From NCBI GenBank assembly GCA_001772865.1, contig MEVD01000015.1, forward strand, positions 9,084-73,083: a stretch of 64,000 nucleotides of DNA, written 5' to 3'. Positions 1-64,000 of the stretch are shown one piece after another. The notes below the pieces were generated by a model. The model saw nothing but the letters and a program-made list of their open reading frames with translations. It had not been told where the DNA came from and ran no database searches. This DNA comes from a candidate division WWE3 bacterium RIFCSPHIGHO2_02_FULL_38_14. GTDB lineage: Bacteria > Patescibacteriota > WWE3 > UBA101185 > UBA10185. The translations under genes were made by a program, and so were the position numbers. Every line of letters begins with the position of its first letter. Position 1 is the first letter of the stretch.

Positions 1-1224
1 TAGCGGAAAACTCCCATTGCAAAAATATAACAATGAATATAGCCATAATTAAACAAAATATTGAGAGTTTATTTATTTTTATCTCTGCTGCAAAATTTCT
101 AATTATTAATATAAATAAACATATAAAAGACGGAATCAAATACCTGTCATAATAATCCGAGGAAAATAACAGAATAATAAAATTGGATACGCCTAAAATA
201 ATTAGAAACTGATTCACCGAATTCATGTTTTTAATTGATAAATTACTTTTATATCTCCGGATTCTCTCCAAAAAAAACACGATGAACTTTGTTATACAAA
301 ATGCCGTAAGTGTCACAAATAACGACTTGAATAATATATTATCAAATAGGCTGAAGGCCGATCTGAAATCTGATTTAGAATACAATTCCTCAAGATAAAA
401 TACATTTCCTACGGGATAGATATCAAAGTTATATAAATATATTAAAATAAAAATAAATATTGGGATCAATATGACCGTAATAAATTTGTTATCTAGTATT
501 TTTATATTTAATCCTGCTAAAACAGGAAATATAAATAAAGGAAAATAATGAAGGGAAAGCAATATAAACTTTATTCTTGTAATAAGTTGTTCATTTAATA
601 TTAATTTCCTATTTTCATTGAACCTTGGCCATAATAATGTAATTAATAAACTAAAAATTACTAAAGCCAACAACATTATTATTGAAATTGCAGAGAACCT
701 GTTTAGTTTCCCTCTTTTAACAATATCAAATAAAAGTACAAGAATAAGACTAAATCCAATTAAGGCGCCAATCTGCCGTATTAATATTGATACTAATACC
801 AAAATAGAACCTAGTATTAAATATAAAATTTTATTCTGATTCTGCAAAAACATTATGTAAAAATAAGTTGAACCTAGAAAAAACAATAAGTAATAATTCT
901 CGGTCATAAAAGTAAAAGCTGATACAAAAATAATAGGATTAAAAAAAAGTAATAAACTGAAAAATATAATAAATGGTTTTTTTACATTAAATTCTTTTAG
1001 AATTTGAATAAATACAAAAACAGCAATTATAGTGATTAAAAAGGTTAATATCTGGAGATTTACGAAACTTATACCGAATATTTTCCCCCACAGAAGTCCC
1101 AAAAAACCCTGTGCAATAAAAGAAGGGTCTAATTCTGCATTTAAAGTAAAAATACCCTGGCTAAAAGCTTCTACTTGACTTACAAATATCCAGTCATCAT
1201 TTACGGGATAGTTGCCAAACATAG
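1..1224 (-). CDS. Partial polytopic membrane protein, GT-C-fold (ArnT/PMT-like) glycosyltransferase candidate; start codon at 1224, runs off window start
   Basis: Manual reverse-complement translation from ATG at 1222-1224 gives a stop-free, highly hydrophobic ORF of more than 400 aa (MFGNYPVNDDWIFVSQVEAFSQGIF...). It is absent from the ORF track only because it is truncated by the window edge. Listed ORF 618..839(+) lies antisense inside it. Confidence 0.55.
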
Positions 1225-1286
1225 TTAAATAGTATCAGACTATATTAACCTTGATAATAATTACAAAATAAGATAAACTACCGTTC

Positions 1287-1463
1287 ATGGCAAAGAAAAA
1301 AGGAAACAGAATATTAATAGCTTTGGAATGTACCGAGACTGGTATGAGATCTTATATTACAACTAAAAACAAAATAAACTCTTCAGAAAAACTTCAGCTG
1401 AAAAAGTTTAATCCTAAACTTAGAAGACATACTCTTCATAAAGAAGTTCAAAAGCTTAAATAA
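1287..1463 (+). CDS. rpmG: 50S ribosomal protein L33
   Basis: 58-aa [61 protein letters not shown] matches the L33 family pattern (Cys-containing zinc-ribbon variant, TTKNK motif). Below the ORF-track size cutoff. Confidence 0.75.
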
Positions 1464-1526
1464 ACTAATTAAATTTTATCTATAAATTTGAAAACACGAA
1501 CTAAATAGTAGTATATTTATTGGGAT

Positions 1527-2840
1527 ATGCCGGAAACTTTAAAAATTACAGGCGGAACGAGACTTCAAGGAGAAGTTACACCAGTTCCCAATAAAAATGC
1601 TATTTTGTCGGCATTTCCAGCCAGCCTTTTAACTGATCAAACTGTAACCTACCACAATATCCCGGCTACTACAGATGTTAAAAAGTTTTTAGAAATATTA
1701 AGTCTTTTAGGTGCCGATATAGATGATTCCGATTATACAAACTTAAAAATCAACACTAAAAATATCAATTCCTACAAAGTTGACCTTGAATTGGGCAATC
1801 AAATTAGAGCGTCTATTATGCTCGCCGGCCCTTTGCTAGCAAGATTTGGTATAGCCGAAATTCCAACACCGGGAGGGTGTGTTTTAGGCAAAAGGTCAAT
1901 TATGGCTCATATTGACACTTTTTCAAAAGCTGGAATTAAATTTGAAATGATAGATGGATACGCCAGATTTACTGTACCTAAAAATTTAAAAGGCAAATAT
2001 GATATTTGGCAGTTTGAAGCCAGTGTAACCGGAACAGAAAATATTTTCTTATATTCAGCCGGAACCGAATCAGAATTTTGCATTACCGACGCGGCATCTG
2101 AACCTCATGTAAGTCAATTATTAAAAACTCTTCAAAACATGGGCGCAGAAATAGAAGGAATCGGATCAAACAAAGTAACTTTAAAAGGCAAAAAGAATTT
2201 AAAAAATTTTGAATTTTTCCCCGAACCGGATTTTGTAGATATTGGTGGACTTATTGTCGCTACAGCTGTTACAAAAGGAAAAGTCAGAATATTAAATGCA
2301 AATATTGAATCTGTAATCGGAGGTATGGTACAGGTTTTTGAAAAGTTTAATATAGAAATAATAAAAGACGGAAACGACTTAATAGTTAACGGAGATAAAG
2401 ATTTATACATAGATAAAGTTAACTCAGGTTTTGCAATGGCTGAAGACGATCTACCAAAACTAGTACCTAGACCATGGCCGGGTTTTCCAATAGATGTACT
2501 GCCTGTTATGGTTACCCTTGCCTGTAAAACAAAAGGCCAATTGTTGATTCAAAACTGGATGTATGAAACGGGGTTGGATTTTGTAAGAGAATTAAATGCA
2601 CTTGGCGGAAATATTTTCGTCGCAGATCCACAAAGAATAATTGTGAAAGGTCCGGTGTCGTTTTCCGGAGGAAATATTACATCTCCGGGTGTTATTCAAT
2701 CCTGCAAAGCTTTGTTTATAGCCACGTTGGCTGATAATGTTGAATCTACTATAACGGGTGTGGATATTTTAAAAAGAAGATATCCTGATATTTTTGAGGT
2801 TTATACAAAGCTTGGGGCAAAACTTGAGAAAATTAATTGA
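1527..2840 (+). CDS. murA: UDP-N-acetylglucosamine 1-carboxyvinyltransferase
   Basis: 437 aa. N-terminus ITGG..L.G.V...G.KNA and the internal EPSP-synthase-fold signature match MurA. TGA stop. Confidence 0.9.
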   Translation: MPETLKITGGTRLQGEVTPVPNKNAILSAFPASLLTDQTVTYHNIPATTDVKKFLEILSLLGADIDDSDYTNLKINTKNINSYKVDLELGNQIRASIMLAGPLLARFGIAEIPTPGGCVLGKRSIMAHIDTFSKAGIKFEMIDGYARFTVPKNLKGKYDIWQFEASVTGTENIFLYSAGTESEFCITDAASEPHVSQLLKTLQNMGAEIEGIGSNKVTLKGKKNLKNFEFFPEPDFVDIGGLIVATAVTKGKVRILNANIESVIGGMVQVFEKFNIEIIKDGNDLIVNGDKDLYIDKVNSGFAMAEDDLPKLVPRPWPGFPIDVLPVMVTLACKTKGQLLIQNWMYETGLDFVRELNALGGNIFVADPQRIIVKGPVSFSGGNITSPGVIQSCKALFIATLADNVESTITGVDILKRRYPDIFEVYTKLGAKLEKIN

Positions 2841-2871
2841 CAGAAAATTTATAGTCCGTTATCTTTAACCA

Positions 2872-3654
2872 ATGGAAACTCTAAAAAGAATTTTAGCAAA
2901 CAACATTTTTTTAAATAATTTCGTGTCCGTGTTTTTGATTTTATTATTGATCGTATTCAGTTTTGCGCTGGGAGTTTTTTGGACTAAGAGCAAATCTTTT
3001 GAAGAATATTTTAAAAACAACGGAGGTTCTCTTGCTGCCAACAATCCTAACAACCCCTCCGGTACAGGTACAGTCGATAACGGTGGGGGTATAGAGCCTA
3101 CAATTAATGTGGTAGAAATGGCTGCCAGTACAGGAGTTGACAGAAGTAAAGTTGAATCTTGTATTAATTCCGGAGAAGCGGCAAAAGATGTTGATGAAGA
3201 TTATCAGTCGGGGGTTAAGGCTGGTGTAACGGGAACACCTGGTAATTTCGTGCTAAATTTAAAAACTAATGAATATGTGCAGTTAAGGGGTGCAGTTCCT
3301 TATACTGAAGTTAAAAAAGCTATAGACGGCATGTTGGCCGGAACCGCCACAGATAGGGTTTTAAATACTAGTTTGGATAAACCATCCGATAAAGACAAGG
3401 TTAAAGGCAACAGAAATGCACAAGTCGCACTAATTGAATATTCAGACTACGAATGTCCGTTCTGTAAAAGGTTCCACCCTACAGTTAAACAGGCTTTAAA
3501 TGAATATGGAGACAAGATGATGTATGTATTAAGACAATTCCCTTTAAGTCAAATACATCCCAGCGCTCAAAAATTAGCTGAAGCCAGCGAATGTGTATAT
3601 AAGCTTGGCGGTGATGAAAAATTCTGGGCTTTTACCGATAAAGCGTTTGAATAA
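2872..3654 (+). CDS. Membrane-anchored DsbA-like thioredoxin-fold protein, circularly permuted relative to paralog 42848..43642
   Basis: N-terminal TM segment, then a segment homologous to the C-terminal half of the paralog (EDYQSGVKAGVTGTPGNFVL, the cis-Pro region), then a segment homologous to its N-terminal half (ALIEYSDYECPFCKRFHPT). Ends at FTDKAFE with no room before rsmI. Confidence 0.65.
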   Translation: METLKRILANNIFLNNFVSVFLILLLIVFSFALGVFWTKSKSFEEYFKNNGGSLAANNPNNPSGTGTVDNGGGIEPTINVVEMAASTGVDRSKVESCINSGEAAKDVDEDYQSGVKAGVTGTPGNFVLNLKTNEYVQLRGAVPYTEVKKAIDGMLAGTATDRVLNTSLDKPSDKDKVKGNRNAQVALIEYSDYECPFCKRFHPTVKQALNEYGDKMMYVLRQFPLSQIHPSAQKLAEASECVYKLGGDEKFWAFTDKAFE

Positions 3655-3692
3655 TACTATTTTAACTTGATATATCGTGATATTATGATTAA

Positions 3693-4391
3693 ATGGCTAC
3701 CGGTTCGCTATTTATAATTTCCGGTCCTATAGGAAATCTGGAAGATATAACTTTAAGGGCTATATCTACATTAAAAACATTAGATTACCTGTTGTCGGAA
3801 GATACAAGAGAAACAGATAAAATACTTTCAAAATTCGGCCTAAAAATACCACAAATTTCTTACCGGGACGAAATTCACCTGAAAATATACCCTAAAGTAG
3901 TTGAAATGCTTGAAAACGGTAAAAATATCGGATTTATGACAGACTCAGGGACACCATTAATTTCGGACCCCGGTTACAAGCTTGTTTATCAATTGAGGAA
4001 TTCCAGCTATAAAATAGTATCTATACCGGGCCCCTCATCGGTTGTTGCTGCTTTAAGTATTAGCGGTCTCCCTTCCGACAAATTTATATTTATAGGTTTT
4101 CTTCCAAAAAAAGAAAACCAAAGAAAAGAAATACTATTTAAATACGGTGCTTTGGATGCTACATTGACAATTTTTGAGTCACCCTATAGGATAGTTAGAT
4201 TAATTTCCGAAGTCAAAGAAACACTGGGAAACCGCAGAATTTGTGTTGTTAAGGACTTAACTAAAGCTTTTGAGACAGTCTTAACTGGTAAAATCATTGA
4301 TATTGAAAATGAATTAAAGATTTTGCCTCAAAAGGGAGAATACATACTGTTAATTGCTAAAGAAGATATAAAAGTAAATAGAAAAGCGTGA
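3693..4391 (+). CDS. rsmI: 16S rRNA (cytidine1402-2'-O)-methyltransferase
   Basis: 232 aa tetrapyrrole-methylase-fold protein. LFIISGPIGNLEDITLRA...LLSEDTRET is the typical RsmI N-terminus. Confidence 0.8.
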   Translation: MATGSLFIISGPIGNLEDITLRAISTLKTLDYLLSEDTRETDKILSKFGLKIPQISYRDEIHLKIYPKVVEMLENGKNIGFMTDSGTPLISDPGYKLVYQLRNSSYKIVSIPGPSSVVAALSISGLPSDKFIFIGFLPKKENQRKEILFKYGALDATLTIFESPYRIVRLISEVKETLGNRRICVVKDLTKAFETVLTGKIIDIENELKILPQKGEYILLIAKEDIKVNRKA

Positions 4392-6460
4392 AAAATATGG
4401 AGCAAAAAATACTGAAAGAAGAAAATGAACACTTAAAAGATACGGTTGATAGGCTGATTAATGCTAAAGAAAAGCTTGACCAGAGCATGCTGGCTATGGG
4501 CAAAGAAAATCTGGAAATGCTTAAAGACTTAAGAGCAGATCCGGAAACAAACGGAGCAGATTTTTTCTTTTTTTTAGAATCACTACACGAAAAAAACTTA
4601 GCATTCAATTTTAAAGATAAATACAAAAAAGTAGAAGAGCTTGATTCACTAATGAAAGAACCATATTTTGCCCGTATTGACCTTAGAGATTTAACTAACT
4701 CGGAGAAAGAAATTTTTTATATAGGAAAGTTCGGTTATACAGAAGACAAACCAATTGTTACAGATTGGAGAGCAAAAGTCGCGTCGGTATATTACAGATA
4801 CAGGTTTCCCCAAAACAACATAAATTATGAAACTCCCGAAGGAAAAGTACTAAGAGATCTGCTTTTAAAAAGAACATTTGAAATAGACAACGGATCACTT
4901 ATTAAATATTACAATAACGATATTCAATTGGATGAAAAAGAAATTATCACGGAAAAAATTTCAAAAAGAACTGGTGGAGTCCTGGAAGACATTGTTGAAA
5001 CCATTCAGGAATCGCAGCTTGATATAATAGAAGCCGATCCCAGACAAATCTGCATTGTTCAAGGCTGTGTTGGAAGCGGCAAAAGCACAGTGGCAATTCA
5101 CAAACTATCGCATATATTTTTCAATTTTCCGAATGTAATTCATCCGGAGAGAGCAATTCTTATTGCCAAAAACCAAATTCTCGTAGGATATCTTTCCACT
5201 TTATTTCCCAAACTGGGGATATTTGATATTAATTACAAATCACTTCGGGAATTAATTTACACGATTGTAATTAGAGAAGATTTAAAATTAAATATCGATT
5301 TTGACACAAAAACGAATTTATCTGTTTTTGATTTAACTGAAATCCGAAAACTTGAACAAAAACTTGACAATATACATAAAGATTATGAAGACCAGCTAAT
5401 TAACCTTATTTCAGACGATGAATATTCAAGTTATGTAAGCTATAAGTACAACAGGAAGATTCCCGTATATGAAAACTACTCTGAAGTTATTGACGATCTT
5501 GAAGAAGAAATAAAAATGGAATCAGATTTTATAAAGGAGAATCCTGGATCTGCAAGAGAGTGGCTGTATAAAGAGAATATAAAAACAATTAAAAAACTAA
5601 ACTCCCATCTTAAAAGGATAAGAATAAATATAAAAGAAAAGACCTTAGCAGAATTATCAAAAGAAATGAACCTTCCTTTTCAAGATAAAATGGGATATCT
5701 GGATACTTTAATCTATCTATTCATATATGCTGATCTTGCAGGATTTTCAAAAATGTCAAAATATGAATATTGTGTGGTAGATGAGGGACAAGACTTTGGT
5801 CTTTTAGAATATCATATCCTGGGTAAACTTGTCTTAAACGGGAGATTGTGTATTTTGGGAGATTTAAACCAATCATACAGCAACGAGGGGTTGGTAAATT
5901 GGTCCGAAATATCGGAAGTAATAAAAGACGCCAGAAATGCCCAAACATTTACCTTAGATACAAATTATAGAAGCACAAAGCCAATTATAGATTTGGCAAA
6001 TAAAATTATATCGCCATATACAAATAACTATCTGCCTAAATCTATTAATAGAAAAGGCAATGAGCCAAGTATAATAATTACTGAAACTTATGAGAATCAG
6101 ATAAGTTTATTTAAAGATCAGATAAATGAGGATTTAAAAAAGCTGGATAAAAGTGTAGGAGTTATCTGTTTTGATCCTGAAACATTTGAAAATGCGCAGA
6201 AAATTATTAAAAATAAAAAAATAAATACTGAAAGGGTAATAACATTAAACAGTAAAGAAAAAATATCATATATTCCGAAAGGATTATACTTAACTATGTT
6301 TGAAGACTGCAAAGGTCTGGAATTTGCAAAAGTTTACGTTTTGGATTTGAATTTAAACAGAATTGACTCATTTAAGAATGCCAAAAAAGCATTTATAGCA
6401 GTGACTAGAGCTATGAATGATCTTATAATAATATCTAATAATGAACGTCCAGGTATTTAA
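4388..6460 (+). CDS. UvrD/Rep-superfamily DNA helicase with N-terminal coiled-coil domain (HelD-like)
   Basis: 690 aa. Walker A GCVGSGKST, motif II VVDEGQDF, C-terminal UvrD-like helicase domain. Start overlaps the rsmI stop. Confidence 0.7.
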   Translation: MKNMEQKILKEENEHLKDTVDRLINAKEKLDQSMLAMGKENLEMLKDLRADPETNGADFFFFLESLHEKNLAFNFKDKYKKVEELDSLMKEPYFARIDLRDLTNSEKEIFYIGKFGYTEDKPIVTDWRAKVASVYYRYRFPQNNINYETPEGKVLRDLLLKRTFEIDNGSLIKYYNNDIQLDEKEIITEKISKRTGGVLEDIVETIQESQLDIIEADPRQICIVQGCVGSGKSTVAIHKLSHIFFNFPNVIHPERAILIAKNQILVGYLSTLFPKLGIFDINYKSLRELIYTIVIREDLKLNIDFDTKTNLSVFDLTEIRKLEQKLDNIHKDYEDQLINLISDDEYSSYVSYKYNRKIPVYENYSEVIDDLEEEIKMESDFIKENPGSAREWLYKENIKTIKKLNSHLKRIRINIKEKTLAELSKEMNLPFQDKMGYLDTLIYLFIYADLAGFSKMSKYEYCVVDEGQDFGLLEYHILGKLVLNGRLCILGDLNQSYSNEGLVNWSEISEVIKDARNAQTFTLDTNYRSTKPIIDLANKIISPYTNNYLPKSINRKGNEPSIIITETYENQISLFKDQINEDLKKLDKSVGVICFDPETFENAQKIIKNKKINTERVITLNSKEKISYIPKGLYLTMFEDCKGLEFAKVYVLDLNLNRIDSFKNAKKAFIAVTRAMNDLIIISNNERPGI

Positions 6461-7952
6461 AAAAAGAGATACTATATTTACTCTTATACTTTTATTTTCT
6501 TCTTTTATTCTGAGGATGGTTAATCTCGGTTACTCAGATTATCAGGGGGACGAGATAAAAGCACTATTCTTACCGGATCAAGGTCAAAATATTTCCGCCT
6601 TTCTACTTGATCAAAGAAAAGGACCGGTACAATTTATAGTTACTTTTTTTATTAAGTTTATTAATCCTGATTATTCAAATGAATTTTTAACACGCCTTCC
6701 TTTTGCTTTAGCAGGGATTTTTGCTGTTTTAGTGTTTTATAAATTTCTAAAGCTTCATTTTAAAGATGAGGTTGCCTTTTTTGCCAGCTTTTTTTTAAGT
6801 ACCAATGGTTTTCTGATAGCATTTTCCAGAATAGTTCAGTACCAGTCTTTTGTGATACTTTTCATGCTTTTGTCTTTGTATTTTTTCAGTCTAGCGCTAA
6901 AAAACGATAATTGGCGACCAAAAGGAGTTTATTTTGGAATTATCAGCTGGGCTGTTTCTATCCTTTCCCACTATGACGGGATTTTTATATTTCCTTTTGT
7001 TTTCTTCCTTTTTTTTAAATTAATTAAAACTGCACCAAATATTAAAAAACATTTATTATTTTCTTTTTTAACTTTCACATTATTGATTTCGGTATTTTAT
7101 ATTCCGTTTATATTTTCTATCAGCCAAAGCACATTGGAATACTGGACAAACAGATTATCAGGAGGCAGTGAAAAGATTTCAAGCTCCAAATATTTATTTA
7201 CAGTCTATCATCCGATTTATACAATTCACATTTATACATTGTTGGCAGCATTGGGATTTTCAAGATTTGTATTTGAAAAAATCAGGAAGCGAATTTTAAT
7301 GGACGAAACATTTTTCATTTTATTGTGGTTATTGGTCACTGTGGTGTTTTTGGAAATCATTGTAAATATACCGGGAACACATATTTTTACGTATCTTATT
7401 CCTTTGAGTTTTTTTATAGGGTATGGTATTAAAACAATTAAAGATTTAATTTTTTGGTTTATAAAACATTATGTTGCTAATTTAGTTACTTATTTCGGTA
7501 TTTTAATAGTTTTCTCGTTTTTATTTTTACAGTCTTACGCGGTTTTTGTAGATCATTCAAACGAGTACCCCTGGGAAGGTGAAAAATTCTTAATCTGGGA
7601 ATTCCCAAAACCCACACCTATATTTCATTTGAGTATGTTCGGATTTCCTTATAATAGAAATTGGGAGGAAATAAGAGATATAATAATTTCTTCTCAAAAC
7701 AACGGATATTATTCTACAAATGAAAGAGAGAGCATTTCTAGATATTATATTCCATTAAATAAAAGTTCAGAAAAAGCCGGATATTTTGTATTAATAAGAA
7801 ACCCGCAAAGTTTTAATGAAACTGTAACTAACTTAAGAGTTAAAACGTGGATAGATAATAACCTTCCGGTTTTTACAGTGTCAAAAAGCGGAAAAAATAT
7901 TGTTGAAATCTATTATATTCCTGATAATTTTATATTAACCTCTCAGATTTAA
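6441..7952 (+). CDS. GT-C-fold membrane glycosyltransferase (GT39/GT83 ArnT/PMT family)
   Basis: 503 aa polytopic membrane protein. First extracytoplasmic loop carries YQGDEIKA (the DE motif of ArnT/PMT-family enzymes). Confidence 0.6.
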   Translation: MNVQVFKKRDTIFTLILLFSSFILRMVNLGYSDYQGDEIKALFLPDQGQNISAFLLDQRKGPVQFIVTFFIKFINPDYSNEFLTRLPFALAGIFAVLVFYKFLKLHFKDEVAFFASFFLSTNGFLIAFSRIVQYQSFVILFMLLSLYFFSLALKNDNWRPKGVYFGIISWAVSILSHYDGIFIFPFVFFLFFKLIKTAPNIKKHLLFSFLTFTLLISVFYIPFIFSISQSTLEYWTNRLSGGSEKISSSKYLFTVYHPIYTIHIYTLLAALGFSRFVFEKIRKRILMDETFFILLWLLVTVVFLEIIVNIPGTHIFTYLIPLSFFIGYGIKTIKDLIFWFIKHYVANLVTYFGILIVFSFLFLQSYAVFVDHSNEYPWEGEKFLIWEFPKPTPIFHLSMFGFPYNRNWEEIRDIIISSQNNGYYSTNERESISRYYIPLNKSSEKAGYFVLIRNPQSFNETVTNLRVKTWIDNNLPVFTVSKSGKNIVEIYYIPDNFILTSQI

Positions 7953-7968
7953 TACTTTATAATTTTTG

Positions 7969-8343
7969 TTAAAAAATATAATTCCAAATTATAAGAAGAA
8001 AAACCAACAACGTAGTTATGGAAGCAGTTAGTACAAATGCCGCTGAAAGATCTTTTATTACTCTAACACCTTCGTGATGCTCTTTTACTAAATGATCAAT
8101 AAATTCCTCAATTGCCGTATTCATGATTTCAGCCGACAATAAAAATCCCAAAGCCAAAACTAAAACTGCCCACTCATATAACTTAATATTAAACAAAAGT
8201 CCCATTGAGACAAAAAATGATGCAACAACTACCTCAACTCTGAAATTTGCTTCATTCATTAACGCATGAATCAATCCTTTGAATGCGTATTTAAAACTAT
8301 TCATATGCCTTGCCGGGTGGTGGGACTTTAACAAAGGATCCAT
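7969..8343 (-). CDS. dgkA: Diacylglycerol kinase / undecaprenol kinase family
   Basis: 124 aa. ...ANFRVEVVVA....EIMNTAIEEFIDHL...HHEGVRVIKDLSAA aligns closely with E. coli DgkA. Confidence 0.8.
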   Translation of the reverse strand: MDPLLKSHHPARHMNSFKYAFKGLIHALMNEANFRVEVVVASFFVSMGLLFNIKLYEWAVLVLALGFLLSAEIMNTAIEEFIDHLVKEHHEGVRVIKDLSAAFVLTASITTLLVFLLIIWNYIF

Positions 8344-8392
8344 ATACTTAAATATAAACCTTTTATCTTAAATTTGCCATAATAATTACGCA

Positions 8393-9601
8393 GTGCTAGT
8401 ATCAAAAACTGAAATGATGAAAGTAGTGAACTTTGCAAAAAAACACAAGAAACTTTTAATTACATTGGCGGTAATAATAATATTAATATTAAGTACTCAA
8501 AGAAGAAGCAACAGCGTTAAACCTGTTCAGGTAGATCAGGTTAAATACAGGGAAGTTATAAAAAACATTACCGCTACAGGAGAAACTACCGTTAAAAAAG
8601 AATATTCTATCAGAGCTCCAGTTGGGGCTAAAATCCTGCAAATAATGAATTACAGCGGGGATGCTATTAATAAAGGCGATATAATTATAAAACTTGACGA
8701 ATCAAGCTTAAAATCATCAACCGAAACGGCATTCGCAGCTTACTTAACAGCAAAAGCTGCGGTAGATTCTTATGATGAACAGGTAGATTCTGCTAAAAGG
8801 AGTGCAGTTGATAAAAAACTTGTCCGGGATGAAGCTTGGAGGGAATATATGGCTGATAACGGAGAAGATAATAAACAAACATACAAAAATGCCGAAGCCA
8901 CTTATAAATCGGCAGTTTCCACACTTCAAACACTTTTAGACAAAAAGCAGTCATTAACCGAGACCCAAAATTCAACTTATTCCTCTTATCTTGTTTCGTG
9001 GAATAACTTAAACAATTCTCAAATAATGGCTCCCGAAAACGGTCTGCTTGCTTTAGAAGATCTTAATGCAGGAGACTTGCTGACTACAGGTGATAAGTTA
9101 TTCAGCATAGTTAGTGAAACCGGCATGGAATTTATAGCAGAAGTTGATGAAAATGATATTGACAGTATACAAATTAATAAGCCGGCAAATATAATCATTG
9201 ACGGATACGTAAATGACAAATTTGAAGGAACAATAACAAGAATAGACGCTCAGACACAAATAACAGACACAGGAAGCACAATCGTTGAGGTAGGAATCAA
9301 TTTAAATTTAAAAGGCAAAAGACCAATCCTTGGACTAAGCGGATCCGCGGATATTGAAGTAGGAAGAGAATCAGAAAAACTCTCAATACCTTATGATTCA
9401 ATAATATTTGACGAAGAAAAGAACTACGTATTTGTAGTTTTCGAGGATAAAGTTAAAAAACAAGAAGTGGAAATAGGTTTTGAGGGAAATGATTTTGTGG
9501 TTGTCCTGAAAGGTGTTAAAGAAGGTGATACTGTAGTTGTAGGAAAAGAAACTGAGGAACTTCAAGATGGATCAAAAGTCTCCTATTTTAAAACTGAATA
9601 A
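8393..9601 (+). CDS. Efflux pump periplasmic adaptor (HlyD/MacA family)
   Basis: 402 aa. N-terminal TM, long coiled-coil region, C-terminal beta-barrel/lipoyl-like segments. Immediately upstream of the ABC ATPase and permease. Confidence 0.7.
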   Translation: MLVSKTEMMKVVNFAKKHKKLLITLAVIIILILSTQRRSNSVKPVQVDQVKYREVIKNITATGETTVKKEYSIRAPVGAKILQIMNYSGDAINKGDIIIKLDESSLKSSTETAFAAYLTAKAAVDSYDEQVDSAKRSAVDKKLVRDEAWREYMADNGEDNKQTYKNAEATYKSAVSTLQTLLDKKQSLTETQNSTYSSYLVSWNNLNNSQIMAPENGLLALEDLNAGDLLTTGDKLFSIVSETGMEFIAEVDENDIDSIQINKPANIIIDGYVNDKFEGTITRIDAQTQITDTGSTIVEVGINLNLKGKRPILGLSGSADIEVGRESEKLSIPYDSIIFDEEKNYVFVVFEDKVKKQEVEIGFEGNDFVVVLKGVKEGDTVVVGKETEELQDGSKVSYFKTE

Positions 9602-10304
9602 TATACATAAACATTATCAAATGGGTGACAGCGATATTAGAGCTGTTGACGGAATAACCTTAGATATTTATAGAGGAGAATTTATTAGTATTCTGGGAAA
9701 ATCCGGATCAGGAAAATCAACTTTAATGCATATAATCGGTTTATTGGACCACCCAACAGAAGGCACCGTTAAATTTGAAGACAGAATTATGAGTGAATTA
9801 AAAGACCACGAATTGGCTGTTCTCAGAAGCGAAAAAATAGGTTTTGTATTCCAGGCATTTAATTTACTTCCAAGAACTTCTGCTTTAGACAACGTGATCC
9901 TTCCCACTCTATATAATAAATATATTTCCAAAAGACAGGGCATCAAAAAAGCAAACGAACTGCTTGAAAAAGTAAGCATGAAAGACAGAATAAAAAATAC
10001 TCCTGGACAGCTTTCGGGAGGACAACAGCAAAGAGTGGCAATATGCAGAGCTTTAGTGAACGACCCTTCATTAATTCTGGCAGATGAACCTACTGGTAAT
10101 TTGGATTCAAAATCTGGTCTGGAAATACTGAACTTATTACACAGTCTTCATGAAGTAGGAAAAACAGTAATAATAGTTACTCACGACGTAAACATATCCT
10201 CTATTACCGACAGAGTAATTAAATTGAGCGACGGTAAGGTTTTTGAAGATAAATGGCAGAAGCACGACGGAGAAGATTATTTAAATAATATGGAGATATT
10301 CTAA
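9567..10304 (+). CDS. ABC transporter ATP-binding protein (MacB/LolD-type)
   Basis: Walker A GKSGSGKST, ABC signature LSGGQQQRVA, Walker B LILADEPTGNLD, H-loop VTHD. Confidence 0.85.
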   Translation: MDQKSPILKLNNIHKHYQMGDSDIRAVDGITLDIYRGEFISILGKSGSGKSTLMHIIGLLDHPTEGTVKFEDRIMSELKDHELAVLRSEKIGFVFQAFNLLPRTSALDNVILPTLYNKYISKRQGIKKANELLEKVSMKDRIKNTPGQLSGGQQQRVAICRALVNDPSLILADEPTGNLDSKSGLEILNLLHSLHEVGKTVIIVTHDVNISSITDRVIKLSDGKVFEDKWQKHDGEDYLNNMEIF

Positions 10305-10309
10305 TTATT

Positions 10310-11491
10310 ATGCTCGATTATTTTCTTTTAGCGATGCGCGCATTAAAACTAAATAAAGTAAGGTCTTTTTTAACTATGCTCGGAGTAATTATTGGAGTAT
10401 CGGCAGTTATTACTTTAACTTCTATCGTTGGTGGTCTTGAGAAAACAATAAGAACTCAATTTGAATCATTTGGTTCGAATAGCTTATATATTTTCCCCGG
10501 CGAGCCGGGAGGCGGAAGGGGTCCGGGGGGGACCGCTGTAAATAAACTTAGCTTTGACTACACAAAAATCATCAAAAACGTGCCGAGTGTAGTTGACGCT
10601 TCAGCAATGGTTTTTACTACAGGAGATGCTAAATATCTTAATAAATCCAGCACCAATGTAACAATAAACGGAATCGAAGATAATCTTGAAGAAATCAGTG
10701 GTATCGGAGCCTCAGAAGGCCGTACAATAAGCAAAAGCGATATGGCAGGATCTAAAATGGTTGCGGTAATAGGTCAGACAGTAAAAAAGAATTTATTTGA
10801 CGATCTTAATCCTATTGGGAAAATAATTACGCTAAAAAACAAAAGGTTTGAAGTGATAGGTGTTACGGAAAAACAAGGGGCGGTTTTCGGAGTTGACCAG
10901 GATAATGAAGTTAATATTCCATTAAATACAGCCAGACAAAGATTTCAGATAGACAGGCCAAATTTCTTTTTTATAAAAATAGATGACCCCAAAAACATAG
11001 GCTCTGCACAAAGAGGAATTGAAAAGGTTATTAGACAATTTTTGGATAAAGAAGATTTTTCAGTAGTAAGCCAGGAGCAAAGCCTGGAATTTATAGGTAA
11101 TATTTTAGGAGTACTAGCCACAGCTTTAGGTGGAATAGCAGCAATTTCACTTTTAGTGGGAGGGGTAGGAATTATGAATATTATGTTTGTATCGGTCACG
11201 GAGAGAACACGGGAAATTGGATTAAGAAAAGCAGTAGGTGCCAATTCGAAAAATATTTTAACTCAGTTTTTATTTGAGGCGGTAATTTTATCTTTGCTCG
11301 GCGGTTTAATGGGAGTAGTTGTAGGCACTTCTTTTTCAACTTTGCTTGGAAATTTTATAGATACTGCTGTAGATCCCATGTACGTATTATTATCATTTGG
11401 GGTTTCGGCAGCTATTGGAATTATTTTCGGAGTAGCCCCGGCGGTAAAAGCCGGTAAAATGGACCCGATTACAGCTTTAAGATATGAATAG
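10310..11491 (+). CDS. ABC transporter permease, FtsX/MacB family
   Basis: 393 aa. N-terminal TM, large periplasmic domain, C-terminal FtsX-like 3-TM bundle. Confidence 0.8.
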   Translation: MLDYFLLAMRALKLNKVRSFLTMLGVIIGVSAVITLTSIVGGLEKTIRTQFESFGSNSLYIFPGEPGGGRGPGGTAVNKLSFDYTKIIKNVPSVVDASAMVFTTGDAKYLNKSSTNVTINGIEDNLEEISGIGASEGRTISKSDMAGSKMVAVIGQTVKKNLFDDLNPIGKIITLKNKRFEVIGVTEKQGAVFGVDQDNEVNIPLNTARQRFQIDRPNFFFIKIDDPKNIGSAQRGIEKVIRQFLDKEDFSVVSQEQSLEFIGNILGVLATALGGIAAISLLVGGVGIMNIMFVSVTERTREIGLRKAVGANSKNILTQFLFEAVILSLLGGLMGVVVGTSFSTLLGNFIDTAVDPMYVLLSFGVSAAIGIIFGVAPAVKAGKMDPITALRYE

Positions 11492-11497
11492 TAACTT

Positions 11498-11929
11498 TTA
11501 GGATTTCACCAGCTTCAACTCATAAACAGCATTATCTTCAAGTTTAAATTCATTTACTTTAAATGTGATATCTTCATCATTAGTATATATATGCCATTTA
11601 AAACTTTCCGGAGCATTTATTCCATTTACACTATTTATTTCAGTACCGTAAATATAAGCGATTTTCTCATAGTAAAAGGATTGCTTATTTCTAAGATCCT
11701 CAAAAAGATCAAGCACCGTATCTATGTTTTTCATTTTAACTTTATATGTTTTTTCTGTCCCGTCAACTGACAATACTTTTAAAGTCACCTGTGCAGGATG
11801 CACTTCAACAACTTTCTTTTTTTCAATTTCACCGGTGGGAACTTTGTTAATCTTAAGTGCGTTTTGAACAAAGTATATTCCGAAAATTAAACTCAATAAA
11901 TATACTGCAATTAATATCTTTTTAAGCAT
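11498..11929 (-). CDS. Secreted hypothetical protein (possible DUF4430-like beta-grasp domain)
   Basis: 143 aa with signal/anchor. Pattern VTLKV.S.DG....Y.V....TVLD.....N...G....WHIY.N.E. Convergent with the ABC permease. Confidence 0.4.
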   Translation of the reverse strand: MLKKILIAVYLLSLIFGIYFVQNALKINKVPTGEIEKKKVVEVHPAQVTLKVLSVDGTEKTYKVKMKNIDTVLDLFEDLRNKQSFYYEKIAYIYGTEINSVNGINAPESFKWHIYTNDEDITFKVNEFKLEDNAVYELKLVKS

Positions 11930-12036
11930 AAGAATATATTATCATATAGTTATAATAAGAAGTTTGATTTTTGCCGTATTTATACTAAACTGTAATTCGG
12001 TAACCAAACTCTTTTCGGAATAATTTAATATGTTTA

Positions 12037-12114
12037 GCCCCCATAGCTCAGCGGATTCAGAGCACTTCGCTTCGGACGAAGGGGTCGGGAGTTCGAATCT
12101 CTCTGGGGGCGCCA
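12037..12114 (+). tRNA. trnR: tRNA-Arg (anticodon UCG)
   Basis: Cloverleaf folded by hand: acceptor GCCCCCA/TGGGGGC, anticodon stem CTTCG/CGAAG, loop CTTCGGA, T-loop TTCGAAT, encoded CCA. Confidence 0.85.
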
Positions 12115-12139
12115 TTAAAATAAGTGATATACTTTTAAT

Positions 12140-12544
12140 ATGAAAGCAACTTTACAGCATATTCAATTAAATGTTTCTAATAAAAATATTTCATATCCGT
12201 TTTATAAAGAAATGCTAAAGCTTTTGGGGTACAAACCATATTTGGAAGAAGATTGGGGCATAGGATTAAAGGATTCCAAATCAAATCTGGTGATTTTTAT
12301 AGTCGAAACCGAACAAAAATACAGGAAAAATAAATTTCACCGAAAAACTACCGGAATAAACCATTTAGCATTTTTGGTTGGTTCAAAAATAGATGTAGAC
12401 GAATTTAATAAAAAGTTTGTCAAGAAAAATAAAATTAAACCGCTATACCAAACTCCAAAAGCTTTTCCGGAATATACACCAAAATACTATGCAGTGTATT
12501 TTGAGGATCCGGACAGGATAAAACTCGAAGTAGTGTTTACGTGA
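12140..12544 (+). CDS. VOC/glyoxalase-family protein
   Basis: 134 aa, glyoxalase-like beta-alpha-beta-beta-beta pattern. Weak family assignment. Confidence 0.5.
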   Translation: MKATLQHIQLNVSNKNISYPFYKEMLKLLGYKPYLEEDWGIGLKDSKSNLVIFIVETEQKYRKNKFHRKTTGINHLAFLVGSKIDVDEFNKKFVKKNKIKPLYQTPKAFPEYTPKYYAVYFEDPDRIKLEVVFT

Positions 12545-12557
12545 ACGCCATATTGAA

Positions 12558-13343
12558 ATGCTGGATAATATAAAAATCAAAAAAGAGAACTTCAAAAATA
12601 CCTTCTCAAATAAAATAGAAAAATACAAAATCAATACATTTTTTGATGTTATGTATTCTGCGGTGTTCTTAGTATTCGCATTTTATTTACTGCCAATTAA
12701 CCTGTTATCATCGCTGGCGTCTTTAATCATAGCAATACTACTTTTCCCTAAGACATTCGAATATATACAAAGAAAAACAGGTATAAAGATTAAAAACGAT
12801 TTGAAAACTGCTATAATTTCCCTTTTATTTCTTTTGATGGGGTTTAGTGCTTCGAAATCGATTGGTTTAAATACCGAATCTCAAAATCAGAAAGAATCTA
12901 AGCCGAAAACTAATAATAGCACCAAAAATATTTTATATAAAGTAGACAGGGTTTTAGACGGTGACACCGTTGACGTTATATATAACAACGAGCTTATGAG
13001 AATAAGGCTAATCGGAATCGACGCTCCCGAAACCGGCGGAGGAAATACAAAAAAAGAATGCTATGCGGATGAATCAAAAAAATATTTAACTGACCTTTTA
13101 AATAACGATTATGTAAAACTGGAAAATGATGAAACCCAGAATGACAAAGACAGATATGATCGATCTCTCAGATATGTATTTTTAGAAGAATTGAATATTA
13201 ACAAAGACCTTGTTGAGAAAGGGTATGCCAAAGAATACACTTTTGACAAACCATATAAATACTCTGAAGAATTCCTTAATGCAGAAAAATCCGCCATCAA
13301 TCTTAAAATCGGCATTTGGAATCCCCAGATTTGCCCAAACTAA
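12558..13343 (+). CDS. Membrane-anchored thermonuclease (staphylococcal nuclease, SNase-like)
   Basis: VDRVLDGDTVDV...IRLIGIDAPET...DRYDRSLRYVF...GYAK are the SNase catalytic motifs. N-terminal TM segments. Confidence 0.75.
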   Translation: MLDNIKIKKENFKNTFSNKIEKYKINTFFDVMYSAVFLVFAFYLLPINLLSSLASLIIAILLFPKTFEYIQRKTGIKIKNDLKTAIISLLFLLMGFSASKSIGLNTESQNQKESKPKTNNSTKNILYKVDRVLDGDTVDVIYNNELMRIRLIGIDAPETGGGNTKKECYADESKKYLTDLLNNDYVKLENDETQNDKDRYDRSLRYVFLEELNINKDLVEKGYAKEYTFDKPYKYSEEFLNAEKSAINLKIGIWNPQICPN

Positions 13344-13398
13344 ATAAAACTGTTTTTTGAACGATTTTATTGTAAAATCAACTCGTAATTTATACCTT

Positions 13399-13473
13399 GG
13401 GGGCGTAGCTCAGCGGTAGAGCAGGGGACTCTTAATCCCTTGGTCGAGAGTTCGATTCTCTCCGCCCTCACCA
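13399..13473 (+). tRNA. trnK: tRNA-Lys (anticodon CUU)
   Basis: Acceptor GGGGGCG/CGCCCTC (one G-U), anticodon loop CTCTTAA, T-loop TTCGATT, CCA encoded. Confidence 0.85.
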
Positions 13474-13563
13474 ATAAAAATCCTAATCATAGTATAAATA
13501 TACCTTTGTGAATGCAAAAACTATTGACAAGCAAATCAGTTAATGATGTCATTAATATAATCC

Positions 13564-14727
13564 ATGCCCAAAACGAAAGTTAACAAAAAGGGAAAATCCA
13601 ATAAATCAAGTTCAAATTTTCTTCGTGTGTATGCAGTATTATTTTTAACTGCAACGGTAGGACTCGCTTTATTATCTAAATTCTCACCTGTATTTAATCA
13701 AATTAAACAGAATTCTCAGGTTTTGCAATCTTCGACCGGAAACGTTTATCCGGAGCATTTTTATGTTATGGATAATTCAGGTTCAATATCTTCCGACAGA
13801 CTGAAAATCGAAAAGTCGGCTACCAACTATTTAATTGACAAAATTGTTCCTCCGCGCGGTGGTGTATACAAATTCACAAATGTAGCATCATTACTTGCAA
13901 ACTTAACCACAAATAGAACAACTCTCCATAATGCCGCGAAAAGTCTTAAAGTTGCTGACGGAGGCGCAAGAGATTTTAAACTGGCCATAAATGTTGCGGT
14001 CGATAAACTTCTTTCTCAAAACGCAGTATGCCCAGCAATTGTAATACTTTCAGACGGGAAGTACTCAACAGAACAAGTAAGAACCGATGCACTTGCAGCT
14101 GCAGCAAACGCAAGAAGTAAAGGTGTCGCCATTTATGGAATCGCTGCAAAACCACGTTCTCAACACGATTCGGATTTTATAAAAGATTTAGCTAAGGGAA
14201 ACTGCGCTGGTTCACCTCATTGCGGTGAATTTCAAATACTTACAGGAACTAATATAGGTACAAAATTAAATACAATCATATCTCACATGAGTTCGCGATG
14301 TACAAAAAAGTTTACTTTTGAAAAGACTTTAAAATTATATAGAGATGGTCCTATTTCCGAACCACCTAACGATCAAGGATATCCCGGAGACCGGGCACTC
14401 TATAAAGTTCCTTTTACTAATACTGACACTACTGATTTGCTGAACATTTCAATAACAGACACTATACCCAGTTTTATGACATATCTACCCGGCTCTGCAA
14501 AGTTGTATTACAGCAATGGGACGATTACTCAATTATATCCCGTAAACAATGTAATAACTGCAAATGTTGGGAATGTATCACCTGCAAATTGGGCAAGACT
14601 CGAATTCGTAACATTAATTAATTCTGATGTTCCAAATGGTTACGTGATAACCAACAAAGCAACAGTTACGGGTTCTAACATTTCAAAAGTTGACGCAATA
14701 AGTCCCGCAATTACAATTGTTCGCTAA
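13564..14727 (+). CDS. Secreted/anchored von Willebrand factor A domain protein
   Basis: N-terminal TM/signal. MIDAS motif YVMDNSGSIS (DxSxS). C-terminal beta-rich domain. Confidence 0.65.
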   Translation: MPKTKVNKKGKSNKSSSNFLRVYAVLFLTATVGLALLSKFSPVFNQIKQNSQVLQSSTGNVYPEHFYVMDNSGSISSDRLKIEKSATNYLIDKIVPPRGGVYKFTNVASLLANLTTNRTTLHNAAKSLKVADGGARDFKLAINVAVDKLLSQNAVCPAIVILSDGKYSTEQVRTDALAAAANARSKGVAIYGIAAKPRSQHDSDFIKDLAKGNCAGSPHCGEFQILTGTNIGTKLNTIISHMSSRCTKKFTFEKTLKLYRDGPISEPPNDQGYPGDRALYKVPFTNTDTTDLLNISITDTIPSFMTYLPGSAKLYYSNGTITQLYPVNNVITANVGNVSPANWARLEFVTLINSDVPNGYVITNKATVTGSNISKVDAISPAITIVR

Positions 14728-14817
14728 TTAAGCTTACTATTATTCACAAAATCCATCATTTAAATAATTTCTAGTGTAAAATATCTTTCATAAATTACTT
14801 TCTTAGGATATTCATAA

Positions 14818-15168
14818 ATGAAAGATGTAACAAACGAAATACCAATTAAACAAATAGAAACTCTCCAAGAATATATAGTTAAAAAAGGAAATGAGAGAGG
14901 TTTCTCAAATGAAACTTTACATGAGCGATTAATGATTTTAGTTGAAGAAATAGGTGAACTAATGAAGGCTGTTCGTGTTAATAAAAAAGGGTTTATAGAT
15001 AATAAATTTAAATATGATGGGGACTTAGATGGAGAAATCTCTGATATTTTGACCATGATATTTTGGACAGCTGATAAGCTAAATATAGATATCTCCAAAG
15101 CTTTTGAGAAAAAAGAAAAGTTAAATAATAAAAGGGTTTGGGCTCGAAGAACTTATCCAAATAAATAA
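14818..15168 (+). CDS. MazG-like nucleotide pyrophosphohydrolase
   Basis: 116 aa. EEIGELMKA...R, the MazG/NTP-PPase EExxE motif region. Confidence 0.65.
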   Translation: MKDVTNEIPIKQIETLQEYIVKKGNERGFSNETLHERLMILVEEIGELMKAVRVNKKGFIDNKFKYDGDLDGEISDILTMIFWTADKLNIDISKAFEKKEKLNNKRVWARRTYPNK

Positions 15169-15209
15169 ATTTGAGCAAATTAATTAATTGGTTATGATAG
15201 AATTTATGC

Positions 15210-15720
15210 ATGATAAAAGCAATTTGCTTTGATTTGGACGGAGTTTATTTTACATCAGACAGCTTCAAAAACTTTAAGAATAATCTTCCAAAAGAAATAA
15301 ACGATGAAGAAAAAGTAAGTTATGTTTTGGCCAAATCTGAAGAAATGTTGATGTTTAAAACTGGAAAAATGAGTGAGGATGATTACTGGAACTATGCGAC
15401 CAGAGAATTAAAAATTAAAACAGATTTAAACGGTATCTGCGATTGTTTAAGAGAAAGCTACAATATAAACTACGATGTGGCTGATTATATTGAAAAAGTT
15501 AGAAGGGCTGGATATAAATCTTGTGTGTGCACGAATAACTTTATCACAAGGGTAAGAGAATTAGATAATGAGTGGGGATTTTTGGATCTATTTGATGTAA
15601 AGGTCTTTTGACGATGAAAATAAAATGACAGGTGCAAAAGATCTTGGAATTAACACCTTTTTATACAAAGATTTTCCGGATTTTATAAATAAATTGTCTT
15701 CATTAGGAATCAATATTTAA
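15210..15720 (+). pseudogene. HAD-superfamily hydrolase interrupted by a +1 frameshift at T-run 15606..15609
   Basis: Motif I ICFDLDGV, motif II CVCTNNF, then a stop. The next frame continues FDDENKMTGAKDLGINTFLY (motif III/IV). Removing one T restores ...DVKVFDDENK... Confidence 0.6.
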
Positions 15721-15755
15721 GGTAGAATTATACATTTGGAAAATATTTATTAAAT

Positions 15756-16675
15756 CTATCTAATACTTATAAAAGGAACTTCAGCTCCGCCGCCTAAATA
15801 AGTGGGAAGAATTCCGTTCCATTTTTCTATAGCCATTTTTTGCAGTACCAAGGGGTCAATGGTCTGTCTTAATATATCCTGTGCCCGAGCTTCCCCTTCC
15901 GCTCTGATTATTTTCTGCTGTTTAATAAATTCTTCCTGCTGTGCTTTAAATTCTTCGGTTTTCACTTTTTCCTGTTCAATTTGTTTTTGTTCTACGGCAG
16001 CAATATATCCGTCACTGAATTTGATCTGCCTCACTAAAAATTCGTCTAAAATGACTCCGTTTTCTTCAAATCCCGAAATTAGTCTGTTCTGCACACTTTG
16101 CTGATATTTAAAAACATCCCCGGTGTAAAGCTCTGAAGCCGGAAATTCTCTAGCCACATTCCTAGTAATTGAACGTGATTGCGCCTGCACAATTCTTGTT
16201 GCTATTTGGTCTTGAGTCCCAATATTTTGTGCCAACCACAATACCTTATCGGGATCCAGCCTGTATCTTAAAGTAAATCTTATGCTAACCTTCTGACCGT
16301 CTTTAGTTGTTGTATCTACCGGAAAATCAGCTGAATCGGAAGCTGTTTTTTGAACAGAGCTATTTAAATTAAATCCGCTGGATTCCCTGTTATAAAACTG
16401 ACTAGTTTGAGGCTGTTCTGCTGTTTCATAAATAATTTTCTGAGTATTGTAAAAAAAACTTTTTCAATCAGCGGTATTCTAAAGTTAAGACCCGGCGAAG
16501 CCAGTCTTTCAATCCTTCCGAACCTACTGACAACCCCGACAGTTCCGAATTCTACCGAATATAACGGGCTAAATCTTCCTAATAAAGATAGAACAATAAT
16601 TAATACTATAGAAATTATGAGAATTTTTTTAAGCTTGGAAGAGTCAAAAGAACCGGGAGTCACAATTTTCACCAT
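15756..16675 (-). pseudogene. SPFH/band-7 (HflK/C-like) protein split by frameshift near A8/T8 homopolymer 16441..16448
   Basis: N-terminal ORF (MVKIVTPGSF...GVVSRFGRIERLASPGLNFRIPLIEKVF) and the C-terminal ORF, which extends upstream in its own frame (...VDTTTKDGQKVSIRFTLRYRLDPDKVLWLAQNIGTQDQ...), overlap in different frames. A 1-nt insertion in the T8 run would fuse them. Confidence 0.6.
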
Positions 16676-16757
16676 ATCTATTAAAATATTATTACTATTT
16701 CCGGTGCTGTCAATAGATAACAATGATGTATAATTGCACCAAACAAGCGAGAACTGG

Positions 16758-16844
16758 GCCAGAGTGGTGAAACTGGTATACACGCTGTCTTCAGAGGGCA
16801 GTCCGCCTCGGCGGATGTGGGTTCAAATCCCACCTCTGGCACCA
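16758..16844 (+). tRNA. trnL: tRNA-Leu (anticodon CAG)
   Basis: Type II tRNA: acceptor GCCAGAG/CTCTGGC, 3-bp D stem, anticodon loop TTCAGAG, long variable arm CCGCC-TC-GGCGG, T-loop TTCAAAT, CCA. Confidence 0.85.
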
Positions 16845-16881
16845 TATAGATATAAGCTCCGGTTTGATTTAAAATTTAAGT

Positions 16882-17160
16882 GTGAAAGAAATAATTGGCC
16901 AATATAAAAATAAGATTATATTCGGCGTGATAATGCTAATAATTTTGGCGCCGATTTATTTCTCATTTGTAAATTCCAGAAGAGAACAAATCATTCAAAG
17001 CAGTCAGTGTGTAAACTTAAGAACCCAGGAAGTATGCGCAAAAAACGATAAATGCTACTGGGACAAGAGTAATACATTGTGCTGTGATAAATCGGAATAT
17101 GCCACAACGAGTTCTCTTGGTAAGAAGATTTGTTGTCCCAAAGGCAAAGTCTGCGAATAA
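16882..17160 (+). CDS. Small Cys-rich membrane/secreted protein
   Basis: 92 aa. N-terminal TM, then 8 Cys in CVNLRTQEVCAKNDKCYWDKSNTLCCDKSEY...KKICCPKGKVCE. Lies between the two tRNA-Leu genes. Confidence 0.4.
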   Translation: MKEIIGQYKNKIIFGVIMLIILAPIYFSFVNSRREQIIQSSQCVNLRTQEVCAKNDKCYWDKSNTLCCDKSEYATTSSLGKKICCPKGKVCE

Positions 17161-17211
17161 ATCCGGTTCTAATGATATAATGTTTAACGTCCGAACCCAG
17201 GAAATGCTTAC

Positions 17212-17298
17212 GGGCGGGTGGCGGAATTGGTATACGCGCAACGTTGAGGTCGTTGTGGGGTAAAACCCGTGCAGGTTCAACTCCTGTCCCGCCCACCA
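17212..17298 (+). tRNA. trnL: tRNA-Leu (anticodon GAG)
   Basis: Acceptor GGGCGGG/CCCGCCC, anticodon stem CAACG/CGTTG, loop TTGAGGT, long variable arm, T-loop TTCAACT, CCA. Listed ORF 16991..17491(-) overlaps it and is spurious. Confidence 0.85.
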
Positions 17299-17312
17299 AA
17301 AGATAAGTAAAA

Positions 17313-19031
17313 ATGAAATTAATCGACCTACATAAGCTTTTTAAACGCACCACAATCCTCTCAATAATATTTTTGGCAATATCAGCGATATTTTCCACTG
17401 CATCAGCACAATCATCATTTGAAAAAATAGACGTTTTCAATACTCTTATATTTGTAAATACTGACGGAACAATAGATGTAACCGAGTCCATATACTATGA
17501 TTTCGGACCTTTGCAAAGGCATGGTATTTACAGGGAGATTCCCTACCAGAAAAATAATGATAACGGAAAAATATTTAATATGAACATAGAAGTATTGGAA
17601 GTTTTAGACATACAAAGGGTTCCCTTTAAATACACTACAACAACATCAAACGGCAAATTAAACATAAAAATAGGAGATCCTGATAAATATGTAACAGGCG
17701 AAAAAATGTATCAATTAAAATACAAAGTTTCCGGAGCTTTAACTTATTTTTCCGATCATGACGAGCTTTATTGGAATGTAACCGGGGATGAGTGGGCTAT
17801 CCCAATCAGACATGCCAGTACAAAAATATTTCTTCCGGAAAATATTCAAAACAATACAACTATAGATTGTTACACTGGAGTAAAAGGCTCCACTTCATCT
17901 GACTGTGTCCCGGTGAAAGAAAAATCTAATATGTTTTTAGTCGAAACTAAAAATTCGTTAGATCCGTACGAAGGACTAACCTTCGCTGTCGGTTTTCCTA
18001 AAGGTTATGTAGCAGTATTGGAGCCTCAGAAAGATAATAGTGAAACGCTATTAAAAATTATTTTAATACTAGCTGCCATCGCCTGGTTTATATGGAACTT
18101 TGTATATCCGATTAAAATATTTTTAAACTGGTACGCGGATTATAAAAACTCCAAAAAAGCAAAAATAACGTCTGCATGGTTTTCTCCTCCAAAAGAAGCT
18201 CCTCACAAGCCATTTCCCCCGGCTTTAACGGCTCTTCTAGTGACTAAAAAGTTTGACAGCTTTCTAATTACTTCCACAATTATTCATTTAGCCCAGCGAG
18301 GGTATTTGAAAATTGTCCAGGAAGGAAAAAATGATTTTAATTTTGTGCTTTTAAAAGAATTTCATAATGACATTAAACTTTATGACTACGAATATACGTT
18401 GTTAAAAGCATTATTTAATGAAACTGCAGTAGGTGGTTTAGTTAAATTAAAAAGTCTTAAAAACGATAAAAATTATACAAAAAACATTTCCGATTTTAAC
18501 AAGAAACTTAGTAATGCACTTATTTCCAAAGGATTATTTACCGAAAGCATAGAAAAAGTAAATAAAAAATATTCAATTATCGGTGGAATTTCCCTTTATT
18601 TTTTAAGCTTAATAACAGCATTCACAGCATTTATATTCGGAAAAAAGTCCGCAAAAAGAACAGAATTAGGCATTGAAAAACTTGGCGAAGCAATCTCATT
18701 GAAGAACTTTTTAGTATCTCAAGACGAGCAATTGGATTTTCAGGCAAAAAACCAGATGTTTTTCGAAAAATTGCTACCTTATGCCACAGCATTTGGGGTA
18801 GAAGATATATGGGCTAAAAGATTTGCGGATTTGGAGTTTAAAAACCCCGATTGGTACGAAGGCAACTTTTACAGCGCATTGGCTTTTTCCTCTTTTTCTA
18901 GTAGTTTTAATTCAGGAGTCCGAAACGCTTCAATGACAGCTACCAGAAGCTCAAGCGGTTTCTCAAGCGGCGGCGGGGGAGGAGGATCATCAGGAGGAGG
19001 TGGTGGTGGAGGTGGAGGAGGAAGCTGGTAA
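17313..19031 (+). CDS. DUF2207-family membrane protein
   Basis: 572 aa. Signal peptide, extracellular domain, TM segments and the Gly/Ser-rich tail ending GGGGGGSW, all characteristic of DUF2207. Confidence 0.65.
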   Translation: MKLIDLHKLFKRTTILSIIFLAISAIFSTASAQSSFEKIDVFNTLIFVNTDGTIDVTESIYYDFGPLQRHGIYREIPYQKNNDNGKIFNMNIEVLEVLDIQRVPFKYTTTTSNGKLNIKIGDPDKYVTGEKMYQLKYKVSGALTYFSDHDELYWNVTGDEWAIPIRHASTKIFLPENIQNNTTIDCYTGVKGSTSSDCVPVKEKSNMFLVETKNSLDPYEGLTFAVGFPKGYVAVLEPQKDNSETLLKIILILAAIAWFIWNFVYPIKIFLNWYADYKNSKKAKITSAWFSPPKEAPHKPFPPALTALLVTKKFDSFLITSTIIHLAQRGYLKIVQEGKNDFNFVLLKEFHNDIKLYDYEYTLLKALFNETAVGGLVKLKSLKNDKNYTKNISDFNKKLSNALISKGLFTESIEKVNKKYSIIGGISLYFLSLITAFTAFIFGKKSAKRTELGIEKLGEAISLKNFLVSQDEQLDFQAKNQMFFEKLLPYATAFGVEDIWAKRFADLEFKNPDWYEGNFYSALAFSSFSSSFNSGVRNASMTATRSSSGFSSGGGGGGSSGGGGGGGGGGSW

Positions 19032-19086
19032 CCCTTTTTTCCAATTTGATATAATGGTTAAAATATTTATTTATTAGGAGGAATTT

Positions 19087-19539
19087 ATGACAATTAAAGG
19101 TGATTTACCTGATGTAGATGAAACAAAAAAAGTTGGATGGATTGAAGCAGATCCCGATAAGAATCAAGGTAGAAAGTTCTTGATAGCAGATAGGGACTTT
19201 GAATTACCTGATTGGGTAAAAGAAGACGGTTATGAACGACTTTTACAACGTGTGGGTATTAAAGAAGAGTTGGAAGGTGGATACAAAATTGTGATGTTGT
19301 TTGCCAACAACGATACCTCAGAATTTGATAGGGGTATATTATCACAATATTCGGAAGAAGCACTTGATCGCAACAAGGAATTCTATGACCCAAGAAACGT
19401 TATATCTTTTCCAACAATAGGACAAGCTCAAGTATGTGCCGCAGAATTGGTTAACTTTTTTGAAAGTACTACTGATCGTTATCAGTGGTCAAGTCGTAAG
19501 TATAATACAGATACAGGACATTGGGAAGTTGAGGAATAA
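19087..19539 (+). CDS. Hypothetical protein
   Basis: 150 aa. Strong SD (AGGAGG 8 nt upstream). No recognisable motifs. Confidence 0.5.
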   Translation: MTIKGDLPDVDETKKVGWIEADPDKNQGRKFLIADRDFELPDWVKEDGYERLLQRVGIKEELEGGYKIVMLFANNDTSEFDRGILSQYSEEALDRNKEFYDPRNVISFPTIGQAQVCAAELVNFFESTTDRYQWSSRKYNTDTGHWEVEE

Positions 19540-19570
19540 ACCATTCTAATTACAAAATAATATTAAGTAG

Positions 19571-19647
19571 GCGAGAATAGCTCAGTTGGCTAGAGCGTCT
19601 CCTTGCCAAGGAGAAGGTCGCGGGTTCGAATCCCGTTTCTCGCTCCA
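19571..19647 (+). tRNA. trnG: tRNA-Gly (anticodon GCC)
   Basis: Acceptor GCGAGAA/TTCTCGC, D stem GCTC/GAGC, anticodon loop TTGCCAA, T-loop TTCGAAT, discriminator U, CCA. Confidence 0.85.
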
Positions 19648-19730
19648 TAAAAATTACAAAAATATAAATAAAAATTTCCCTAAATTTGAAAGTTTTTGAA
19701 AGAAGCATATAATCAAAGCGGGTGGTATAA

Positions 19731-20243
19731 GTGCCTACTAATAAGCTTGTAATTAAACAGTCCGATAAAGCACTCTTAGTTGAGACCGGTACTCTTTATT
19801 TTTTGCTAATTGTTTTCCTTCTTCTTGCGCTTATTATATTTTCTTTAATAGTTCCTTTAATTTCACCAATAGTATCTGTTTATGTGATTGTCTTTGTATT
19901 CTTTTTGATAATCACTCTGGCGCTATTATTAGCTTTAATGATATGTGTGTTTTCGAAAAAATACTGGAACAAACGCGAATATGTTATAACTCCGGAGACA
20001 ATTATGGATTGTGAAGGAATGTTTAGCTCAAACTGTGTCTCCTATGAGCTTAAAGGAATGACTTCAATGGAAGTACACCAGACTGCCTTAGGTAAAAAGT
20101 TCAACTACGGCAATTTAATTGTAAGATTTATGGGTGGTGGATCTCTTTTGATGAAAGATATACCAGCACCGGAAATCCTGATAGTTAAAATACGGGAGCT
20201 TATTAGCAAAAAAGAAATAGAAGAAGAGAATAACGATAACTAA
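19731..20243 (+). CDS. Membrane protein with two N-terminal TM helices and a soluble C-terminal domain (bPH_2/YdbS-like?)
   Basis: 170 aa. Topology only. Confidence 0.35.
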   Translation: MPTNKLVIKQSDKALLVETGTLYFLLIVFLLLALIIFSLIVPLISPIVSVYVIVFVFFLIITLALLLALMICVFSKKYWNKREYVITPETIMDCEGMFSSNCVSYELKGMTSMEVHQTALGKKFNYGNLIVRFMGGGSLLMKDIPAPEILIVKIRELISKKEIEEENNDN

Positions 20244-20352
20244 ATTAAGACACATTATTACCCCTGCGTAATATAAACAAAATCTATCCAAATATCTCGC
20301 AAAATCGGTATTAAACTGATAAAATAGTGCAGTTAACTTTGCTATTTAGTGC

Positions 20353-20428
20353 GGGGCGGTAGCCAAGGTGGTCACGGCACCGGTCTGAAAAACCGGCTAT
20401 GTGAGTTCGACTCTCACCCTCCCCACCA
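20353..20428 (+). tRNA. trnF: tRNA-Phe (anticodon GAA)
   Basis: Acceptor GGGGCGG/CCTCCCC (one C-U mismatch at 5:68), anticodon stem CCGGT/ACCGG, loop CTGAAAA, T arm GTGAG-TTCGACT-CTCAC, discriminator A, CCA. Confidence 0.8.
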
Positions 20429-20476
20429 AATTCGGACACGAGTCCTCTTTTTAAATCCAACTGCTATAATTCAGGT

Positions 20477-21091
20477 ATGGTTGATAAAATTCTATATCTT
20501 ATTCAACAATCTGGTGTTTTAATGCTTATGCCTCGCTCACATAATAAACAGCTTGGCACAACCTTTGATAATGTTGCATCTCACAGTCACCATGTAGCCA
20601 TAATTGCATATTGTCTTACCCGTATGGAAGGTTTATCTCACGAAAACGCAATGAAAGCGACCACAATAGCAGTCTTTCACGATTTAGCAGAAGCGAGAAC
20701 AGGAGACTTGGATTTTGTAGCAAAGCATTACGGACATAACAATGAGGAACAAGCAGTAAAAGACCAGTTTTCAGGAATTAAGTTTGGAAAAGATTTGGAA
20801 GATTTGCTGAAAGAGTACGAGGAGATAGAAACAATAGAATCCAAATGCGCTAAAGATGCTGACAGTTTAGAGCAACTTTACCAAGAGTGGGTATTAATGT
20901 GGCAGGGAAATAAGCTTGCACAGAAATGGTTTGAGTCCGATTTTAAAGATAGAGTACCTGGTTTAAGAACAAAATCAGCGAGAGTTATAGCAAACAAAAT
21001 GAAAGATAGCAATCCCCAAGAGTGGTGGTGGTCTCAATTCGTTAAAGATGATATGGCAATAGATAGAGAGAAATTACTGGGAAAAATGTAA
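20477..21091 (+). CDS. HD-domain metal-dependent phosphohydrolase
   Basis: H..H...HD....AE..TGD pattern (SHSHHVAI...FHDLAEARTGD). Confidence 0.7.
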   Translation: MVDKILYLIQQSGVLMLMPRSHNKQLGTTFDNVASHSHHVAIIAYCLTRMEGLSHENAMKATTIAVFHDLAEARTGDLDFVAKHYGHNNEEQAVKDQFSGIKFGKDLEDLLKEYEEIETIESKCAKDADSLEQLYQEWVLMWQGNKLAQKWFESDFKDRVPGLRTKSARVIANKMKDSNPQEWWWSQFVKDDMAIDREKLLGKM

Positions 21092-21230
21092 GTTTTTGAC
21101 CCTAAAAAAAGTTCACAAACACCATTCATAATACCTCACCAAAGATATTTACTTCGCATTACAACTAAAAAAACTGTCCATTTAGACAAGGAAAGAGCTT
21201 TTAAAACACTCAAACTGATATAATATTTCC

Positions 21231-21995
21231 ATGAGCATTAAAAGGCTTTCTCACTTACTGGACAAGGAATTAGCCAAATTAAATGGTTCAGTTGGATTAA
21301 ATGTTAAATTTTTATCTTCTAATGAAATTTACACATACAATGGAAAAACGCAATTTTGGTCTGCCAGTGTAATTAAAATTCCTATTGCACTTACATTTTA
21401 TGAACAGATCAAAGAAAAGAACATAAATGATACTGAAAAAGTAAAAATAACCGAAGATAATTATGTACTGGGCTCAGGAATCGCTAAACTATTAGACAAA
21501 AACAACAAATATACCTTTAAAGATTTAATAACTTTAATGTTAGTAGTTTCTGATAATACAGCTACTAATCAAATAGTTGATTTTATCGGTTGGGAATCGG
21601 TAGAAAAATATATGAAGGAAATAGGACTTGAAAATACAACTTTTAAACATAAAATGATGATTAAAGCGGGTAGAGGTCCAAACTTAACTACCCCTGAAGA
21701 AATGACAACTTTATTGGAAAGGATGTACAAAAATGAATTGCCTGGTTCGGAAATAGTTTTAAAAATAATGCAGGAGCAGCTTGACAGGACAAGAATTCCT
21801 CAACTTATCCCAAATGAAATACCAATATCTCATAAATTTGGTACATTACCCGAAGCATTACACGAAGTAGGAATTATTTACTCGAAAAATCCCTTTATCT
21901 TTTGCTTTTTTTCAGATGATCAAAAAGATAAAAAATTAACCAATGAGGTGTTGTCCGTGTGCGCAAAGCATTGTTTTGACTACTCAATGAAATAG
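21231..21995 (+). CDS. Class A beta-lactamase-like serine hydrolase (cytoplasmic, no signal peptide)
   Basis: SxxK (SASVIK), SDN (SDNTATN) and KTG-like HKFGT motifs in the correct order. Confidence 0.65.
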   Translation: MSIKRLSHLLDKELAKLNGSVGLNVKFLSSNEIYTYNGKTQFWSASVIKIPIALTFYEQIKEKNINDTEKVKITEDNYVLGSGIAKLLDKNNKYTFKDLITLMLVVSDNTATNQIVDFIGWESVEKYMKEIGLENTTFKHKMMIKAGRGPNLTTPEEMTTLLERMYKNELPGSEIVLKIMQEQLDRTRIPQLIPNEIPISHKFGTLPEALHEVGIIYSKNPFIFCFFSDDQKDKKLTNEVLSVCAKHCFDYSMK

Positions 21996-22039
21996 ATGAC
22001 GAGTATTAGAATTCACCCAAAATACAACTTTTAATAAAA

Positions 22040-22546
22040 GTGGATTATAATCAGATTATGTTAAAAACACCGGCAGCGACCATGGAAGGTGTAGAAAGTC
22101 TTAGACATCCCGGGGAAATAGTTATGCCTGAAACTTTTGATGCAGTAGCGATTGCGCTATCAAAAATAAAAGGGTATCCGCTAGACATAATGGTAGACCA
22201 TAAATCCGCTGTTTCACAACAAGAAATACTTGCTGCTTGGATCATGGGAGTGTCATCAATAGGGACCTCATATAAAGATATAAATCCGGACATTTTATTA
22301 GCAAATGCCCATCTTGGCGGTGAACAAAGAGAAGCAGCCGACATGTTATTGAGTACTTTGGATACTTTATCAGATTTCGCAATTACTGAAACACTTAAAG
22401 CTGGAGTAAACGGTGTTATAGCAGAAGCTGAAAAACAACTAAAGAAAAAAGGGTATCCTACGGATTCACCGGAAATACAGGACCTGTATAAATTAAATGC
22501 CGCAAAATCAATGTTTAATTCTACATACCCTCAAGACAAAAAGTAG
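22040..22546 (+). CDS. Hypothetical protein
   Basis: 168-aa ORF, no recognised motifs. Confidence 0.4.
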   Translation: MDYNQIMLKTPAATMEGVESLRHPGEIVMPETFDAVAIALSKIKGYPLDIMVDHKSAVSQQEILAAWIMGVSSIGTSYKDINPDILLANAHLGGEQREAADMLLSTLDTLSDFAITETLKAGVNGVIAEAEKQLKKKGYPTDSPEIQDLYKLNAAKSMFNSTYPQDKK

Positions 22547-22580
22547 ATAGATAGACTTTCAGGTAGTTAATAGTAAATGA

Positions 22581-24290
22581 TCATAATTTTTTGCAAGCTT
22601 CAACAAATCCCAAAAATATAGGATGAGGATTTAAAGGCCTGCTCATATATTCGGGGTGGAACTGAGTTCCGATATAAAACGGGTGGTCTTTAATTTCAAT
22701 TGCTTCTACAAGCTCTCCGTCCGGAGAATGTCCGGCAAAAACAAATCCGTTTTTTTCAAAATCTTTCTTGAATTTGTTATTAAATTCATATCTATGTCTG
22801 TGGCGCTCAAATACTAATTTTTCTGATTTTTCTGAATTATTTTTTAAGTTAAAGCCGACTCTAAGTCCGTCCGGCTGATTCCACGGTAAATTTTTATCAT
22901 TATTATATTTCCCATACAAGTCATATAGTTTTGTGTCTTTTTTAATGTAGCAGGGCCAGGCTCCCAGCCTGATTGTGCCACCGTATTGCTTTTTAATTAG
23001 ATATTCAAGCTGGTTAGGCATAATATGTATTACAGGGTATTTTGTATCTGGATCGGCTTCAGTGGTATTTGCTCCTTTCAAACCGAGTACATTACGGGCG
23101 AATTCTATAACTGCCATCTGCATTCCAAAACATAACCCTAAATAAGGCAATTTATTCTTCCTGGCATATTCTATAGCAATTACTTTACCTTCAGTTCCCC
23201 TGGATCCCCAGCCCTGCGGAACTACCAAACCGTTATAGTTTTTTAGAATTGCAGCCCCTCCTTTTTCTATTTTTTCACTATCAATCCAGTCAAACTTTAA
23301 GTTTACCCCATTCTGCCACGAGGCGTGCCTTAAAGCTTCTACAACAGAAACGTATGAGTCTATAAGCGAGTAGTCGCCAGTAACAAAATATTTTCCTACA
23401 ATGGCAATTTTTACTGTAATTTTCCATTTTTTAACCGCATTATTGGTCATTTCCTGCCACGAAGATATTTCTTTGTGCTTCTTGCTTCCCATACCTAATA
23501 ATTTTAAACAAGCTGTGGCAAAATGATGCTGGGGTTTGTGAAAAAGAAGAGGAACCTGATATATCGCATCTAAATCAGGTGCATTAAATAACATGTTTGG
23601 GGGAATATTACAAAAAAGAGCTAATTTATCTGCTCTCTTTTTATCAATTGGTTTTTCACTTCTGGCAACTATTATATCAGGCTGAATTCCCATCCCATTT
23701 AAAATATGAACACTTGTCTGCGCGGGCTTACTCTTTAATTCTCCGATATGGGCAAGGTATGGCAGATAAGTTACATGAACGTGTATTACATCTTTAGGCT
23801 TGCGAAGTTTTAATATTCTTGCCGCTTCAAAAAAAATGCCGTTTTTATATTCGCCTACCGTGCCGCCGTATTCAATAACAACTATTTCGGCTTTATTGGC
23901 TTCTCCCGCATATGTAATTCTCCTGATTATTTCATCCGTAACATGGGGGATAACATCTACCGTCTCTCCGCTGTATTCAAATGCCCGCTCTTTTCTTATC
24001 ACCTCGCTGTATATCTGGCCTGCGGTTATGTAGTTTTCTTTTTTAAGATTCTCGTGAACAAACCTTTCGTAGTGTCCTAAATCCTCATCGGTTTCCATAC
24101 CGTCGTGGGTGACAAAAACTTCTCCGTGCTCCTGAGGGCGCAAAGTACCAGCGTCTACATTAAAATACATATCAACTTTTACGGGGGTGACTTTAAATCC
24201 TCTGGATTTAAGTAAAAATGAGAGAGATGCTGTAATAATTCCTTTTCCTAAACCCGATACTACTCCACCGGAAACAAAAATATATTTCAT
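22581..24290 (-). CDS. pyrG: CTP synthase
   Basis: MKYIFVSGGVVSGLGKGI N-terminus and the glutamine amidotransferase domain (GLCFGMQ, HPE). True start is at 24290 with SD GGAGGA 7 nt upstream. The track ORF adds a 16-aa N-terminal extension. Confidence 0.9.
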   Translation of the reverse strand: MKYIFVSGGVVSGLGKGIITASLSFLLKSRGFKVTPVKVDMYFNVDAGTLRPQEHGEVFVTHDGMETDEDLGHYERFVHENLKKENYITAGQIYSEVIRKERAFEYSGETVDVIPHVTDEIIRRITYAGEANKAEIVVIEYGGTVGEYKNGIFFEAARILKLRKPKDVIHVHVTYLPYLAHIGELKSKPAQTSVHILNGMGIQPDIIVARSEKPIDKKRADKLALFCNIPPNMLFNAPDLDAIYQVPLLFHKPQHHFATACLKLLGMGSKKHKEISSWQEMTNNAVKKWKITVKIAIVGKYFVTGDYSLIDSYVSVVEALRHASWQNGVNLKFDWIDSEKIEKGGAAILKNYNGLVVPQGWGSRGTEGKVIAIEYARKNKLPYLGLCFGMQMAVIEFARNVLGLKGANTTEADPDTKYPVIHIMPNQLEYLIKKQYGGTIRLGAWPCYIKKDTKLYDLYGKYNNDKNLPWNQPDGLRVGFNLKNNSEKSEKLVFERHRHRYEFNNKFKKDFEKNGFVFAGHSPDGELVEAIEIKDHPFYIGTQFHPEYMSRPLNPHPIFLGFVEACKKL

Positions 24291-24469
24291 CAGCCATCCT
24301 CCGAAGCAATCAAAAAAGAACGCAGCATATGCGTTCACTTATTACAATATTAATACAATCTAAACTGTAAAGTCAATAAAAGTTTTAAGAAGCGGGTAGT
24401 AAACTTAATTATTAAATTTAGGTATAATTAGAAAATAAAAGTATATTAATTTATGATTATTTTAGTTGA

Positions 24470-25705
24470 ATGACTAATACACCACACATAAAACTAATTT
24501 TAATAACTATTGTAACTATTTTGCTCGCGGGCATAGTTTTATTTATCGAAAAATATCTCGGAAATACAGGTTCGATTTCAATTTTAAGAATAAACGAAAA
24601 TGGAGGTATTTCTTTTGTGCCGCTTGAAAATACCGAACTTGCTATAAAAACTGTTACAGATAAACAATCGGAAAATAAAGTTGACTATAAAATACAGGAA
24701 ATTGCAAAAAACCTTGACGTGCCTTGGAGCATAGCTTTTACTGCTGATAAAAGAACATTGGTAACCGAAAGAAAAGGAAATATAAGAGTACTGGAAAACA
24801 CAATTCTTAAAACCCAGCCCTTAATTACGATTAACGACGTTGTAACAGGCGATGAGGAAGGATTAATGGGTCTGGCAGTTGATCCTGATTATGATAATAA
24901 TAAATATATTTACGCCTGCTACGCATACTTGGAAGTAAATAATATGTACGATAAAGTTCTGCGTTTAATTGATAACGGTGAAAGTGCGGAAATTGACCGA
25001 ATATTAATAGAAAAAATTCCCGCAGCAAGATACCATGCCGGATGCAGGCTCAAGTTCGGACCGGACGGCAAATTGTATATAACAACCGGAGACGCCTTAA
25101 ATAAAGACCAGGCTCAGGATTTAAAATCTCTCGGCGGAAAAATTCTCAGAATAGAAAGAGACGGATCGATTCCGGATGACAACCCGTTTATTGATTCGCC
25201 GGTTTATACTTACGGGCACAGAAATCCCCAGGGAATTGAATGGAATAAAAGCACCGGACTTATGGTTTCTACTGAACACGGCCCCAGCGGCACGGACGGT
25301 CCAGGAGGCGGTGACGAAATAAATATAATTAATCCCGGTAAAAACTATGGCTGGCCTTTGGTTTCGCACGAAGGCACTTTGAGCGGCACTGAAAGCCCCA
25401 AAATGGTTTTTACCCCTGCAGTAGCACCCGCTTCCGCACTAATGTATTCCGGAAAGTTATTCCCCCAATTTAAAGACAAATTATTTTTCGGGGGACTGAG
25501 GGGGGAAGGAGTTTATGTGGTCTCATTTTCCGAGGAAGAACCCGAAAAAGTAGAAACTTACGTAAAATTGAAAAACTTAAATTTCGGTCGAATCAGAGAT
25601 ATAGTAGAGAGTCCATCAGGGGAAATCTGGTTTACTACCAGCAATACCGATGGAAGAGGCAACGTTAGGGACGGCGACGACAAGATTTATAGGTTGTCGC
25701 TTTAA
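24470..25705 (+). CDS. Soluble glucose/sorbosone dehydrogenase-like beta-propeller (PQQ-dependent SGDH family)
   Basis: N-terminal anchor, then DVPWSIAFTADKRTLVTERKGNIRVL and repeated propeller blades. Confidence 0.7.
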   Translation: MTNTPHIKLILITIVTILLAGIVLFIEKYLGNTGSISILRINENGGISFVPLENTELAIKTVTDKQSENKVDYKIQEIAKNLDVPWSIAFTADKRTLVTERKGNIRVLENTILKTQPLITINDVVTGDEEGLMGLAVDPDYDNNKYIYACYAYLEVNNMYDKVLRLIDNGESAEIDRILIEKIPAARYHAGCRLKFGPDGKLYITTGDALNKDQAQDLKSLGGKILRIERDGSIPDDNPFIDSPVYTYGHRNPQGIEWNKSTGLMVSTEHGPSGTDGPGGGDEINIINPGKNYGWPLVSHEGTLSGTESPKMVFTPAVAPASALMYSGKLFPQFKDKLFFGGLRGEGVYVVSFSEEEPEKVETYVKLKNLNFGRIRDIVESPSGEIWFTTSNTDGRGNVRDGDDKIYRLSL

Positions 25706-25719
25706 CCGTATTTTACGCT

Positions 25720-26097
25720 CTATAAATATTTTTGGTTTATAAGAAAAATATATTCCGGATCCAGCTCTAAAACACTCAATGTCTGATTTGATGGCCTGAA
25801 TCTGTACTTTTCAATATCCAGAGTTAAATTATTATTAACTTTAATGTTTTCCGACTCAAGCATTTCTTTCTGCATAATTGCTGTGTGATCCAAACAGTTC
25901 GTGCTAATCCTCCCCGCACTATTTATAACCCTCCACCACGGCAGATTGTATTTATCAGAATAATCATGAAGAACCCACCCCACCTGCCTTGCCGCTCTGG
26001 GAACACCTGCCATTAATGCCACCTGACCGTAGCTGACGACATATCCTAAGGGAATTAATTTAACTATTTGAATAATTTTATCTTTAAATTTAGACAC
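25720..26097 (-). CDS. Alkyltransferase-like protein (MGMT/Ogt DNA-binding domain lacking the active-site Cys)
   Basis: PLGYVVSYGQVALMAG.PRAARQVG...LPWWRVIN: PWWRV replaces PCHRV. Confidence 0.65.
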   Translation of the reverse strand: MSKFKDKIIQIVKLIPLGYVVSYGQVALMAGVPRAARQVGWVLHDYSDKYNLPWWRVINSAGRISTNCLDHTAIMQKEMLESENIKVNNNLTLDIEKYRFRPSNQTLSVLELDPEYIFLINQKYL

Positions 26098-26115
26098 TTG
26101 TGATATTATACTATT

Positions 26116-26730
26116 ATGAAAGGTGCTGCTGTTGCTGACGAAACAGAGGATTTAAAAGGCTTGGAATATAACGCCTCAATAGAGTTACGAAATTTAGAAG
26201 CTGCTGAAAAAGAGCTAACTACATCAGACCACCTCTTAACTCCACAAGAAATTGTAGACTATTTCGAGCAGAGAATCAGCACTAATATTGCTTTAATTGA
26301 ATATTATAGAGGAAAGGGATTGGAAATGTATGAAGCTGATGAAGAAAGCGGCAAATCAGTATTATCCCGATTAGGAACAGCAGTGCATGATAATTCATTT
26401 GTTGAACATATGATAGGAAAACTTAAAGAAAGCGGTTCTTTGCAGGAGTTTGTTGCCATGAACCCACCCGCCTCAAATGGTAAATCCGGCACCTCACTAT
26501 TAAAGGAGGTTGCACAGGAATTGCACAATGCAAGGGCTCATGTGAAAAACAGAAACAACTTTGTAGAGACCTCTAATTTGGATGAGGCAATTGCTGATTT
26601 AATAGGAAATGAAAGATGGGTAAGGATTTTACAACATGAAAGCGAAAATATTGGAACAGCCTATATAGAACCAGAAGTAAGCTTCAATGCCGGTTTTCAG
26701 AAAATGGTATCATCTGAATCAAGTATTTAA
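26116..26730 (+). CDS. Hypothetical protein
   Basis: 204 aa, acidic, no motifs. Confidence 0.4.
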   Translation: MKGAAVADETEDLKGLEYNASIELRNLEAAEKELTTSDHLLTPQEIVDYFEQRISTNIALIEYYRGKGLEMYEADEESGKSVLSRLGTAVHDNSFVEHMIGKLKESGSLQEFVAMNPPASNGKSGTSLLKEVAQELHNARAHVKNRNNFVETSNLDEAIADLIGNERWVRILQHESENIGTAYIEPEVSFNAGFQKMVSSESSI

Positions 26731-26776
26731 AGTACCTTGCAAATCCATTTATTTTATAATTAAATTATGGAAATTT

Positions 26777-26852
26777 GGGGGGTTAGCTCAGCGGTTAGAG
26801 CGCTCGGCTTACATCCGAGAGGTCATAAGTTCAAATCTTATATCCCCCACCA
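26777..26852 (+). tRNA. trnV: tRNA-Val (anticodon UAC)
   Basis: Acceptor GGGGGGT/ATCCCCC, D stem GCTC/GAGC, anticodon stem CTCGG/CCGAG, loop CTTACAT, T-loop TTCAAAT, CCA. Confidence 0.85.
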
Positions 26853-26947
26853 TTATAACGCTTCGTAGTTCACACCAAAAAGGTTGTAGGTTCAATTCAT
26901 ATAACCCCAACAACATTTTTCACAATATAATTTAATTAGTGGGATTT

Positions 26948-27328
26948 TTAACTAAACAATTCTTTTAAACTTTTTGGAAATCCCTTCAAATACAAAAGCG
27001 CCAAAGGTGCTCCGATATTCGCAAACCGTTCCAAAAAGTCCCAAATAGGCTCGCCGGCAATAGGACGGATCAGCGCTGTGGAAAATGCCCAAAATGTCAT
27101 CCAAACCAGCGCCAGCCTCAAAGGTTTAATAAGTACTAAAACTGCCAGAGTAATATCCAAAGCGCCGATTATAGGCATAATTGTTGAGGCAGTTTCCGCG
27201 GGAATACCAACCGAAGTTAAATATGGAATCCAGCTTTGCTTAACCATCAGCCCGAACACACCATGTCCTATAAACTCACCGGCTACTGCTATTCTTAAAA
27301 TCCATTCTAATTTTTTATTTTTATCCAT
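26948..27328 (-). CDS. DoxX-family membrane protein
   Basis: 126 aa, 4 TM. N-terminus LRIAVAGEFIGHG is typical of DoxX. Confidence 0.6.
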   Translation of the reverse strand: MDKNKKLEWILRIAVAGEFIGHGVFGLMVKQSWIPYLTSVGIPAETASTIMPIIGALDITLAVLVLIKPLRLALVWMTFWAFSTALIRPIAGEPIWDFLERFANIGAPLALLYLKGFPKSLKELFS

Positions 27329-27358
27329 AATTAATTAAATTATATTATAAATTAAATA

Positions 27359-30300
27359 CTACTTTTCTGTGTGCGGACTTTCCCCATTACCAGAGGCTTC
27401 ATCAACGCTTTTTTTTGATCTACCTTTTAAAAGTCTTCTGGCATCAATTCCTTTAACAACAAATAGAGTACTGGCAATTACCACTGCCATTACAACGGCA
27501 GCAAACACTACGAAAATCATAATAATCAGAACCCGGCTTTTCGGCGAATAATTTGCATTAAATATTGCCGCAAGCTGTCCACCCAAAGGAGTAGTTGTGC
27601 CTTTGCTAATAACAAGGTTTCGCGACGTTGTTACTACCTGAGCTTCGGACCTTCCGCTTATTTCCGGTGAATACATTAAAGACACAGTCGCAGGCGGAGT
27701 TAGAAATTCACCTTCACTCACCACCCGCGCCTTATACGAATAACTAAATTTTCCAGTAGGAACACTGTACAACGACATTACTACTCCGTTTTGGGTATAC
27801 TCACGCACATAATAATTGTAGCCATAATTATAGTAATAATGAGTAATTAAATTCGAGTCGGATTTCTTTTCGTTATCGAATTTGTAATTTATAGGAACCA
27901 TGCCAGCAGGCAGCTGGTCTTCTAAAACTCCGTAACTTTCAGAATACGCCAGTCCTTCAACAATTAAATTAACATTTACAGTTTCGCCGACCGATAATGA
28001 ATAAGCGGGATTTTTGCTGTTTACATATTCTCTACTTATAGAAATTCCGTCTGATCTTTTTGATGTTTCAACTGCTGTTCTAAATTGATCCAGAACCATT
28101 GTGGAATACAACTGTCCGGTGCCTTCTTTATTAACTTTTAAATTTATTGCGTTTCCTTTTTTAATTCCCTTTAGATCTAAAGTATTTATTTTCTGCTTTG
28201 CGGATGTAACTGCTCCAGAGGAAATCACGTCATCGCCCAACATAACTTCATATTTAAAATCAGGATTCAGTTCACCGACAGATTTTGAATACTCAACCAG
28301 CGCCCGCATAACCTGGACAGTTCCAAAAGTGTTAGACCAGTAGTCGTGTTTTCTGCTGTTAGACAAATATCTTACTCCTTTAAAAATAGTATCTTTATCC
28401 ACATTAGCCATAATCAAAGCGTTTACTACCAAACCTGTTGAAGCATCTCTTGAACCGAACCTGTCTCCGGCACCACTTTCCCAGAATAAACTCTCTCCTT
28501 GTTTTACTGCTTTGCTCAATATTAATGAAACACCGTTTTTGGAGTTATCTTTGAAACCGTTTCTAATGTTCGCCATAACTCCATACGCAAGTACATCAGG
28601 AGTCATGTCATTACTCAAGCTCACAAAACTCTTTCCCTTATCCGAACCCATCACTGATAATGAATAAATCCTAATGGGATCCAATAACGAATTCGGCTGT
28701 GCATTTTCCAGATACATTTTGGAAGAAGTAAGTAAATCATCTACCGCTCCAGGTTTTAAAGTATCAAGCAAAACCAAATATTCCGCTACATATGAGGTAA
28801 TACCAACATCTGAAATCTTTGAGCTCCACCAACTCCACCCGCCGTCCCAATTCTGCATAGCCCTAAGCCTTTCCAATCCTTCGTCAATCATAGCGTCAGT
28901 ATTTTTTTCTTTCAAAGCTTCCGAAAGAATATCTGGATTACTGGCAGCAATTATTACGGGAACCAGTCTGCTGGTAGTTTGTTCAATACACCCGTAGGGA
29001 TAGTTAACCAAATATTTCATAGAGGAAAGCATCGATCCGGTTAAACTCGAAGATAAGAACAATTGATAATTTGATTCTGATTCTAAAACGTCTTCGGGGA
29101 TATTGATTTCATAAGATGCGGAGTCATATTTAGTTGAAGCGGTTTTTTCTTTATAACCGAAATTTTTAATTGGGAGCTCAACTGTTATGGTATCGGAATC
29201 TTCTTCATTTTCAGTTGAAACAGCCGAATAAGTAAATTTGGTTTTTTCGTTAGCGAACCCGGGAATATAATCCCAATAAATCTGTTTAACACTATTGGAA
29301 CTTATTTGAACCGGATTAGTTAAGCCACGTAAAGGAAGCTCCCTTGATCTGCTCAAATCATTACCGCCATTTTCCTCAACTTTCAGTGAAACTTCAAAAG
29401 TCGAATCATTGTCGGTGTAATTTTGAACCAAAGACGACATTACCATTTTATCTCCCACTCTCGCCAGATTCGGATGGATTGGCCTTACAATAACGTCTTT
29501 TGTAACCACAATTTCTTTTGTGGACTGCCCAACCTGTGTTTCACGGGTATCCGCTATGTCGGAAATTACCCAGGTCGTCAAATTATCGGGCAGTTTAACC
29601 GTAACCGTAGCCTTGCCGCTCTCATCGGTCTTTAAAGAAGGATTCCAATAAGCAGTATCTTTAAAAACGGTTCTGGGAGCTGATGTACCTCCTTTGTCAT
29701 TATGTACCCATACTCCACCGGCAAAATAAGTGTGGTAATTCTCAACTTCCAAGTTATAAACAGTAACACTGTCCAATACCCATTCCACCGATCTCACTTC
29801 CGCACTGCTTCCGTCCAATCCCAAAAGCAAGTCTCCCGTGTCAATATTTCCGGCGGTTTTCCAAGTGTCATTAATTCTTAAAACATGTTCGGGAGTTACT
29901 TTTAAGTCGCCGTTAATAATTAAATATCCTTCAACATCAGTTTTGTGGACATTTAAAACTTTGGCTTTAACCAATTCCCCCGAATCATAGCTCTTTCTGG
30001 TTAAAACATACTCACCGGGTTCAACTTCTGAAATATGTTTAAACACATTTCCTTCAGTAAGAACTAATGTATCTCCGGTAAAACACCCCCCGTATCCGCC
30101 GGCGGCATCCATGCTGATACTCTCCAAAGAATTTGAAAATCCCGTCTCGTTAAATCTTTCCGACCAAAAAGCGTCAAAAATCTTTCTGCCATCAGGAGGA
30201 AAAAGCTCGAAAAGTGCTTTATCTACAATCCACAGCGCCGTATCAGCCGAAACAGGCCTTCCGTTATTATCTTTGGTTTCCACCTGTATCTCAACATTCT

Positions 30301-32638
30301 CTCCCGGACCAAATTTCTCATCTTCGGTTCTGATTTTAACATTAAGCTTTTTCGACTCCGCCGGAACCGAAATATTTAAATACTTGCTCTCAAATTTCGA
30401 TCCCGAAAATATTCCCACATTTACAAAAATGTTCGGCATGTCAGTTTCCTCAAGTTTCAGCTCAAACACTTCTGAAGGCTTAGAAATATGCATTACCTGA
30501 TACCTGTTTACATAATTCCTGTGAAAAGAAATAAAGGCGTCAGTATTTATTTCCCTCGAAGAAATTAAGAGCTTCACGGTATCACCGGGCTTGTACTCTT
30601 TTTTATCCAACTGCATTTCAAATGCCTGAGGATTTTCCGAAGAATAAAACGGATACCTGTCATCATAAACCCACGAAAAAAATGTTTTTTCAAGAGTATT
30701 GCCGGCTTGGTCGGTGGCGGTAACTTTAAATCTGTAAGAACCCGGAAGATCAGGAGTAATCCTAAAACTCACATCACCTTTTGAATTTGTTTTTTCAGTC
30801 ACGTTTGCTATAGGATCCACCCGCATTTCATATGTGGGGTATTTTGACTCCGGTTTTTTAACTTCCACCCAATATTCCCGCGTCACCTGGGCATTAACTT
30901 GCACACCTGAAACATTAGAATCCCTGTAGGGAAATAATATTAGGGGAAGATCCAGTGGCTGATTGATTCTGTTAGAATACGAATATTCATCGCTTCTGAA
31001 AATTCCAAAATTTGCCGGATAGACTAAAATATTTCTTTGATCAGTGCTGGGATTGCCCGATCCGTCGTCGACCGTGGCCTCAAAAACATATATCTTCGGA
31101 TCAGGAGATTTTAAAGTAATTACATTAACGTCTGTTTCGCCGTTTTCATCCAAAAATATACTACCTTCAACTATTTTGTTCCCCGAACTGAACCAATACC
31201 CGTACCTGTAGTCGCTCTCGCTGAATCTTCTGGAATCGGAATAATATTCATATTCATAAATATCGTGGGCATAAACGGTATACGTTACAGAAACTCCGCT
31301 CAAAGGCTGCCCTGAAAAATAATTTCCTTTTAACTTAAAGTCAAATATATCGCCCGCAACCGCTTCGGTGATGGGAGTATCAACTTCAATAAAATATTCC
31401 GGCTTCCTGAAGTATTCAACATTAATATAAGCATAATTAACATCCGGCGAACCTGCGGCATTAATCATAATTGTATAGTTTCCTGTTTTGGTTTTTTCCG
31501 GAATCAACGACTCACCAAAAACCGTGCCATCGCCCGAAATATTTAGCCGTTCGTTGTAAATTATATTTTCGTTCTCATTCCAACCGTAATAAATTTTTAC
31601 ATTGGCCGCACCCTGTGGGATTGAATATTTGGCATCGTTATCCGACCTAATAATAGATTTAAAGTAAATGGTATCTCCGGGCCTGTAAATCGGTCGGTCA
31701 GTGAAAATAAAATATTTTGAATTCTTTGTTTTTTCCTCATACCCCGTCCAGCTCCATCCCCAGTTCAATGATGTAAGGTTCATAGGAATAAACGAAACAC
31801 TGCCACCTGATTCCGCAACCGCCAGATCCGCCCGCTCATTATAACTTGTTGTAGAAATTCCCTGGGCATCAAAACGGTCTTCATCGAGCTTTTCTATTCT
31901 GTTCAACAGGTTATAAGTGCGCACAACCCCTTCAGTAATGACCTTTTTGCTTTTATAATTTTGCCCCCAGAATATAAATTCGTTTTCGCCCTCGGTAGAC
32001 ATAACTCCGAAATTGCTCACAACGGCAAATGACTGTTTGTTTAATCCGCCGATATTTACATCAACCAGCCAGATCCCAGGCTTGCCCGAAGGCAGGTTTA
32101 CAGTTGTAGAAGCGCTTTTTACATCTGTAACATTCAGTGAAAATGAGCTCGCTTTTTCCAGACCGGATGTGCTGAGGCTTTTATCTACCTGATTAAACTC
32201 TTTGTCGTGTATCAAAAAGGTTAAAAGATTATTTGTGCCGGCATTATACAAATCCACCGTAAGCTTGCCGGTGACATTTTTAATATTTATTTCAATCTGG
32301 GGATTTTCAAGATCGCTGAAATTAATTAAACCCTGCATTCCACCGTAATAAAACTGTTCTCTGAGTGATTCGATTTTGCGGATGCCTATTTCGGGAGGAA
32401 TTTCTTCCGTACTTGCTAAAACCGCTGAATCACCCGCACTGCCGGGCTCAAATGCAACAGGCTCTTCCAGATTTTCCTGAGCAGTCTGCAAATTTGTTAA
32501 TTTACTTTTAAGTTCCGCGTTTCGGGCTAAACGGCTATTCTGTGATAAACCATCTAATTTAACGGTCTTAAAAATAAACAATCCGGAAAAAACAATTAAT
32601 AATAGCGAGAAATAGGTTATTAAGATCTTTTTAGGCAT
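27359..32638 (-). CDS. Alpha-2-macroglobulin family protein (thioester-containing), TM-anchored at both termini, with Hint/BIL domain inserted at the bait-region position
   Basis: 1759 aa. N-terminal TM/signal. Thioester motif YPYGCIEQTTSRL about aa 1217. TED-like MQNWDGGWSWW. Post-bait motif PRTVFKDTAYWNP. C-terminal TM IIMIFVVFAAVVMAVVIAS. Hint domain about aa 855-983. Confidence 0.85.
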   Translation of the reverse strand: MPKKILITYFSLLLIVFSGLFIFKTVKLDGLSQNSRLARNAELKSKLTNLQTAQENLEEPVAFEPGSAGDSAVLASTEEIPPEIGIRKIESLREQFYYGGMQGLINFSDLENPQIEINIKNVTGKLTVDLYNAGTNNLLTFLIHDKEFNQVDKSLSTSGLEKASSFSLNVTDVKSASTTVNLPSGKPGIWLVDVNIGGLNKQSFAVVSNFGVMSTEGENEFIFWGQNYKSKKVITEGVVRTYNLLNRIEKLDEDRFDAQGISTTSYNERADLAVAESGGSVSFIPMNLTSLNWGWSWTGYEEKTKNSKYFIFTDRPIYRPGDTIYFKSIIRSDNDAKYSIPQGAANVKIYYGWNENENIIYNERLNISGDGTVFGESLIPEKTKTGNYTIMINAAGSPDVNYAYINVEYFRKPEYFIEVDTPITEAVAGDIFDFKLKGNYFSGQPLSGVSVTYTVYAHDIYEYEYYSDSRRFSESDYRYGYWFSSGNKIVEGSIFLDENGETDVNVITLKSPDPKIYVFEATVDDGSGNPSTDQRNILVYPANFGIFRSDEYSYSNRINQPLDLPLILFPYRDSNVSGVQVNAQVTREYWVEVKKPESKYPTYEMRVDPIANVTEKTNSKGDVSFRITPDLPGSYRFKVTATDQAGNTLEKTFFSWVYDDRYPFYSSENPQAFEMQLDKKEYKPGDTVKLLISSREINTDAFISFHRNYVNRYQVMHISKPSEVFELKLEETDMPNIFVNVGIFSGSKFESKYLNISVPAESKKLNVKIRTEDEKFGPGENVEIQVETKDNNGRPVSADTALWIVDKALFELFPPDGRKIFDAFWSERFNETGFSNSLESISMDAAGGYGGCFTGDTLVLTEGNVFKHISEVEPGEYVLTRKSYDSGELVKAKVLNVHKTDVEGYLIINGDLKVTPEHVLRINDTWKTAGNIDTGDLLLGLDGSSAEVRSVEWVLDSVTVYNLEVENYHTYFAGGVWVHNDKGGTSAPRTVFKDTAYWNPSLKTDESGKATVTVKLPDNLTTWVISDIADTRETQVGQSTKEIVVTKDVIVRPIHPNLARVGDKMVMSSLVQNYTDNDSTFEVSLKVEENGGNDLSRSRELPLRGLTNPVQISSNSVKQIYWDYIPGFANEKTKFTYSAVSTENEEDSDTITVELPIKNFGYKEKTASTKYDSASYEINIPEDVLESESNYQLFLSSSLTGSMLSSMKYLVNYPYGCIEQTTSRLVPVIIAASNPDILSEALKEKNTDAMIDEGLERLRAMQNWDGGWSWWSSKISDVGITSYVAEYLVLLDTLKPGAVDDLLTSSKMYLENAQPNSLLDPIRIYSLSVMGSDKGKSFVSLSNDMTPDVLAYGVMANIRNGFKDNSKNGVSLILSKAVKQGESLFWESGAGDRFGSRDASTGLVVNALIMANVDKDTIFKGVRYLSNSRKHDYWSNTFGTVQVMRALVEYSKSVGELNPDFKYEVMLGDDVISSGAVTSAKQKINTLDLKGIKKGNAINLKVNKEGTGQLYSTMVLDQFRTAVETSKRSDGISISREYVNSKNPAYSLSVGETVNVNLIVEGLAYSESYGVLEDQLPAGMVPINYKFDNEKKSDSNLITHYYYNYGYNYYVREYTQNGVVMSLYSVPTGKFSYSYKARVVSEGEFLTPPATVSLMYSPEISGRSEAQVVTTSRNLVISKGTTTPLGGQLAAIFNANYSPKSRVLIIMIFVVFAAVVMAVVIASTLFVVKGIDARRLLKGRSKKSVDEASGNGESPHTEK
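29699..30075 (-). other. Hint (Hedgehog/intein) domain, bacterial-intein-like, embedded in the A2M ORF
   Basis: Block A CFTGDTLVLTEG (Cys1 codon 30073..30075), block B KVTPEHVL (TxxH), blocks F/G VYNLEVENYHTYFAGGVWVHN (Asn codon 29699..29701). The +1 residue is Asp (DKGG), so canonical splicing is not expected. Confidence 0.8.
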
Positions 32639-32748
32639 TTTTCCCCGAATAAATTATAATGCATTAAAGCAAGGTACTCTATAATTAAATCAGTGGGTTT
32701 AAAATTAAATTAAATTCATATGACACCTGCCGGAAAAGAATTAAAAGA

Positions 32749-33669
32749 ATGACTAAACACCTGACACAAGAAGAAGCTGAACGAATAAATCCCGATGTAG
32801 TGGCTGAAAAACTAAGGGAAGATCATGATAAAGCTATAGAGCTATTAAAAGCTGCGGGGTGCCGCCCTGAATCAACATCACCAAACGAAATCAGAAAACG
32901 GCTGATACTGGAAGCACTTCCCGAAGGGTTTCTGGAAGAACTCCAAGGATACATACCCTATTATTATAAGAAAGAAGAAGAAATATTTGGAAAAAAACAC
33001 AAATTCGAAACAGAAGTAGAACGGAAAGAATTTGAAAAACAGCTATTAAGGGGTGCGCTTTTTGAAATGCTTGTCCAGTACGACAAAGAAATTACACCTC
33101 CCCCAAACGAAACGGCAATGGAAATACTGGGAATAATGCAAAATCCCGAAGTGTTCGGATTGGAAAAAACCATCGGGTATAAACGAAATCCCGATGAAAC
33201 TTACGTAGAAATAGATGAAAAAGGACAAATTTTTATTAAAGTAATAGGCGAGGCTAAATTAGGGCATGTGGACGAAAGATTTTTGAGCCAGATGGAAAGT
33301 TTTGACGAAAACCTTCAGGCTATGGCTAATGTCATAAACAAAATGACCACACAAGAACTACAGGAGCACGGACTAGTACACCTGGCAACCAGAAGTGCAC
33401 AGATAGACACGGAATTTTCGGACGCCGCCCAACAAGAAAGGCCAAAAACACTGATATTGGGAGACGGAACCTACGGACACACCAAAGTATTAGCTATACC
33501 TGCCGACAGACTGCAGGATTTTGAATCTATGATGAAATACGAGCATCAAAACGAAACCAACAGGGAAAGATATATCGAAATAATGGGGGATGTAACGGTG
33601 AAAAGATCGGCTTTTAAAGCAAGAGAAGTAGGAGATATGGCCGACGGGCTTTACGAGAAAATGTTTTAA
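32749..33669 (+). CDS. Hypothetical protein
   Basis: 306-aa acidic soluble protein. Divergent from the A2M gene. Confidence 0.45.
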   Translation: MTKHLTQEEAERINPDVVAEKLREDHDKAIELLKAAGCRPESTSPNEIRKRLILEALPEGFLEELQGYIPYYYKKEEEIFGKKHKFETEVERKEFEKQLLRGALFEMLVQYDKEITPPPNETAMEILGIMQNPEVFGLEKTIGYKRNPDETYVEIDEKGQIFIKVIGEAKLGHVDERFLSQMESFDENLQAMANVINKMTTQELQEHGLVHLATRSAQIDTEFSDAAQQERPKTLILGDGTYGHTKVLAIPADRLQDFESMMKYEHQNETNRERYIEIMGDVTVKRSAFKAREVGDMADGLYEKMF

Positions 33670-33722
33670 ATTCCATTGACTCGATGAGAATTTAGACTGA
33701 AGATTTTGAAACTGCCGGGTTT

Positions 33723-33731
33723 TGGTATAAT
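33723..33731 (+). promoter_or_regulatory. Extended -10 promoter element (TGgTATAAT) upstream of tRNA-Gln
   Basis: TG-n-TATAAT at 33723..33731, about 26 nt upstream of the mature tRNA 5' end. Confidence 0.45.
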
Positions 33732-33757
33732 TTACGCGTTACTAACACAGATATTAA

Positions 33758-33831
33758 TGGGGGATCGTCTAATGGTAGGACACCAGGTTTTGGACCTGGG
33801 TATTGGGGTTCGAATCCCTGTCCCCCAGCCA
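33758..33831 (+). tRNA. trnQ: tRNA-Gln (anticodon UUG)
   Basis: U1:A72 acceptor TGGGGGA/TCCCCCA and discriminator G (typical of bacterial tRNA-Gln), anticodon stem CCAGG/CCTGG, loop TTTTGGA, T-loop TTCGAAT, CCA. Confidence 0.85.
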
Positions 33832-34135
33832 GAATAGGAACCCATAGCAGTCCGTTTCCTATATATTTCTTTTGATCACTGATAAAACCCGTTAGTTTAA
33901 AATTTAATTTTTCAAAACCAAATTCCGAAAACTTAAAAACTGGTTGCGTGTTTCAATAAATTGAATTGACATGACCTCACACTTACTCTACAATCAATAT
34001 AAGTACAAACATTATAAGAAATAGTTTAATAGCTTTCTATACGAATTTAACAAAAACTAATAGAGATATAGTTTCTGCACTTTTAAATATTAATTTGACT
34101 AAATAATTTTTTTTAGCATTATTGTTCATTAATCT

Positions 34136-34188
34136 CTCGGGAATTGAATTGTCAAGAAGATATGCTTCTTGATAGCTTTATTCCCGAG
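34136..34188. other. Nested perfect hairpin at the AT-rich to GC-rich transition
   Basis: Outer stem CTCGGGAAT/ATTCCCGAG (9 bp) encloses an inner palindrome TCAAGAAG-atatg-CTTCTTGA (8 bp). Confidence 0.6.
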
Positions 34189-34304
34189 GGTATGGGGGTC
34201 CGAGTCATAATTAAGACTCATACAACGTACCTCCCTTCCAGTTTCGACTGGATGAGCCCAAAAAACACGGACAAGCGTCTCCAAACCAGATGCTGCTAAT
34301 AGGG

Positions 34305-34551
34305 CATGAATTGGTTCCAGGAATGGACCGACTAGCCCGAGTCAGCGAAGAGCCATCAAAGGCATATGCGCTTTGATGGTATCCTCACGTGAATACGCGT
34401 GATGAGCTGGTTTGATTCGTGAGTTGACAGGACCGCGAGCGATCCGCGGGGTATAAAGTGAGTGCCTCTCTCTAACAGGGCAGAATAGAGGGAGTATTGA
34501 TTTCTTATATCTGGGTGACATGAATTGGTTCCAGGAATGGACTAACTAGCC
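34305..34551. repeat. Pair of 33-bp direct repeats (CATGAATTGGTTCCAGGAATGGAC[C/T][G/A]ACTAGCC) 214 bp apart in an ORF-free GC-rich segment
   Basis: Copies at 34305..34337 and 34519..34551, 31/33 identical. The surrounding 34189..34880 has no ORF of at least 60 aa on either strand and many local hairpins. Confidence 0.7.
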
Positions 34552-34904
34552 ACCCAGAAACAGAGAGATCAGCCATAGGTCGTTTAACTGTCTGTTTAAT
34601 CGACTTAAACATTTTCACAGACTCGGGTGAATGACTGGTAAACATTTACCTTGATGAGGGCTTACCCTTCTTCTTTCCAGGGCAGGGAGGAAAAAGTATG
34701 CTGTTGCCACCTGATGTTACTTAGATGGAGTAACAGCTTGGAGATGTCACCGGATAGGTAGAATTGATTTTCGAAACGTCTGCAGCGTTTGGAGAATTAG
34801 TCTACCCAAGGGTACGTGTTTACCCGTCCCTTCCGAAAGGGAAAAGCCAAAATTAGGTATACACCGTTCTGTGCCAACGTTTGGCACTATATGTGAGGAT
34901 AGAA

Positions 34905-35387
34905 ATGAAACGTTTGTATCTCCCACTAGTCATTGCGCTTCTCACAGCCATGCTCGTGGCTCCCGTGGCCATGGCCGCTGGTCCCGATCACGACAACAAC
35001 AACGCAAAGGCCAACGCCCCCGGTCAAGTCGCGAAGAACTCCGAAGACACCGAGGACAATGGTTCGACCTACGCTCCCGGCGTTCTGGCCAACGAGTCGG
35101 AAGACCCCGACGACAATGGCTCGGATTTCGCCCCCGGCCAGCTGAAGAAGGCTGAGGACGACACCGTCACCGATGCACCCGTCACCGACTCTACCGGCGA
35201 CAATTCCGACGGCGACAACAACAACGCAAAGGCCAACGCCCCCGGTCAAGTCGCGAAGAACTCCGAAGACACCGAGGACAATGGTTCGACCTACGCTCCC
35301 GGCGTTCTAGCCAACGAGTCGGAAGACCCCGACGACAATGGCAAGACGTACGCTCCCGGCCTGCTGAAGAAAGCAGAGCCACGCTAA
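34905..35387 (+). CDS. High-GC secreted repetitive acidic protein (D/N/E/G-rich, YAPG motifs)
   Basis: ATG at 34905 with GAGGA SD. Signal peptide MKRLYLPLVIALLTAMLVAPVAMA. The gene is about 63% GC against about 33% for the window. A 43-aa unit is repeated twice. The track ORF 34881 starts at an upstream TTG. Confidence 0.5.
   Translation: MKRLYLPLVIALLTAMLVAPVAMAAGPDHDNNNAKANAPGQVAKNSEDTEDNGSTYAPGVLANESEDPDDNGSDFAPGQLKKAEDDTVTDAPVTDSTGDNSDGDNNNAKANAPGQVAKNSEDTEDNGSTYAPGVLANESEDPDDNGKTYAPGLLKKAEPR
34991..35342. repeat. Two near-identical 130-bp direct repeats inside the GC-rich gene
   Basis: 34991..35120 and 35213..35342 differ at 1 position (ctggcc vs ctagcc). Confidence 0.8.
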
Positions 35388-35401
35388 GCGATCTGCCGCT
35401 T

Positions 35402-35452
35402 CCCGGTCCTCCAGTTCTTGTCACATCAATGATACAAGACTGGAGGGCCGGG
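35402..35452 (+). terminator. Long GC-rich hairpin downstream of the GC-rich gene (terminator-like, no U-tract)
   Basis: Stem CCCGGTCCTCCAGT / ACTGGAGGGCCGGG (13 of 14 bp) with a 23-nt loop containing its own TCTTGT..ACAAGA pairing. Begins 15 nt after the stop codon. Confidence 0.5.
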
Positions 35453-35541
35453 CGAACTATAAAATAACACTTAAAAAAATTAACTCCAAAATGTAGATAC
35501 TTTGTTAAAATAAGCACATATTTTAATTTAATATTTAAATA

Positions 35542-35871
35542 ATGAACAACTATGAAATAAAAGGTGAAATATTTACTTTTTTCGCAGCACTGTTTTTAGC
35601 ATTAAATACTATACTTGGTAGATATTTTGCTTTACAAATAGCACCATTATTACCATGGTTTTCCAGAAACGTAATTAATTTTCTGATTTTACTCACATTA
35701 CTCAAATTATATAAACCAAAAGGTTATATAAAGATTAATAAAAACGATTTAGCAAAGATTTTCTTAAGTGGAATTTTCTTTACATTCTCCAAAGAGCTGG
35801 CGAACTTCTTTGAAAATTTAATGGAGATGGAAAAAGAAATACAAATAGTTCTCTCTGCTCGATTTATCTAA
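35542..35871 (+). CDS. Small hydrophobic ORF, possibly a remnant of a degraded membrane-protein gene
   Basis: 109 aa hydrophobic. No motifs. Followed by 380 bp with only broken reading frames. Confidence 0.3.
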   Translation: MNNYEIKGEIFTFFAALFLALNTILGRYFALQIAPLLPWFSRNVINFLILLTLLKLYKPKGYIKINKNDLAKIFLSGIFFTFSKELANFFENLMEMEKEIQIVLSARFI

Positions 35872-36255
35872 TCCTGGATTGACTTCATGGATTTATTATA
35901 TACATTATAATTTCTTTTGTTAGTATTAATAATATAAATGACTTGTTATATTTATTACAAATATGATGGTAAATGCGGACTTGTTAGCTAACAGAATATA
36001 TTTTCTAAAAAATCTACCAGACGCATCTTAGAAAACAGTAATATTAAAATCTATTTTAGGACTATTTTTAGGAATCTTTCTGTCATTATTAATAAATTTA
36101 ACAATTTTTAGATTAATAGGATTAACAAATTTAGATTATTTAACAAGTCTTATTGTTAGTATATTGGTTCAAGATATTACACTATTAATAATAATTTATA
36201 TTTTATTCCATAACTCTTCAAAAGAAGACATTTTTAATTAACTATTTATAGAAAT

Positions 36256-36492
36256 TTGCGAAAAAGAGGGATTTTAATCGCTCTCATAATCAGATCTATA
36301 CTCTTTTCTATTTTTCATGGGAACTCAAGTATCCCTTTCTCATTTCTTTTTGGTATTGTCATGGCATTATATTACGAATTTACTAATAATTTCCCTAGAA
36401 CTGTAATAATTCACGCATTACACAATTATATAAATACTTACTATGCGACATTTTTACTTCTAGTTTTTTTCAAACAGCTTACAAATTTGTGA
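36256..36492 (+). pseudogene. C-terminal fragment of a CPBP (CAAX protease/Abi) family intramembrane protease
   Basis: Contains CPBP motif 2 (SIFHGNSS, FxxxH) and motif 3 (IHALHNYIN, HxxxN), but the EExxxR motif-1 region upstream is in disrupted frames. Confidence 0.45.
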
Positions 36493-36519
36493 ACTTTGAT
36501 CGTTGTATTAGACCTATAG

Positions 36520-36548
36520 TTGACAATTATCCGTTAGTATTATAAAAT
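36520..36548 (+). promoter_or_regulatory. Candidate sigma70-like promoter of pgsB-pgsCC copy 1
   Basis: Perfect -35 TTGACA at 36520..36525, and TATAAA/TAAAAT in the 15-17-bp spacing window, about 35 nt upstream of the ATG. The same TTGACA architecture occurs upstream of copy 2. Confidence 0.4.
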
Positions 36549-36581
36549 CCCCCCAACCAGTATTGTACTATTGGTATTATT

Positions 36582-37877
36582 ATGATTATTGTTGCTGCAA
36601 CAACATTGCTATTTTTAATATTTGTATTACTACAAAACTACTCGTATAGCCTTTTATTAAGAGGCGTGCCCTATAGAGTTCATGTTAATGGCATCCGGGG
36701 GAAGTCGTCTGTGACGCGCTATATCGCAGCAATCTTCAGAAAAGCTGATTTTATTACTTATGCAAAAACAACAGGTACGCAAGCTAGAATAATTGATAAT
36801 GAAGGTAATGAAAGTGAAGCACCAAGAAATGGCTCTCCTAATGTAAACGAGCAAATAACTATTATTAAGGACTTCATTAGCAAGGGTGCAAAGTCCATAG
36901 TTTTAGAATGTATGGCAATAAATCCGTTGTATCAAGAGTGGCTGGAAAATAAAGTTATTAAATCAAATATTTCAGTTATCACTAATGTAAGAACCGATCA
37001 TACAGATTATATGGGTGACACTTTGGAATCAATAGCAAAATCCTTAGCTACAACTATACCTACAAATGGCATATTAATTACGGGCGAAGAAAATCCGGAT
37101 ATTATAAATATATTAAAAAATAAATGCGAAAAAAATAACACAAGAATGATAGTTGCGGATAAATCAACTGTGAGCGATGAGGAATTAAATAATTTTGATT
37201 ATTATACCCATAAAGAAAATATTGCTATAGCTCTGGAAGTCGCTAAAATTATCGGTCTTGAGAGAAGTAAAGCAATGGAAAGTATGTTTAACGCTAACCC
37301 CGATCCCGGAAACTTTAAAATAAAATCCATAATGTATAAAAATAAGAACATAGCGTGGGCAAATCTTTTTGCAATTAACGATAAAGAAAGCTTTATTAAT
37401 GTGACAAAGGAAATATATTCACTTTATCCTAAATACACAAAAGTAATAATTCTAAATAACAGGTTTGACAGACCCAGCAGAGTAAAGTTGTTTACTGATA
37501 TTGTAACTAAAGAACACCCGGTTAATAAAATAGTAACGTTCGGTGATTTTGAAGAAGCAGTTAATAAATATGCTAAAAATAATGGTTTTAATTTAAATTA
37601 TGTTTTAAACCTTGGCAACTCCAGCAGAAAAAAACTAATTGAAGGCGAAGAACTATTTGACGCAATAATAGAGAGTATTAAGCAGAAAAATATTCTTTTC
37701 GTAGGCGCAATAAATACTCATACAGAACAGGCAGACAGGCTTTTAGAATGGATGTCTAATTTCGATAATAATTTACAAAAATTAGAAACCAAAGAAGCAT
37801 TAGTAAATACTTCTAATAATAATCTGTCATCTGGGAAAATTGGTAAAAATTTTAATTTAAGGGGGACACATGAGTAA
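36582..37877 (+). CDS. pgsB: PgsB/CapB-family amide ligase (poly-gamma-glutamate synthase-like, Mur-ligase fold)
   Basis: Family-diagnostic VNGIRGKSSVTRYIAA, AKTTGT.ARII, ECMAINPLYQ, ITNVRTDHTDYMG, TIPTNGILIT. Colinear with B. subtilis PgsB. Confidence 0.85.
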   Translation: MIIVAATTLLFLIFVLLQNYSYSLLLRGVPYRVHVNGIRGKSSVTRYIAAIFRKADFITYAKTTGTQARIIDNEGNESEAPRNGSPNVNEQITIIKDFISKGAKSIVLECMAINPLYQEWLENKVIKSNISVITNVRTDHTDYMGDTLESIAKSLATTIPTNGILITGEENPDIINILKNKCEKNNTRMIVADKSTVSDEELNNFDYYTHKENIAIALEVAKIIGLERSKAMESMFNANPDPGNFKIKSIMYKNKNIAWANLFAINDKESFINVTKEIYSLYPKYTKVIILNNRFDRPSRVKLFTDIVTKEHPVNKIVTFGDFEEAVNKYAKNNGFNLNYVLNLGNSSRKKLIEGEELFDAIIESIKQKNILFVGAINTHTEQADRLLEWMSNFDNNLQKLETKEALVNTSNNNLSSGKIGKNFNLRGTHE

Positions 37878-38847
37878 TCAAATAAACAGTTTGGAAATGT
37901 TAAGTTTAATTTTATTCATAGGAGTAGTAACTTCTTTAATAGTTCGAAGAAAAACGGGTATAAATCCAGGAGGCATAATTACTGCTCCATTTCTGGTATT
38001 AAGTTTTTATTATTCTTTCATTTGGGGCGTTACATTAATTATAATAAGCCTTTTGATTTATAAAATTTATAACAAATATTTACATAGTTTTTATTATGGT
38101 AGGACTCCGATGTACATCTATAGTATTATGTCCGTGCTGTTTGTATATGCAATTGCCTGGATATACGGCTATTTTAAAATCATCCCGGACTTTAATATTA
38201 ATTTCGTTTATGGTCTTATCCTACCCGCTATTCTGACAGTGGCATTAAGAAAACAAGGTGTGAGAAAGACAATGATTTACACTGCTATCACCGTAGTCAT
38301 AACAGCTTTAGTATCCTTGGTGATATTTTATATATCGAATAATATATTTCAATATAACTTCTACTATATGGAACAACTTAGAGCGTCAACAAACAATATT
38401 ACTTTAAGTACCGGCTTTATCTTATTCTTTGCCTCTATCATTTCAAGTTATGTAATTTACTATTTTACCAAAATAAAATCAGGAGGATATATAGTACTTC
38501 CGTTTTTAGCTTTACTTTTATTTAACCCAAAAAGCTTATTAATCTTTGTAGTTACGTTAATATTTATGCATCTACTGTTTAAGGCAATCAGACACTATAC
38601 CTTGATAGTCGGCATAACCAGGTATACATTTGTGCTTTGTACTGCAATATTAGTGGTTTGGGTAATAGAATCAGCTGGTTTGAGAATTGACCCCACGTTT
38701 TCACCGTTTTTAGGAGCGAATATATTTCCTGCTTTAGCCCTGGCATCAATAACAAACGATTTTTCAGTCCAAAAGGCACGAAATACTGCTCCAATGCTAA
38801 TTTTAAACTTGATAATTGTAGGAATAGTGTATTTTTTTGTCAGATAA
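37870..38847 (+). CDS. pgsC: Tandem-duplicated (fused) PgsC/CapC-like membrane protein
   Basis: 325 aa. Both halves individually resemble about 150-aa PgsC (half 1 GINPGGIITAPF...ILPAILTVALRKQG; half 2 SGGYIVLPFLALL...IFPALALASITNDFSVQKAR). Start overlaps the pgsB stop (ATGAGTAA). Confidence 0.7.
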   Translation: MSNQINSLEMLSLILFIGVVTSLIVRRKTGINPGGIITAPFLVLSFYYSFIWGVTLIIISLLIYKIYNKYLHSFYYGRTPMYIYSIMSVLFVYAIAWIYGYFKIIPDFNINFVYGLILPAILTVALRKQGVRKTMIYTAITVVITALVSLVIFYISNNIFQYNFYYMEQLRASTNNITLSTGFILFFASIISSYVIYYFTKIKSGGYIVLPFLALLLFNPKSLLIFVVTLIFMHLLFKAIRHYTLIVGITRYTFVLCTAILVVWVIESAGLRIDPTFSPFLGANIFPALALASITNDFSVQKARNTAPMLILNLIIVGIVYFFVR

Positions 38848-38923
38848 TCTGATTGCAGTAATCAGGTAAACGGTAATTCCCGGTTTGAGATACCTTTTAT
38901 TATCCCCGTGATAAAATCAACAT

Positions 38924-39691
38924 ATGAAAAAAGTTGTTATTGTAGCCGACGACTACGGATTGCTGCCATGCATAAACAGAGGAATTGAAAGGGCTTATCT
39001 GGAAGGATGCGTTACAGAGGCGTCGTTAATGATAAAAGCTGATTACGCTTTAGACGCTTTGAAAAATGCCAAAGTAAAAAATATTTTAAATATCGGCATC
39101 CACGTTGAGTTGATAGGGGATAAAGATCTTGGAAGATCAGTTAAAACCAAAGATTATATAGAGCTTTATAAAAATAAATCAGAAAAAGAAATAGAAAATC
39201 TGACTAGGCAGGAGCTTCATGAATTTGAAAAACTGGTGGGAAGACCGCCCACTCATATTACATCTCATAAAGGAATACACGGTAATTTTAAACTTTTAAA
39301 TGTATTAGTTGAATATGCTAAAAAAAACTATATTCCCGTTAGAAAGCCTAATACTGATTTAGAGGGTGACTTAGAGAAAAGCAATTATGCGGTTGAAATG
39401 ATTATAAAAAGGGCGGGCGTGCAAAGTACAGACCATTTAATAATACATATAAAAGGTAATGATTCTTCCTTAATTAAAGATTCAATATTAAGTGATTTAA
39501 AAAAAGTCAAAGATACTGAAACGGCTGAGATTTTAACCCACCCGGGATATTTTGACGCCACTCTGCTAAAGAGGAGTTCGTTAAATTACGAAAGATCCAG
39601 AGACTTGGATATGCTTATTGATCAAAAATTTATTAAATCGATAAAAGATTTAAGATTCAGCATAGTTAGTTATAAGCAATTGTATGACTAA
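38924..39691 (+). CDS. YdjC-family carbohydrate deacetylase-like protein
   Basis: N-terminus VIVADDYGLLPCINRGIERA matches the YdjC/ChbG DDFG...N.GI signature. His-rich downstream motifs. Confidence 0.7.
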   Translation: MKKVVIVADDYGLLPCINRGIERAYLEGCVTEASLMIKADYALDALKNAKVKNILNIGIHVELIGDKDLGRSVKTKDYIELYKNKSEKEIENLTRQELHEFEKLVGRPPTHITSHKGIHGNFKLLNVLVEYAKKNYIPVRKPNTDLEGDLEKSNYAVEMIIKRAGVQSTDHLIIHIKGNDSSLIKDSILSDLKKVKDTETAEILTHPGYFDATLLKRSSLNYERSRDLDMLIDQKFIKSIKDLRFSIVSYKQLYD

Positions 39692-40493
39692 GAAAAAACT
39701 GATTACTACAGCACACGATTTTGGTTTATCCGGCAGTGTAAACGAAGGTATATTATATGCAATTAATCATAAAAATAACATCATTAAAGAATATTCGCTG
39801 CTGCCTAACGCACCATACTCTAAACAAGGTGCTGAAATTGCAAAAGAATACAAAGAATTATCGGTTGATTTATGTATAGTTTTAAATAATTACGAACCTC
39901 TTCTTACTAACCACAAAACCTTAGTCGATCCCAATGGGTATTTTATTAAGGGTGACACTACAACCTGGAATTTTGAAGTTTTAGATAAATTTGATGAAAA
40001 TGAAATTACCAAGGAAATACATGCACAGTATGAGTGGTTCTTAAAAAACGTGGGAAGAAAACCTTCCGCCCTCGTTACTCAAAAATCCGAACATGGAGAT
40101 CCTAAAATTCTAATTCCCCTGGCAGACCTGGCTAAAAAAGAAAATCTCCCTATTCGCACTCCCGCATGGAAATGGTTCACCAACTACGCTGCACAAAGCT
40201 ACGTTGAAGAACAAGGCATAAAACACACCAGTAAAGTATTTGTCGGCTGCTATGATTGGAAAGGCAGGTTCGGATTGGACATTGAAAAAGACCTGGACCA
40301 ACTTTTCAACGAAGCTGAGGGCATTAGCGAGCTTTTGATATTTTGCGGATTTGCGGATGAAGAACTCTTTAAATTGAGCTCAGTCAATTGGCAGCGCGGA
40401 CAATATTTAAACATGCTGGAGCGTAAAAACGAAATTCTATTAAGGTTTAAAGAAAAATTCGATTTAATTAGTTATAAAGAGGTTTTTGTCTGA
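39684..40493 (+). CDS. Second YdjC-family deacetylase-like protein (divergent paralog)
   Basis: ITTAHDFGLSGSVNEGILYA N-terminus. Overlaps the upstream gene by 8 nt. Confidence 0.65.
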   Translation: MTKKKLITTAHDFGLSGSVNEGILYAINHKNNIIKEYSLLPNAPYSKQGAEIAKEYKELSVDLCIVLNNYEPLLTNHKTLVDPNGYFIKGDTTTWNFEVLDKFDENEITKEIHAQYEWFLKNVGRKPSALVTQKSEHGDPKILIPLADLAKKENLPIRTPAWKWFTNYAAQSYVEEQGIKHTSKVFVGCYDWKGRFGLDIEKDLDQLFNEAEGISELLIFCGFADEELFKLSSVNWQRGQYLNMLERKNEILLRFKEKFDLISYKEVFV

Positions 40494-40508
40494 ATAAGCA
40501 TATTTGTA

Positions 40509-40715
40509 TTGATGTATAATCTTATCGTTATGAAAATAATCTATACAACGCTAAATTCTGAAGTTGTTTTAATAATTAAGACCATAGAAGGAAAATATAA
40601 AGAAATAGAAACAGTAATAAAACAGCACATTAACTTCGACAATTTTATAGGGGAGCTAAATGTTAAACAGATTAATTCTAATTTTAAGAGTTGGTTATTG
40701 GGGATAGTTAAATAA
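40509..40715 (+). CDS. Small hypothetical protein
   Basis: 68-aa ORF, no support beyond the ORF. Confidence 0.25.
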   Translation: MMYNLIVMKIIYTTLNSEVVLIIKTIEGKYKEIETVIKQHINFDNFIGELNVKQINSNFKSWLLGIVK

Positions 40716-40814
40716 AGTGAATACTAGTAATTACAACGTGGTATTAAATAAAAACAATTGCTAATAGATGCTACAGTTTATCTGATGAAAACATAACTAT
40801 GATAAACTTTTTTT

Positions 40815-41534
40815 ATGTATCCTCTGTTTTTCCTTTCAGCACTTTTGGCAGAAATAATAGGTACAATCGCGGGTTTCGGTTCGTCAACCGTTTTTTTACC
40901 GCTAGCCTTACTATTTTTAGATTTTAAAACTGCTCTGGTTCTTGTAGCTATTTTTCACATATTTGGAAACATAAGCAGGGTAGGGTTTTTTAAACACGGC
41001 TTGGATAAAAGACTAATTGTAAAATTTGGATTGCCTAGCGTGCTTTTAACATTATTAGGCGCTATGCTTGTACCTTATATATCACAAGACTTACTTAAGG
41101 TTTTTCTTGGCATTTTTCTGGTTATTTACGCATTTATATCACTATGGAAAGATAACTTACAAGTTAAACCCACAACCGCAAATACTATTATAGGAGGAAG
41201 TTTATCCGGCTTTTTAGCAGGTCTTATAGGTACAGGGGGTGCTTTAAGAGGAGCTTTCCTAACTGCTTATAAACTGCCAAAGGAAAAATATATTGCTACA
41301 GCTGCTACTATTGCTTTAGCTGTAGATTTTATCAGACTACCTGTATATATATTCCAAGGGTTTCTTAACAAAGAATTTTATTGGTATATTCCTATATTAT
41401 TAACTTTAGCAGTAATGGGGTCTTATATTGGAAAACAAATAGTAAGTATAATCCCGCAACATAATTTCAGAAAACTCGTTCTTGTCGCTCTTATTCTAAT
41501 TGGAGTCAAATTTATCTTTGACTTTGTTAGTTAG
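40815..41534 (+). CDS. TauE/SafE (TSUP, DUF81) family anion exporter-like membrane protein
   Basis: 239 aa, about 8 TM. N-terminus LLAEIIGTIAGFGSSTVFLPL is typical of the family. Confidence 0.7.
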   Translation: MYPLFFLSALLAEIIGTIAGFGSSTVFLPLALLFLDFKTALVLVAIFHIFGNISRVGFFKHGLDKRLIVKFGLPSVLLTLLGAMLVPYISQDLLKVFLGIFLVIYAFISLWKDNLQVKPTTANTIIGGSLSGFLAGLIGTGGALRGAFLTAYKLPKEKYIATAATIALAVDFIRLPVYIFQGFLNKEFYWYIPILLTLAVMGSYIGKQIVSIIPQHNFRKLVLVALILIGVKFIFDFVS

Positions 41535-41544
41535 TTTTACCAAA

Positions 41545-42090
41545 TCAAAACATCGAAACCTTTTCCGGGCCGCGATCATTATTATTCATCATAAACTCAA
41601 CCATTTTTACTTCGTCAATACTATCCAGCTTAAGCATTTGACCCCAAGAAACCATTATTATCGGCGAACTCATGTTTTTTCTTGGCATCATCATTTTCTT
41701 ACCCTTAAAACTATTATTGAAAATATCCTTAAGTTGATTAACTTGGTCTTCAGAAAGTTTTTCTGGATCATAGTTTAAACTTACCGCACCATGCTCTAAA
41801 CTGTGTACCATCAAACCGTCGTCAACTATATCATCGTGTATTCCCGGACCGGCAACTCCATCTCCATAATGATCTCCGGATGTAGGAGGATCACTAACTG
41901 CCATTAATTGTCCTCTGGGAATATGGTTTCTTCCGGCTTCCGGAATACTTTCACCGGCTAGTGGCAAGTCATTTTTGCTTTCTTGCTTAGAGGCTAGAAA
42001 TATAATTCCGACAAAAATTAGTAAAGTAAAAAATCCGATGGACAGTAGTATCCATTTTTCATTTACAGAATGTGAATATTTTTGGCTCAT
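41545..42090 (-). CDS. DUF3105-like membrane-anchored protein
   Basis: N-terminal TM. PPTSGDHYG...HSLEHGAVSLNY pattern as in DUF3105. Adjacent to ccdA. Confidence 0.5.
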   Translation of the reverse strand: MSQKYSHSVNEKWILLSIGFFTLLIFVGIIFLASKQESKNDLPLAGESIPEAGRNHIPRGQLMAVSDPPTSGDHYGDGVAGPGIHDDIVDDGLMVHSLEHGAVSLNYDPEKLSEDQVNQLKDIFNNSFKGKKMMMPRKNMSSPIIMVSWGQMLKLDSIDEVKMVEFMMNNNDRGPEKVSMF

Positions 42091-42839
42091 ATATATAAAA
42101 ACCTTATATTAAGAAAATAAATAATTTGCATAGAAATAAACTCGGCTTTTCCGGTTATTAGTGCTATTCCCATTAATATTAGTATAGTTCCGGATAATAT
42201 TTGAGATACACGAGTCAGGTATTTGAACCTTCTAATTAATGGTAGAAGTTTTTCGGACAAAAGTCCAAACGCAATAAAAGGCATTCCCATGCCTAATCCA
42301 AAAACAAATAAAAGCAGGGTACCTTTTAATATTGTTTCAGACTGACTCGCCCAAAATAAAATTGACGCTAAAACCGGACCAATACAGGGAGTCCAGGCAA
42401 ATCCGAAGGTTAGTCCAAACCAAAATGAATTTACAAGTTTAAATTTAGTTAAGTTAGTCGGAAAATTTAATCTTCTTTCTTTTAATAACCCAAAAGGTTT
42501 AATTACACCTAAAACGAACAAACCTAATAATAGAATTGCGATGCCGCCTATTTTTTGAATTATTAATCTATAAGAATTGAAAACATGACCTAAAGTAGAC
42601 GCAGTAAGCCCGAAGATTAGAAAAATCAACAAGAAGCCAAATACAAAAGCGAGAGAATTGTAGAAAATAGTAACTTTATACTTACTGCATTTTTCACTGC
42701 CCGCTAACTCGGATAATGACGTACCTGCAAGATATGCGATATATGTAGGTACTAATGGCAAAAGACAGGAGGTAAAGAAAGTTAATATGCCTCCTGCGAA
42801 TGCTACTAAAAGTGTAACTTGAGAGCTGCTTTCAATCAT
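42087..42839 (-). CDS. ccdA: Cytochrome c-type biogenesis / thiol-disulfide transporter CcdA (DsbD transmembrane-domain family)
   Basis: TM1 FTSCLLPLVP and TM4 WTPCIGPVLASIL conserved Cys motifs. 6 TM. Confidence 0.8.
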   Translation of the reverse strand: MIESSSQVTLLVAFAGGILTFFTSCLLPLVPTYIAYLAGTSLSELAGSEKCSKYKVTIFYNSLAFVFGFLLIFLIFGLTASTLGHVFNSYRLIIQKIGGIAILLLGLFVLGVIKPFGLLKERRLNFPTNLTKFKLVNSFWFGLTFGFAWTPCIGPVLASILFWASQSETILKGTLLLFVFGLGMGMPFIAFGLLSEKLLPLIRRFKYLTRVSQILSGTILILMGIALITGKAEFISMQIIYFLNIRFLYI

Positions 42840-42847
42840 GTTGTATG

Positions 42848-43642
42848 TTAGCTCTTCAACATCTCATCTATAGCTTGTTTTATTTGATCAAAGGGTACTG
42901 CCCCCGGTATTACTCTGGTTTTTCCTGTTTTTGTATCAAGAAGAATATTTCCCGGTGTTCCGTTAACTCCGGCAGTAATACCTGATTGATAGTCCTCCTC
43001 AATATGTATTGCCATTTCACCTGAATCTAAGCATGTTTGAAATGCTTGTTTATTTAAACCAACTCCTGCTGCTAAATCCGGAAGTGTGGCTAAATCTAAA
43101 CCATTATTGGCGGGTGTAACCTCGAATATTTTGTCTGTCAGTTTCCAAAAGCCGTCATTGCCAGCCAATTTATAGGCACACTCAACTGCTTCAGCTTCTT
43201 TGTCTGCTTTAGAATGCAGTTGGTCTATAGGAAAATGTCTGTAAACCCACATTACATCGTTAATATAAGTATCAACCACTTGTTTTGCAGTCGGATGAAA
43301 TCTTTTACAAAATGGACATTCCAAATCAGAATATTCAATAAGCGCGATTCTGGCATTAGGGTTTCCACGAAAATGATCGTCTTTACCAATTGGTTTTACG
43401 TCGCCAGCAACTCTTTCCGTAGGTACAGCCGCCTGAGCAGAAGGAGCAGTACCATTTCCAGCAGTTGTCGGACCTGATGCACCAGAACCAGACTCATACA
43501 TCTTAACCTTAGTAAATAAAACCCCGATAAAGAATGAAGCACCGAGTAAAAGTATAACCAGAAACAAAATAATAATATTATTGGTTCCCAATTGTTTTAA
43601 TAAGTTAGTATTATTACTTTCTTCAGACATAATCACTTCCAA
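42848..43642 (-). CDS. Membrane-anchored DsbA-like thiol:disulfide oxidoreductase (canonical order)
   Basis: N-terminal TM, CPFC active site (ALIEYSDLECPFCKRFHPT), C-terminal cis-Pro region GVNGTPGNILL. Confidence 0.75.
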   Translation of the reverse strand: MEVIMSEESNNTNLLKQLGTNNIIILFLVILLLGASFFIGVLFTKVKMYESGSGASGPTTAGNGTAPSAQAAVPTERVAGDVKPIGKDDHFRGNPNARIALIEYSDLECPFCKRFHPTAKQVVDTYINDVMWVYRHFPIDQLHSKADKEAEAVECAYKLAGNDGFWKLTDKIFEVTPANNGLDLATLPDLAAGVGLNKQAFQTCLDSGEMAIHIEEDYQSGITAGVNGTPGNILLDTKTGKTRVIPGAVPFDQIKQAIDEMLKS

Positions 43643-43692
43643 AAATTATTCATGTAATAAGATGCTAGATATTACTACCACAAATAAATATA

Positions 43693-43709
43693 TACTACAT
43701 ATTGTAGTA
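43693..43709. promoter_or_regulatory. Operator-like perfect palindrome TACTACA-TAT-TGTAGTA (TACA/TGTA core as in BlaI/MecI/CopY boxes) in the promoter region of dsbA-ccdA-DUF3105
   Basis: 7-bp perfect inverted arms with a 3-bp spacer. An identical 15-bp core occurs at 45085..45099. Confidence 0.55.
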
Positions 43710-43734
43710 ATGTATTGGCAATCTTGTCAATATT

Positions 43735-44691
43735 TTATTTAATTGAAACAAGCGAAACAGAAGAATAGTTATCCGGATTATTATTAACGGATGGTACCAA
43801 GTAAGAATTACAGTGTGAATTGCTATTGCATTGGTATAGAAAACAAACGGAACTTTCTTTTACTGATAACACCTCTCCGGCATGAGTACTTGAAGGGTAA
43901 ATACTAAAAAGGCCAAAGATCGAAAATATAATAATTGTGGAAACAAACGCTTTTACACTCCCACGTCTATTACTTTTCAATTTTCTCATAGAAAAAGACG
44001 CAACAAAATCATACGCTAATTGATTATTACTAAAAACATTTATAGCCGATTCTAAATAACTTGAAGTTCGTTGAATTTTAACCACCGTTTTGTCTGCTTC
44101 ATTTTCCAAACTGTCTTTAAATTGTCGTATAAAAACCGATAATAGTGGTACAAAAAATAATGCTGATTTAACTATTTCCATAATAAATATAAATAAAACA
44201 TGAGAGTATTTTAAATGATGTAATTCATGCAGAATAACCGAGTCCAATTCGTTTGTATTAAGTGAATCAATAAGCCTTGTGGAAATTAATATTTTGGTTT
44301 TACGCATGCCATAGCTAAATGCTATTAATTCATTGCTTTTTATTACGATTATTGAATCCAAATGATTTGAGGCAGCCATAGAATATAATACTTTGTTCGG
44401 CAATTTATTTAGTTTCTGCGATGTTAGTTTTTTAATTTTACTTTTTGTTTTAAAAAACGAAAATATAGTTTTAGCAGTAATGGCAATCGAAGATAAAATC
44501 ACCAATGCCAATACTCCTAACCCAACTACATGAACGTTTAATGGCCATATCAAACTTGCTAGTCGCTGGCATTTTTCATGTAAATGTACTAATACTTCAA
44601 GGGAATATTTTGAAAACAATCCAAATATCATAGAAATTGAGAGAAGTGATAAAAATATAACTAAAAACATATATTTTTTTGGATTGTTCAT
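43735..44691 (-). CDS. M56-family (BlaR1/MecR1-like) membrane zinc metalloprotease without a C-terminal sensor domain
   Basis: HELHHLK (HExxH) in a polytopic membrane protein. Translationally coupled to the upstream BlaI-like gene. Confidence 0.7.
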   Translation of the reverse strand: MNNPKKYMFLVIFLSLLSISMIFGLFSKYSLEVLVHLHEKCQRLASLIWPLNVHVVGLGVLALVILSSIAITAKTIFSFFKTKSKIKKLTSQKLNKLPNKVLYSMAASNHLDSIIVIKSNELIAFSYGMRKTKILISTRLIDSLNTNELDSVILHELHHLKYSHVLFIFIMEIVKSALFFVPLLSVFIRQFKDSLENEADKTVVKIQRTSSYLESAINVFSNNQLAYDFVASFSMRKLKSNRRGSVKAFVSTIIIFSIFGLFSIYPSSTHAGEVLSVKESSVCFLYQCNSNSHCNSYLVPSVNNNPDNYSSVSLVSIK

Positions 44692-45083
44692 ATCTTATTA
44701 TTATTAGGAAATTTTTCCAACTCTTCAGCAAAATAAGCAACTGCCTCCGACCCGAATCTATTTATCATAACTTCTATTACCTTAAACACTGTGTTTCTTA
44801 ATGTTTTACTCTTGCTATCAATAGGGGAATACAAATATGATTTCCCGATAAACTTCCTTGATAAAAAACGTTTCTCCGTTAGTCTTGTCATAATTGTCAT
44901 TATTGTTGTATAAGCAATTTGTCTCCTTTGTATTAAACATTGATATATATCCGAAACAGTGCAATTACCAATGCTCCATATACATTCCATTATTTCTTGC
45001 TCTAAAGGACCTAAATTGTAAGTTCTTGATCTGTAAATAAAGTTTTTGTTTTTTTTAACTGAACCATTATAATTTCTTGACAT
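44688..45083 (-). CDS. BlaI/MecI/CopY-family winged-helix transcriptional repressor
   Basis: 131 aa. N-terminal wHTH LGPLEQEIMECIW....TVSDI, then a C-terminal dimerisation helix. Confidence 0.8.
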   Translation of the reverse strand: MSRNYNGSVKKNKNFIYRSRTYNLGPLEQEIMECIWSIGNCTVSDIYQCLIQRRQIAYTTIMTIMTRLTEKRFLSRKFIGKSYLYSPIDSKSKTLRNTVFKVIEVMINRFGSEAVAYFAEELEKFPNNNKI

Positions 45084-45084
45084 G

Positions 45085-45099
45085 TACTACATATTGTAG
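45085..45099. promoter_or_regulatory. Second copy of the TACTACATATTGTAG operator palindrome, at the blaI-like start and in the divergent region shared with the Cys-rich gene
   Basis: Exact 15-bp match to 43693..43707, beginning 2 nt upstream of the repressor start codon. Confidence 0.55.
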
Positions 45100-45137
45100 G
45101 ATATACTTAATTCGGATTCAAGTATCTTTATAAGTAA

Positions 45138-45755
45138 ATGCATATGAAAAGTAAAAGTTCAGTAATAATTCTTATATTTTTAATATTATTTATAACAGCT
45201 ACTTTAACATTTTTATATTACCGTTTCGGCACTTTAAACAAAAGCTATCAAAAAAACATTTCAACAACCACAAATGATGATCCGCTTTATCAAAAATTCC
45301 AAACTCTCTCTGTATCGGGAAATTCGTCATGTTCTCTAAATTTTAAGGAAAGCATTTATAACATGGATGATACCGAAAGGCTTCAAGGGTCTTGCTGCAG
45401 TACTATGATTTTCCACAGATATAAGGAACAGGTAGAAGGCATGAAAAAATATGCGAACATCTCGCAGATTCCATCCGACCCTTATGATATTACTGCTATA
45501 TTAGCTAAAGAACTACTTAAATACGATGAAGAAATCACACTCACCCAAGAAGAACAAGACCAATATAACGAGGCAGTAAATATGTCGGAAGAAAAAGGTC
45601 CGTGCTGCTGCAGATGTTGGAGATGGTACGTATACGAAGGACTTGGAAAGTATTTAATTAAAAATAAAGGTTTTAGGGGAAGGGAATTGGCTGAATTTTG
45701 GAACCTTTCCGATGGCTGCGGTGGCGACAGACACATTCCTGGTGTTCATTCATAA
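45138..45755 (+). CDS. Cys-rich membrane-anchored protein
   Basis: N-terminal TM. Clusters CSLNF...GSCCSTM...GPCCCRCWRW...DGCGGDRH. Confidence 0.4.
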   Translation: MHMKSKSSVIILIFLILFITATLTFLYYRFGTLNKSYQKNISTTTNDDPLYQKFQTLSVSGNSSCSLNFKESIYNMDDTERLQGSCCSTMIFHRYKEQVEGMKKYANISQIPSDPYDITAILAKELLKYDEEITLTQEEQDQYNEAVNMSEEKGPCCCRCWRWYVYEGLGKYLIKNKGFRGRELAEFWNLSDGCGGDRHIPGVHS

Positions 45756-45944
45756 AAAACTTATGCAGGAAAATACAAATCCAGAAAAAACTCTTCTTAG
45801 TTCATATGCATTTTTTTATTAATCGGAACGATTGGATCTTTATTATTGACAATCCTGCACAACTAGAAGACGAATAAATGGCGACAATTGTGAAAGGCAG
45901 AATTAAAATTAACTTTTTAATTTGGTTTCTATATATAAATGTAA

Positions 45945-46421
45945 TCAACAACAATTTTTAAGCCGCGATTGAAGACTAGAAGATTTTTCTTCCTTACTTT
46001 CTTTAGCTTTTATAATAGGAGTTAATGCCAAAAATCCAAACAAAATAACCGGTGCAAACAACAGCAAACCTAAAATTTCGTGGATTAAAGTATAAATTAA
46101 TACCGCCATTGTTCCGAAGATTATTATCCCAAACTTTAACAGCAGCTCCGGTACTTTTACTTGTCTGACAAAAATAAACTCATCAGTCAAGTAGGAAACT
46201 CCCACCACAGATTCAGCCAACAGGAGGGAGATTATACCTCTATCAATTTGAACTAAATGCGAGTACTTCAAAAATAAGAGCGTTAGCCATGTTGAGCCAA
46301 CCGCAAAACATATAGGGCAAACTCTTCTCCCAATTATCCTGGCTACGGAAAATCCGAACTTATAATAAAAACCAAAAAATATAAGCTGCAATAATAAAAC
46401 CAACACTATTTGCTCAACCAT
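45945..46421 (-). CDS. Small polytopic membrane protein
   Basis: 158 aa, 4 TM. Confidence 0.35.
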   Translation of the reverse strand: MVEQIVLVLLLQLIFFGFYYKFGFSVARIIGRRVCPICFAVGSTWLTLLFLKYSHLVQIDRGIISLLLAESVVGVSYLTDEFIFVRQVKVPELLLKFGIIIFGTMAVLIYTLIHEILGLLLFAPVILFGFLALTPIIKAKESKEEKSSSLQSRLKNCC

Positions 46422-47616
46422 ATATTATCGCTCCTATCCACAAATACACACCTAAACCAATTAATATCATCATTATACCTGTAACTAAATGTAGCCTCTT
46501 AGCACTTTTCATTTCAATAGTCTCAACTTTTTCCAGCAACCTTTTGTTTGACGATGCAATTACTACAAGAAGTAAAGGTAATACAAATATTAAGTTATAA
46601 ATTAACAGGTATAACACAAATTCGGCTGACTTTGTTGCCGCGAGCGTAGATATTACCACCGTATATATTCCTCCTGTGCACGGAAACGCACACAGCCCCA
46701 CCAACGCACCCACTACAAAAGCAGTAGGTACTGAAGCTTTTTCCATAAAACTTTGAATCGCATCTTTTGTAAAGTCGGGAATTCTTAAGTGAATTGGTAA
46801 GTTTGGAAAGAAATAATCTTTAACATTAATTATTCCTAAAACTATTAAAACTAAAGATGCCACTTTTGCCACAAAAAAAGGTTCACTGGATAAAGAAATT
46901 GCTTTTAAAATTCCCAAACCTATTAGGAAGTAAACAATAAAAATACCGACTACATAAGCTAAACCCATACCAACTATAGCTTTTCTTTTTTTATTTAGAG
47001 TGTATAAAAATGTGAGTAATAGCAAAAGAACTGCTATCGCACATGGATGGAGGCTATTGCTGATAGCTCCTATAATTAACGGCATAATAATACTACCACT
47101 CAAATTGGTATCATTTTCCTCAACGGGTTTTTCTTTTATAAGGTTAACAATATCTCTGTCTGTTTGAATCTTCTCAAGATCATATCCGAAAACATACAAA
47201 GTAAACTCATTTGTTGTTGAATGCATTTCGGGCTGATATAAAACAATTAATCTGTGCGGTGGAAGCCTTTCATAATTTTCCAAAAGTTGATCAATAACGT
47301 TTAAAGGTACATGTCCTTCTACAACAAGATTTGGCTTTAAAAATAAGGTTAAACTATCCTGCAACTCTATTGGTACGTTATATGATTTATTTTCTTCGCT
47401 TAAATCTTTTCTATAGTCTGGTTGGTTTATGTAATCTTTGAGATTCGCAGATATATTGTATTTCTTCAAAACAGGTTCAACTTCCTTAATATAGGTAATA
47501 CAATCTGAGCACGCTTCATTATAATAAACGTTTGCACGCTCTTGCGCCCAAACCTTATAAGTGTTTAGCGCGTATCCTAAAAATATAATAGCTATAATAA
47601 AAATAAATTTCTTCAT
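46414..47616 (-). CDS. DsbD/CcdA-like transmembrane thiol-disulfide protein with N-terminal soluble CxxC domain
   Basis: Signal peptide, soluble domain with CSDC, TM domain with HPCAIAV and CAFPCTGG Cys pairs. Confidence 0.5.
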   Translation of the reverse strand: MKKFIFIIAIIFLGYALNTYKVWAQERANVYYNEACSDCITYIKEVEPVLKKYNISANLKDYINQPDYRKDLSEENKSYNVPIELQDSLTLFLKPNLVVEGHVPLNVIDQLLENYERLPPHRLIVLYQPEMHSTTNEFTLYVFGYDLEKIQTDRDIVNLIKEKPVEENDTNLSGSIIMPLIIGAISNSLHPCAIAVLLLLLTFLYTLNKKRKAIVGMGLAYVVGIFIVYFLIGLGILKAISLSSEPFFVAKVASLVLIVLGIINVKDYFFPNLPIHLRIPDFTKDAIQSFMEKASVPTAFVVGALVGLCAFPCTGGIYTVVISTLAATKSAEFVLYLLIYNLIFVLPLLLVVIASSNKRLLEKVETIEMKSAKRLHLVTGIMMILIGLGVYLWIGAIIYG

Positions 47617-48023
47617 ATTATTTTTCCTGTAATTTTCACTTTATATTCCTTTTCAATAGGATTTGTAATCAAAAAATAAACTTCATGGTTTATTTCATCT
47701 CCCTTTACATGCATAGAACTTGGGTCAAATTCAAAAAGCACTTGTGCGGTTTTTCCGGGCTTTATAACTAGAGGCATTGCACTTGATTCCTGCTCAATTA
47801 ACCTAGTGCAACCGCATGAGGTATAAGCTTTGGTTAACTCAAATTCATTATAAGATGGATTTATAAGAGCTACTTCAAATTCCTTTTTTGAATCAATATT
47901 AACGTTTCCTAAATCTACTTCAGTATTTAACAAAAGATCGTTGGCAGAAGTTAATTCTCTTATTAAAACCACCGCAATTATAGAAATTATAAATATTGAA
48001 GTTAAAAGCAATTTTCCTTTCAT
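47613..48023 (-). CDS. DUF1573-family secreted protein
   Basis: 136 aa. Signal, and the TSCGCT motif characteristic of DUF1573. Confidence 0.55.
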   Translation of the reverse strand: MKGKLLLTSIFIISIIAVVLIRELTSANDLLLNTEVDLGNVNIDSKKEFEVALINPSYNEFELTKAYTSCGCTRLIEQESSAMPLVIKPGKTAQVLFEFDPSSMHVKGDEINHEVYFLITNPIEKEYKVKITGKII

Positions 48024-48049
48024 ATCGTTATCTTTCCTTAAAAAATAAC

Positions 48050-48646
48050 TTACTTCGTAACTTCTGCGTCAAAAGAGAATTGAATGTTTGGACTGTCTTT
48101 AAGATTTGTAGACAAAATTATATTTCTTTTTATCGGACCTACTCCTTGTGGTCCATGGGCATTTGGGTCAAAAACAGTCTTCACTTTTACAGTTTCACCA
48201 GCTTTTATTATTTTCCCGACATAAAAATCATTCTGTCCTCCGTGACCTTTCATGCCATTAAATCCCGTTAGAGTTCCGTCGGCCAATATAAGCTGAGCTT
48301 TTGTACACATACAGGAGGTAAAAAGTTCTTTAATAAAGATGTCTTCACTCCCCGTATTAGTCAATTCATATATAGTTTCTACATTACCGTCTTTCATTGA
48401 AATTGTTCCAAAGCTAAACGAATTTTTATCAACTTCGTAAGTAGAATTTGATACTCCGGCTGCTTCTTGATTTTGTGCTTCAGTACCTTGTGATCTTGTG
48501 GTTAGAAATATTACTCCCGCTATAACAATTGTCGGTATTAATACTATATATATTAGCGGTTTAAACATTCCAAAAATTCCGCTACTTTTTTCTTTATGGT
48601 CTTTATGACAGTTTTTACCCATGTAATCCTTTCTTAAACTCCACAA
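48050..48646 (-). CDS. DUF1573-family membrane-anchored protein (paralog)
   Basis: 198 aa. N-terminal TM, TSCMCT motif. Confidence 0.55.
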   Translation of the reverse strand: MWSLRKDYMGKNCHKDHKEKSSGIFGMFKPLIYIVLIPTIVIAGVIFLTTRSQGTEAQNQEAAGVSNSTYEVDKNSFSFGTISMKDGNVETIYELTNTGSEDIFIKELFTSCMCTKAQLILADGTLTGFNGMKGHGGQNDFYVGKIIKAGETVKVKTVFDPNAHGPQGVGPIKRNIILSTNLKDSPNIQFSFDAEVTK

Positions 48647-49581
48647 CCGCCGCCACCCTTTGGAGCTTGTGGCAATGATTTAATTTGAGATCTCATTTGT
48701 CTGTAACCCGAAGCGCTTGAATAGTTCATTCCCAAAGCTGTTTTAGCGTCAATCTGATTCCAGTCTCTGCCATTTTCTTTAAAATAAACTGCCATTTCCT
48801 GATACTGTTGAGGGAACCAAAGTGCGTTAACATCCAGAGCAACTTTGTAAGCTTCTTGTACCGACACATTATTAACAGCCATAAGTTCCAAAAGCCCCAG
48901 CATGGCCATCCCATGATTACAATCAGGAAAATGTGTCGAATTGTTGCAGCATGGTCTATAAATATTCTTAGACATTTCTTCTACCATTTTCTGTTGGTCG
49001 GTAGTTAATGTTACAAAGTTGTGCGCGCTGTAATGATCCATGGCTTTTCCCTTAGATAGACTCCAACCACCTGTGCTAGCCATATTTCCGGTTTGTGAAG
49101 GCTCCTGCATCATTTCTCCTTTGTTTAAAACATCATTTTTATTAGCCAAACCAAAAGCCCAAAGCATGTTAAGAATTAACCTTGCATTAGCTTGATTCAT
49201 TACAATTTCACCGTTGCTATTTCCATCTAAAAGCTTTTTATCATTTTCTGACAATGTGCCCATAACTTCTGAAAACTTAGTGCTATCTATTACCCCTGTA
49301 TCCACTAACTTCTTTCCTAAATCCGACCACTTAATAGGTAATTTAACTTCTTGAGGAATTGATTGAACTACAACCTGGTCTGGTTTTGTAGCCAGGTTAG
49401 CCGGATCATTTTGTGTTTTTTTGGACTGGTAATTTGGAGTTATTCTTAATTCGATACTAAATAAGTAATTGAATACCAAAATAAATACAAGAACAGAGCT
49501 TACTAAAGCCCATTTGCTAAACGATATTAAGCTTGTAATTTTCTGTAATTTTTCTTTCATGGAGCAATTATGAAACCTCAA
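48634..49581 (-). CDS. Secreted Cys-containing protein
   Basis: 315 aa. N-terminal TM/signal. PCCNNSTHFPDCNHGMAMLGL. C-terminal GGGGCGV. Confidence 0.4.
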   Translation of the reverse strand: MRFHNCSMKEKLQKITSLISFSKWALVSSVLVFILVFNYLFSIELRITPNYQSKKTQNDPANLATKPDQVVVQSIPQEVKLPIKWSDLGKKLVDTGVIDSTKFSEVMGTLSENDKKLLDGNSNGEIVMNQANARLILNMLWAFGLANKNDVLNKGEMMQEPSQTGNMASTGGWSLSKGKAMDHYSAHNFVTLTTDQQKMVEEMSKNIYRPCCNNSTHFPDCNHGMAMLGLLELMAVNNVSVQEAYKVALDVNALWFPQQYQEMAVYFKENGRDWNQIDAKTALGMNYSSASGYRQMRSQIKSLPQAPKGGGGCGV

Positions 49582-49677
49582 AACTAAAGAAGTTATGAAG
49601 AGTTGTATAGATACGCAACATTTGTATGAGGAGGTGCAACGAGTGCAAGCAAGCAGGCAAGCTCGTATAATCTTTTT

Positions 49678-50364
49678 ATGAGACTTCTAATAATAGAAGA
49701 TGAAAAGGATCTCGCTGAAAATATTAAAAAAGGCTTAGTCGAAGAAGGATTTGCCGTGGATATTTCAATAGATGGTGAGGATGGAAAATTTATGATTGAA
49801 ACCGAGCCTTATGACCTTGTCATCTTGGATATAATGCTCCCAAAAATAGATGGAATTACTCTTTGCAAAGATATAAGATCAAAAGGAATTAAAACACCGA
49901 TATTAATGCTTACGGCAAAATCTACATTAGAAAACAAAATAAAGGGGTTTGACGTAGGCGCGGATGATTATTTAACAAAACCATTTGATTTTGTAGAACT
50001 CAAAGCAAGAGTTCATGCACTATTAAGAAGAGCCGGAAATATTGAACTTCCCATTTTAGAAATCGCGGATCTTAAAATGGATCCACAAAAACATGAGGTA
50101 TTTAGAAATTCCGAAAAACTGGATTTAACTCCAAAGGAATTCTCAATTTTAGAATTATTACTAAAAAATAAAGAAAAGGTTGTAACTCGTACTATGATAG
50201 TAGAGCATGTTTGGGATTATAACTTTGAAAGTATGAGCAACTTAGTGGACGTATTAATAGGCACACTAAGAAAAAAAGTTGACAAAAAAGGTATGAAAAA
50301 ACTAATTAAAACAGTTTATGGAGTTGGTTTTAAGCTTTCAGAAGAAAATAATGAAAAACCTTAG
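49678..50364 (+). CDS. OmpR/PhoB-family response regulator
   Basis: Receiver domain (LIIEDE...DLVILDIMLP.IDG...K) plus winged-helix output domain (...YGVGFKL). Confidence 0.9.
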   Translation: MRLLIIEDEKDLAENIKKGLVEEGFAVDISIDGEDGKFMIETEPYDLVILDIMLPKIDGITLCKDIRSKGIKTPILMLTAKSTLENKIKGFDVGADDYLTKPFDFVELKARVHALLRRAGNIELPILEIADLKMDPQKHEVFRNSEKLDLTPKEFSILELLLKNKEKVVTRTMIVEHVWDYNFESMSNLVDVLIGTLRKKVDKKGMKKLIKTVYGVGFKLSEENNEKP

Positions 50365-51730
50365 CATAAAATTACAACTTACTATTTGGTATTCGCTTAT
50401 TATCATGGTGATTTCTGTAGTTTTGTTTTTTTCTTTTTATATAATTACACAAAGATCAATTCTTATGGAAACAGATAGATCTCTTTTTACCCACGCTTCA
50501 TCAATAGCTGAAAACATTGGATTAAATACCAGTAATGTGTATGACGATCAGACAGAAGAGATTGTGTTTGTAAGCAAGACACAAATTCCTGGTATATTTC
50601 TTGAGGTAACAGATACTAATGGGCATATCGTTAATAACGAAGAGACTGCAATATTACAAGATTTAATAGTGCGGGCAATTCAAACAAAAACTCCTTCTTA
50701 TACGAACAGAAAACTAGGTGTTAGCGATTTAAGAATTATAGCTTTCCCCATCAATAATAATGGACAAATTATTGGAACTGTTGTAATGGGACACCCTGTT
50801 GATGTCTATACAAATGCATTAGGGGTACTTAAAAAAACATTACTTCTTCTGGCTTTATTTTTTATAGCACCCTTCATTGCAACAGGTTATTTTCTATCGC
50901 AAAATGCAGTATCTCCAATAGTCATATTATCTAAAAGAATCTCTCAAATAACAGAGGAAAACTTGTCAGAGAGAATTACTGTTCCATCAAAATCTTCTGA
51001 AACTTTTATGCTTGTCGAAAACTTTAACAATCTATTAGATAGGTTAAAGAACGCGTTTTTAAAGGAAAGACAGTTTGTAGGAGAAGTAGCTCATGAAATT
51101 AAAACTCCTCTGGCAGTAATAAAAAGTAATGCTGAAGTTACTTTATCTAAAAAAAGAGATATGGATGAGTATGAAAAGTCTCTAAATCAAGTTTTAGAAC
51201 ACACTAATAAACTGACTAAAAGCTTATCAGGATTAATAGATTTTGCCTGGTCCCAAACAACTGATGTCACAATACAATTTAATAAAATTAACTTATCGGA
51301 CTTATTAAAAGGTATTTGTGATAATAGCCGCTATCTTGCACAAACTAAAAATTTAGAAGTTAATTGTGATATTAATGAAAATATAATTGTTTTAGGAAAA
51401 AAAGATAAACTTTCACAAGTTTTTATTAATATTATCGATAATTCTGTTAAATTCACTCCCCAAAACGGTTCTATATCCATAAAATTATATGTGAAACAAG
51501 ACCTTGCTATTGCTGAAGTAAAAGATACCGGTTTGGGAATTGGCAAGGAGGACCTAAGAACCATATTTGACAGGTTTACCCGAGCTAAAGGCAACGAACA
51601 TATTCAAGGACACGGACTTGGTCTCGCTATAGCATATGCGATTGTTAAAGCGCACGGTGGTGATATTGAAGTTGAAAGCGAAAAAAATAAGGGAACTGTA
51701 TTTACCGTAAAGCTAAAACTTTCTTCATAA
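50351..51730 (+). CDS. Sensor histidine kinase
   Basis: Two TM, HAMP-like region, H-box HEIKTPL, N/G boxes (DTGLGIG, GHGLGLAIA). Probable ATG at 50351 overlaps the regulator stop. Confidence 0.85.
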   Translation: MKNLSIKLQLTIWYSLIIMVISVVLFFSFYIITQRSILMETDRSLFTHASSIAENIGLNTSNVYDDQTEEIVFVSKTQIPGIFLEVTDTNGHIVNNEETAILQDLIVRAIQTKTPSYTNRKLGVSDLRIIAFPINNNGQIIGTVVMGHPVDVYTNALGVLKKTLLLLALFFIAPFIATGYFLSQNAVSPIVILSKRISQITEENLSERITVPSKSSETFMLVENFNNLLDRLKNAFLKERQFVGEVAHEIKTPLAVIKSNAEVTLSKKRDMDEYEKSLNQVLEHTNKLTKSLSGLIDFAWSQTTDVTIQFNKINLSDLLKGICDNSRYLAQTKNLEVNCDINENIIVLGKKDKLSQVFINIIDNSVKFTPQNGSISIKLYVKQDLAIAEVKDTGLGIGKEDLRTIFDRFTRAKGNEHIQGHGLGLAIAYAIVKAHGGDIEVESEKNKGTVFTVKLKLSS

Positions 51731-51762
51731 GTTCTTAACAATAAACACCCTAACATTTACAT

Positions 51763-52182
51763 ATGAATTTAAAACTTAAATCTTTTGCAATCTTTTTATC
51801 GGCGTTTTTGGGTTTGCTTCTCGTAAATATTGCCATTGTTGCCATTTTATCCAGGTCACTTGATTTTGCTTTAGAACAATTTTTATCTTTAAAACTATTT
51901 CTTATTCCTATTGCTTTGGGTTTCGGGTTACAGGCATTACTCTATTCTCTTATAAAAGAGAAAAACTCACTTATGATAATGGGAAGCGGATCTATGAACA
52001 CAGGTACAATGATTGCCTGCTGTGCCCATCATGCTGCGGACATATTTCCTTTTTTAGCAATAGGGGGAATAAGTGCATTTTTTGTTTCAACACAAAAATA
52101 TTTATTGGCAGGTGCGTTAGTTTTAAATTGGCTTATTGTCATTTATTTATATAGAAAACTTATTAAGTTAAGGAATTTATGA
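51763..52182 (+). CDS. Polytopic membrane protein with CCAHH motif (possible metal-binding)
   Basis: 139 aa, 4 TM. MIACCAHHAADIF in a TM/loop. Confidence 0.4.
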   Translation: MNLKLKSFAIFLSAFLGLLLVNIAIVAILSRSLDFALEQFLSLKLFLIPIALGFGLQALLYSLIKEKNSLMIMGSGSMNTGTMIACCAHHAADIFPFLAIGGISAFFVSTQKYLLAGALVLNWLIVIYLYRKLIKLRNL

Positions 52183-52194
52183 TTTCTAAATGAT

Positions 52195-52638
52195 ATGAAA
52201 AACAATAGTTATAAATATATATTTCTAACCTTAATATTTATATCTTTGACATTTGGCCTATTAATATATGCTAACAAAGAAATAAAACTAATAAAGCAAG
52301 AAATTATTACTTCACAAGTAGGGCAGAACGTACAAACTAAAAAGATTGGGGATGTTATCGTAGCAGCACTTCCTATAAAAGATGGAACTAAAGTCGATTT
52401 TGAGATTCAGTTAGACACTCACACCACAGATCTGATATACAAATTAGAAGAGTTGGCTCTACTTAAAAACGAAAGTGGAGAAACCCTAAAACCAATTGGG
52501 TGGGTAGGAGACGAGCCCGGAGGTCACCACAGAAAAGGAAAACTGCTTTTTCCTGTCTTTAATACTGCGCCTAAAAGTATATTTTTGAATATAGATAATA
52601 TAGAAGATAGTAGTATAGAGTTTGATTGGAATTTATGA
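52195..52638 (+). CDS. Secreted/anchored protein with GGHH motif
   Basis: 147 aa. N-terminal TM. DEPGGHHRKGKL. Confidence 0.35.
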   Translation: MKNNSYKYIFLTLIFISLTFGLLIYANKEIKLIKQEIITSQVGQNVQTKKIGDVIVAALPIKDGTKVDFEIQLDTHTTDLIYKLEELALLKNESGETLKPIGWVGDEPGGHHRKGKLLFPVFNTAPKSIFLNIDNIEDSSIEFDWNL

Positions 52639-52920
52639 GTGGGGGTGATAACAATGATTGACACAAAGGCATTTGCAAATGCAGGAGCCATAGTAGGTTT
52701 ACTTTCTTATTCAATTTGTTTGTTGGTAGTTTTAGTATTTCCTGAATTGGTTTACATCCTTTTAGACTATGTTTTTCACGGTTTAAATTTAGAATTATTA
52801 AAACCTACAAAGGAGTCAATAGACATAGGCAAAGCGATAATAGGCTCGTTAATATTAACTGCATACATTTGGGTAACATTATTTAGTTTTGGTTATGTAT
52901 ATAACAGGTTAAAAAAATGA
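52639..52920 (+). CDS. Small membrane protein
   Basis: 93 aa, 2-3 TM. Confidence 0.3.
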   Translation: MGVITMIDTKAFANAGAIVGLLSYSICLLVVLVFPELVYILLDYVFHGLNLELLKPTKESIDIGKAIIGSLILTAYIWVTLFSFGYVYNRLKK

Positions 52921-52996
52921 GCTTCATTGGATTTCAATCTTAGCTTCGCTCAAAAGAAACATAACCAACAACTAATTTATAAAAAGGAGGTTTTTT

Positions 52997-53164
52997 ATGA
53001 ACAAAAAAACTTTAATAATTAGTTTTGTTTTTATAGGTCTGGCACTTGTATTAACATCAATTTTTAATGTTTCTCCAATAGTGGCGGCCTTTCTATTACT
53101 ATGTCCGCTAATACATATTTTTATGGGACACGGAGATAACGGGCAGAACTTACATAAGCATTAG
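52997..53164 (+). CDS. Small (55 aa) membrane protein with Cys/His/Met cluster immediately upstream of the P1B-ATPase (not in ORF track)
   Basis: Strong SD AAGGAGG 7 nt upstream. MNKKTLIISFVFIGLALVLTSIFNVSPIVAAFLLLCPLIHIFMGHGDNGQNLHKH. Confidence 0.4.
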   Translation: MNKKTLIISFVFIGLALVLTSIFNVSPIVAAFLLLCPLIHIFMGHGDNGQNLHKH

Positions 53165-53200
53165 ATGATATAAGAATGCGATCAGCTGTAGAATAAAGAT

Positions 53201-55447
53201 ATGAATAAAAACGAAAATATAATCTATACATGCCCAATGCATCCGGAAGTGCATAAAGAGTTACCCGGAACTTGTCCTAAATGCGGAATGACCTTAGTAA
53301 AGACTGAGACTAAAGATAACCTCAAGACGCATGTTGATATGAGACACGATATCCATTCCTCTCACGTAATGAAGCCAAATTCTGAAATGTCTTTTTGGGA
53401 AAAACTCAAAATGAGTATGTCAATGACTATGGGGATGGATCACACAGGTTTAGCAGGACGTGAAATGGCTCGTCTCATGGAAGAGGATATAAGATCTAAA
53501 TTTTTTGTATCACTCTTATTAACCGTTCCTATCGTATTGTTCTCCCCGCTCGGAAAAAACATTATGGGATTCAGCCTTCCCATACCAATTTCGGAAAACT
53601 GGTTATTGCTACTTCTTACCACACCTGTTTATTTTTACTGCGGGTGGATATTTTTATACTCAACTTATGTAGCCATTTTTAAACAAAGAACTCTAAATAT
53701 GGCTGTTCTCATCGCTGTCGGTATCACTGCTGCTTACGTATTTAGTATCGTTTTAACACTCCTAGGAAGCGAGGAATCATTTTATGAGGCTGCTGCAATG
53801 CTTATAACCTTTGTTTTGTTTGGTCACTGGATGGAAATGAAAAGCAGACGTGGTACAACCGATGCTTTACAGGCACTTTTTAATCTCGTTCCTCCGCAAG
53901 CTAGAGTCATTCGTAATGGCAAAGAAGAACTGGTACCTACAGCCGAGGTAAAACAGGGAGATATTTTAATTCTCAAACCTGGAGATAAAGTTCCAGTAGA
54001 TGGTGAGATAACCGATGGAGAAACAGCAATAGATGAATCTTTAGTTACCGGTGAATCTATACCCGTTTCAAAGCAAAAAGGAGATAAAGTAATAGGTGGT
54101 TCGATTAATACTTCGGGCTCTGTACAATTTAAAGCTACAAAAGTGGGCAAAGACACAGCGCTTGCTCAAATAGTTAAAATGGTTGAAACTGCTCAAAATT
54201 CTAAAGCCCCCGGCCAAAAACTTGCCGATAAGTTTGCGCGTTACCTCGTAGTTGTTGCAGTCGGAGGAGGTTTTTTAACATTTGCTGTTTGGTTTTTTAT
54301 TATGGGACAGACTCTCCTGTTCGCGCTAACCTTTGCAATCTCTACTGTGGTCATAGCTTGCCCTGATGCACTTGGACTCGCAACCCCCACTGCTGTAGCA
54401 GTAGGAACCGGACTTGGAGCAAAACATAACATTCTCATAAAAGACGCTCCCACGCTTGAGCAAGTTTCTAAAATCCAAGCCGTTGTACTTGATAAAACAG
54501 GCACTCTTACAGAAGGTAAACCAAAGATCACAGATGTTATTGCAGCAGTCGGATTTTCCGAAGACGAGGTTTTAAAACTGGATGCAGCGGCAGAAGCAAA
54601 ATCCTCACACCCGCTTAGTCAAGCTGTTTTAGAAGAAACTAAAAAAAGAAATATTGTAGTACCGTCCAACGTAGAAAAGTTTCAGAACCTATCAGGACAT
54701 GGTGTTGAAGCATTTGTAGAAGGAAAACACGTATTAGTAGGCACTCTTAAATTAATGTCCGATAGAAAAGTTGATACATCACCATTACAGCAAGATATAG
54801 AAAAGCTTTTGTCAGGCGGGAAAACAATAATGGTATTGGCAGTAGATAACAAAATAGCCGGTGTGGCGGCAGCGTTGGATCCCGTAAAAGAAAATGCAGG
54901 TAAAGCAATAACACGCATGAAAGAGTTAGGTTTGGAGGTTGCTATGATTACAGGAGATAATAAAAAAACAGCAGAATCTATTGGGAAACAACTTGGAATA
55001 GATCGGGTGTTCTCAGAGGTATTACCGGAAGACAAGTCCACCTATGTTAAGAAATTACAGCAGGAAGGGAAATTTGTGGCAATGGTGGGGGACGGCGTTA
55101 ATGATGCCCCCGCTTTAGCCCAGGCTGATATTGGTATTGCAATAGGAGCAGGAACAGACGTGGCAATTGAAACAGCAAAAGTAGTTCTTATGAAATCAGA
55201 TCCTGCAGATGTACTAAGAGCAATCCGTTTAAGCAAAGCTACAGTTCTAAAAATGAAACAAAATCTTTTTTGGGCTTCCATATACAATTTACTTGCCATA
55301 CCTGTTGCAGCCGGAGTTTTATATCCGAGCTTTCAAATATCTCTCAGACCGGAGATTTCGGCCTTGCTTATGAGTATCTCTTCAATAATAGTAGCAACTA
55401 ACGCTGTTTTACTTAAAAGAACAGAAAAAGACTTAGTGGAAATTTAG
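53201..55447 (+). CDS. Heavy-metal-translocating P1B-type ATPase
   Basis: N-terminal YTCPMHPEV....GTCPKCGM metal-binding region, TM CPD motif (VIACPDALGLATP), DKTGTLT, SSHPLS (HP), GDGVNDAPAL. Confidence 0.9.
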   Translation: MNKNENIIYTCPMHPEVHKELPGTCPKCGMTLVKTETKDNLKTHVDMRHDIHSSHVMKPNSEMSFWEKLKMSMSMTMGMDHTGLAGREMARLMEEDIRSKFFVSLLLTVPIVLFSPLGKNIMGFSLPIPISENWLLLLLTTPVYFYCGWIFLYSTYVAIFKQRTLNMAVLIAVGITAAYVFSIVLTLLGSEESFYEAAAMLITFVLFGHWMEMKSRRGTTDALQALFNLVPPQARVIRNGKEELVPTAEVKQGDILILKPGDKVPVDGEITDGETAIDESLVTGESIPVSKQKGDKVIGGSINTSGSVQFKATKVGKDTALAQIVKMVETAQNSKAPGQKLADKFARYLVVVAVGGGFLTFAVWFFIMGQTLLFALTFAISTVVIACPDALGLATPTAVAVGTGLGAKHNILIKDAPTLEQVSKIQAVVLDKTGTLTEGKPKITDVIAAVGFSEDEVLKLDAAAEAKSSHPLSQAVLEETKKRNIVVPSNVEKFQNLSGHGVEAFVEGKHVLVGTLKLMSDRKVDTSPLQQDIEKLLSGGKTIMVLAVDNKIAGVAAALDPVKENAGKAITRMKELGLEVAMITGDNKKTAESIGKQLGIDRVFSEVLPEDKSTYVKKLQQEGKFVAMVGDGVNDAPALAQADIGIAIGAGTDVAIETAKVVLMKSDPADVLRAIRLSKATVLKMKQNLFWASIYNLLAIPVAAGVLYPSFQISLRPEISALLMSISSIIVATNAVLLKRTEKDLVEI

Positions 55448-55549
55448 AATGCAATTCCAGGTTCACAATTTTTATTAAACGAGAATTATTAATGTGATAT
55501 ATTTATATATAGATATTTATAAATATTTAACATGAAAGGAAAATAAAAT

Positions 55550-55975
55550 ATGCTAAAAATAAACCCTTATTTGAATTTTGACGGCAATGCCGAAGAAGTA
55601 TTTAATTTTTATAAATCAGTATTCGGAGGAGAATTTACTCCGATTCAGCGTTTTAAAGACATTCCTGCAGGTGAGAAGCCCATGCCCAAAGAAGAAGAAA
55701 ATAGAATTATGCATATTGGATTAAAAATCAGCGAAAATGCCATTTTGATGGCCTCAGATATTTCCGATTCCATGGGAATGTCTCTAGTAAAAGGAAATAA
55801 CAACTATATTTCTCTGACTCCTGATAATAAAGAGGAAGGACAGCGATTATTTAACGAACTTTCGGCCGGGGGACAGGTAGAGATGCCTTATGAAAAGATG
55901 TTCTGGGGGGATTACTTTGGTTCATTCACTGATAAATTCGGAGTATGCTGGATGATAGATGTTGAGGATAAATAA
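55550..55975 (+). CDS. PhnB-like VOC-family protein
   Basis: N-terminus MLKINPYLNFDGNAEEVFNFYKSVFGGE is typical of the PhnB/3-demethylubiquinone-methyltransferase-like VOC fold. Confidence 0.55.
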   Translation: MLKINPYLNFDGNAEEVFNFYKSVFGGEFTPIQRFKDIPAGEKPMPKEEENRIMHIGLKISENAILMASDISDSMGMSLVKGNNNYISLTPDNKEEGQRLFNELSAGGQVEMPYEKMFWGDYFGSFTDKFGVCWMIDVEDK

Positions 55976-56036
55976 AGTAATTTAAAACCTACTTAGTTTC
56001 AGCAAAAACAGCCTGAATAAATGCTAAAATATCGGT

Positions 56037-56984
56037 ATGATAAATGAAAAACCCGGTGCCGGTGAGGGAGAAATTCCTGAGTCAAAATTACCTAGCAACA
56101 ATGGGGAAAATTCGGAACGTGAACAGAAATTTATTTTAACCGCTCTGGTACCGCAGAATGGCTGGATGCGTCCCGATGGATTATCTTTTGCCTGCAGTCA
56201 GGAAACTCATGATGCTTGCGCGCGTAATGTTTTAAAACAAGAATTTCCCGAAGTTTTTGAGGAACTTTATTCAGTCACATCAGAGAGTGCTTATTCCAGT
56301 ATCCGAAGAGAAATAGGTCGAAGGGGATTCGTGCAATTAAGTAACGGCCAAGTAATGCATCCGGAACATCCGCTTACCGAAGCCCAGCTTAAAAAATTGG
56401 ACCAGGCCGGTTTAAAATTTGAAGTAACTATTACTGAAGTTGAACAGCGGCAATATTTTACAGGAATGCTTGAATCTATAAGAAAAGGAGAATACAGCAA
56501 CCATACTTTAATGTTAATTCAACAATTCTTTGATAATGAACTGAGATTTCTTGTAAATGATGAACCGGAAGATGCATATGAAGTATTTAACGCCGTAACT
56601 AAAGGATTTTTAAATGGAGGAGAAATTAGGGATGCTTATCAGCATACTGAAACGAGAAGAGAATATAGTATCGAGCCCGAAGGCAGATTTTGTGTAGTTG
56701 TACATTATTATAAACACGCAGGCGACAGCGGAGTTATGAATACAACAACTGTCTATGTTCTTCCGGCTGAAAAGGCGCCGGATTACGAGGAATATTTCGG
56801 AAATAAACGAAAGGAAGAAGAAACAGAAGATTTGGAACCAATAGAAAAATCAAACAGTACGGATTTTACGGAAGCGAATGACGAAATTCCGGAGAGAAAA
56901 AAGCCAAAAATTAAAACTCCAAGAATCAAAGGAATGTCTTCAAGAGATAAACGAAATCGTTTAGAAAAAATACTGGACGAATAA
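56037..56984 (+). CDS. Hypothetical protein with basic C-terminal tail
   Basis: 315 aa, no motifs. Directly upstream of pgsB copy 2. Confidence 0.4.
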   Translation: MINEKPGAGEGEIPESKLPSNNGENSEREQKFILTALVPQNGWMRPDGLSFACSQETHDACARNVLKQEFPEVFEELYSVTSESAYSSIRREIGRRGFVQLSNGQVMHPEHPLTEAQLKKLDQAGLKFEVTITEVEQRQYFTGMLESIRKGEYSNHTLMLIQQFFDNELRFLVNDEPEDAYEVFNAVTKGFLNGGEIRDAYQHTETRREYSIEPEGRFCVVVHYYKHAGDSGVMNTTTVYVLPAEKAPDYEEYFGNKRKEEETEDLEPIEKSNSTDFTEANDEIPERKKPKIKTPRIKGMSSRDKRNRLEKILDE

Positions 56985-57041
56985 TAAATATAAAAACTAA
57001 TTTAAGTATTACTTCATAATACCCGTTATAATAACCCGCAT

Positions 57042-57070
57042 TTGACAAACCCCCAAAAGTGTACTATAAG
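57042..57070 (+). promoter_or_regulatory. Candidate sigma70-like promoter of pgsB-pgsCC copy 2
   Basis: Perfect -35 TTGACA 57042..57047, 17-bp spacer, -10 TATAAG 57065..57070 with upstream TGt. The ORF-track GTG start at 57059 lies inside this promoter, so the real start is the ATG at 57113. Confidence 0.5.
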
Positions 57071-57112
57071 TTAGCCACCTACCCGAAAAGATACCAAATT
57101 CTAATTCAAAAT

Positions 57113-64000: not shown

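Follow-up and report, generated by a model that had tools for sequence, protein, structure and literature searches.

In proteins of the DsbA family, the CxxC half is followed by the helical insert and then by the cis-Pro half. DsbA is a textbook model of engineered circular permutation, and permuted variants of the E. coli protein have been constructed (Hennecke, Sebbel and Glockshuber 1999; Manjasetty et al. 2004; PDB 1UN2). In cpDsbA_Q100T99, the variant of the 1UN2 entry, the chain is opened within the helical insert, with two insert helices after beta3 and three ahead of the cis-Pro strand. A linker connects the former termini and keeps the thioredoxin part unbroken. The construct was made in the laboratory from a gamma-proteobacterial periplasmic DsbA, and it has neither a TM anchor nor a second disulfide. 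Its linker is GGGTG, and the crystal structure with this five-residue linker reportedly keeps the global fold.

Several natural DsbAs in canonical order are close to the locus described here. P. aeruginosa DsbA2 (PaDsbA2) has the additional cysteines Cys111 and Cys157, whose disulfide connects two helices within the helical domain (4N30; PMC3870256). Residues 131–151, between these helices, are a coil, and mutating Cys111/Cys157 drops the redox potential from −67.5 to −118 mV (PMC3870256). Four conserved cysteines and a Thr ahead of the cis-Pro are the criteria of the alpha-DsbA class (PMC3870256). PaDsbA2 and Wolbachia alpha-DsbA1 (3F4R) are soluble and periplasmic. Among monoderm bacteria, extracytoplasmic proteins of the same Pfam family that are tethered to the membrane, by an anchor or as lipoproteins, are represented by BdbD of B. 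subtilis and MdbA/TsdA of C. diphtheriae. BdbD has BdbC as its partner and is not known to have the extra Cys pair. In a literature search that had most subscription journals outside its scope, we found engineered permuted DsbAs only and no natural one.

Here we describe gene A, which lies in a 64,000-nucleotide stretch of DNA (the window) from the candidate division WWE3 bacterium RIFCSPHIGHO2_02_FULL_38_14. Its product is listed in NCBI as OGC46732.1, 'hypothetical protein'. It has the features of the DsbA family except for the linear order, which is reversed, and it appears to be a natural permutant so far unannotated as such. The analysis confirmed that the circular permutation in A is real and conserved, with a complete DsbA fold predicted for the protein. 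We consider it very probable that the product of gene A is a functional thiol:disulfide oxidoreductase of the DsbA class, anchored in the membrane and extracytoplasmic, and that it is a natural circular permutant derived from tandem fusions. This would be nature's counterpart of the engineered protein, found about 20 years after the laboratory version and kept under strong selection.

Gene A and Its Canonical Paralog

According to the original prediction, the window contains two DsbA-like reading frames, one permuted (gene A) and one in the canonical order (gene B). Both are present at the positions that it gave (Table 1). Using BLASTP of A against B, we obtained two strong blocks. A156–260 corresponds to B71–174 with 55% identity (E = 9e-39), and A82–155 corresponds to B189–262 with 47% identity (E = 7e-23). 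Each block is collinear internally, their mutual order is swapped, and together they span one domain. The identity of 55–60% previously estimated for each segment holds for the CPxC half and was slightly high for the cis-Pro half. The only part of the B domain without a counterpart in A is the 14-residue coil B175–188 (VTPANNGLDLATLP). Outside the domain, the TM/spacer region A1–76 matches B1–84 weakly (E = 0.035), and the anchor of A has a weak likeness to that of B.

Table 1. Positions of the genes and their parts in the window. Model elements are numbered as in the AlphaFold model of A; H, helix; E, strand.
Feature	Coordinates	Strand	Details
Gene A, circularly permuted DsbA-class thiol:disulfide oxidoreductase	2872..3654	+	260 aa plus stop
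A, N-terminal transmembrane anchor	2914..2982	+	~residues 15–37, NNFVSVFLILLLIVFSFALGVFW (hydropathy scan)
A, Gly/Asn/Pro low-complexity spacer from anchor to domain	2983..3111	+	residues 38–80 (read from sequence)
A, cis-Pro half	3112..3336	+	residues 81–155 (canonical C-half HMM; BLASTP to B189–262); three helical-insert helices, Thr122-Pro123 loop, two beta strands, last thioredoxin-fold helix; model H9-14 H20-29 H33-45 E53-58 E63-68 H73-85
A, Cys97 codon	3160..3162	+	first Cys of the extra pair, close to the new N-terminus
A, Thr122-Pro123 codons	3235..3240	+	cis-Pro loop; preceding Thr typical of alpha-DsbA-class enzymes
A, linker	3337..3381	+	residues 156–170, AGTATDRVLNTSLDK; between the two HMM halves; joins positions equal to the C- and N-termini of the canonical domain; pLDDT ~89–94
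A, CPxC half	3382..3651	+	residues 171–260, stop codon directly after (canonical N-half HMM; BLASTP to B71–174); beta1, beta2, active-site helix, beta3, first two helical-insert helices; model E105-108 E114-120 H125-141 E145-151 H161-175 H177-188
A, active-site Cys195-Pro-Phe-Cys198 codons	3454..3465	+	read from sequence
A, Cys241 codon	3592..3594	+	second Cys of the extra pair, close to the new C-terminus
CcdA/DsbD_TM electron transporter	42087..42839	-	directly downstream of B; Pfam DsbD_TM, E = 2.4e-19
Gene B, canonical-order DsbA paralog	42848..43642	-	264 aa from TTG at 43642; TM, CPFC 109–112, Cys155, coil 175–188, Cys204, Thr229-Pro230
4-TM CPIC protein	45945..46421

The Pfam halves agree with the BLASTP blocks, and on both counts the order predicted for the two proteins, permuted in A and canonical in B, is correct. 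In A, DSBA profile positions 117–190 fall on residues 72–151 and Thioredoxin_4 positions 4–87 on residues 174–259. In B, Thioredoxin_4 positions 4–164 match collinearly. Judged by the gathering thresholds, A belongs to both families, each matched in two stretches: it scores 65.1 bits for Thioredoxin_4 (PF13462; cut-off 23.2) and 55.3 bits for DSBA (PF01323; cut-off 25.6). Collinear HMMs split permuted DsbAs in this way into two partial matches, which then receive generic names. Thus, the oxidative-folding capacity of CPR bacteria is under-annotated.

According to the order of these parts, the chain of A would run from the anchor through a flexible spacer into the helical insert, where the domain starts with three helices and the Thr-cis-Pro loop. 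Two beta strands, the last helix, the 15-residue linker, beta1, beta2 and the CPFC helix would come next. The chain would end with beta3 and the first two insert helices, followed by the stop codon. This order places the cut in the surface coil between two insert helices. The new termini of cpDsbA_Q100T99 also lie in the helical insert, with the same distribution of helices on the two sides. The natural permuted proteins differ from this construct in the length of their linkers (12–47 residues), in the conserved Cys pair next to the termini and in being kept by selection.

Distribution and Origin of the Permuted Order

We determined how widely the permuted order is distributed. It turned out that permuted proteins make up 10 of the top 120 homolog clusters (42–92% identity) and 20–21 of the best 80 loci in GTDB species representatives. 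By their record titles, these loci come from Woesebacteria, WWE3, Kerfeldbacteria, Peribacteria, Amesbacteria, Kaiserbacteria, Komeilibacteria, Magasanikbacteria, Levyibacteriota and Paceibacterota, and a few lie in MAGs labelled otherwise. A profile search of 1.84 billion representatives gave at least 17 clusters with a single-stretch full-length match of about 250 aa among the best 150 (clusters at 50% identity). The family sample used below comprises 47 distinct permuted proteins, with identity down to ~34%. Conservation of the permuted order, which the original prediction had proposed to check in related genomes, is therefore borne out in many lineages of the ultra-small CPR bacteria. An N-terminal TM segment is present in 46 of these proteins, and the spacer has a median length of 42 aa. 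The linker varies from 12 to 47 aa; in L023 the motif boundaries are as little as 8 aa apart. In 33 of the 47 proteins, the chain ends no more than two residues from a common helix end, '...FWxFTDxxFE'.

The order in A had been attributed to duplication followed by truncation. If a tandem DsbA-DsbA fusion lost its first CPxC half and its last cis-Pro half, the permuted architecture would result. Tandem proteins are abundant among the relatives of A: we scored 22 two-domain and 62 three-domain proteins, and up to six domains occur. Adjacent same-strand DsbA genes are also present at several CPR loci. P0094 has the layout TM-DsbA-DsbA, and in P0053 the first active site is degraded to CPFS. In such proteins (P0094, P0053, L037, L061) the internal junction of C-half, linker and N-half is collinear with the whole permuted domain. 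They differ from A, which has the elements of one domain, in having two to six complete domains (400–1196 aa), some with degenerate active sites. Residues 89–260 of A align contiguously with residues 166–337 of P0094 (39% identity, E = 4e-25), a segment that crosses the cis-Pro half of domain 1, the linker and the CPxC half of domain 2. In many tandem arrays, positions 71–259 of the permuted profile also match contiguously. A contiguous alignment over the tandem junction is what duplication followed by truncation predicts. Thus, the proposed origin of A is supported, although unproven, by the sequence comparison, and the tandem multi-domain DsbAs are presumed to be evolutionary intermediates. 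Since such intermediates are extant, the family would document permutation by duplication with unusual completeness.

Gene B itself is not the direct parent of A. The DNA of A resembles that of B over no more than 67 nt, at the CPFC codons, and on this ground a recent duplication of B into A was rejected. Canonical proteins elsewhere are up to 66% identical to the CPxC half of A, versus 55% for B. The nearest non-permuted relatives of A are single-domain canonical proteins; only the permuted subgroup G2 is nearest to tandem proteins.

We then asked whether the permutation occurred once or several times. The permuted proteins were rearranged to the canonical order, and the units were compared over 168 profile columns using distance methods. 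A single ancient permutation is rather unlikely in our estimate. In such a history, weak resolution, biased composition or gene conversion with canonical paralogs in the same genome would have created the apparent polyphyly. It would account for the fact that every permuted member is cut in the same coil. The nearest neighbour of a permuted unit is another permuted unit in 31 of 47 cases, with weak clustering, and the mean distance is 0.94 between permuted units vs 1.02 between permuted and other units. P0001 is an apparent mosaic, which indicates that recombination does occur among these DsbAs, and the tests against a single origin rest on 168 columns and distance methods. On the other side, no permuted clade was recovered in the neighbour-joining tree of the canonicalised units, where the best Jaccard index was 0.21. 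In the cross-validated quartets, the neighbours were picked on odd columns and tested on even ones, or across the halves. For most pairs, the permuted subgroups grouped with their own canonical or tandem relatives in 170–200 of 200 bootstraps. Independent characters of the protein tails agree with the quartets. L012, L016, L038 and L074 (subgroup G2) have 'FWE[FY]HD..Q..W' in common with their tandem relatives P0257, P0170 and P0175, L063 retains the 'VTPSNDGMDITL' coil, and the subgroup of A ends right at 'FE'. The linker sequences are unrelated between the permuted subgroups, which also argues against one origin.

Thus, at least three independent origins of permuted DsbAs appear more likely than one on the basis of these comparisons, although they are unproven. 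If the origins were recurrent, the family would be a natural replicate experiment on the permutation sites accessible to evolution, with all the intermediates extant. Linker homology was considered as a marker of origin and set aside, since the linkers are too variable to be informative. Short alignments, distance methods, compositional effects and gene conversion limit the reading of multiple origins.

Predicted Fold and the Second Cysteine Pair

The structure of A was predicted with AlphaFold2 for residues 72–260 as a monomer, using a shallow alignment of 13 sequences. The model is one compact domain with a mean pLDDT of 94.4 and a pTM of 0.90, for a fold that is well known to AF2; its first residues have a low pLDDT. 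The elements follow in the order three helices, strand, strand, helix, linker, strand, strand, CPFC helix, strand, two helices. The CPFC motif (residues 195–198; model residues 124–127) lies just ahead of helix H125–141. Gly-Thr122-Pro123, the putative cis-Pro loop, is followed by strand E53–58. The control model of B (pLDDT 93.3) contains the same elements in the canonical order, and its coil at model residues 107–114 is the exact place where the chain of A is cut. Thus, the models predict for A the DsbA thioredoxin fold with an inserted helical domain and with the elements cyclically shifted.

In a Foldseek search of the PDB, the sole match of the A model at E ≤ 1e-3 was 1UN2, the engineered cpDsbA (E = 3.3e-4). 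It was also the only near-full-length alignment (194 columns) among the high-probability matches, with a modest agreement (TM 0.51, rmsd 6.3 Å, 19% identity). Natural DsbAs (4N30, 3F4R, 6EEZ, BdbD 3EU3, ScsC, BcfH) matched A over 83–95 columns at 1.2–2.3 Å. The B model, used as a control, matched 203 PDB entries at E ≤ 1e-3 and aligned with natural DsbAs over 175–194 columns (TM 0.75–0.86; 0.82–0.86 for BdbD). When the PDB was searched by sequence profile with the permuted alignment, every chain was matched through one half only.

The original prediction would have failed if the two segments were partial domains unable to fold together, and the model of A lends no support to this. It is also improbable that the halves do not complement each other in one chain and that A forms a domain-swapped dimer or oligomer, or that each half pairs with another protein. 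Domain swapping is frequent in permuted and tandem-repeat proteins, the linker length varies widely in this family, down to the 8 aa of L023, and A was modelled as a monomer only. Against it are the pTM of that monomer and the pLDDT of the linker (~89–94). Both halves superpose on natural DsbAs at 1.2–2.3 Å within the single-chain model. The engineered cpDsbA, the subject of the 1UN2 entry, also reportedly folded with its five-residue linker and kept the global fold.

The closest solved relative is PaDsbA2 (4N30; E = 4.5e-20 for B and 2.5e-21 for the permuted profile). In the alignment with 4N30, Cys111 of PaDsbA2 corresponds to Cys155 of B and Cys241 of A, and Cys157 corresponds to Cys204 of B and Cys97 of A. 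The coil 131–151 of PaDsbA2 aligns with the segment that is absent from A. PaDsbA2 and A have in common the CPFC active site, a Thr preceding the cis-Pro, and four conserved cysteines, including the extra pair in the helical domain. By these features A belongs with the alpha-DsbAs. PaDsbA2 and Wolbachia alpha-DsbA1 differ from A in their canonical order and in being soluble and periplasmic, and they can be aligned with one half of A at a time.

By analogy with 4N30, a disulfide between Cys97 and Cys241 probably forms in A. The permutation would remove a surface coil, and the older disulfide would tie the new N-terminal-side helix to the new C-terminal-side helix. This staple would enclose 144 residues, versus 49 in B, and compensate for the broken chain. 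The native pairing of the cysteines in A would become nested (C97, C195, C198, C241) instead of consecutive. Nested pairing is harder to form than consecutive pairing, a possible sign that the redox state of the extra cysteines is a different one.

Selection on Gene A

The exact sequence of the A protein occurs on 21 contigs and under four NCBI accessions from candidate division WWE3 MAGs, where it is named 'hypothetical protein' or 'Thioredoxin domain-containing protein'. Its ortholog P0002, from an independent ENA assembly, is 78% identical and has equal length, order and neighbours, with the shared synteny murA-gene-methylase. The dN/dS ratio of gene A and the P0002 gene is 0.06–0.07, with dS near saturation. 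This shows that gene A is under purifying selection. In the family sample, CPxC, the Thr-cis-Pro and the second Cys pair (Cys97 and Cys241 in A) are each present in 47 of 47 permuted proteins; the Thr-cis-Pro is also found in 178 of 178 canonical relatives.

These data make it very improbable that gene A is a decaying remnant, that is, a non-functional gene or pre-pseudogene left by a tandem DsbA-DsbA that is losing pieces. Degeneration does happen among these DsbAs: in tandem arrays, 8 of 89 domains lack CxxC and 34 of 89 lack the extra Cys pair, and domain 1 of P0053 is of this kind. Gene A itself evolves at a low dN/dS, the catalytic and structural residues are invariant down to ~34% identity, the boundaries of A are clean, and its model is compact and confident.

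An artefact of assembly or annotation, in which a misjoined or frameshifted tandem pair only appears permuted, is conceivable where adjacent same-strand DsbA genes and fused tandems exist in related genomes, and it has practically no chance here: the identical protein comes from four separately deposited MAGs, the order recurs in the ortholog and in 47 distinct proteins over many genomes, and the intergenic DNA on the two sides of gene A is just 31 nt and 38 nt long, which leaves no space for the 'missing' halves. The misassembled tandem duplicate, named in advance as a result that would overturn the original prediction, is thereby excluded.

Possible Functions of Genes A and B

The A protein is assigned to Pfam Thioredoxin_4, and its closest described relatives are PaDsbA2, Wolbachia alpha-DsbA and BdbD. 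Its TM anchor and spacer of ~40 residues are arranged as in B and in the DsbA homologs of monoderm bacteria. BdbD and MdbA/TsdA resemble A in being extracytoplasmic and membrane-tethered and differ from it in the canonical order. Since all the catalytic elements are kept, the folded domain of A should act like an ordinary DsbA. It would exchange its CPFC disulfide with the cysteines of substrates. By its CPFC and Thr-cis-Pro, A most resembles the strongly oxidising PaDsbA2 class, and by this analogy it may be an extracytoplasmic disulfide-forming enzyme. In this, the permuted DsbA shows no new chemistry, mechanism or kind of system.

A re-oxidising partner of the VKOR or DsbB type was not recognised in the window using Pfam and NCBIfam, and the 4-TM CPIC protein (Table 1) had no family match in the same searches. 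The synteny murA-A-rsmI is common only to the 78% ortholog, and 20 distant permuted loci have none of the neighbours found in the window. Three permuted-gene contexts annotated with Pfam contain varied housekeeping genes with no recurring redox partner, and no partner gene recurs beside permuted genes at the other loci that we examined.

On the minus strand, B belongs to an operon with a BlaI/CopY-family repressor, an M56/M48 peptidase, CcdA (DsbD_TM) and DUF3105. Close to this operon lie Cys-rich ORFs and a P-type ATPase for heavy metals. The PDB relatives of B include ScsC copper-resistance proteins. Because of the CcdA operon, the nearby Cys-rich ORFs and P-type ATPase, and the ScsC relatives, one can speculate that B is a reducing or copper-stress branch fed by CcdA and that A is a stand-alone oxidase.

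A broader reading, which we put forward tentatively and consider less likely than not, joins this division of labour with the recurrent origins. DsbA would have been permuted by nature several times independently in CPR/Patescibacteria, always in the insert coil used for the active construct cpDsbA_Q100T99. In these minimal cells, stand-alone oxidation would fall to the permuted copy and the reducing copper-stress branch to the CcdA-adjacent canonical copy. The same cut site would be favoured because the older disulfide of the helical domain then holds the new termini together, which makes the domain almost cyclic.

The domain of B is 100% identical to a protein of the WWE3 bacterium RIFCSPHIGHO2_12_FULL_38_15. 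Since an NCBI protein with 100% identity begins at the ATG at 43630, gene B probably starts there rather than at the TTG at 43642, which gives a product of 260 aa.

Possible recombination and adjacent copies of DsbA genes

We compared the circularly permuted DsbA-class protein A with its homologue P0001, a metagenome protein of 263 aa. The first ~190 residues of the two proteins are identical, and the last ~70 residues, which correspond to the helices after CPFC, diverge sharply. This pattern of identity followed by C-terminal divergence suggests recombination with another DsbA copy. DsbA genes located side by side on the same strand are frequent in CPR loci (L014, L029, L055, L076, L078, L028, L050 and L067), and at L014 (1179-2793) a permuted copy adjoins a canonical one. 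Such neighbouring genes are a source from which fusions and permutations can arise.

In three tandem DsbA proteins (P0170, P0246 and P0257), the inter-domain linkers are ~110 aa long and include a further conserved module, which carries a CxxC-like motif of its own, for example VNDGTCDACDP... It appears that an additional small domain is inserted between the DsbA repeats of these proteins.

Genomic context of permuted genes in other contigs

On one metagenomic contig (L084:2033-4492), the genes immediately upstream of the permuted DsbA gene (P0020) encode a thioredoxin and a thioredoxin-reductase-like protein (Pyr_redox_2). No such association with a cytoplasmic redox pair was seen in the other loci. 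CPR-type permuted DsbA genes are also carried by L002, L004, L007, L016 and L038, contigs that are labelled 'uncultured Gammaproteobacteria' or 'Pseudomonadales'; the L023 contig is labelled 'Woesearchaeota archaeon'. Either these labels are taxonomic placeholders or mislabels, or else the genes have spread beyond CPR.

Apparent copper/redox island around the canonical paralog

The canonical-order paralog B lies in an apparent copper/redox island. The CPIC membrane ORF adjoins the operon of B and CcdA, and searches of Pfam and NCBIfam gave no family match for it. Given this position, the ORF may encode a membrane thiol oxidoreductase that has escaped recognition, an analogue of DsbB/VKOR.

Features of the window
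Feature	Position	Strand	Remarks
Apparent copper/redox island	41545..45083	-	
Apparent island, continued	45138..47616 and 53201..55447		
Operon in island			BlaI/CopY-family repressor, M56/M48 peptidase, canonical DsbA B, CcdA, DUF3105
Cys-rich ORF, 205 aa	near B operon, in island		GPCCCRCWRW; without family match
7-TM protein	near B operon, in island		CSDC; weak DUF411 match
HMBD P-type ATPase	near B operon, in island		
CPIC membrane ORF, 158 aa	45945..46421	-	~4 TM segments; CPIC directly after TM1; C-terminal end ...NCC
tRNA genes	12037..33828 and 62435..62505	+	

No rRNA or other Rfam family reached the gathering score within the window, and all nine tRNA genes lie on the + strand.

Follow-up and report, generated by a model that had tools for sequence, protein, structure and literature searches.

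Can an alpha-2-macroglobulin (A2M) process its own bait? To our knowledge, activation of every A2M-family protein studied so far needs an outside protease that cuts the bait. The question is raised by a gene on the reverse strand (27359..32638) of the window analysed here, a 64,000-nucleotide stretch from a bacterium of candidate division WWE3 (CPR/Patescibacteria). Its whole 1759-aa product reads as a thioester A2M that is predicted to be anchored at the cell surface and whose bait loop contains a bacterial intein-like (BIL) domain. The initial annotation had noted the small, low-GC genome, in keeping with the WWE3 host, and an A2M homolog. All claims of that A2M reading hold, but it took the bait to be ordinary and overlooked the conserved 129-aa intein-like domain within it.

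The A2M protein, its anchors and its neighbours

The gene is one uninterrupted open reading frame of 1759 codons from ATG to stop, and its product matches five Pfam domains above curated cutoffs. These are MG2 (residues 308-401; 31436..31717; PF01835, 61 bits), the A2M bait-region domain A2M_BRD (residues 674-812; 30203..30619; PF07703, 57 bits), the A2M domain (residues 995-1085; 29384..29656; PF00207, 67.8 bits), TED_complement (PF07678) and the C-terminal macroglobulin domain bMG10 (residues 1531-1659; 27662..28048; PF17973, 71 bits); these and all features below lie on the reverse strand unless stated. The helical thioester domain (TED) spans about residues 1201-1454 (28277..29038), where the Pfam match is joined by alignments to the TEDs of C4 and ECAM and by an all-helical block in the predicted model, so that the TED-like region noticed earlier is borne out. 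It holds the thioester motif GCIEQ (residues 1216-1220; 28979..28993), which had been called intact and which pairs in phmmer with the CLEQ motif of ECAM/YfhM, the comparison that the initial annotation had proposed. The pattern GC[VIT..]EQ occurs in 121/121 family members (the query and 120 listed homologs). Right after the bait the query reads RTVFKDTAYWNP; the R..F..TA.WNP motif expected there is present, and FKDTAYWNP is nearly invariant among the 120 listed homologs. The protein has two cysteines only, Cys852 and Cys1217, and these are the two predicted thioester formers.

The predicted model is rich in beta-sandwiches, and its best PDB fold matches are SaA2M and ECAM (E about 1e-47; 9e-48). 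The best sequence matches are bacterial type-1 A2Ms (4.6e-21), and C4 and C5 appear among both the sequence and the fold matches. The product is confirmed as an A2M-family protein of the thioester type, related to ECAM/YfhM, with protease trapping and thioester formation as its predicted functions. It shares with ECAM/YfhM (5a42, 4ziq, 4rtd) and SaA2M (4u48) the MG ring, the bait-region domain, the CUB-TED unit with CxEQ and the C-terminal MG10, as well as the outward-facing anchoring in the cytoplasmic membrane, which is predicted here. Where ECAM has a lipoprotein anchor, the WWE3 protein shows a hydrophobic anchor at its N-terminus plus a transmembrane helix at its C-terminus; it also differs in its CPR host, in having no pbpC neighbour, in the 129-aa BIL domain of its bait loop and in its low identity (about 15%).

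The topology was read from Kyte-Doolittle hydropathy alone. Hydrophobic 19-mers lie at residues 5-23 (ILITYFSLLLIVFSGLFIF, preceded by KK; 32570..32626) and 1703-1721 (27476..27532), and behind the latter comes a basic tail, KGIDARRLLKGRSKK, with a predicted cytoplasmic location; basic residues flank each segment on its predicted cytoplasmic side, and the scan found no internal hydrophobic 19-mer in the 1759-aa protein. The helices at both termini, in which the protein had been said to depart from ECAM, are thus recovered. The N-terminal segment is predicted to act either as a signal anchor or as a signal peptide that stays uncleaved. Since the N-terminal region has no Cys, the protein is not a lipoprotein, and a lipobox-like motif occurs in only 1/121 family members. 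The N-terminal segment is present in 104/121 members and the C-terminal one in 113/121. Homologs that have no BIL domain likewise carry both anchors; the double anchor is therefore not tied to the BIL domain, and it is a family-wide trait of CPR A2Ms, not special to this gene.

No transglycosylase/transpeptidase (PbpC-like) domain was found in the 20 ORFs scanned across the window, in agreement with the earlier remark that a pbpC partner is missing. The DoxX gene reported next to the A2M gene fares less well: a downstream 126-aa ORF (26948..27328) does adjoin it, but its DoxX_3 match stays below threshold (22.9 bits vs a cutoff of 25) and it is not conserved beside the homologs. Of the seven neighbouring genes in the window, not one turned up again beside the homologs at 65 genome loci, and no conserved partner (PbpC-like, DoxX or sortase) was found; the DoxX-like ORF is an incidental neighbour. 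Candidate promoters and terminators around the gene were no more numerous than in shuffled sequence.

A BIL domain in the bait loop

The BIL (Hint) domain comprises residues 852-980 (29699..30085); the bait-region domain precedes it and the A2M domain follows, with the conserved R..FKDTAYWNP just behind it. It hangs on two Gly-rich tethers: a pre-BIL tether at residues 831-851 (30086..30148), which ends in ...SISMDAAGGYGG, and a post-BIL tether at residues 981-996 (29651..29698), DKGGTSAPRTVFKDTA, in which the +1 residue is Asp981, not a nucleophile, and the +2 residue is Lys982. AF2 models the domain with pLDDT >90; whether it is modelled by itself or within 1200 aa, the domain is predicted with confidence and the tethers as disordered (pLDDT <50). 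We place the domain in the bait on account of the flanking Pfam domains, this predicted disorder and the alignment of query residues 978-1274 to human A2M, which starts at residue ~695/721 of the latter. With the BIL domain deleted, the bait region aligned directly to no solved A2M at E<=0.01.

Several lines of evidence bear on the nature of the domain. Profile matches exceed the Pfam and NCBIfam cutoffs, with PT-HINT (PF07591) as the best Pfam match at 37.7 bits and TIGR01443 intein_Cterm above cutoff on the C-terminal end; the PDB sequence match is the BIL structure 2lwy. Foldseek places BIL2 (6y75/6tmm) and BIL 2lwy at the top with probability 1.00, and inteins and Hedgehog rank lower. Intein blocks A, B, F and G can be made out, with the landmarks Cys852 (Cys1), T915-P-E-H918 in block B, VYNLE in block F and the terminal H979-N980, and the 129-aa domain holds no homing endonuclease. 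By profile and model, residues 852-980 are a type A BIL domain with all its hallmarks, and the conserved residues predict autocatalytic cleavage or splicing.

Three other assignments were considered and rejected. A pretoxin-HINT domain of polymorphic toxins does not fit, as the downstream part holds A2M, CUB-like, TED and bMG10 domains plus a transmembrane helix but no toxin domain. For a canonical class 1 intein, a +1 Cys/Ser/Thr occurs in 0/116 carriers and the distribution is not sporadic. Against a Hedgehog/Hog domain, the domain ends in His-Asn at 129 aa with no extension, and the Hedgehog folds rank below BILs and inteins.

The WWE3 domain can be compared with its closest known systems. 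With the Clostridium thermocellum BIL (2lwy) it shares the Hint fold, Cys1, TxxH, His-Asn, the absence of a +1 nucleophile and the absence of an endonuclease. BILs are known from variable regions of secreted and surface proteins (PMC4031507), and the WWE3 domain likewise sits in such a place; what is new relative to the 2lwy type is the host and site, the bait loop of a thioester protein, and it differs further in the Gly-Gly-Gly that precedes the domain and in the Lys at +2, which is invariant. The best fold match is BIL2 of the Tetrahymena thermophila BUBL1 locus (6y75/6tmm; E 7e-11, TM about 0.72-0.79). There, too, the N-extein ends in Gly-Gly, and the invariant Lys982 could mimic the chemistry reported for it, in which a Lys epsilon-amine attacks the BIL thioester. 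However, BUBL1 BIL2 is eukaryotic with a ubiquitin-like N-extein, whereas the WWE3 A2M has no ubiquitin-like domain, and the identity is about 23%. Class 1 mini-inteins (Mtu RecA, Ssp/Npu DnaB, gp41-1) are alike in fold and show the same blocks A, B, F and G, but the WWE3 domain, unlike them, has no +1 Cys/Ser/Thr and is not lodged at a conserved position in an essential protein of replication or repair. Furthermore, it is near-universal and vertical within its clade, in contrast to the sporadic mini-inteins.

Our literature search found no description of a Hint or intein-like domain in a macroglobulin or its bait region. The papers found on inteins and Patescibacteria give passing mentions only, and by title and abstract none deals with this domain. 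The A2M plus Hint architecture is, however, already visible in Pfam annotations.

Conservation and inheritance of the domain

The homolog set comprises 120 listed proteins, 37-44% identical overall, and conservation of the domain was counted over 116 carriers. The domain occupies the same site in 115/120 listed homologs (about 96%), and the same site again in longer A2M variants; it is likewise found there in 65 species-level genomes from several CPR lineages. The taxonomic labels 'uncultured Gammaproteobacteria/Pseudomonadales/Bdellovibrionales' on many MAG loci are probably unreliable.

The residues expected to act in catalysis are almost fixed. Gly-1, the block B His, the block F Asn, the terminal His-Asn and the +2 Lys are found in 116/116 carriers, and Cys1 and the block B Thr in 115/116 each. 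The N-flank ends in an invariant GG(G). At +1 the carriers have Q (74), E (20), D (19) or N (3), and Cys, Ser or Thr in none. In the closest listed relative (protein record P0001), Gly replaces Cys1 and the remaining domain is kept.

The mean pairwise identity of the BIL domain (0.535) falls within the range of the A2M domains (0.40-0.64), which means that it evolves at the same rate as its host protein, and its divergence covaries with that of the host (r=0.79). The domain has been inherited vertically with the A2M. A recent acquisition of the Hint module was rejected, as its GC and GC3 lie within the A2M gene's own spread. The five BIL-less proteins among the 120 listed homologs belong to at least four lineages nested among the carriers, including Moranbacteria, where carriers also occur. 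At the site they read GGG-GG..R, roughly the expected excision product, and their occurrence in at least four lineages implies that the A2M functions without the domain. The same BIL subtype is also scattered over many unrelated surface proteins.

Possible roles of the BIL domain

We propose, with a probability of about 0.6, that the protein is a surface A2M whose bait loop carries a self-excising BIL domain, and that a maturation step is the likeliest core function. The signal anchor and the C-terminal helix would hold the A2M in the cytoplasmic membrane with an ectodomain of about 1650 aa outside. After export and folding, Cys852 would attack the Gly851 carbonyl (N-S acyl shift), giving a backbone thioester, and cyclisation of Asn980 would cut the C-terminal junction and release the domain from the A2M. 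Because there is no +1 Cys/Ser/Thr, the A2M halves would then have two possible fates. The thioester may be attacked by the freed alpha-amine of residue 981 or by the epsilon-amine of the invariant Lys982, which would rejoin the halves into a product with a short Gly-rich bait, resembling the BIL-less relatives. Alternatively, a nicked two-chain A2M would remain, with its own membrane anchor on each chain. Any fraction that ends as cleavage would be equivalent to a cut in the bait, and the trap would then fire with no protease involved. Related chemistry is known from the literature. In type A BILs, with a C-terminal His-Asn and no +1 nucleophile, cleavage predominates, and splicing by way of the freed amine can also occur (PMC4031507, PMC7664689); BUBL BIL2 forms an isopeptide with a Lys epsilon-amine (PMC8616854); and cleavage of the bait tether unlocks the thioester in ECAM (PMC4498604).

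Some observations speak against self-excision. BIL-less A2Ms of at least four lineages work without the domain, so that its benefit is hard to see; conserved catalytic residues are equally expected of a merely 'addictive' intein-like passenger; and in P0001, the closest relative, Cys1 is replaced by Gly. Whether ligation or cleavage prevails is not predictable from sequence.

The domain could be such a selfish or neutral passenger: a mini-intein, now degenerate, that entered the bait loop at some time in the past, splices out and adds nothing, and persists only because point mutations blocking its removal would cripple the A2M. This would agree with the absence of the domain from 5/120 listed homologs in at least four nested lineages (Moranbacteria being mixed), with an A2M family that works without it elsewhere, with the spread of the same subtype over unrelated surface proteins and with a catalytic conservation of the kind that 'addiction' predicts. 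We nevertheless consider it unlikely. A homing endonuclease is absent, and so is a +1 nucleophile in all 116 carriers. The site is the protein's most indel-tolerant loop and holds no conserved active site, so that the domain should be readily deleted; even so, about 96% of the homologs listed keep it over phylum-level divergence, with vertical inheritance, a host-equal rate and native composition. Besides, BILs of this type mostly cleave, and cleavage in a bait loop would not be neutral (PMC4031507, PMC7664689, PMC4498604).

More unlikely still is that the BIL domain serves as a protease-independent trigger, as a second, backbone-thioester warhead in a complement-like protein, or as both. Self-cleavage, whether it came about unaided or was induced by a nucleophile or by a lysine on a protein in contact with the A2M, would cut the bait and fire the TED thioester, and a CPR episymbiont could in this way covalently tag a surface or attach to one with no attacking protease. 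The stricter form, in which cleavage itself is what selection maintains, seems to us more doubtful again. Here the Gly851-Cys852 thioester would be resolved by water, by a small nucleophile or by a lysine from another protein; this would cut the bait without a protease and would fire the TED thioester, couple the N-terminal chain to a target, or do both. The A2M would thus be a self-firing covalent 'harpoon', or would deposit on the surface of the episymbiont or of its host. Mainly cleavage products come from type A BILs (PMC4031507, PMC7664689), bait cleavage is enough to expose an A2M thioester (PMC4498604), and BUBL BIL2 transfers an N-extein ending in Gly-Gly to lysines on a variety of substrates (PMC8616854), the N-extein here ending in the invariant GG(G). 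The separate anchors, moreover, would leave both chains attached to the cell once the bait was cut, and the only two cysteines are both predicted to form thioesters. The case is purely inferential, however: both BIL junctions are conserved although a single cut needs one, constitutive self-firing would be wasteful unless regulated and no regulator or conserved partner was found at the 65 loci, and BIL-less homologs have both anchors too. Very improbable, finally, is a non-catalytic role, in which the Hint domain would stay in place as a bulky folded bait module, for instance as a substrate decoy or as a spacer that exposes the Gly-rich linkers to proteases. The confident fold on two disordered, protease-accessible linkers and the retention of the remaining domain in P0001 would suit such a role, but a passive spacer would not need the residues for the N-S acyl shift and Asn cyclisation, which are near-invariant in 116 sequences.

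In complement C3, C4 and C5, the region equivalent to the bait is cut into beta and alpha chains and carries the anaphylatoxin domain, which is removed on activation. A removable folded module at the bait position may therefore be a recurring theme of the superfamily. The means differ, as furin and convertases process C3/C4/C5 and the anaphylatoxin is all-helical, whereas the WWE3 module is predicted to remove itself. If so, this would be the first A2M with a trigger inside the protein, or at least the first bait matured by protein-splicing chemistry. The biological role of BIL domains is still largely conjectural, and the A2M bait would give them a defined and testable context. It would likewise hint at a surface system that is widespread among CPR/Patescibacteria, which are thought to live attached to other cells; whether protease shield or covalent thioester 'harpoon', such a system could matter for symbiosis. 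Apart from its biology, a compact 129-aa candidate BIL domain with no nucleophilic +1 residue may be of interest for protein engineering.

The macroglobulin, its anchors and its neighbours

An ORF scan of the window located a single unbroken ORF of 1759 codons on the reverse strand (27359..32638), a length far above chance expectation at 35-40% GC. The identical protein is present in 22 public contigs with the source name 'candidate division WWE3 bacterium' (e.g., OGC45633.1, assembly GCA_001772935.1), and the small low-GC genome described in the initial annotation fits this CPR/Patescibacteria lineage. The proposed A2M identity was borne out by a significant HMM search, in which Pfam MG2 (residues 308-401), A2M_BRD (674-812), A2M (995-1085), TED_complement (1204-1298), and bMG10 (1531-1659) all scored above curated cutoffs. 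Among solved structures, the best sequence matches are E. coli ECAM/YfhM (4.6e-21) and Salmonella A2M. GCIEQ (1216-1220) aligns with the CLEQ thioester motif of YfhM; both the thioester motif and the post-bait FKDTAYWNP, noted earlier as intact and conserved, are kept throughout the 120 homologs listed. Furthermore, residues 500-1699 as modelled by AlphaFold2 (mean pLDDT 81) are closest to Salmonella A2M (4u48) and ECAM (5a42) (E about 1e-47), with human A2ML1, complement C5, TEP1, and CD109 as lower PDB fold matches. The A2M itself is an ordinary, though divergent, family member.

The hydrophobic anchors claimed at both termini were recovered by hydropathy as 19-mers at residues 5-23 and 1703-1721 only. 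With KK at the N-terminus and a basic tail after the C-terminal helix, the hydropathy-predicted topology fits N-in, ectodomain-out, C-in. Anchoring at both ends is a family trait: an N-terminal segment is present in 104 of the 121 members and a C-terminal one in 113. No lipobox was found in the protein. The reported lack of a pbpC partner holds, as no PbpC-type domain was found in the 20 ORFs scanned across the window. The adjacent DoxX gene fared less well: a 126-aa ORF does lie downstream, but its DoxX_3 match is below threshold and no conserved neighbour was found beside homologous A2M genes in 65 other genomes, so the adjacency is incidental. A divergent upstream ORF of 306 aa (32749..33669, forward) and a downstream ORF of 204 aa (26116..26730, forward) have no Pfam match, and neither recurs beside homologous A2M genes.

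An intein-like domain in the bait

The initial description, otherwise sound, overlooked a Hint domain between A2M_BRD and A2M (residues 852-980, window 29699..30085). With slashes at its junctions, the interval reads ...AAGGYGG/CFTGDTLVLT...VYNLEVENYHTYFAGGVWVHN/DKGGTSAPRTVFKDTAYWNP. PT-HINT matched residues 866-981 (37.7 bits vs a Pfam cutoff of 27.7), weaker Vint, Hint, and Intein_splicing matches extend from residue 847 onward, and NCBIfam intein_Cterm scored above its cutoff. The closest PDB sequence is 2lwy, a 'bacterial intein-like domain' (BIL; 9.2e-07). When the domain and its flanks were modelled together, pLDDT was >90 for the domain and <50 for both flanks; the 1200-residue model agrees, showing a folded BIL between low-confidence tethers (residues 831-849 and 983-996). 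The closest fold found by Foldseek is Tetrahymena BUBL BIL2 (6y75/6tmm, E 7e-11), followed by C. thermocellum BIL 2lwy (1.4e-09), with mini-inteins and Hedgehog ranked behind. The insertion site is the bait: in every A2M the bait is flanked by the same two Pfam domains, and the BIL lies in the disordered segment between them. Residue 978 onward aligns with human A2M from about residue 695/721, which we take to be inside the human bait region.

The BIL occupies the same position in 115 of the 120 homologs listed (length 125-129 aa), although these are mostly just 37-44% identical overall. Named sources include Daviesbacteria, Gottesmanbacteria, Roizmanbacteria, Pacebacteria, and 'Patescibacteria group', and the 65 loci of a species-representative genome scan include WWE3, Woykebacteria, Amesbacteria, Blackburnbacteria, Woesebacteria, Moraniibacteriota, and Saccharibacteria. 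CPR-type BIL-A2M genes also occur on many MAG contigs with the title 'uncultured Gammaproteobacteria/Pseudomonadales/Bdellovibrionales' (loci L005, L007, L008, L010-L012, and others); these are probably mislabelled Patescibacteria bins.

Among 116 carriers, Gly-1, Phe2, the block B His, the block F Asn, the terminal His-Asn, and the +2 Lys are invariant, and Cys1, the block B Thr, and the +3 Gly are each kept in 115. The +1 residue is Q (74), E (20), D (19), or N (3), never Cys/Ser/Thr. In longer A2M variants, which have additional Ig-like domains, the BIL sits at the same junction. The shared site, the invariant residues, a BIL mean pairwise identity (0.535) inside the A2M-domain range (0.40-0.64), its correlation with rest-of-protein identity (r=0.79; control domains 0.87-0.90), a GC equal to that of the gene, and the closer kinship of A2M BILs (44-56% identity to the BIL studied here, vs 32-43% for BILs of other proteins) together indicate that the BIL was inserted once, long ago, and has since passed down vertically under purifying selection. 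The closest homolog listed (P0001, 74% identity) has Gly at the residue-852 equivalent with the remaining BIL conserved, which may reflect an assembly error or a variant that has naturally lost N-junction activity.

Reviews describe type A BILs as having an intein-like C-terminal His-Asn without a +1 nucleophile and as yielding chiefly N- and C-terminal cleavage products; they can also splice, the N-terminal thioester then being attacked by the amine that Asn cyclisation releases (PMC4031507, PMC7664689). On every feature testable from sequence, the insert is a type A BIL. It does not qualify as a canonical intein, given its +1 residues, nor as a pretoxin-HINT, despite the PT-HINT match, nor as a Hedgehog domain, which Foldseek places after BIL domains.

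Predicted self-processing and competing explanations

The ECAM bait is a disordered tether that, once cleaved, can displace the CTMG-TED contact and expose the thioester (PMC4498604). In BUBL BIL2, an isopeptide forms between a Lys epsilon-amine and the C-terminus, and the Gly-Gly-ended N-extein is conjugable to several substrates (PMC8616854). As modelled, the BIL is a folded domain on flexible tethers within the bait, and its catalytic residue set is intact at both junctions. Cys852 and Cys1217 are the only cysteines of the protein, and exactly two are present in 90/121 relatives. After export, Cys852 would form a thioester with Gly851, and Asn980 cyclisation would release the BIL. Either the alpha-amine of residue 981 or the Lys982 epsilon-amine could then serve to rejoin the halves, giving a product similar to the bait of BIL-less relatives; alternatively, the protein would stay nicked, each chain holding its own anchor. 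Because both junctions are conserved, full BIL removal, rather than one cut, seems to have been selected, and with both exteins in one folded body, intramolecular ligation should be favoured. If processing ended in cleavage alone, it would mimic protease attack. We put the probability that self-excision is real and functionally relevant at about 0.6 and, given self-excision, favour maturation over triggering.

That the BIL is instead a self-firing trigger or second warhead is improbable. Somewhat less improbable, though still unlikely, is that the BIL is a purely selfish passenger. Repeated loss speaks for it: the five BIL-less homologs among the 120 listed, in which the bait reads ...AE.GGG-GG..R.FKDTAYWNP and the x-Lys is also absent, fall in at least four lineages with carriers as nearest relatives. 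However, retention among the homologs listed is about 96%, descent is vertical, the insertion sits in an indel-tolerant loop, and both the +1 nucleophile and an endonuclease are missing. That the BIL is a passive spacer is contradicted by the invariant catalytic residues and can hardly be credited.

The A2M-Hint combination is already present in precomputed Pfam annotations. Within the incomplete journal coverage of the full texts searched, nothing was found that links macroglobulins to Hint or bacterial intein-like domains, and 'intein' was absent from the papers listed on alpha-2-macroglobulin and its bait region. The three papers found on inteins and Patescibacteria make passing mentions only, and none is on the A2M BIL by title or abstract. 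In the texts searched, CPR A2Ms come up only in passing, as a possible shield against host proteases in Vampirococcus (PMC8080830). The element that is probably new is the predicted self-processing bait, not the A2M.

Related BIL proteins and other window features

The BIL family comprises 1541 representative clusters at E<=1e-10. Outside the window, the same subtype is present in non-A2M proteins (P0124, P0126, P0127, P0128, P0131, P0142, P0146, P0162, and P0196) as tandem arrays of 2-5 copies with junctions ...VHN/K-G(GG)/CF.... Several arrays begin directly after a signal-peptide-like A.ARGGGG, and partner domains are Tim44-like, pilin-type N_methyl, and Ig/cadherin-like.

Within the window, about 2.7 kb after tRNA-Gln (33832..36581) reaches the GC maximum (0.42) and holds short overlapping ORFs only, one of them a fragment of 109 aa that matches EamA weakly. 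No Rfam match was found there at E<=0.1; the segment may consist of decayed genes or be a non-coding element not yet described. Next to it, a Mur-ligase-middle-domain protein followed by a CapC-family protein (36582..38847) resembles a CapB/CapC pair for poly-gamma-glutamate-type synthesis, and a second Mur-ligase-like gene lies at 57059..58387. Such capsule-type chemistry is unexpected in a reduced CPR genome.

Follow-up and report, generated by a model that had tools for sequence, protein, structure and literature searches.

The 64,000-nucleotide stretch of DNA analyzed here (the window) raises the question of how a macroglobulin is switched when an intein-like Hint domain sits in its bait loop. 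To our knowledge, the A2M/complement proteins studied to date all depend on an outside protease, which switches them by cutting the bait or ANA region. Once the bait is cut, the alpha'NT plug is released and the A2M change follows, no bait sequence being essential, and human A2M still works with a 39-residue GGS replacement of its bait (PMC9352918). The source organism of the window is an ultrasmall CPR/WWE3 bacterium, and its A2M-type protein is predicted to be surface anchored.

The A2M-family gene (27359..32638, minus strand) translates as an uninterrupted open reading frame (ORF) of 1759 amino acids (aa), identical to OGC45633.1, a "hypothetical protein" of candidate division WWE3 bacteria. 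A Pfam search returned MG2, A2M_BRD, A2M, TED_complement, and bMG10, all above cutoff, and the Hint lies between A2M_BRD and A2M in this order. ECAM matches the family profile with an E value of 2e-58, and its fold matches as well. The protein begins with a hydrophobic segment, either a signal peptide or a signal anchor (aa 5-27; 32558..32626), and continues with the bait-region domain A2M_BRD (aa 674-812; 30203..30619), the post-bait MG domain, Pfam A2M (aa 995-1085; 29384..29656), the thioester motif G-C-I-E-Q (aa 1216-1220; 28979..28993), and the bacterial A2M MG10 domain (aa 1531-1659; 27662..28048), all encoded on the minus strand. A C-terminal transmembrane helix at approximately aa 1700-1727 (27458..27541, minus strand), followed by a basic tail, is predicted to anchor the C-terminal chain in the membrane. 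The hydrophobic N terminus recurs in 101 of 113 full-length homologs and the C-terminal helix in 111 of 113, while GCxEQ is present in all 121 close homologs. Cys852 and the thioester Cys1217 are the sole cysteines in the 1759 aa, and 87 of 112 homologs likewise contain exactly two.

The neighbors in the window are a DoxX-like gene with tRNA-Val and a 306-aa ORF with tRNA-Gln. Linkage to PBP1c (pbpC), a bacterial A2M trait, is absent beside the window gene. Among related loci, PBP1c-like genes flank the large-scaffold relatives L010, L013, L015, and L016, many have a Memo-like gene coupled on the downstream side, and some have PBP1c upstream. Both genes were considered as conserved operon partners that could explain function and were ruled out, as neither adjoins the window gene. 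A search of the window for other Hint domains, rRNA, and signs of mobile elements returned only the one Hint and nine tRNAs.

The Hint domain spans aa 852-980 (29699..30085, minus strand). It is 129 aa long, is of the type-A BIL/PT-HINT kind, and has no endonuclease. A preliminary description of this DNA had reported a 126-aa insertion at 29699-30075 and named no strand. The insertion is indeed present, but this range is 10 nt short and leaves out three and a third codons at the start of the domain, Cys1 among them. All motifs that it quoted (CFTGDTLV, TPEH, NYHTYFAGGVWVHN, DKGG, PRTVFKDTAYWNP, and GCIEQ) are found in the translation. At the N-terminal junction, AAGGYGG|CFTGDTLV, the residue directly after the bar is Cys852 (Hint Cys1; codon at 30083..30085, minus strand), the predicted nucleophile for an N-S acyl shift at Gly851-Cys852. 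Block B reads T-P-E-H (aa 915-918; 29885..29896, minus strand) and block F is an invariant V-Y-N (aa 960-962; 29753..29761, minus strand), whose Asn is common to this Hint and the BIL domain 2LWY, while the RecA intein has Asp there. The domain ends in ...NYHTYFAGGVWVHN, with Asn980 (29699-29701) as its last residue. Within the C-terminal pair His979-Asn980 (29699..29704, minus strand), Asn cyclization is predicted to break the Asn980-Asp981 bond.

Profile and structure comparisons agree on this assignment. The segment scores 37.7 bits against Pfam PT-HINT (gathering score, 27.7; E value, 2.9e-9), with weaker matches of Vint, Intein_splicing, and Hint over the same residues, and exceeds the cutoff of NCBIfam intein_Cterm (TIGR01443). 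The solved BIL domain 2LWY matches it over the full length in a single-sequence phmmer search (E value, 1e-6) and matches the family profile at 4e-17. In an AlphaFold (AF2) model, which covers aa 668-1098 only and says nothing about how the Hint is oriented against the MG ring, the segment forms a confident all-beta domain (pLDDT, ~85-96). Foldseek superimposes it on 2LWY with a TM score of 0.84 and an rmsd of 1.9 Å and on Tetrahymena BIL2 (6TMM/6Y75) with TM scores of 0.74-0.77. The molecule name of the latter entries, "NAD(P)(+)--arginine ADP-ribosyltransferase," had suggested a toxin pre-Hint, which was ruled out by the Foldseek description of these entries as BIL2 of the Tetrahymena BUBL locus. 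By sequence and by fold, the closest solved structures are BIL domains. The segment at aa 852-980 is a Hint domain, as first proposed, borne out by the PT-HINT, TIGR01443, and 2LWY matches and by the modeled fold.

Within the protein, the Hint is flanked by Pfam A2M_BRD (aa 674-812) and Pfam A2M (aa 995-1085) and is joined to them by two linkers. The N-side bait linker, SERFNETGFSNSLESISMDAAGGYGG (aa 826-851; 30086..30163, minus strand), ends in Gly-Gly ahead of Cys1. On the C side, DKGGTSAPRTV (aa 981-991; 29666..29698, minus strand) provides Asp at +1, Lys982 at +2, and Gly at +3; its DKGG (aa 981-984) directly follows Asn980, and its Arg989 is invariant in the family. Both linkers are predicted to be disordered (pLDDT of <50 for aa 832-849 and aa 983-995), and the folded Hint fills the middle of the bait between these short low-confidence stretches of the model. 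After DKGG comes PRTVFKDTAYWNP (aa 988-1000). FKDTAYWNP (aa 992-1000; 29639..29665, minus strand), the counterpart of human FPETWIWD, starts the alpha'NT-like post-bait segment. In the family profile alignment, FW(824-825) aligns with ECAM ~FFG918-920, three residues ahead of the disordered ECAM bait stretch R923-L942. VHN|DKGGTSAPRTVFKDTAYWNP aligns with human A2M from precursor residue 721 onward, and the C-terminal Hint junction falls within the human bait P690-T728. The Hint occupies the A2M bait loop, and its placement there in the preliminary description is upheld by the Pfam order and by the alignments with ECAM and with the human bait.

The residues required for Hint chemistry were followed through a census of 116 Hint-bearing homologs at 37-74% identity. 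Gly precedes the domain in all 116 (position -1) and in 114 (position -2), Cys1 is found in 115, the block-B Thr in 115 and His in 116, and the penultimate His, the terminal Asn, and the +2 Lys in every homolog. The closest homolog, P0001 (74% identity), has Gly for Cys1. A reading of this substitution as evidence that splicing is dispensable was rejected; a full-length mate in the same 90% cluster, P0268, has Cys, and the Gly is therefore taken as a read-assembly variant. The +1 residue is Gln in 74 homologs, Glu in 20, Asp in 19, and Asn in 3, with Cys, Ser, and Thr absent. In further loci and clusters it is Q, D, E, G, N, A, S, L, or K, never Cys or Thr, and Ser occurs in one cluster only (P0259) among the clusters listed. 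The junctions GGG|CF and HN|xK[GD] recur in 19 genome loci and ~100 further 50%-identity clusters, and all homologs have a Hint of 125-129 aa with no endonuclease.

These data bear on whether the domain could be a splicing intein. It shares the N-terminal Cys, the block-B TxxH, and the C-terminal His-Asn with canonical class 1 inteins, but it has Asp in place of the +1 Cys/Ser/Thr. The conserved insertion site, homing endonuclease, and sporadic distribution typical of inteins are not seen either; the insertion is in a secreted protein, at its hypervariable bait loop. BIL domains reportedly lie within the variable parts of proteins that are secreted or located at the cell surface (Amitai et al. 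2003). The present protein, with its N-terminal signal or anchor, C-terminal transmembrane helix, and bait-loop position of the Hint, corresponds to that setting. Type-A BILs are defined by Hint motifs, a C-terminal His-Asn, and no +1 nucleophile (PMC4031507), a definition that covers a Hint with His979-Asn980 and Asp at +1. Because its relatives have no +1 nucleophile, the domain is not a decayed or point-mutated splicing intein and is, judged by its sequence, a type-A BIL-like domain.

It is accordingly very improbable that an ordinary mobile splicing intein has degenerated in this copy, or that the insert is silent and serves the bait loop only as a structural plug or a decoy. Asp at +1 in this copy is what the former would predict, and Hint folds are occasionally kept as inactive modules. 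However, an inactive domain would not hold Cys1, the block-B Thr and His, and the His-Asn pair invariant over hundreds of sequences. The +1 census refutes a canonical intein (no Cys or Thr in relatives, Ser in one listed cluster). The absent homing endonuclease also speaks against one, and so does the location, which is a variable loop, in a secreted protein, and not a conserved site of an essential enzyme. The preliminary description had already argued against a splicing intein, and the census agrees. The outcomes that it had named as grounds for rejection (failing Hint profiles, a position outside the bait, and a +1 nucleophile in relatives) were all looked for, and none was found.

The BRD-Hint-A2M arrangement is kept in hundreds of relatives, and the slot is filled by a Hint in three A2M scaffolds of Patescibacteria. 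Between scaffolds that are 17-28% identical, the Hints share 44-51%, making the Hint the best conserved module of the protein. Hint and host divergence correlate (r = 0.77), all 103 A2M-borne Hints fall inside one clade of 111, and the Hint is near-universal within its clade. As judged from these comparisons, it is an old, domesticated module rather than a mobile element. One of the three Hint-bearing scaffolds is without the CxEQ thioester, and where the thioester is missing the protein may have no Cys other than Cys1. The TED thioester therefore cannot be a requirement for what the Hint does.

The identity of the domain, its exact position, its conservation pattern, and its evolutionary history are thus matters of observation. 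Autoprocessing by the Hint is well supported by inference from the conserved residues and from BIL/intein chemistry, and it is from these that we infer the main product and whether cleavage would be mere maturation or a conformational trigger. Overall, we favor, with a probability of roughly 0.6, a domesticated type-A BIL-like Hint of the PT-HINT clade that has become a fixed part of the bait loop in membrane-anchored Patescibacteria A2Ms and cleaves the bait autocatalytically. The protein would be exported by Sec and fold outside the cell. Cys852, helped by the block-B Thr915/His918, would convert the Gly851-Cys852 peptide bond into a thioester, and Asn980, helped by His979, would cyclize and break the Asn980-Asp981 bond. 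With no Cys, Ser, or Thr after the Hint, canonical splicing cannot reach its branched intermediate, and the Gly851 thioester would be resolved by water (cleavage) or by an amine. Type-A BILs make the N-terminal thioester and are cleaved through cyclization of Asn, and cleavage products dominate in those characterized (PMC4031507), which is why cleavage is favored here. The bait loop would then be cut and the Hint released, and the new N terminus, [D/Q/E]-K-G...R..FKDTAYWNP, would be equivalent to the protease product in macroglobulins and the C3 convertase product in C3. The predicted outcome, reached with no protease, is a pair of chains (aa ~28-851 and the membrane-anchored aa 981-1759) or a switched protein.

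Against cleavage as the favored outcome, the catalytic residues would be equally conserved if the Hint had to splice out for the A2M to work, and constitutive self-cutting that fired the TED thioester at once seems wasteful. In addition, ligation of the flanks by a type-A BIL in a nucleophile-free manner would leave the bait intact, an outcome that the preliminary description had not included.

Such ligation underlies a real, though doubtful, alternative, namely traceless BIL-type splicing of a passenger Hint. The freed alpha-amine of residue 981 would attack the thioester and religate the flanks, giving an ordinary mature A2M with a short Gly-rich bait (…AAGGYGG-DKGGTSAPR…) that still awaits a protease, and the Hint would be kept only because non-splicing would inactivate its host protein. 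Type-A BILs can join their flanks even where no +1 nucleophile is present (PMC4031507), no solved structure is closer to the Hint than 2LWY, and the strict conservation of the catalytic residues fits a constraint of obligatory splicing. Five close homologs are cleanly without the Hint and have instead a short Gly-rich bait, GGGGG..R..FKDTAYWNP, which resembles the hypothetical spliced product in length and character. These five homologs, which also count against the favored cleavage, mean that the scaffold works without the Hint. An NJ tree that lacks support values and has short internal branches places them at three or more separate points among Hint-bearing proteins, and for these two reasons their position only weakly suggests secondary losses.

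However, characterized type-A BILs yield mostly cleavage products (PMC4031507), and ~95% of the close homologs sampled, as well as three scaffolds, still have the Hint. No loop of the protein tolerates sequence change better than the bait, and a useless insert could therefore be lost by imprecise deletion, yet this one is kept. It is also the module that has diverged least (44-51% identity, against 17-28% for the scaffolds), and neither the Q/E/D/N at +1 nor the Lys at +2 is obviously needed for attack by an alpha-amine.

Another alternative, which we consider quite unlikely, is a transfer of the Gly851 thioester to a side-chain or foreign amine, as in BIL2 or Hedgehog. The acceptor could be Lys982, giving an isopeptide-bridged two-chain protein with a free N terminus. 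Alternatively, a lysine or cell-wall amine could accept it, whether carried by a protease that attacks, by a host cell, or by the envelope of the bacterium itself, and the Hint would then be a second covalent warhead, or the only one in thioester-less scaffolds. BIL2, a close structural neighbor (6TMM/6Y75), catalyzes formation of isopeptides between a lysine epsilon-amine and a C terminus and conjugation to other proteins (PMC8616854). As in ubiquitin-type donors, the last residues of the N flank are Gly-Gly. A2M Hints have an invariant Lys at +2, related tandem Hint arrays have a Lys at +1, and the Hint is retained where CxEQ is lost and Cys1 may be the only Cys. However, the argument is purely one of analogy, and the sequence points to no acceptor. 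The effect of the Lys may be limited to tuning Asn cyclization, or it may reflect clade-wide linker composition, and the same Hint with and without a thioester is equally explained by a role apart from covalent capture.

A broader version, which we hold to be speculative and rather unlikely, makes the Hint both a built-in convertase and a second warhead. It would fire by itself through Asn cyclization at the bait, perhaps on a timer or a condition, and pass the Gly851 thioester to an amine. The latter would be that of Lys982 or else a lysine or cell-wall amine belonging to a host cell, to a protease, or to the bacterium's own envelope. If this were true, the Hint thioester would be the only covalent capture in scaffolds without CxEQ, and the A2M/complement superfamily would have a protease-independent, Hint-driven mode of activation and conjugation that could serve surface attachment or defense in epibiotic CPR bacteria.

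Returning to the favored autocatalytic cleavage, the arrangement kept in hundreds of relatives suggests that these proteins may cut or rewire their own trigger loop without a protease. Here, a large natural family has a bait loop with its own predicted peptide-bond-breaking machinery, more conserved than the remaining protein. With self-cleavage, the superfamily would gain its first route of maturation or activation that needs no protease, a natural parallel to the C3 convertase step, while religation or conjugation would bring BIL chemistry into a class of host proteins new to it. The family also gives BIL/PT-HINT domains a clear functional context outside toxins, at the surface of Patescibacteria cells, which is poorly understood. 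The preliminary description knew of no earlier report of this combination, and our literature search likewise found no description of a macroglobulin with an intein or Hint domain, including, among the papers listed, in CPR/Patescibacteria, in the searchable literature, which covers subscription journals thinly. Co-mentions of "macroglobulin" and "intein" were unrelated.

Among known systems, the Hint is closest to the type-A BIL of Clostridium thermocellum (2LWY) and to PT-HINT (PF07591). It shares with them the ~130-aa Hint fold, the Cys-Phe start, TxxH, V-Y-N and not the intein V-Y-D, the His-Asn end, the lack of a +1 Cys/Ser/Thr and of an endonuclease, and the location in a variable region of a secreted protein. 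In contrast to type-A BILs, its host is an A2M/thioester scaffold, its site is the functional trigger loop of that scaffold, and the insertion is monophyletic, conserved over three scaffolds, and the best conserved part of the protein. Known PT-HINTs precede C-terminal toxin modules, which they release, whereas no toxin follows the A2M Hint. In Hedgehog, the Hint thioester is resolved by cholesterol. The Gly before the Hint and the G|CF junction are shared with Hedgehog and with BIL2 of the Tetrahymena BUBL locus, both of which resolve the thioester by a nucleophile other than the +1 residue; unlike these, the present protein has neither a ubiquitin-like donor domain nor a sterol-recognition region.

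The remainder of the protein is consistent with bacterial A2Ms such as E. coli ECAM/YfhM and Salmonella SaA2M, with MG2, A2M_BRD, A2M, a CxEQ TED, and bMG10. Their classical PBP1c neighbor is kept in some related loci, and, as in ECAM, SaA2M, and human A2M, the bait loop lies ahead of an F-x-[DE]-T-x-[WY]-W motif. However, the disordered, protease-sensitive bait of those proteins is reduced here to two linkers around a folded domain with predicted autoprocessing. It also differs from bacterial A2Ms in having a C-terminal transmembrane anchor instead of an N-terminal lipid, only two cysteines, and a sister scaffold that carries the same Hint without the thioester. Complement C3 has a folded domain in the bait-equivalent loop, directly upstream of the alpha'NT segment with its FPESWLW-type motif. 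The ANA domain and the bait have been handled as equivalent cleavable moieties (PMC9352918). The same architecture is seen in C3, C4, and C5, where ANA removal creates the alpha' N terminus and brings about a conformational change and where the mature protein is a two-chain molecule, much like the outcome predicted here. Hint and ANA are not homologous, and while furin and convertases cut at this site in complement, the Hint is predicted to cut itself out.

The macroglobulin homolog is encoded on the minus strand by one unbroken ORF (window 27359..32638; 1,759 aa), and an identical sequence is deposited under candidate division WWE3 bacteria, annotated as a "hypothetical protein." Pfam assigns, in order, MG2 (aa 308-401), A2M_BRD (aa 674-812), PT-HINT (aa 866-981; 37.7 bits, gathering score 27.7), A2M (aa 995-1085), TED, the thioester domain (aa 1204-1298), and bMG10 (aa 1531-1659), which places the Hint between A2M_BRD and A2M. 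The domain extends from Cys852 to Asn980 (129 aa; window 29699-30085, minus strand); the preliminary description had located it correctly, with no strand named, in a range 10 nt too short. All motifs quoted there were recovered (GGYGG/CFTGDTLV, TPEH, ...VWVHN, DKGG, PRTVFKDTAYWNP, and GCIEQ). The secreted protein contains only two cysteines, Hint Cys1 (aa 852) and the CIEQ cysteine (aa 1217), both predicted to form thioesters; exactly two are present in 87 of 112 homologs. A hydrophobic N terminus (101/113 full-length homologs) and a C-terminal transmembrane helix with a basic tail (111/113) indicate that the protein body, including the Hint, is extracytoplasmic and membrane-anchored.

The neighbors are housekeeping genes, encoding CTP synthase, a glucose/sorbosone dehydrogenase, an MGMT DNA-binding domain protein, a Mur ligase-like protein, and a class A beta-lactamase-like or D-Ala-D-Ala carboxypeptidase-like protein, with no signs of mobile elements around the A2M gene in the window. 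The window (34.8% G+C) carries nine tRNA genes (12037-33831 and 62435-62508) and no rRNA. Two plus-strand ORFs antisense to the A2M gene (28674-28997 and 30111-30500; 107 and 129 aa) are probably not genes, and a similar antisense ORF at L001, the locus of a relative, groups with one of them, a resemblance due solely to the conserved A2M sequence that both mirror.

When searched alone, the Hint segment matched 2LWY, a bacterial intein-like (BIL) domain of Clostridium thermocellum, over its full length (E 1e-6), with mini-inteins ranking behind, and the NCBIfam intein C-terminal model scored beyond its cutoff. The family profile reached 4e-17 against 2LWY and about 3e-16 against 6TMM/6Y75. An AlphaFold model based on 31 homologs and covering aa 668-1098 (mean pLDDT, 81) shows the Hint as a confidently predicted all-beta domain (pLDDT about 85-96) between linkers of pLDDT <50 (aa 832-849 and 983-995). 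Foldseek matched the MG part to A2M structures and the Hint to 2LWY (TM 0.84, rmsd 1.9 A) as well as to BIL2 from the BUBL locus of Tetrahymena (TM 0.74-0.77). The early call of a Hint domain is thus borne out by the PT-HINT score and by 2LWY in both sequence and fold. Block F shares V-Y-N with 2LWY, whereas the RecA intein has Y-D. Type-A BILs carry His-Asn without a +1 nucleophile and act by thioester formation and Asn cyclization; cleavage products dominate and splicing is possible (PMC4031507). Judged by sequence, the Hint matches this definition, with all residues required for N-S acyl shift and Asn cyclization in place.

Of 5.8 billion proteins searched, 333 matched at E <= 1e-10, and 115 of the best 120, which were examined, carry a Hint at the same site (116 including the window protein; 37-74% identity; Hint length, 125-129 aa). 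Their source names are Patescibacteria lineages (Daviesbacteria, Gottesmanbacteria, Roizmanbacteria, and Pacebacteria). Gly-1, Phe2, block-B His, the penultimate His, the terminal Asn, and +2 Lys are present in 116/116, and Cys1, block-B Thr, and +3 Gly in 115/116. The Gly replacing Cys1 in homolog P0001 is an assembly variant, since its full-length cluster mate carries Cys. The +1 residue is Gln (74), Glu (20), Asp (19), or Asn (3), in agreement with the earlier view that this is no canonical splicing intein. Conservation is slightly higher in the Hint (54%) than in the flanks (50-52%), and divergence of the two is correlated (r = 0.77). Together, these results rule out a coincidental match, a canonical intein that has degenerated, and an element that was mobile in the recent past.

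The Hint lies in the bait loop, as originally proposed. The alignment of the family profile to ECAM, the Escherichia coli macroglobulin, reaches F824-W825 of the window protein (ECAM about 918-920) and resumes only past the MG domain; this numbering is anchored on the CLEQ cysteine, which we take, following the literature, to be Cys1187, and is backed by a length check (1614 + 39 = 1653). In ECAM, the bait stretch R923-L942 is disordered after elastase cleavage (PMC4498604). The segment V978-H-N/D-K-G-G-T-S-A-P-R-T-V-F-K-D-T-A-Y-W-N-P aligns directly to human A2M from precursor residue 721 onward; as the human bait spans P690-T728 (PMC9352918), the C-terminal Hint junction falls within the bait. 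The segment after the Hint corresponds to the alpha'NT "plug," and release of this plug sets off the A2M conformational change (PMC9352918). Our preferred reading, to which we assign a probability of roughly 60%, has the Hint process itself once exported, severing the bait loop with no protease involved. The result would be a two-chain molecule with an alpha'NT-like N terminus ([D/Q/E]-K-G...R..FKDTAYWNP), and the cut could represent either maturation, as in C3 chain processing and cleaved TEP1, or full triggering.

Five close homologs lack the Hint cleanly (...AERGGG-GGxxxR..FKDTAYWNP), scattered over at least three places in an unsupported neighbor-joining (NJ) tree. When one genome per GTDB species was scanned, 19 of the best 80 loci carried a Hint, each of them with GGG/CF and HN/x-K-[GD] junctions. 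Hint-less cousins (Peribacteria/Peregrinibacteria, Chloroflexota, and Bipolaricaulia) have a poly-Gly (PGSKGGGGG...R..F.DTAYWNP) or a long Ala/Pro/Met-rich bait. The conserved form PGSKGGGGG-x(5-10)-R-x-x-F-x-DTAYWNP occupies the Hint site at L024, L025, L030, L032, L035, L041, L047, L049, L065, and L080, loci of Peribacteria/Peregrinibacteria and some Chloroflexota; that such a Gly5 bait is aimed at Gly-Gly endopeptidases is speculation. Since the Hint is inserted directly after GGG, the poly-Gly context is older than the Hint or its companion. The main rival to autocleavage, nucleophile-free BIL splicing, would restore a short Gly-rich bait resembling that of the Hint-less homologs; we consider it rather unlikely.

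Some contigs with CPR-type A2M-Hint genes (L002, L003, L005, L009, L013, L015, L016, L017, and L018) have record titles including "Nevskiaceae," "uncultured Gammaproteobacteria," "Bdellovibrionales," and "Bathyarchaeia archaeon." They give the impression of mislabeled or misbinned MAGs, not of genuine cases beyond Patescibacteria. Directly downstream of the A2M-Hint gene, about 11/19 loci encode a membrane-anchored Memo-like protein (PF01875, about 300 aa), often overlapping the A2M stop codon (L001:9260-10180, L002:9201-10109, L003:9204-10115, L005:9180-10088, L021:5471-6376, and others). None adjoins the window A2M gene, the 306-aa ORF at 32749-33669 being unrelated. A PBP1c-like gene (Transgly, Transpeptidase, and BiPBP_C; L013:105-2510, L015:168-2417, L016:569-2404, and L010:253-3060) lies upstream of the large-scaffold A2M-Hint genes of L013, L015, and L016 and on the opposite strand beside the approximately 1,660-aa scaffold of L010, reproducing the classical bacterial A2M-PBP1c pairing; the window contains none.

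An exhaustive HMMER search with the Hint alone against 1.84 billion cluster representatives gave 7,438 matches at E <= 1e-3 and 1,203 at E <= 1e-10. Of 151 proteins analyzed (144 newly listed plus seven family members), 103 are A2M proteins, in three scaffolds that all read BRD, Hint, A2M: about 1650-1780 aa with YPYGC[VI]EQ; about 2100-2285 aa with YPYDCxEQ and extra Big_5 domains; and about 1760-1900 aa with an N-terminal Big_5 domain and no thioester cysteine (G-x-R-x-D-Q; P0159, P0169, P0192, P0208, P0255, P0262, and P0264). Two proteins of the ~1680-aa scaffold, P0147 and P0182, likewise lack this cysteine. In several thioester-less proteins, Hint Cys1 is the sole cysteine. The earlier notion of second-thioester activation therefore needs modification: persistence of the Hint in these scaffolds shows that its role is independent of the TED thioester. 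Scaffolds share 17-28% identity with the window protein and their Hints 44-51%, and an NJ tree computed for 196 Hint domains groups all 103 A2M-borne Hints in one clade of 111. The data show an old, vertically kept module, which is the best-conserved portion of the protein. The nearest non-A2M relatives (P0122, P0123, P0124, P0125, P0130, P0174, P0179, P0256, P0258, and P0260) contain two to five directly abutting Hints with K-G-(G)-(G) joints (...VHN/KGGG/CF...) in pilin-like, PKD, Big_9, or Tim44-like contexts, some with a type IV pilin N-methylation signal. A Gly preceding Cys1 and a Lys shortly after His-Asn therefore characterize the Hint clade. BIL2 generates isopeptides with Lys and attaches its N-flank to other proteins (PMC8616854); a comparable rival scenario here, in which a Gly851 thioester is handed to a foreign amine or to Lys982, which is invariant, seems improbable.

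BIL/PT-HINT domains and bacterial A2M are each known, and their combination is visible among precomputed Pfam hits. Full-text searches, covering few subscription journals, turned up no paper describing a macroglobulin with a Hint or intein, or a CPR surface protein with a BIL domain. Bait-loop autocleavage by the Hint could plausibly represent a new principle by which members of the A2M/complement superfamily are activated. In C3, C4, and C5, the topological place of the bait loop is taken by the anaphylatoxin domain, and it is this place that the Hint holds in the A2M protein.

Follow-up and report, generated by a model that had tools for sequence, protein, structure and literature searches.

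The 64-kb window (the whole 64,000-nt stretch of DNA that was analysed) contains an island of high GC content at positions 34136–35455, which is preceded by a tRNA-Gln gene and an AT-rich spacer and is followed by an EamA-like fragment and the remnant of a CPBP (Rce1-like) protease gene (Table 1). The GC content of the island is 0.52 vs. 0.348 for the whole window, the richest 1300-nt stretch starts at 34155 (GC 0.522) while the best outside the island reaches 0.421, and in the flanks GC falls within ∼100 nt to 0.25–0.27 on the left and 0.24–0.30 on the right. An earlier sequence-only reading had described a sharply bounded high-GC island with a strong hairpin at each edge, a tRNA-Gln about 300 bp upstream and a decayed CPBP pseudogene downstream, and all of this was borne out: the edge segments 34132–34192 and 35396–35458 fold with the energies given in Table 1, the tRNA lies 305 nt before the first hairpin, and the protease remnant, which matches the Pfam Rce1-like family (E 3.5e-9 for the last ORF, 2.3e-7 for the stitched frames), is both frameshifted and interrupted by a stop. 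The EamA-like fragment that precedes this remnant was absent from that reading.

The island consists of two unlike halves, one non-coding (34130–34904, 46% GC) and one coding (34905–35387, 60% GC). Hence the GC of 50–65% previously assigned to it holds for the right half (ORF 0.60, 200-nt windows up to 0.635) and fails for the left 775 nt (GC 0.46, range 0.40–0.52), and the reported bias toward GCC, GAC, AAC, and CCC codons is found inside the ORF and is confined to it. The non-coding share, which had been missed, makes up more than half of the island.

Table 1. Features at and around the island (positions in the window).
Feature	Coordinates	Strand	Basis or property
tRNA-Gln, anticodon UUG, encoded CCA	33758–33831	+	ARAGORN; Rfam tRNA 59.2 bits
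AT-rich spacer	33832–34129	+	26% GC (0.258); holds promoter-like sites
Sigma-70-like promoter, TTGACA/17 nt/TACAAT	33966–33994	+	11/12 consensus matches
Weaker promoter-like site, TTGACT/16 nt/CATTAT	34095–34122	+	9/12 matches
Structured non-coding RNA region (leader)	34130–34904	+	∼775 nt, 46% GC, ∼30 predicted helices
5′ bounding hairpin, 22 bp	34136–34188	+	−31.2 kcal/mol, z −7.6
33-nt motif copy 1, CATGAATTGGTTCCAGGAATGGACCGACTAGCC	34305–34337	+	Direct repeat D2; fold
Hairpin CCGCG/CGCGG	34433–34449	+	G34437-C34445 to A-U in L005, fully compensatory
33-nt motif copy 2	34519–34551	+	Repeat D2; −19 kcal/mol, z −3.6
Hairpin GAGGG/CCCUU, then U-rich run	34656–34669	+	Terminator-like scan match
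Shine-Dalgarno GAGGA(U) and ATG start at 34905	34895–34907	+	Sequence; GAGGA 5 nt before ATG
Secreted acidic repeat protein gene, 160 aa	34905–35387	+	GC 60%, GC3 0.73
In-frame tandem duplication, 222 nt (74 codons)	34984–35378	+	Repeat D1
3′ bounding hairpin, 20 bp	35402–35452	+	−35.3 kcal/mol, z −6.8
EamA-like 109-aa fragment	35542–35871	+	Pfam EamA E 1.2e-4, below curated cut-off
Decayed CPBP (Rce1-like) protease remnant	35963–36492	+	Three-frame translation; internal stop and frameshift

The sequence-only reading had proposed either horizontal acquisition or a chimera; the foreign codons of the ORF and the tRNA hotspot stand, whereas neither a chimera nor a recent transfer does. The island is real DNA of an uncultured groundwater WWE3 bacterium and no assembly error, and the locus is inherited vertically. 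At least eight further contigs, drawn from several samples and from two diverged lineages designated A and B, have the same junctions. In lineage A the whole locus and its flanks are found in L002 (NCBI MAG contig MEVE01000010, candidate division WWE3) and in L003 and L004 (two ANAN16 scaffolds, one of 527 kb), and in lineage B, which shows no more than 78% identity in the flanking 306-aa protein, in L005, L014, L019, and L020. An assembly chimera or contaminant join would fit the abrupt change of composition at both ends and the origin of the window as a short-read MEGAHIT contig, but both junctions recur base for base in the NCBI MAG, the two ANAN16 scaffolds and JGI contigs, they are 86–94% identical in lineage B with the same gene order, and the divergence across them is continuous with that of the flanks. 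In addition, no high-GC genome carries the island, which argues against a contaminant. The idea of a join is thus effectively refuted, and we give it practically no credence. The dS of the ORF between lineages A and B (0.67–0.88) is close to that of the flanking 306-aa gene (0.87), and therefore the island unit predates the A/B split; the island shows no presence/absence polymorphism between the two lineages and looks ancestral to both.

The right half of the island codes for a protein and evolves under purifying selection, with a dN/dS vs. lineage B of 0.147 (67 codons) or 0.27 (141 codons) and with indels (3, 57, and 222 nt) that are all in frame. Its product has a signal peptide, MKRLYLPLVIALLTAMLVAPVAMA|AG, followed by DDNG-x-x-[YF]APG-x-L repeats; it is of low complexity and probably disordered. 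The tandem duplication (173 nt at 92% identity, spacing 222) differs in number of units across near-identical assemblies, with one in L002 (90 aa), two here (160 aa) and three in L003 (234 aa); the target of a diversity-generating retroelement was considered and rejected, since there is no reverse transcriptase nearby and the repeat differences are not adenine-specific. Pfam and NCBIfam assign no family to the 160-aa ORF, even at E ≤ 5, and hold no model for the [YFW]APGQ family, to which the ORF is related by phmmer (E 8e-6 to 7e-5 for P0009 and P0010), with the caveat of low complexity. A profile search gave 76 proteins. With its signal peptide and at least three motifs the protein is a secreted [YFW]APGQ-repeat protein, subject to the same low-complexity caveat, and the only relatives detected outside WWE3 are small secreted proteins encoded on Proteobacteria contigs of 58–68% GC. 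Like the proteobacterial proteins of 75–95 aa (such as Palleronia salina SAMN04488012_101150), it combines an N-terminal signal peptide, at least three spaced [YF]APG(Q) motifs, often after DDNG or SE, and a lysine-rich C-terminal end, while the WWE3 proteins differ in being more acidic and in having a 74-aa tandem unit of variable copy number. Identity to the proteobacterial homologs is only 31–48%, over low-complexity repeats. The island has no nucleotide similarity to the loci of the distant homologs (L015–L017), and no leader-like RNA was found upstream of the homologs there or in Palleronia, where the gene follows a histidine kinase at a distance of 70 nt.

The left half of the island, referred to here as the leader, is non-coding, structured and constrained on the + strand. 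Its minimum free energy (MFE) is −285.9 kcal/mol, with a z-score vs. shuffles of −8.06 on the + strand and −5.89 on the − strand, while the spacer is unstructured (z = +0.97) and the ORF part reaches −3.2; the leader thus folds beyond shuffles in a strand-specific manner, as a generic structured ncRNA does. Its indels between lineages A and B are of 1, 1, 2, and 1 nt, so that no reading frame survives, and the longest ORF on its + strand (34144–34299, TTG start) lacks its stop codon, at 34297, in lineage B and has substitutions with no third-position bias, which by the conserved-reading-frame test makes the leader non-coding. The leader is 95.1% identical between the two lineages, vs. 81.5% for the first 81 nt of the ORF and 81.8% for the intergenic stretch that separates the 306-aa gene from the tRNA, pS in both neighboring ORFs is 0.44–0.52 (a synonymous divergence of ∼50%), and the divergence rises abruptly exactly at the ATG at 34905. 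The most conserved stretch (34795–34888), which has zero substitutions, adjoins the ribosome-binding site.

Only two leader haplotypes occur across everything searched, and the evidence from covariation is for this reason limited to 38 substitutions. Among the 24 lineage B substitutions that fall in pairs of the MFE fold of the window sequence only, pairing is kept in 14 and broken in 10, vs. 15.3 broken pairs expected (P = 0.027 on the + strand, P = 0.49 on the − strand). Between the two haplotypes there are two compensatory changes from G-C to A-U and 11 one-sided, G.U-compatible changes, and further pair types number 13 vs. 2–6 in slid controls; the shuffle control of the pair counts (125/500) is uninformative with two sequences. 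High identity was also seen in the unstructured spacer (94.0%, vs. the 81.8% of the intergenic stretch named above) and in 140 nt of the EamA-like fragment (100%). Since these are conserved too, the low divergence of the leader could in part reflect recombination between the lineages and not selection on an RNA.

Several individual elements of the fold retain their pairing in lineage B. In the 5′ bounding hairpin of L005, U34149C converts a U.G to a C-G pair and A34172G a U-A to a U.G pair, and in the terminator-like hairpin, the stem of which has only 5 bp, G34658-C34667 is replaced by A-U, which is fully compensatory. In the 33-nt motif, a closing stem is followed by an internal loop (AUGAA/CUA), a further stem (UUGGU/ACCGA), a bulge of 1 nt and the element CCA-GGAA-UGG. 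Its two copies share this architecture and have different closing stems (GGGC/GCCC in copy 1, CUGGGUG/CACCCAG in copy 2); both pairs are kept on a CG-to-UA change in copy 1 of L005, and the bulged U is A in both copies of lineage B (34315, 34529). A scan with the exact motif pattern gave no matches in species-representative genomes or in viral contigs and three in JGI metagenomes, all of them the two known haplotypes, while the single match of a stem-degenerate scan (L021) lies inside a Bacteroidales response-regulator gene and was set aside as chance. The 3′ bounding hairpin of L005 has U-to-A and G-to-U changes that shift a bulge and keep the helix (−30.6 kcal/mol). It is not followed by a U-tract and is probably the transcript end or a stabilizer. 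UGAUGA stretches were considered as a hammerhead or C/D-box and rejected, given their lack of conservation in lineage B and of any support from Rfam, and no model for group I or group II introns matches.

Genomes of the CPR/Patescibacteria are tiny, and hardly any of their RNAs have been studied by experiment. The leader is presumably important, because ∼775 nt of non-coding DNA kept at 95% identity, next to synonymous sites that are half-saturated, is costly for a tiny genome. RNA secondary structure, and not foreign origin, best accounts for the GC content of the leader, since base-paired RNA must be enriched in G + C in a genome of 33–35% GC, and GC-rich segments in AT-rich genomes are known to mark structured RNAs, the GC-IGR principle (PMC6429828). 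As this case shows, a sharp GC island beside a tRNA in an AT-rich genome is not to be taken automatically for foreign DNA or a chimera.

The reading that we favor, with moderate confidence, is that the island is one conserved WWE3 transcription unit in which a long structured leader is co-transcribed with the ORF. The sigma-70-like promoter in the spacer, of which both hexamers are unchanged in L005, predicts a transcription start near 34001 and would drive an RNA of ∼1.45 kb. From the weaker promoter-like site transcription would start immediately 5′ of the first hairpin, and its −35 part is lost in L005 and L018; both sites are consensus matches only. A scan of the + strand found no promoter-like site between 34123 and the ATG, which makes co-transcription of leader and ORF plausible. 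The RNA would begin with a very long leader, its 34130–34904 part forming ∼30 helices that include the 22-bp 5′ hairpin and the two bulged GGAA-tetraloop motif copies, would continue with no intervening promoter or convincing terminator into the Shine-Dalgarno sequence and the 160-aa ORF, and would end at the 20-bp hairpin. The leader would act in cis on the downstream gene, and the terminal hairpins may stabilize the mRNA. In addition, the leader may gate translation of the ORF, as the segment 5′ of the first hairpin (34125–34135, UUCAUUAAUCU) is predicted to pair with 34897–34909, closing the whole leader with a helix that would sequester the Shine-Dalgarno sequence and AUG. Helices 1 and 2 of the consensus fold, of which this is part, are invariant and hence without covariation.

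Several observations stand against this reading. The 10 substitutions noted above break pairs of the single-sequence MFE fold, the 3′ hairpin is without a U-tract, and in L018 the island borders on a NUDIX gene and the strong promoter is missing. A leader of ∼900 nt would also be of exceptional length among bacterial cis-regulators, and no leader precedes the genes of the proteobacterial homologs. Compared with known systems, the island resembles GC-IGR leaders and riboswitches (PMC6429828) in being GC-enriched, conserved, structured and located immediately upstream of a gene on the same strand with no promoter between, and riboswitch leaders in its possible Shine-Dalgarno-sequestering helix and terminator-like hairpin, both of which are predicted. 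It is unlike typical riboswitches in that the leader is ∼5–8 times longer, no known aptamer is recognized, the downstream gene encodes an uncharacterized secreted repeat protein and not a metabolic or transport function, and homologous genes elsewhere are leaderless. If it is cis-acting, the leader would be among the longest bacterial regulatory leaders known and would control a repeat protein, surface-located or secreted, of possible importance for the episymbiotic lifestyle of these bacteria.

OLE RNA is encoded in an operon with an adjoining small partner-protein gene. The leader is like ROOL, GOLLD, and OLE in being several hundred nt long, with many helices, an outlying composition and no coding capacity, and a rather unlikely alternative is that 34130–34904 is an autonomous large ncRNA, perhaps an RNA-only or RNP particle of this kind, that shares its transcript or cassette with the ORF. 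The length of ∼775 nt, the helix count and the conservation at 95% in the face of ∼50% neutral divergence exceed the needs of most cis-regulators, and the conserved GNRA-type hairpin motif is present in two copies. ORF homologs elsewhere have no such RNA, so that leader and ORF are separable, and the conserved terminator-like hairpin with its U-run (34656–34680) could release a shorter RNA. The location 300 nt from a tRNA gene also recalls ROOL and GOLLD, which are frequently found near tRNA islands (PMC12286853). However, Rfam 15 finds no family at its gathering threshold in the 64-kb window other than tRNAs, the thresholds of the ROOL, GOLLD, OLE, and raiA models are not reached there, and a search of 33650–35600 at E ≤ 10 gave the tRNA and chance-level miRNA, snoRNA, and sRNA matches far below threshold. 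The leader is single copy in each genome, with no paralog detected by nhmmer in the window or in any of the other loci, and is known from one narrow WWE3 clade only. It further differs from ROOL, GOLLD, and OLE in having no phage context (no phage-type genes are among the Pfam matches within 10 kb on either side) and in being fused straight to the ribosome-binding site of the ORF, and the position of the most conserved stretch next to that site fits a cis role. Were the leader autonomous, it would represent a new class of large RNA. A bolder proposal, which we regard as quite unlikely, is that 34130–34904 is the first of a large ornate RNA class (∼0.8 kb) specific to the CPR/Patescibacteria, acting itself (for example as an RNA-only assembly or RNP scaffold built on the duplicated GGAA hairpin) and travelling, together with the gene for the variable secreted repeat protein, in a cassette bounded by hairpins at the tRNA-Gln hotspot.

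The codon usage of the ORF is a separate matter, and two distinct causes adjoin in the island, RNA structure and old foreign codon usage. The GC3 of the ORF is 0.73 vs. 0.26–0.37 in neighboring genes, and its AAG:AAA ratio is 8:2 vs. 18:113. The high GC3 would most likely go back to a high-GC proteobacterium from which the ORF was transferred long ago, with only partial amelioration since, and an old transfer of the ORF alone is plausible. The 3′ end of the tRNA-Gln is a genuine insertion hotspot in close relatives: the sequence after CAGCCA takes at least five different forms (in the window, L005, L007/L009, L008, and L012), the genes upstream in L007/L009, L008, and L012 are identical or at least 99.9% identical, and the tRNA-Gln itself is 100% identical in L005, where another cassette of 1.8 kb is flanked by a CAGCCA(G)AATAG repeat. 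The locus is like tRNA-linked islands in that variable DNA starts at the CCA end of the tRNA-Gln in relatives, one cassette among these is flanked by a tRNA 3′-end repeat, and the composition of the ORF is atypical. Unlike such islands, the one described here comes with neither an integrase nor an att repeat, and lineages A and B do not differ in its presence. For a group with poorly known mobile-element biology, the locus also brings to light a very active site of insertion at the tRNA-Gln.

That the whole 1.3 kb was acquired from a high-GC donor and integrated at the tRNA-Gln is a possible though somewhat unlikely explanation. The alien codon choice, the relatives outside WWE3, which are solely [YFW]APGQ proteins on high-GC contigs such as that of Palleronia salina, the hotspot with its att-like repeat around the other cassette in L005, and the pseudogene remnants that adjoin the island all point in this direction. 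The recent acquisition suggested by the sequence-only reading is not supported, however, as the dS of the ORF equals that of core genes between the lineages, and the non-coding 60% of the island has a GC of 46%, shares no similarity with the homolog loci, and is in keeping with RNA structure in its composition. No integrase or recombinase is among the called genes within 10 kb on either side, no second copy of the tRNA-Gln 3′ end, the att-like duplication that had been raised, is found anywhere in the window at up to three mismatches, and the proteobacterial homologs reach no more than 31–48% identity, over repeats of low complexity.

A non-autonomous mobile cassette, bounded by the two large hairpins and served by a recombinase encoded elsewhere, is in our judgment very unlikely. 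In L018 the island (99.6–99.7% identical) starts at ∼34104 directly after an opposite-strand NUDIX gene and is not preceded by the tRNA-Gln and spacer, a strong hairpin lies within 30 nt of each end, and 34104–34123 and 35463–35482 form a 20-nt inverted repeat. This is, however, the one alternative context, on a 1.7-kb contig that is possibly mis-assembled, and there is one copy of the island per genome and no transposase. The inverted repeat, which was rejected as a MITE-like terminal repeat, is AT-rich and not conserved in lineage B, and an integron attC was also rejected, as the 3′ hairpin has no R boxes (GTTRRRY) and there is no integrase. At the right end the context is the same in all other loci: lineage B (L005, L014, and L019) joins 35467 to 35637, and what might be taken for a mobile right boundary at 35467 is just a 170-nt deletion into the same EamA-like fragment, which is thereby further truncated.

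The GC-rich island at 34136-35455 is a composite of two adjoining features: a constrained structured RNA of ~775 nt and, next to it, a gene for a small secreted repeat protein whose codons are of a foreign type. These have been co-inherited in two WWE3 lineages. The island has a GC content of 52% compared with a window mean of 34.8%, and a scan of all 64 kb in 1300-nt segments gives a maximum of 52.2% (start 34155) and at most 42.1% outside the island. GC drops abruptly at both ends, to 0.245-0.27 immediately left of 34130 and to 0.24-0.30 immediately right of 35455. The sequence-only reading was therefore right about the sharp boundaries, and likewise about the strong hairpin at each transition, the tRNA-Gln upstream and the decayed CPBP pseudogene downstream, which is a CPBP/Rce1-like gene disrupted by one stop codon and one frameshift and preceded by an EamA-like fragment. 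Its GC estimate of roughly 50-65% over ~1.3 kb applies to the right half, an open reading frame (ORF) with 60% GC, but not to the left half, termed the leader (34130-34904), which has 46% GC and no credible ORF. A short distance beyond the EamA and CPBP remnants, a gene cluster for a capsule or surface polymer (36582-40493) contains a CapB-like Mur-ligase-domain gene and CapC (poly-gamma-glutamate synthesis), followed by two adjacent YdjC-family genes.

Features of the tRNA-Gln locus and island (window positions)
Feature	Position	Strand	Remarks
tRNA-Gln(UUG)	33758-33831		
Near-consensus promoter-like site	33966-33994	+	TTGACA-17-TACAAT; kept in lineage B
Weaker promoter-like site	34095-34122	+	
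5' bounding hairpin	34132-34192		-31.2 kcal/mol, z -7.6
ORF	34905-35387	+	ATG at 34905 preceded by GAGGA Shine-Dalgarno site
3' bounding hairpin	35396-35458		-35.3 kcal/mol, z -6.8

A chimeric assembly or contamination join, one of the two origins initially considered, is ruled out by the recurrence of the locus elsewhere. The window itself corresponds to a MEGAHIT contig in ENA (ERZ4903137, k141_1383204). In contigs of the same lineage as the window (lineage A), the locus is 98-100% identical to that of the window, ORF repeat number excepted, and the leader is 100% identical (99.6% in the JGI contig L018). The locus and its flanking genes are found as in the window in NCBI MAG contig MEVE01000010 (L002; candidate division WWE3 bacterium RIFCSPHIGHO2_12_FULL_38_15) and in two ANAN16 scaffolds of 527 kb (L003) and 56 kb (L004). 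In four contigs of a diverged lineage B (L005, L014, L019, L020), where the 306-aa protein encoded upstream of tRNA-Gln is only 78% identical, the island again follows tRNA-Gln with the gene order unchanged. Since both junctions recur in independent samples, with different assemblers and across evolutionary distance, a join of this kind is excluded for practical purposes. Judging from record names, the source samples all appear to represent one aquifer community type. To the right of the island, 35468-35636 is absent from lineage B, and the EamA-like fragment, an apparent gene remnant, has 140 nt (35711-35851) identical in the two lineages directly after 70 nt with 15 differences.

The leader is an unclassified, strongly constrained, structured non-coding RNA encoded on the + strand. 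On the + strand, 34130-34910 has a folding energy of -285.9 kcal/mol, compared with -223.9 ± 7.7 in dinucleotide shuffles (z -8.06), while the - strand of the leader gives z -5.89 and 33832-34135, essentially the AT-rich spacer after tRNA-Gln, is unstructured (z +0.97). Between lineages A and B the leader is 95.1% identical (38 substitutions; indels of 1, 1, 2, and 1 nt), compared with 81.8% for the intergenic region between the 306-aa gene and the tRNA, 81.5% for the first 81 nt of the ORF, 74% for the gene of an alpha-2-macroglobulin (A2M)-like protein, and a synonymous divergence (pS) of 0.44-0.52 in both neighboring ORFs. The step in divergence, from ~5% to ~18%, is located exactly at the ATG, which selection on an RNA explains directly and a recombination breakpoint would explain only by coincidence. 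Unusually high conservation is also seen, however, in the spacer (94%) and in 140 nt of the EamA fragment (100%), and part of the low divergence may reflect mosaic recombination between the lineages. The A2M-like protein itself (27359-32638, - strand; 1759 aa; domains MG2, A2M_BRD, A2M, TED, and bMG10) holds an inserted Hint/intein-like module (Pfam PT-HINT, Vint; CFTGDTLVL...VHN) that is conserved in lineage A contigs.

Base pairing in the leader tends to be maintained between the lineages. When the fold was predicted from the window sequence alone and lineage-B substitutions were scored afterwards, 14 of the 24 at paired positions on the + strand were pairing-compatible and 10 were pair-breaking, whereas randomly placed substitutions break 15.3 ± 2.5 pairs (P = 0.027); the identical test on the - strand gave P = 0.49. 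All 240 pairs of a joint consensus fold can form in both haplotypes. Two of them (34437/34445 and 34658/34667) are fully compensatory, changing from G-C to A-U, and 11 have one-sided changes via G.U, the latter indicating that the + strand is transcribed. Sliding the partners by 1-3 columns reduces the further pair types from 13 to 2-6. All of these comparisons involve just two leader haplotypes, the only ones in the data reached, and a shuffle control of the pair counts is powerless with so few rows. A 33-nt motif, CATGAATTGGTTCCAGGAATGGAC(CG/TA)ACTAGCC, occurs twice in the leader, 214 nt apart, and both copies are predicted to fold alike: an AUGAA/CUA internal loop separates the closing stem from a 5-bp stem, which leads through a one-base bulge to CCA-GGAA-UGG. 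Their closing stems are unlike (GGGC/GCCC versus CUGGGUG/CACCCAG), in effect a covariation of the two paralogues, and in lineage B the bulged, unpaired U has changed in concert to A in both (34315 and 34529).

Upstream of the ORF, + strand promoter-like sites are limited to the two in the table, with none inside the leader, and terminator-like matches inside the unit are limited to a 5-bp stem at 34656-34669 and the lower portion of the 5' hairpin. Immediately after the ORF stop codon comes the 3' hairpin, which is kept in lineage B, where a double change shifts its bulge. From this layout, 34001 (or 34130) to ~35455 would be read as one predicted transcript that carries the leader, the ORF and the terminal hairpin in turn. 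In the consensus fold, 34125-34135 (UUCAUUAAUCU) is paired with 34897-34909 (GGAUAGAAAUGAA), all bases being invariant in lineages A and B, and this predicted helix would close the leader as a single domain and mask both the Shine-Dalgarno site and the AUG. Our best, if tentative, guess is a cis role for the leader, which would influence the secreted-protein gene through the stability of the mRNA or by gating translation. The main rival, that it is an autonomous large RNA, seems rather unlikely to us. Structured RNAs are known to show up as GC-rich segments of AT-rich genomes (PMC6429828), and ROOL and GOLLD are often tRNA-adjacent (PMC12286853), as is the leader; it does not, however, belong to either family, as a search of Rfam 15 returned no family at gathering thresholds and none at E<=10. 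Whether by itself or as a giant leader, it may represent a new large structured RNA in a CPR bacterium, as judged from two haplotypes.

The ORF is coding and under purifying selection, as indicated by its dN/dS between lineages (0.15 over 67 codons, 0.27 over 141 codons) and by indels that are all multiples of three. Its 160-aa product has a classical signal peptide (MKR, hydrophobic core, AMA|AG), a body of acidic Asn/Asp/Ala/Pro/Gly-rich repeats (DDNG-x-x-[YF]APG-x-L) and the C-terminal end LKKAEPR, and matched no family in Pfam and NCBIfam searches. A 222-nt (74-codon) in-frame unit is present twice in the window (34984-35378), once in L002 (10001-10273, 90 aa) and three times in L003 (8159-8863, 234 aa), the DNA being otherwise near-identical; the difference reflects either real variation in repeat number or a collapse or expansion during short-read assembly, the repeat exceeding the k-mer length.

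The foreign-style codons initially attributed to the island are a property of the ORF, which differs from its neighbors in GC3 (0.73 versus 0.26-0.37), AAG:AAA (8:2 versus 18:113) and GAC:GAT (17:3 versus 28:43). A recent horizontal acquisition, the other origin proposed at first, is contradicted by an ORF dS (0.67-0.88) matching that of the flanking 306-aa gene (0.87), which makes its residence as old as the A/B split. Outside WWE3, a full phmmer scan and profile search found only signal-peptide proteins of 73-158 aa (mostly 80-95 aa) with about three [YFW]APGQ motifs each, for example in metagenomic contigs of 58-61% GC and in Palleronia salina (a hypothetical protein; locus 67.6% GC), where the gene lies 70 nt downstream of a histidine-kinase gene. 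The leader has no similarity to the loci of these distant homologues. The simplest account is that the ORF alone was plausibly acquired in an old transfer from a high-GC proteobacterium and is incompletely ameliorated, a tentative reading, as the similarity is of low complexity and reaches only 31-48% identity. Of its synonymous differences between lineages, 27 of 34 are G/C versus A/T, compatible with ongoing decay of a foreign composition.

The 3' end of tRNA-Gln is itself variable. In lineage C (L007/L009, L008, L012), where the 306-aa gene is 99.9-100% identical, three unrelated sequences directly follow the tRNA CCA, giving five different continuations with those of the window and L005 (CCA-end breakpoints: L007 3501, L008 2262, L012 1125, and L005 3508, equivalent to window 33831), which suggests that insertions occur very actively at this site in a WWE3 population. 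In lineage B a 1.8-kb cassette (L005 3509-5319), encoding a 158-aa protein and a mannosyltransferase (Mannosyl_trans2/PMT_2), lies between tRNA and spacer, with no recombinase visible on the 7-kb L005 contig. The repeat flanking it (CAGCCAAATAG left, CAGCCAGAATAG right) shows that the att-like site suspected earlier was the right idea for the locus, but not for the window island, for which there is no tRNA 3'-end repeat in the window and no integrase within 10 kb. The island looks like a resident sequence that receives cassette insertions. In L018 (1-600), an A-type island (99.6-99.7% identical) is joined at ~34104 to an oppositely oriented NUDIX hydrolase gene, which takes the place of tRNA-Gln and spacer, and the first 20 nt of this junction carry lineage-B variants; this could reflect a hairpin-bounded unit able to move or recombine, or a mis-assembly. 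The window contains nine dispersed tRNA genes (12037-62508), all nine on the + strand and all with an encoded CCA.
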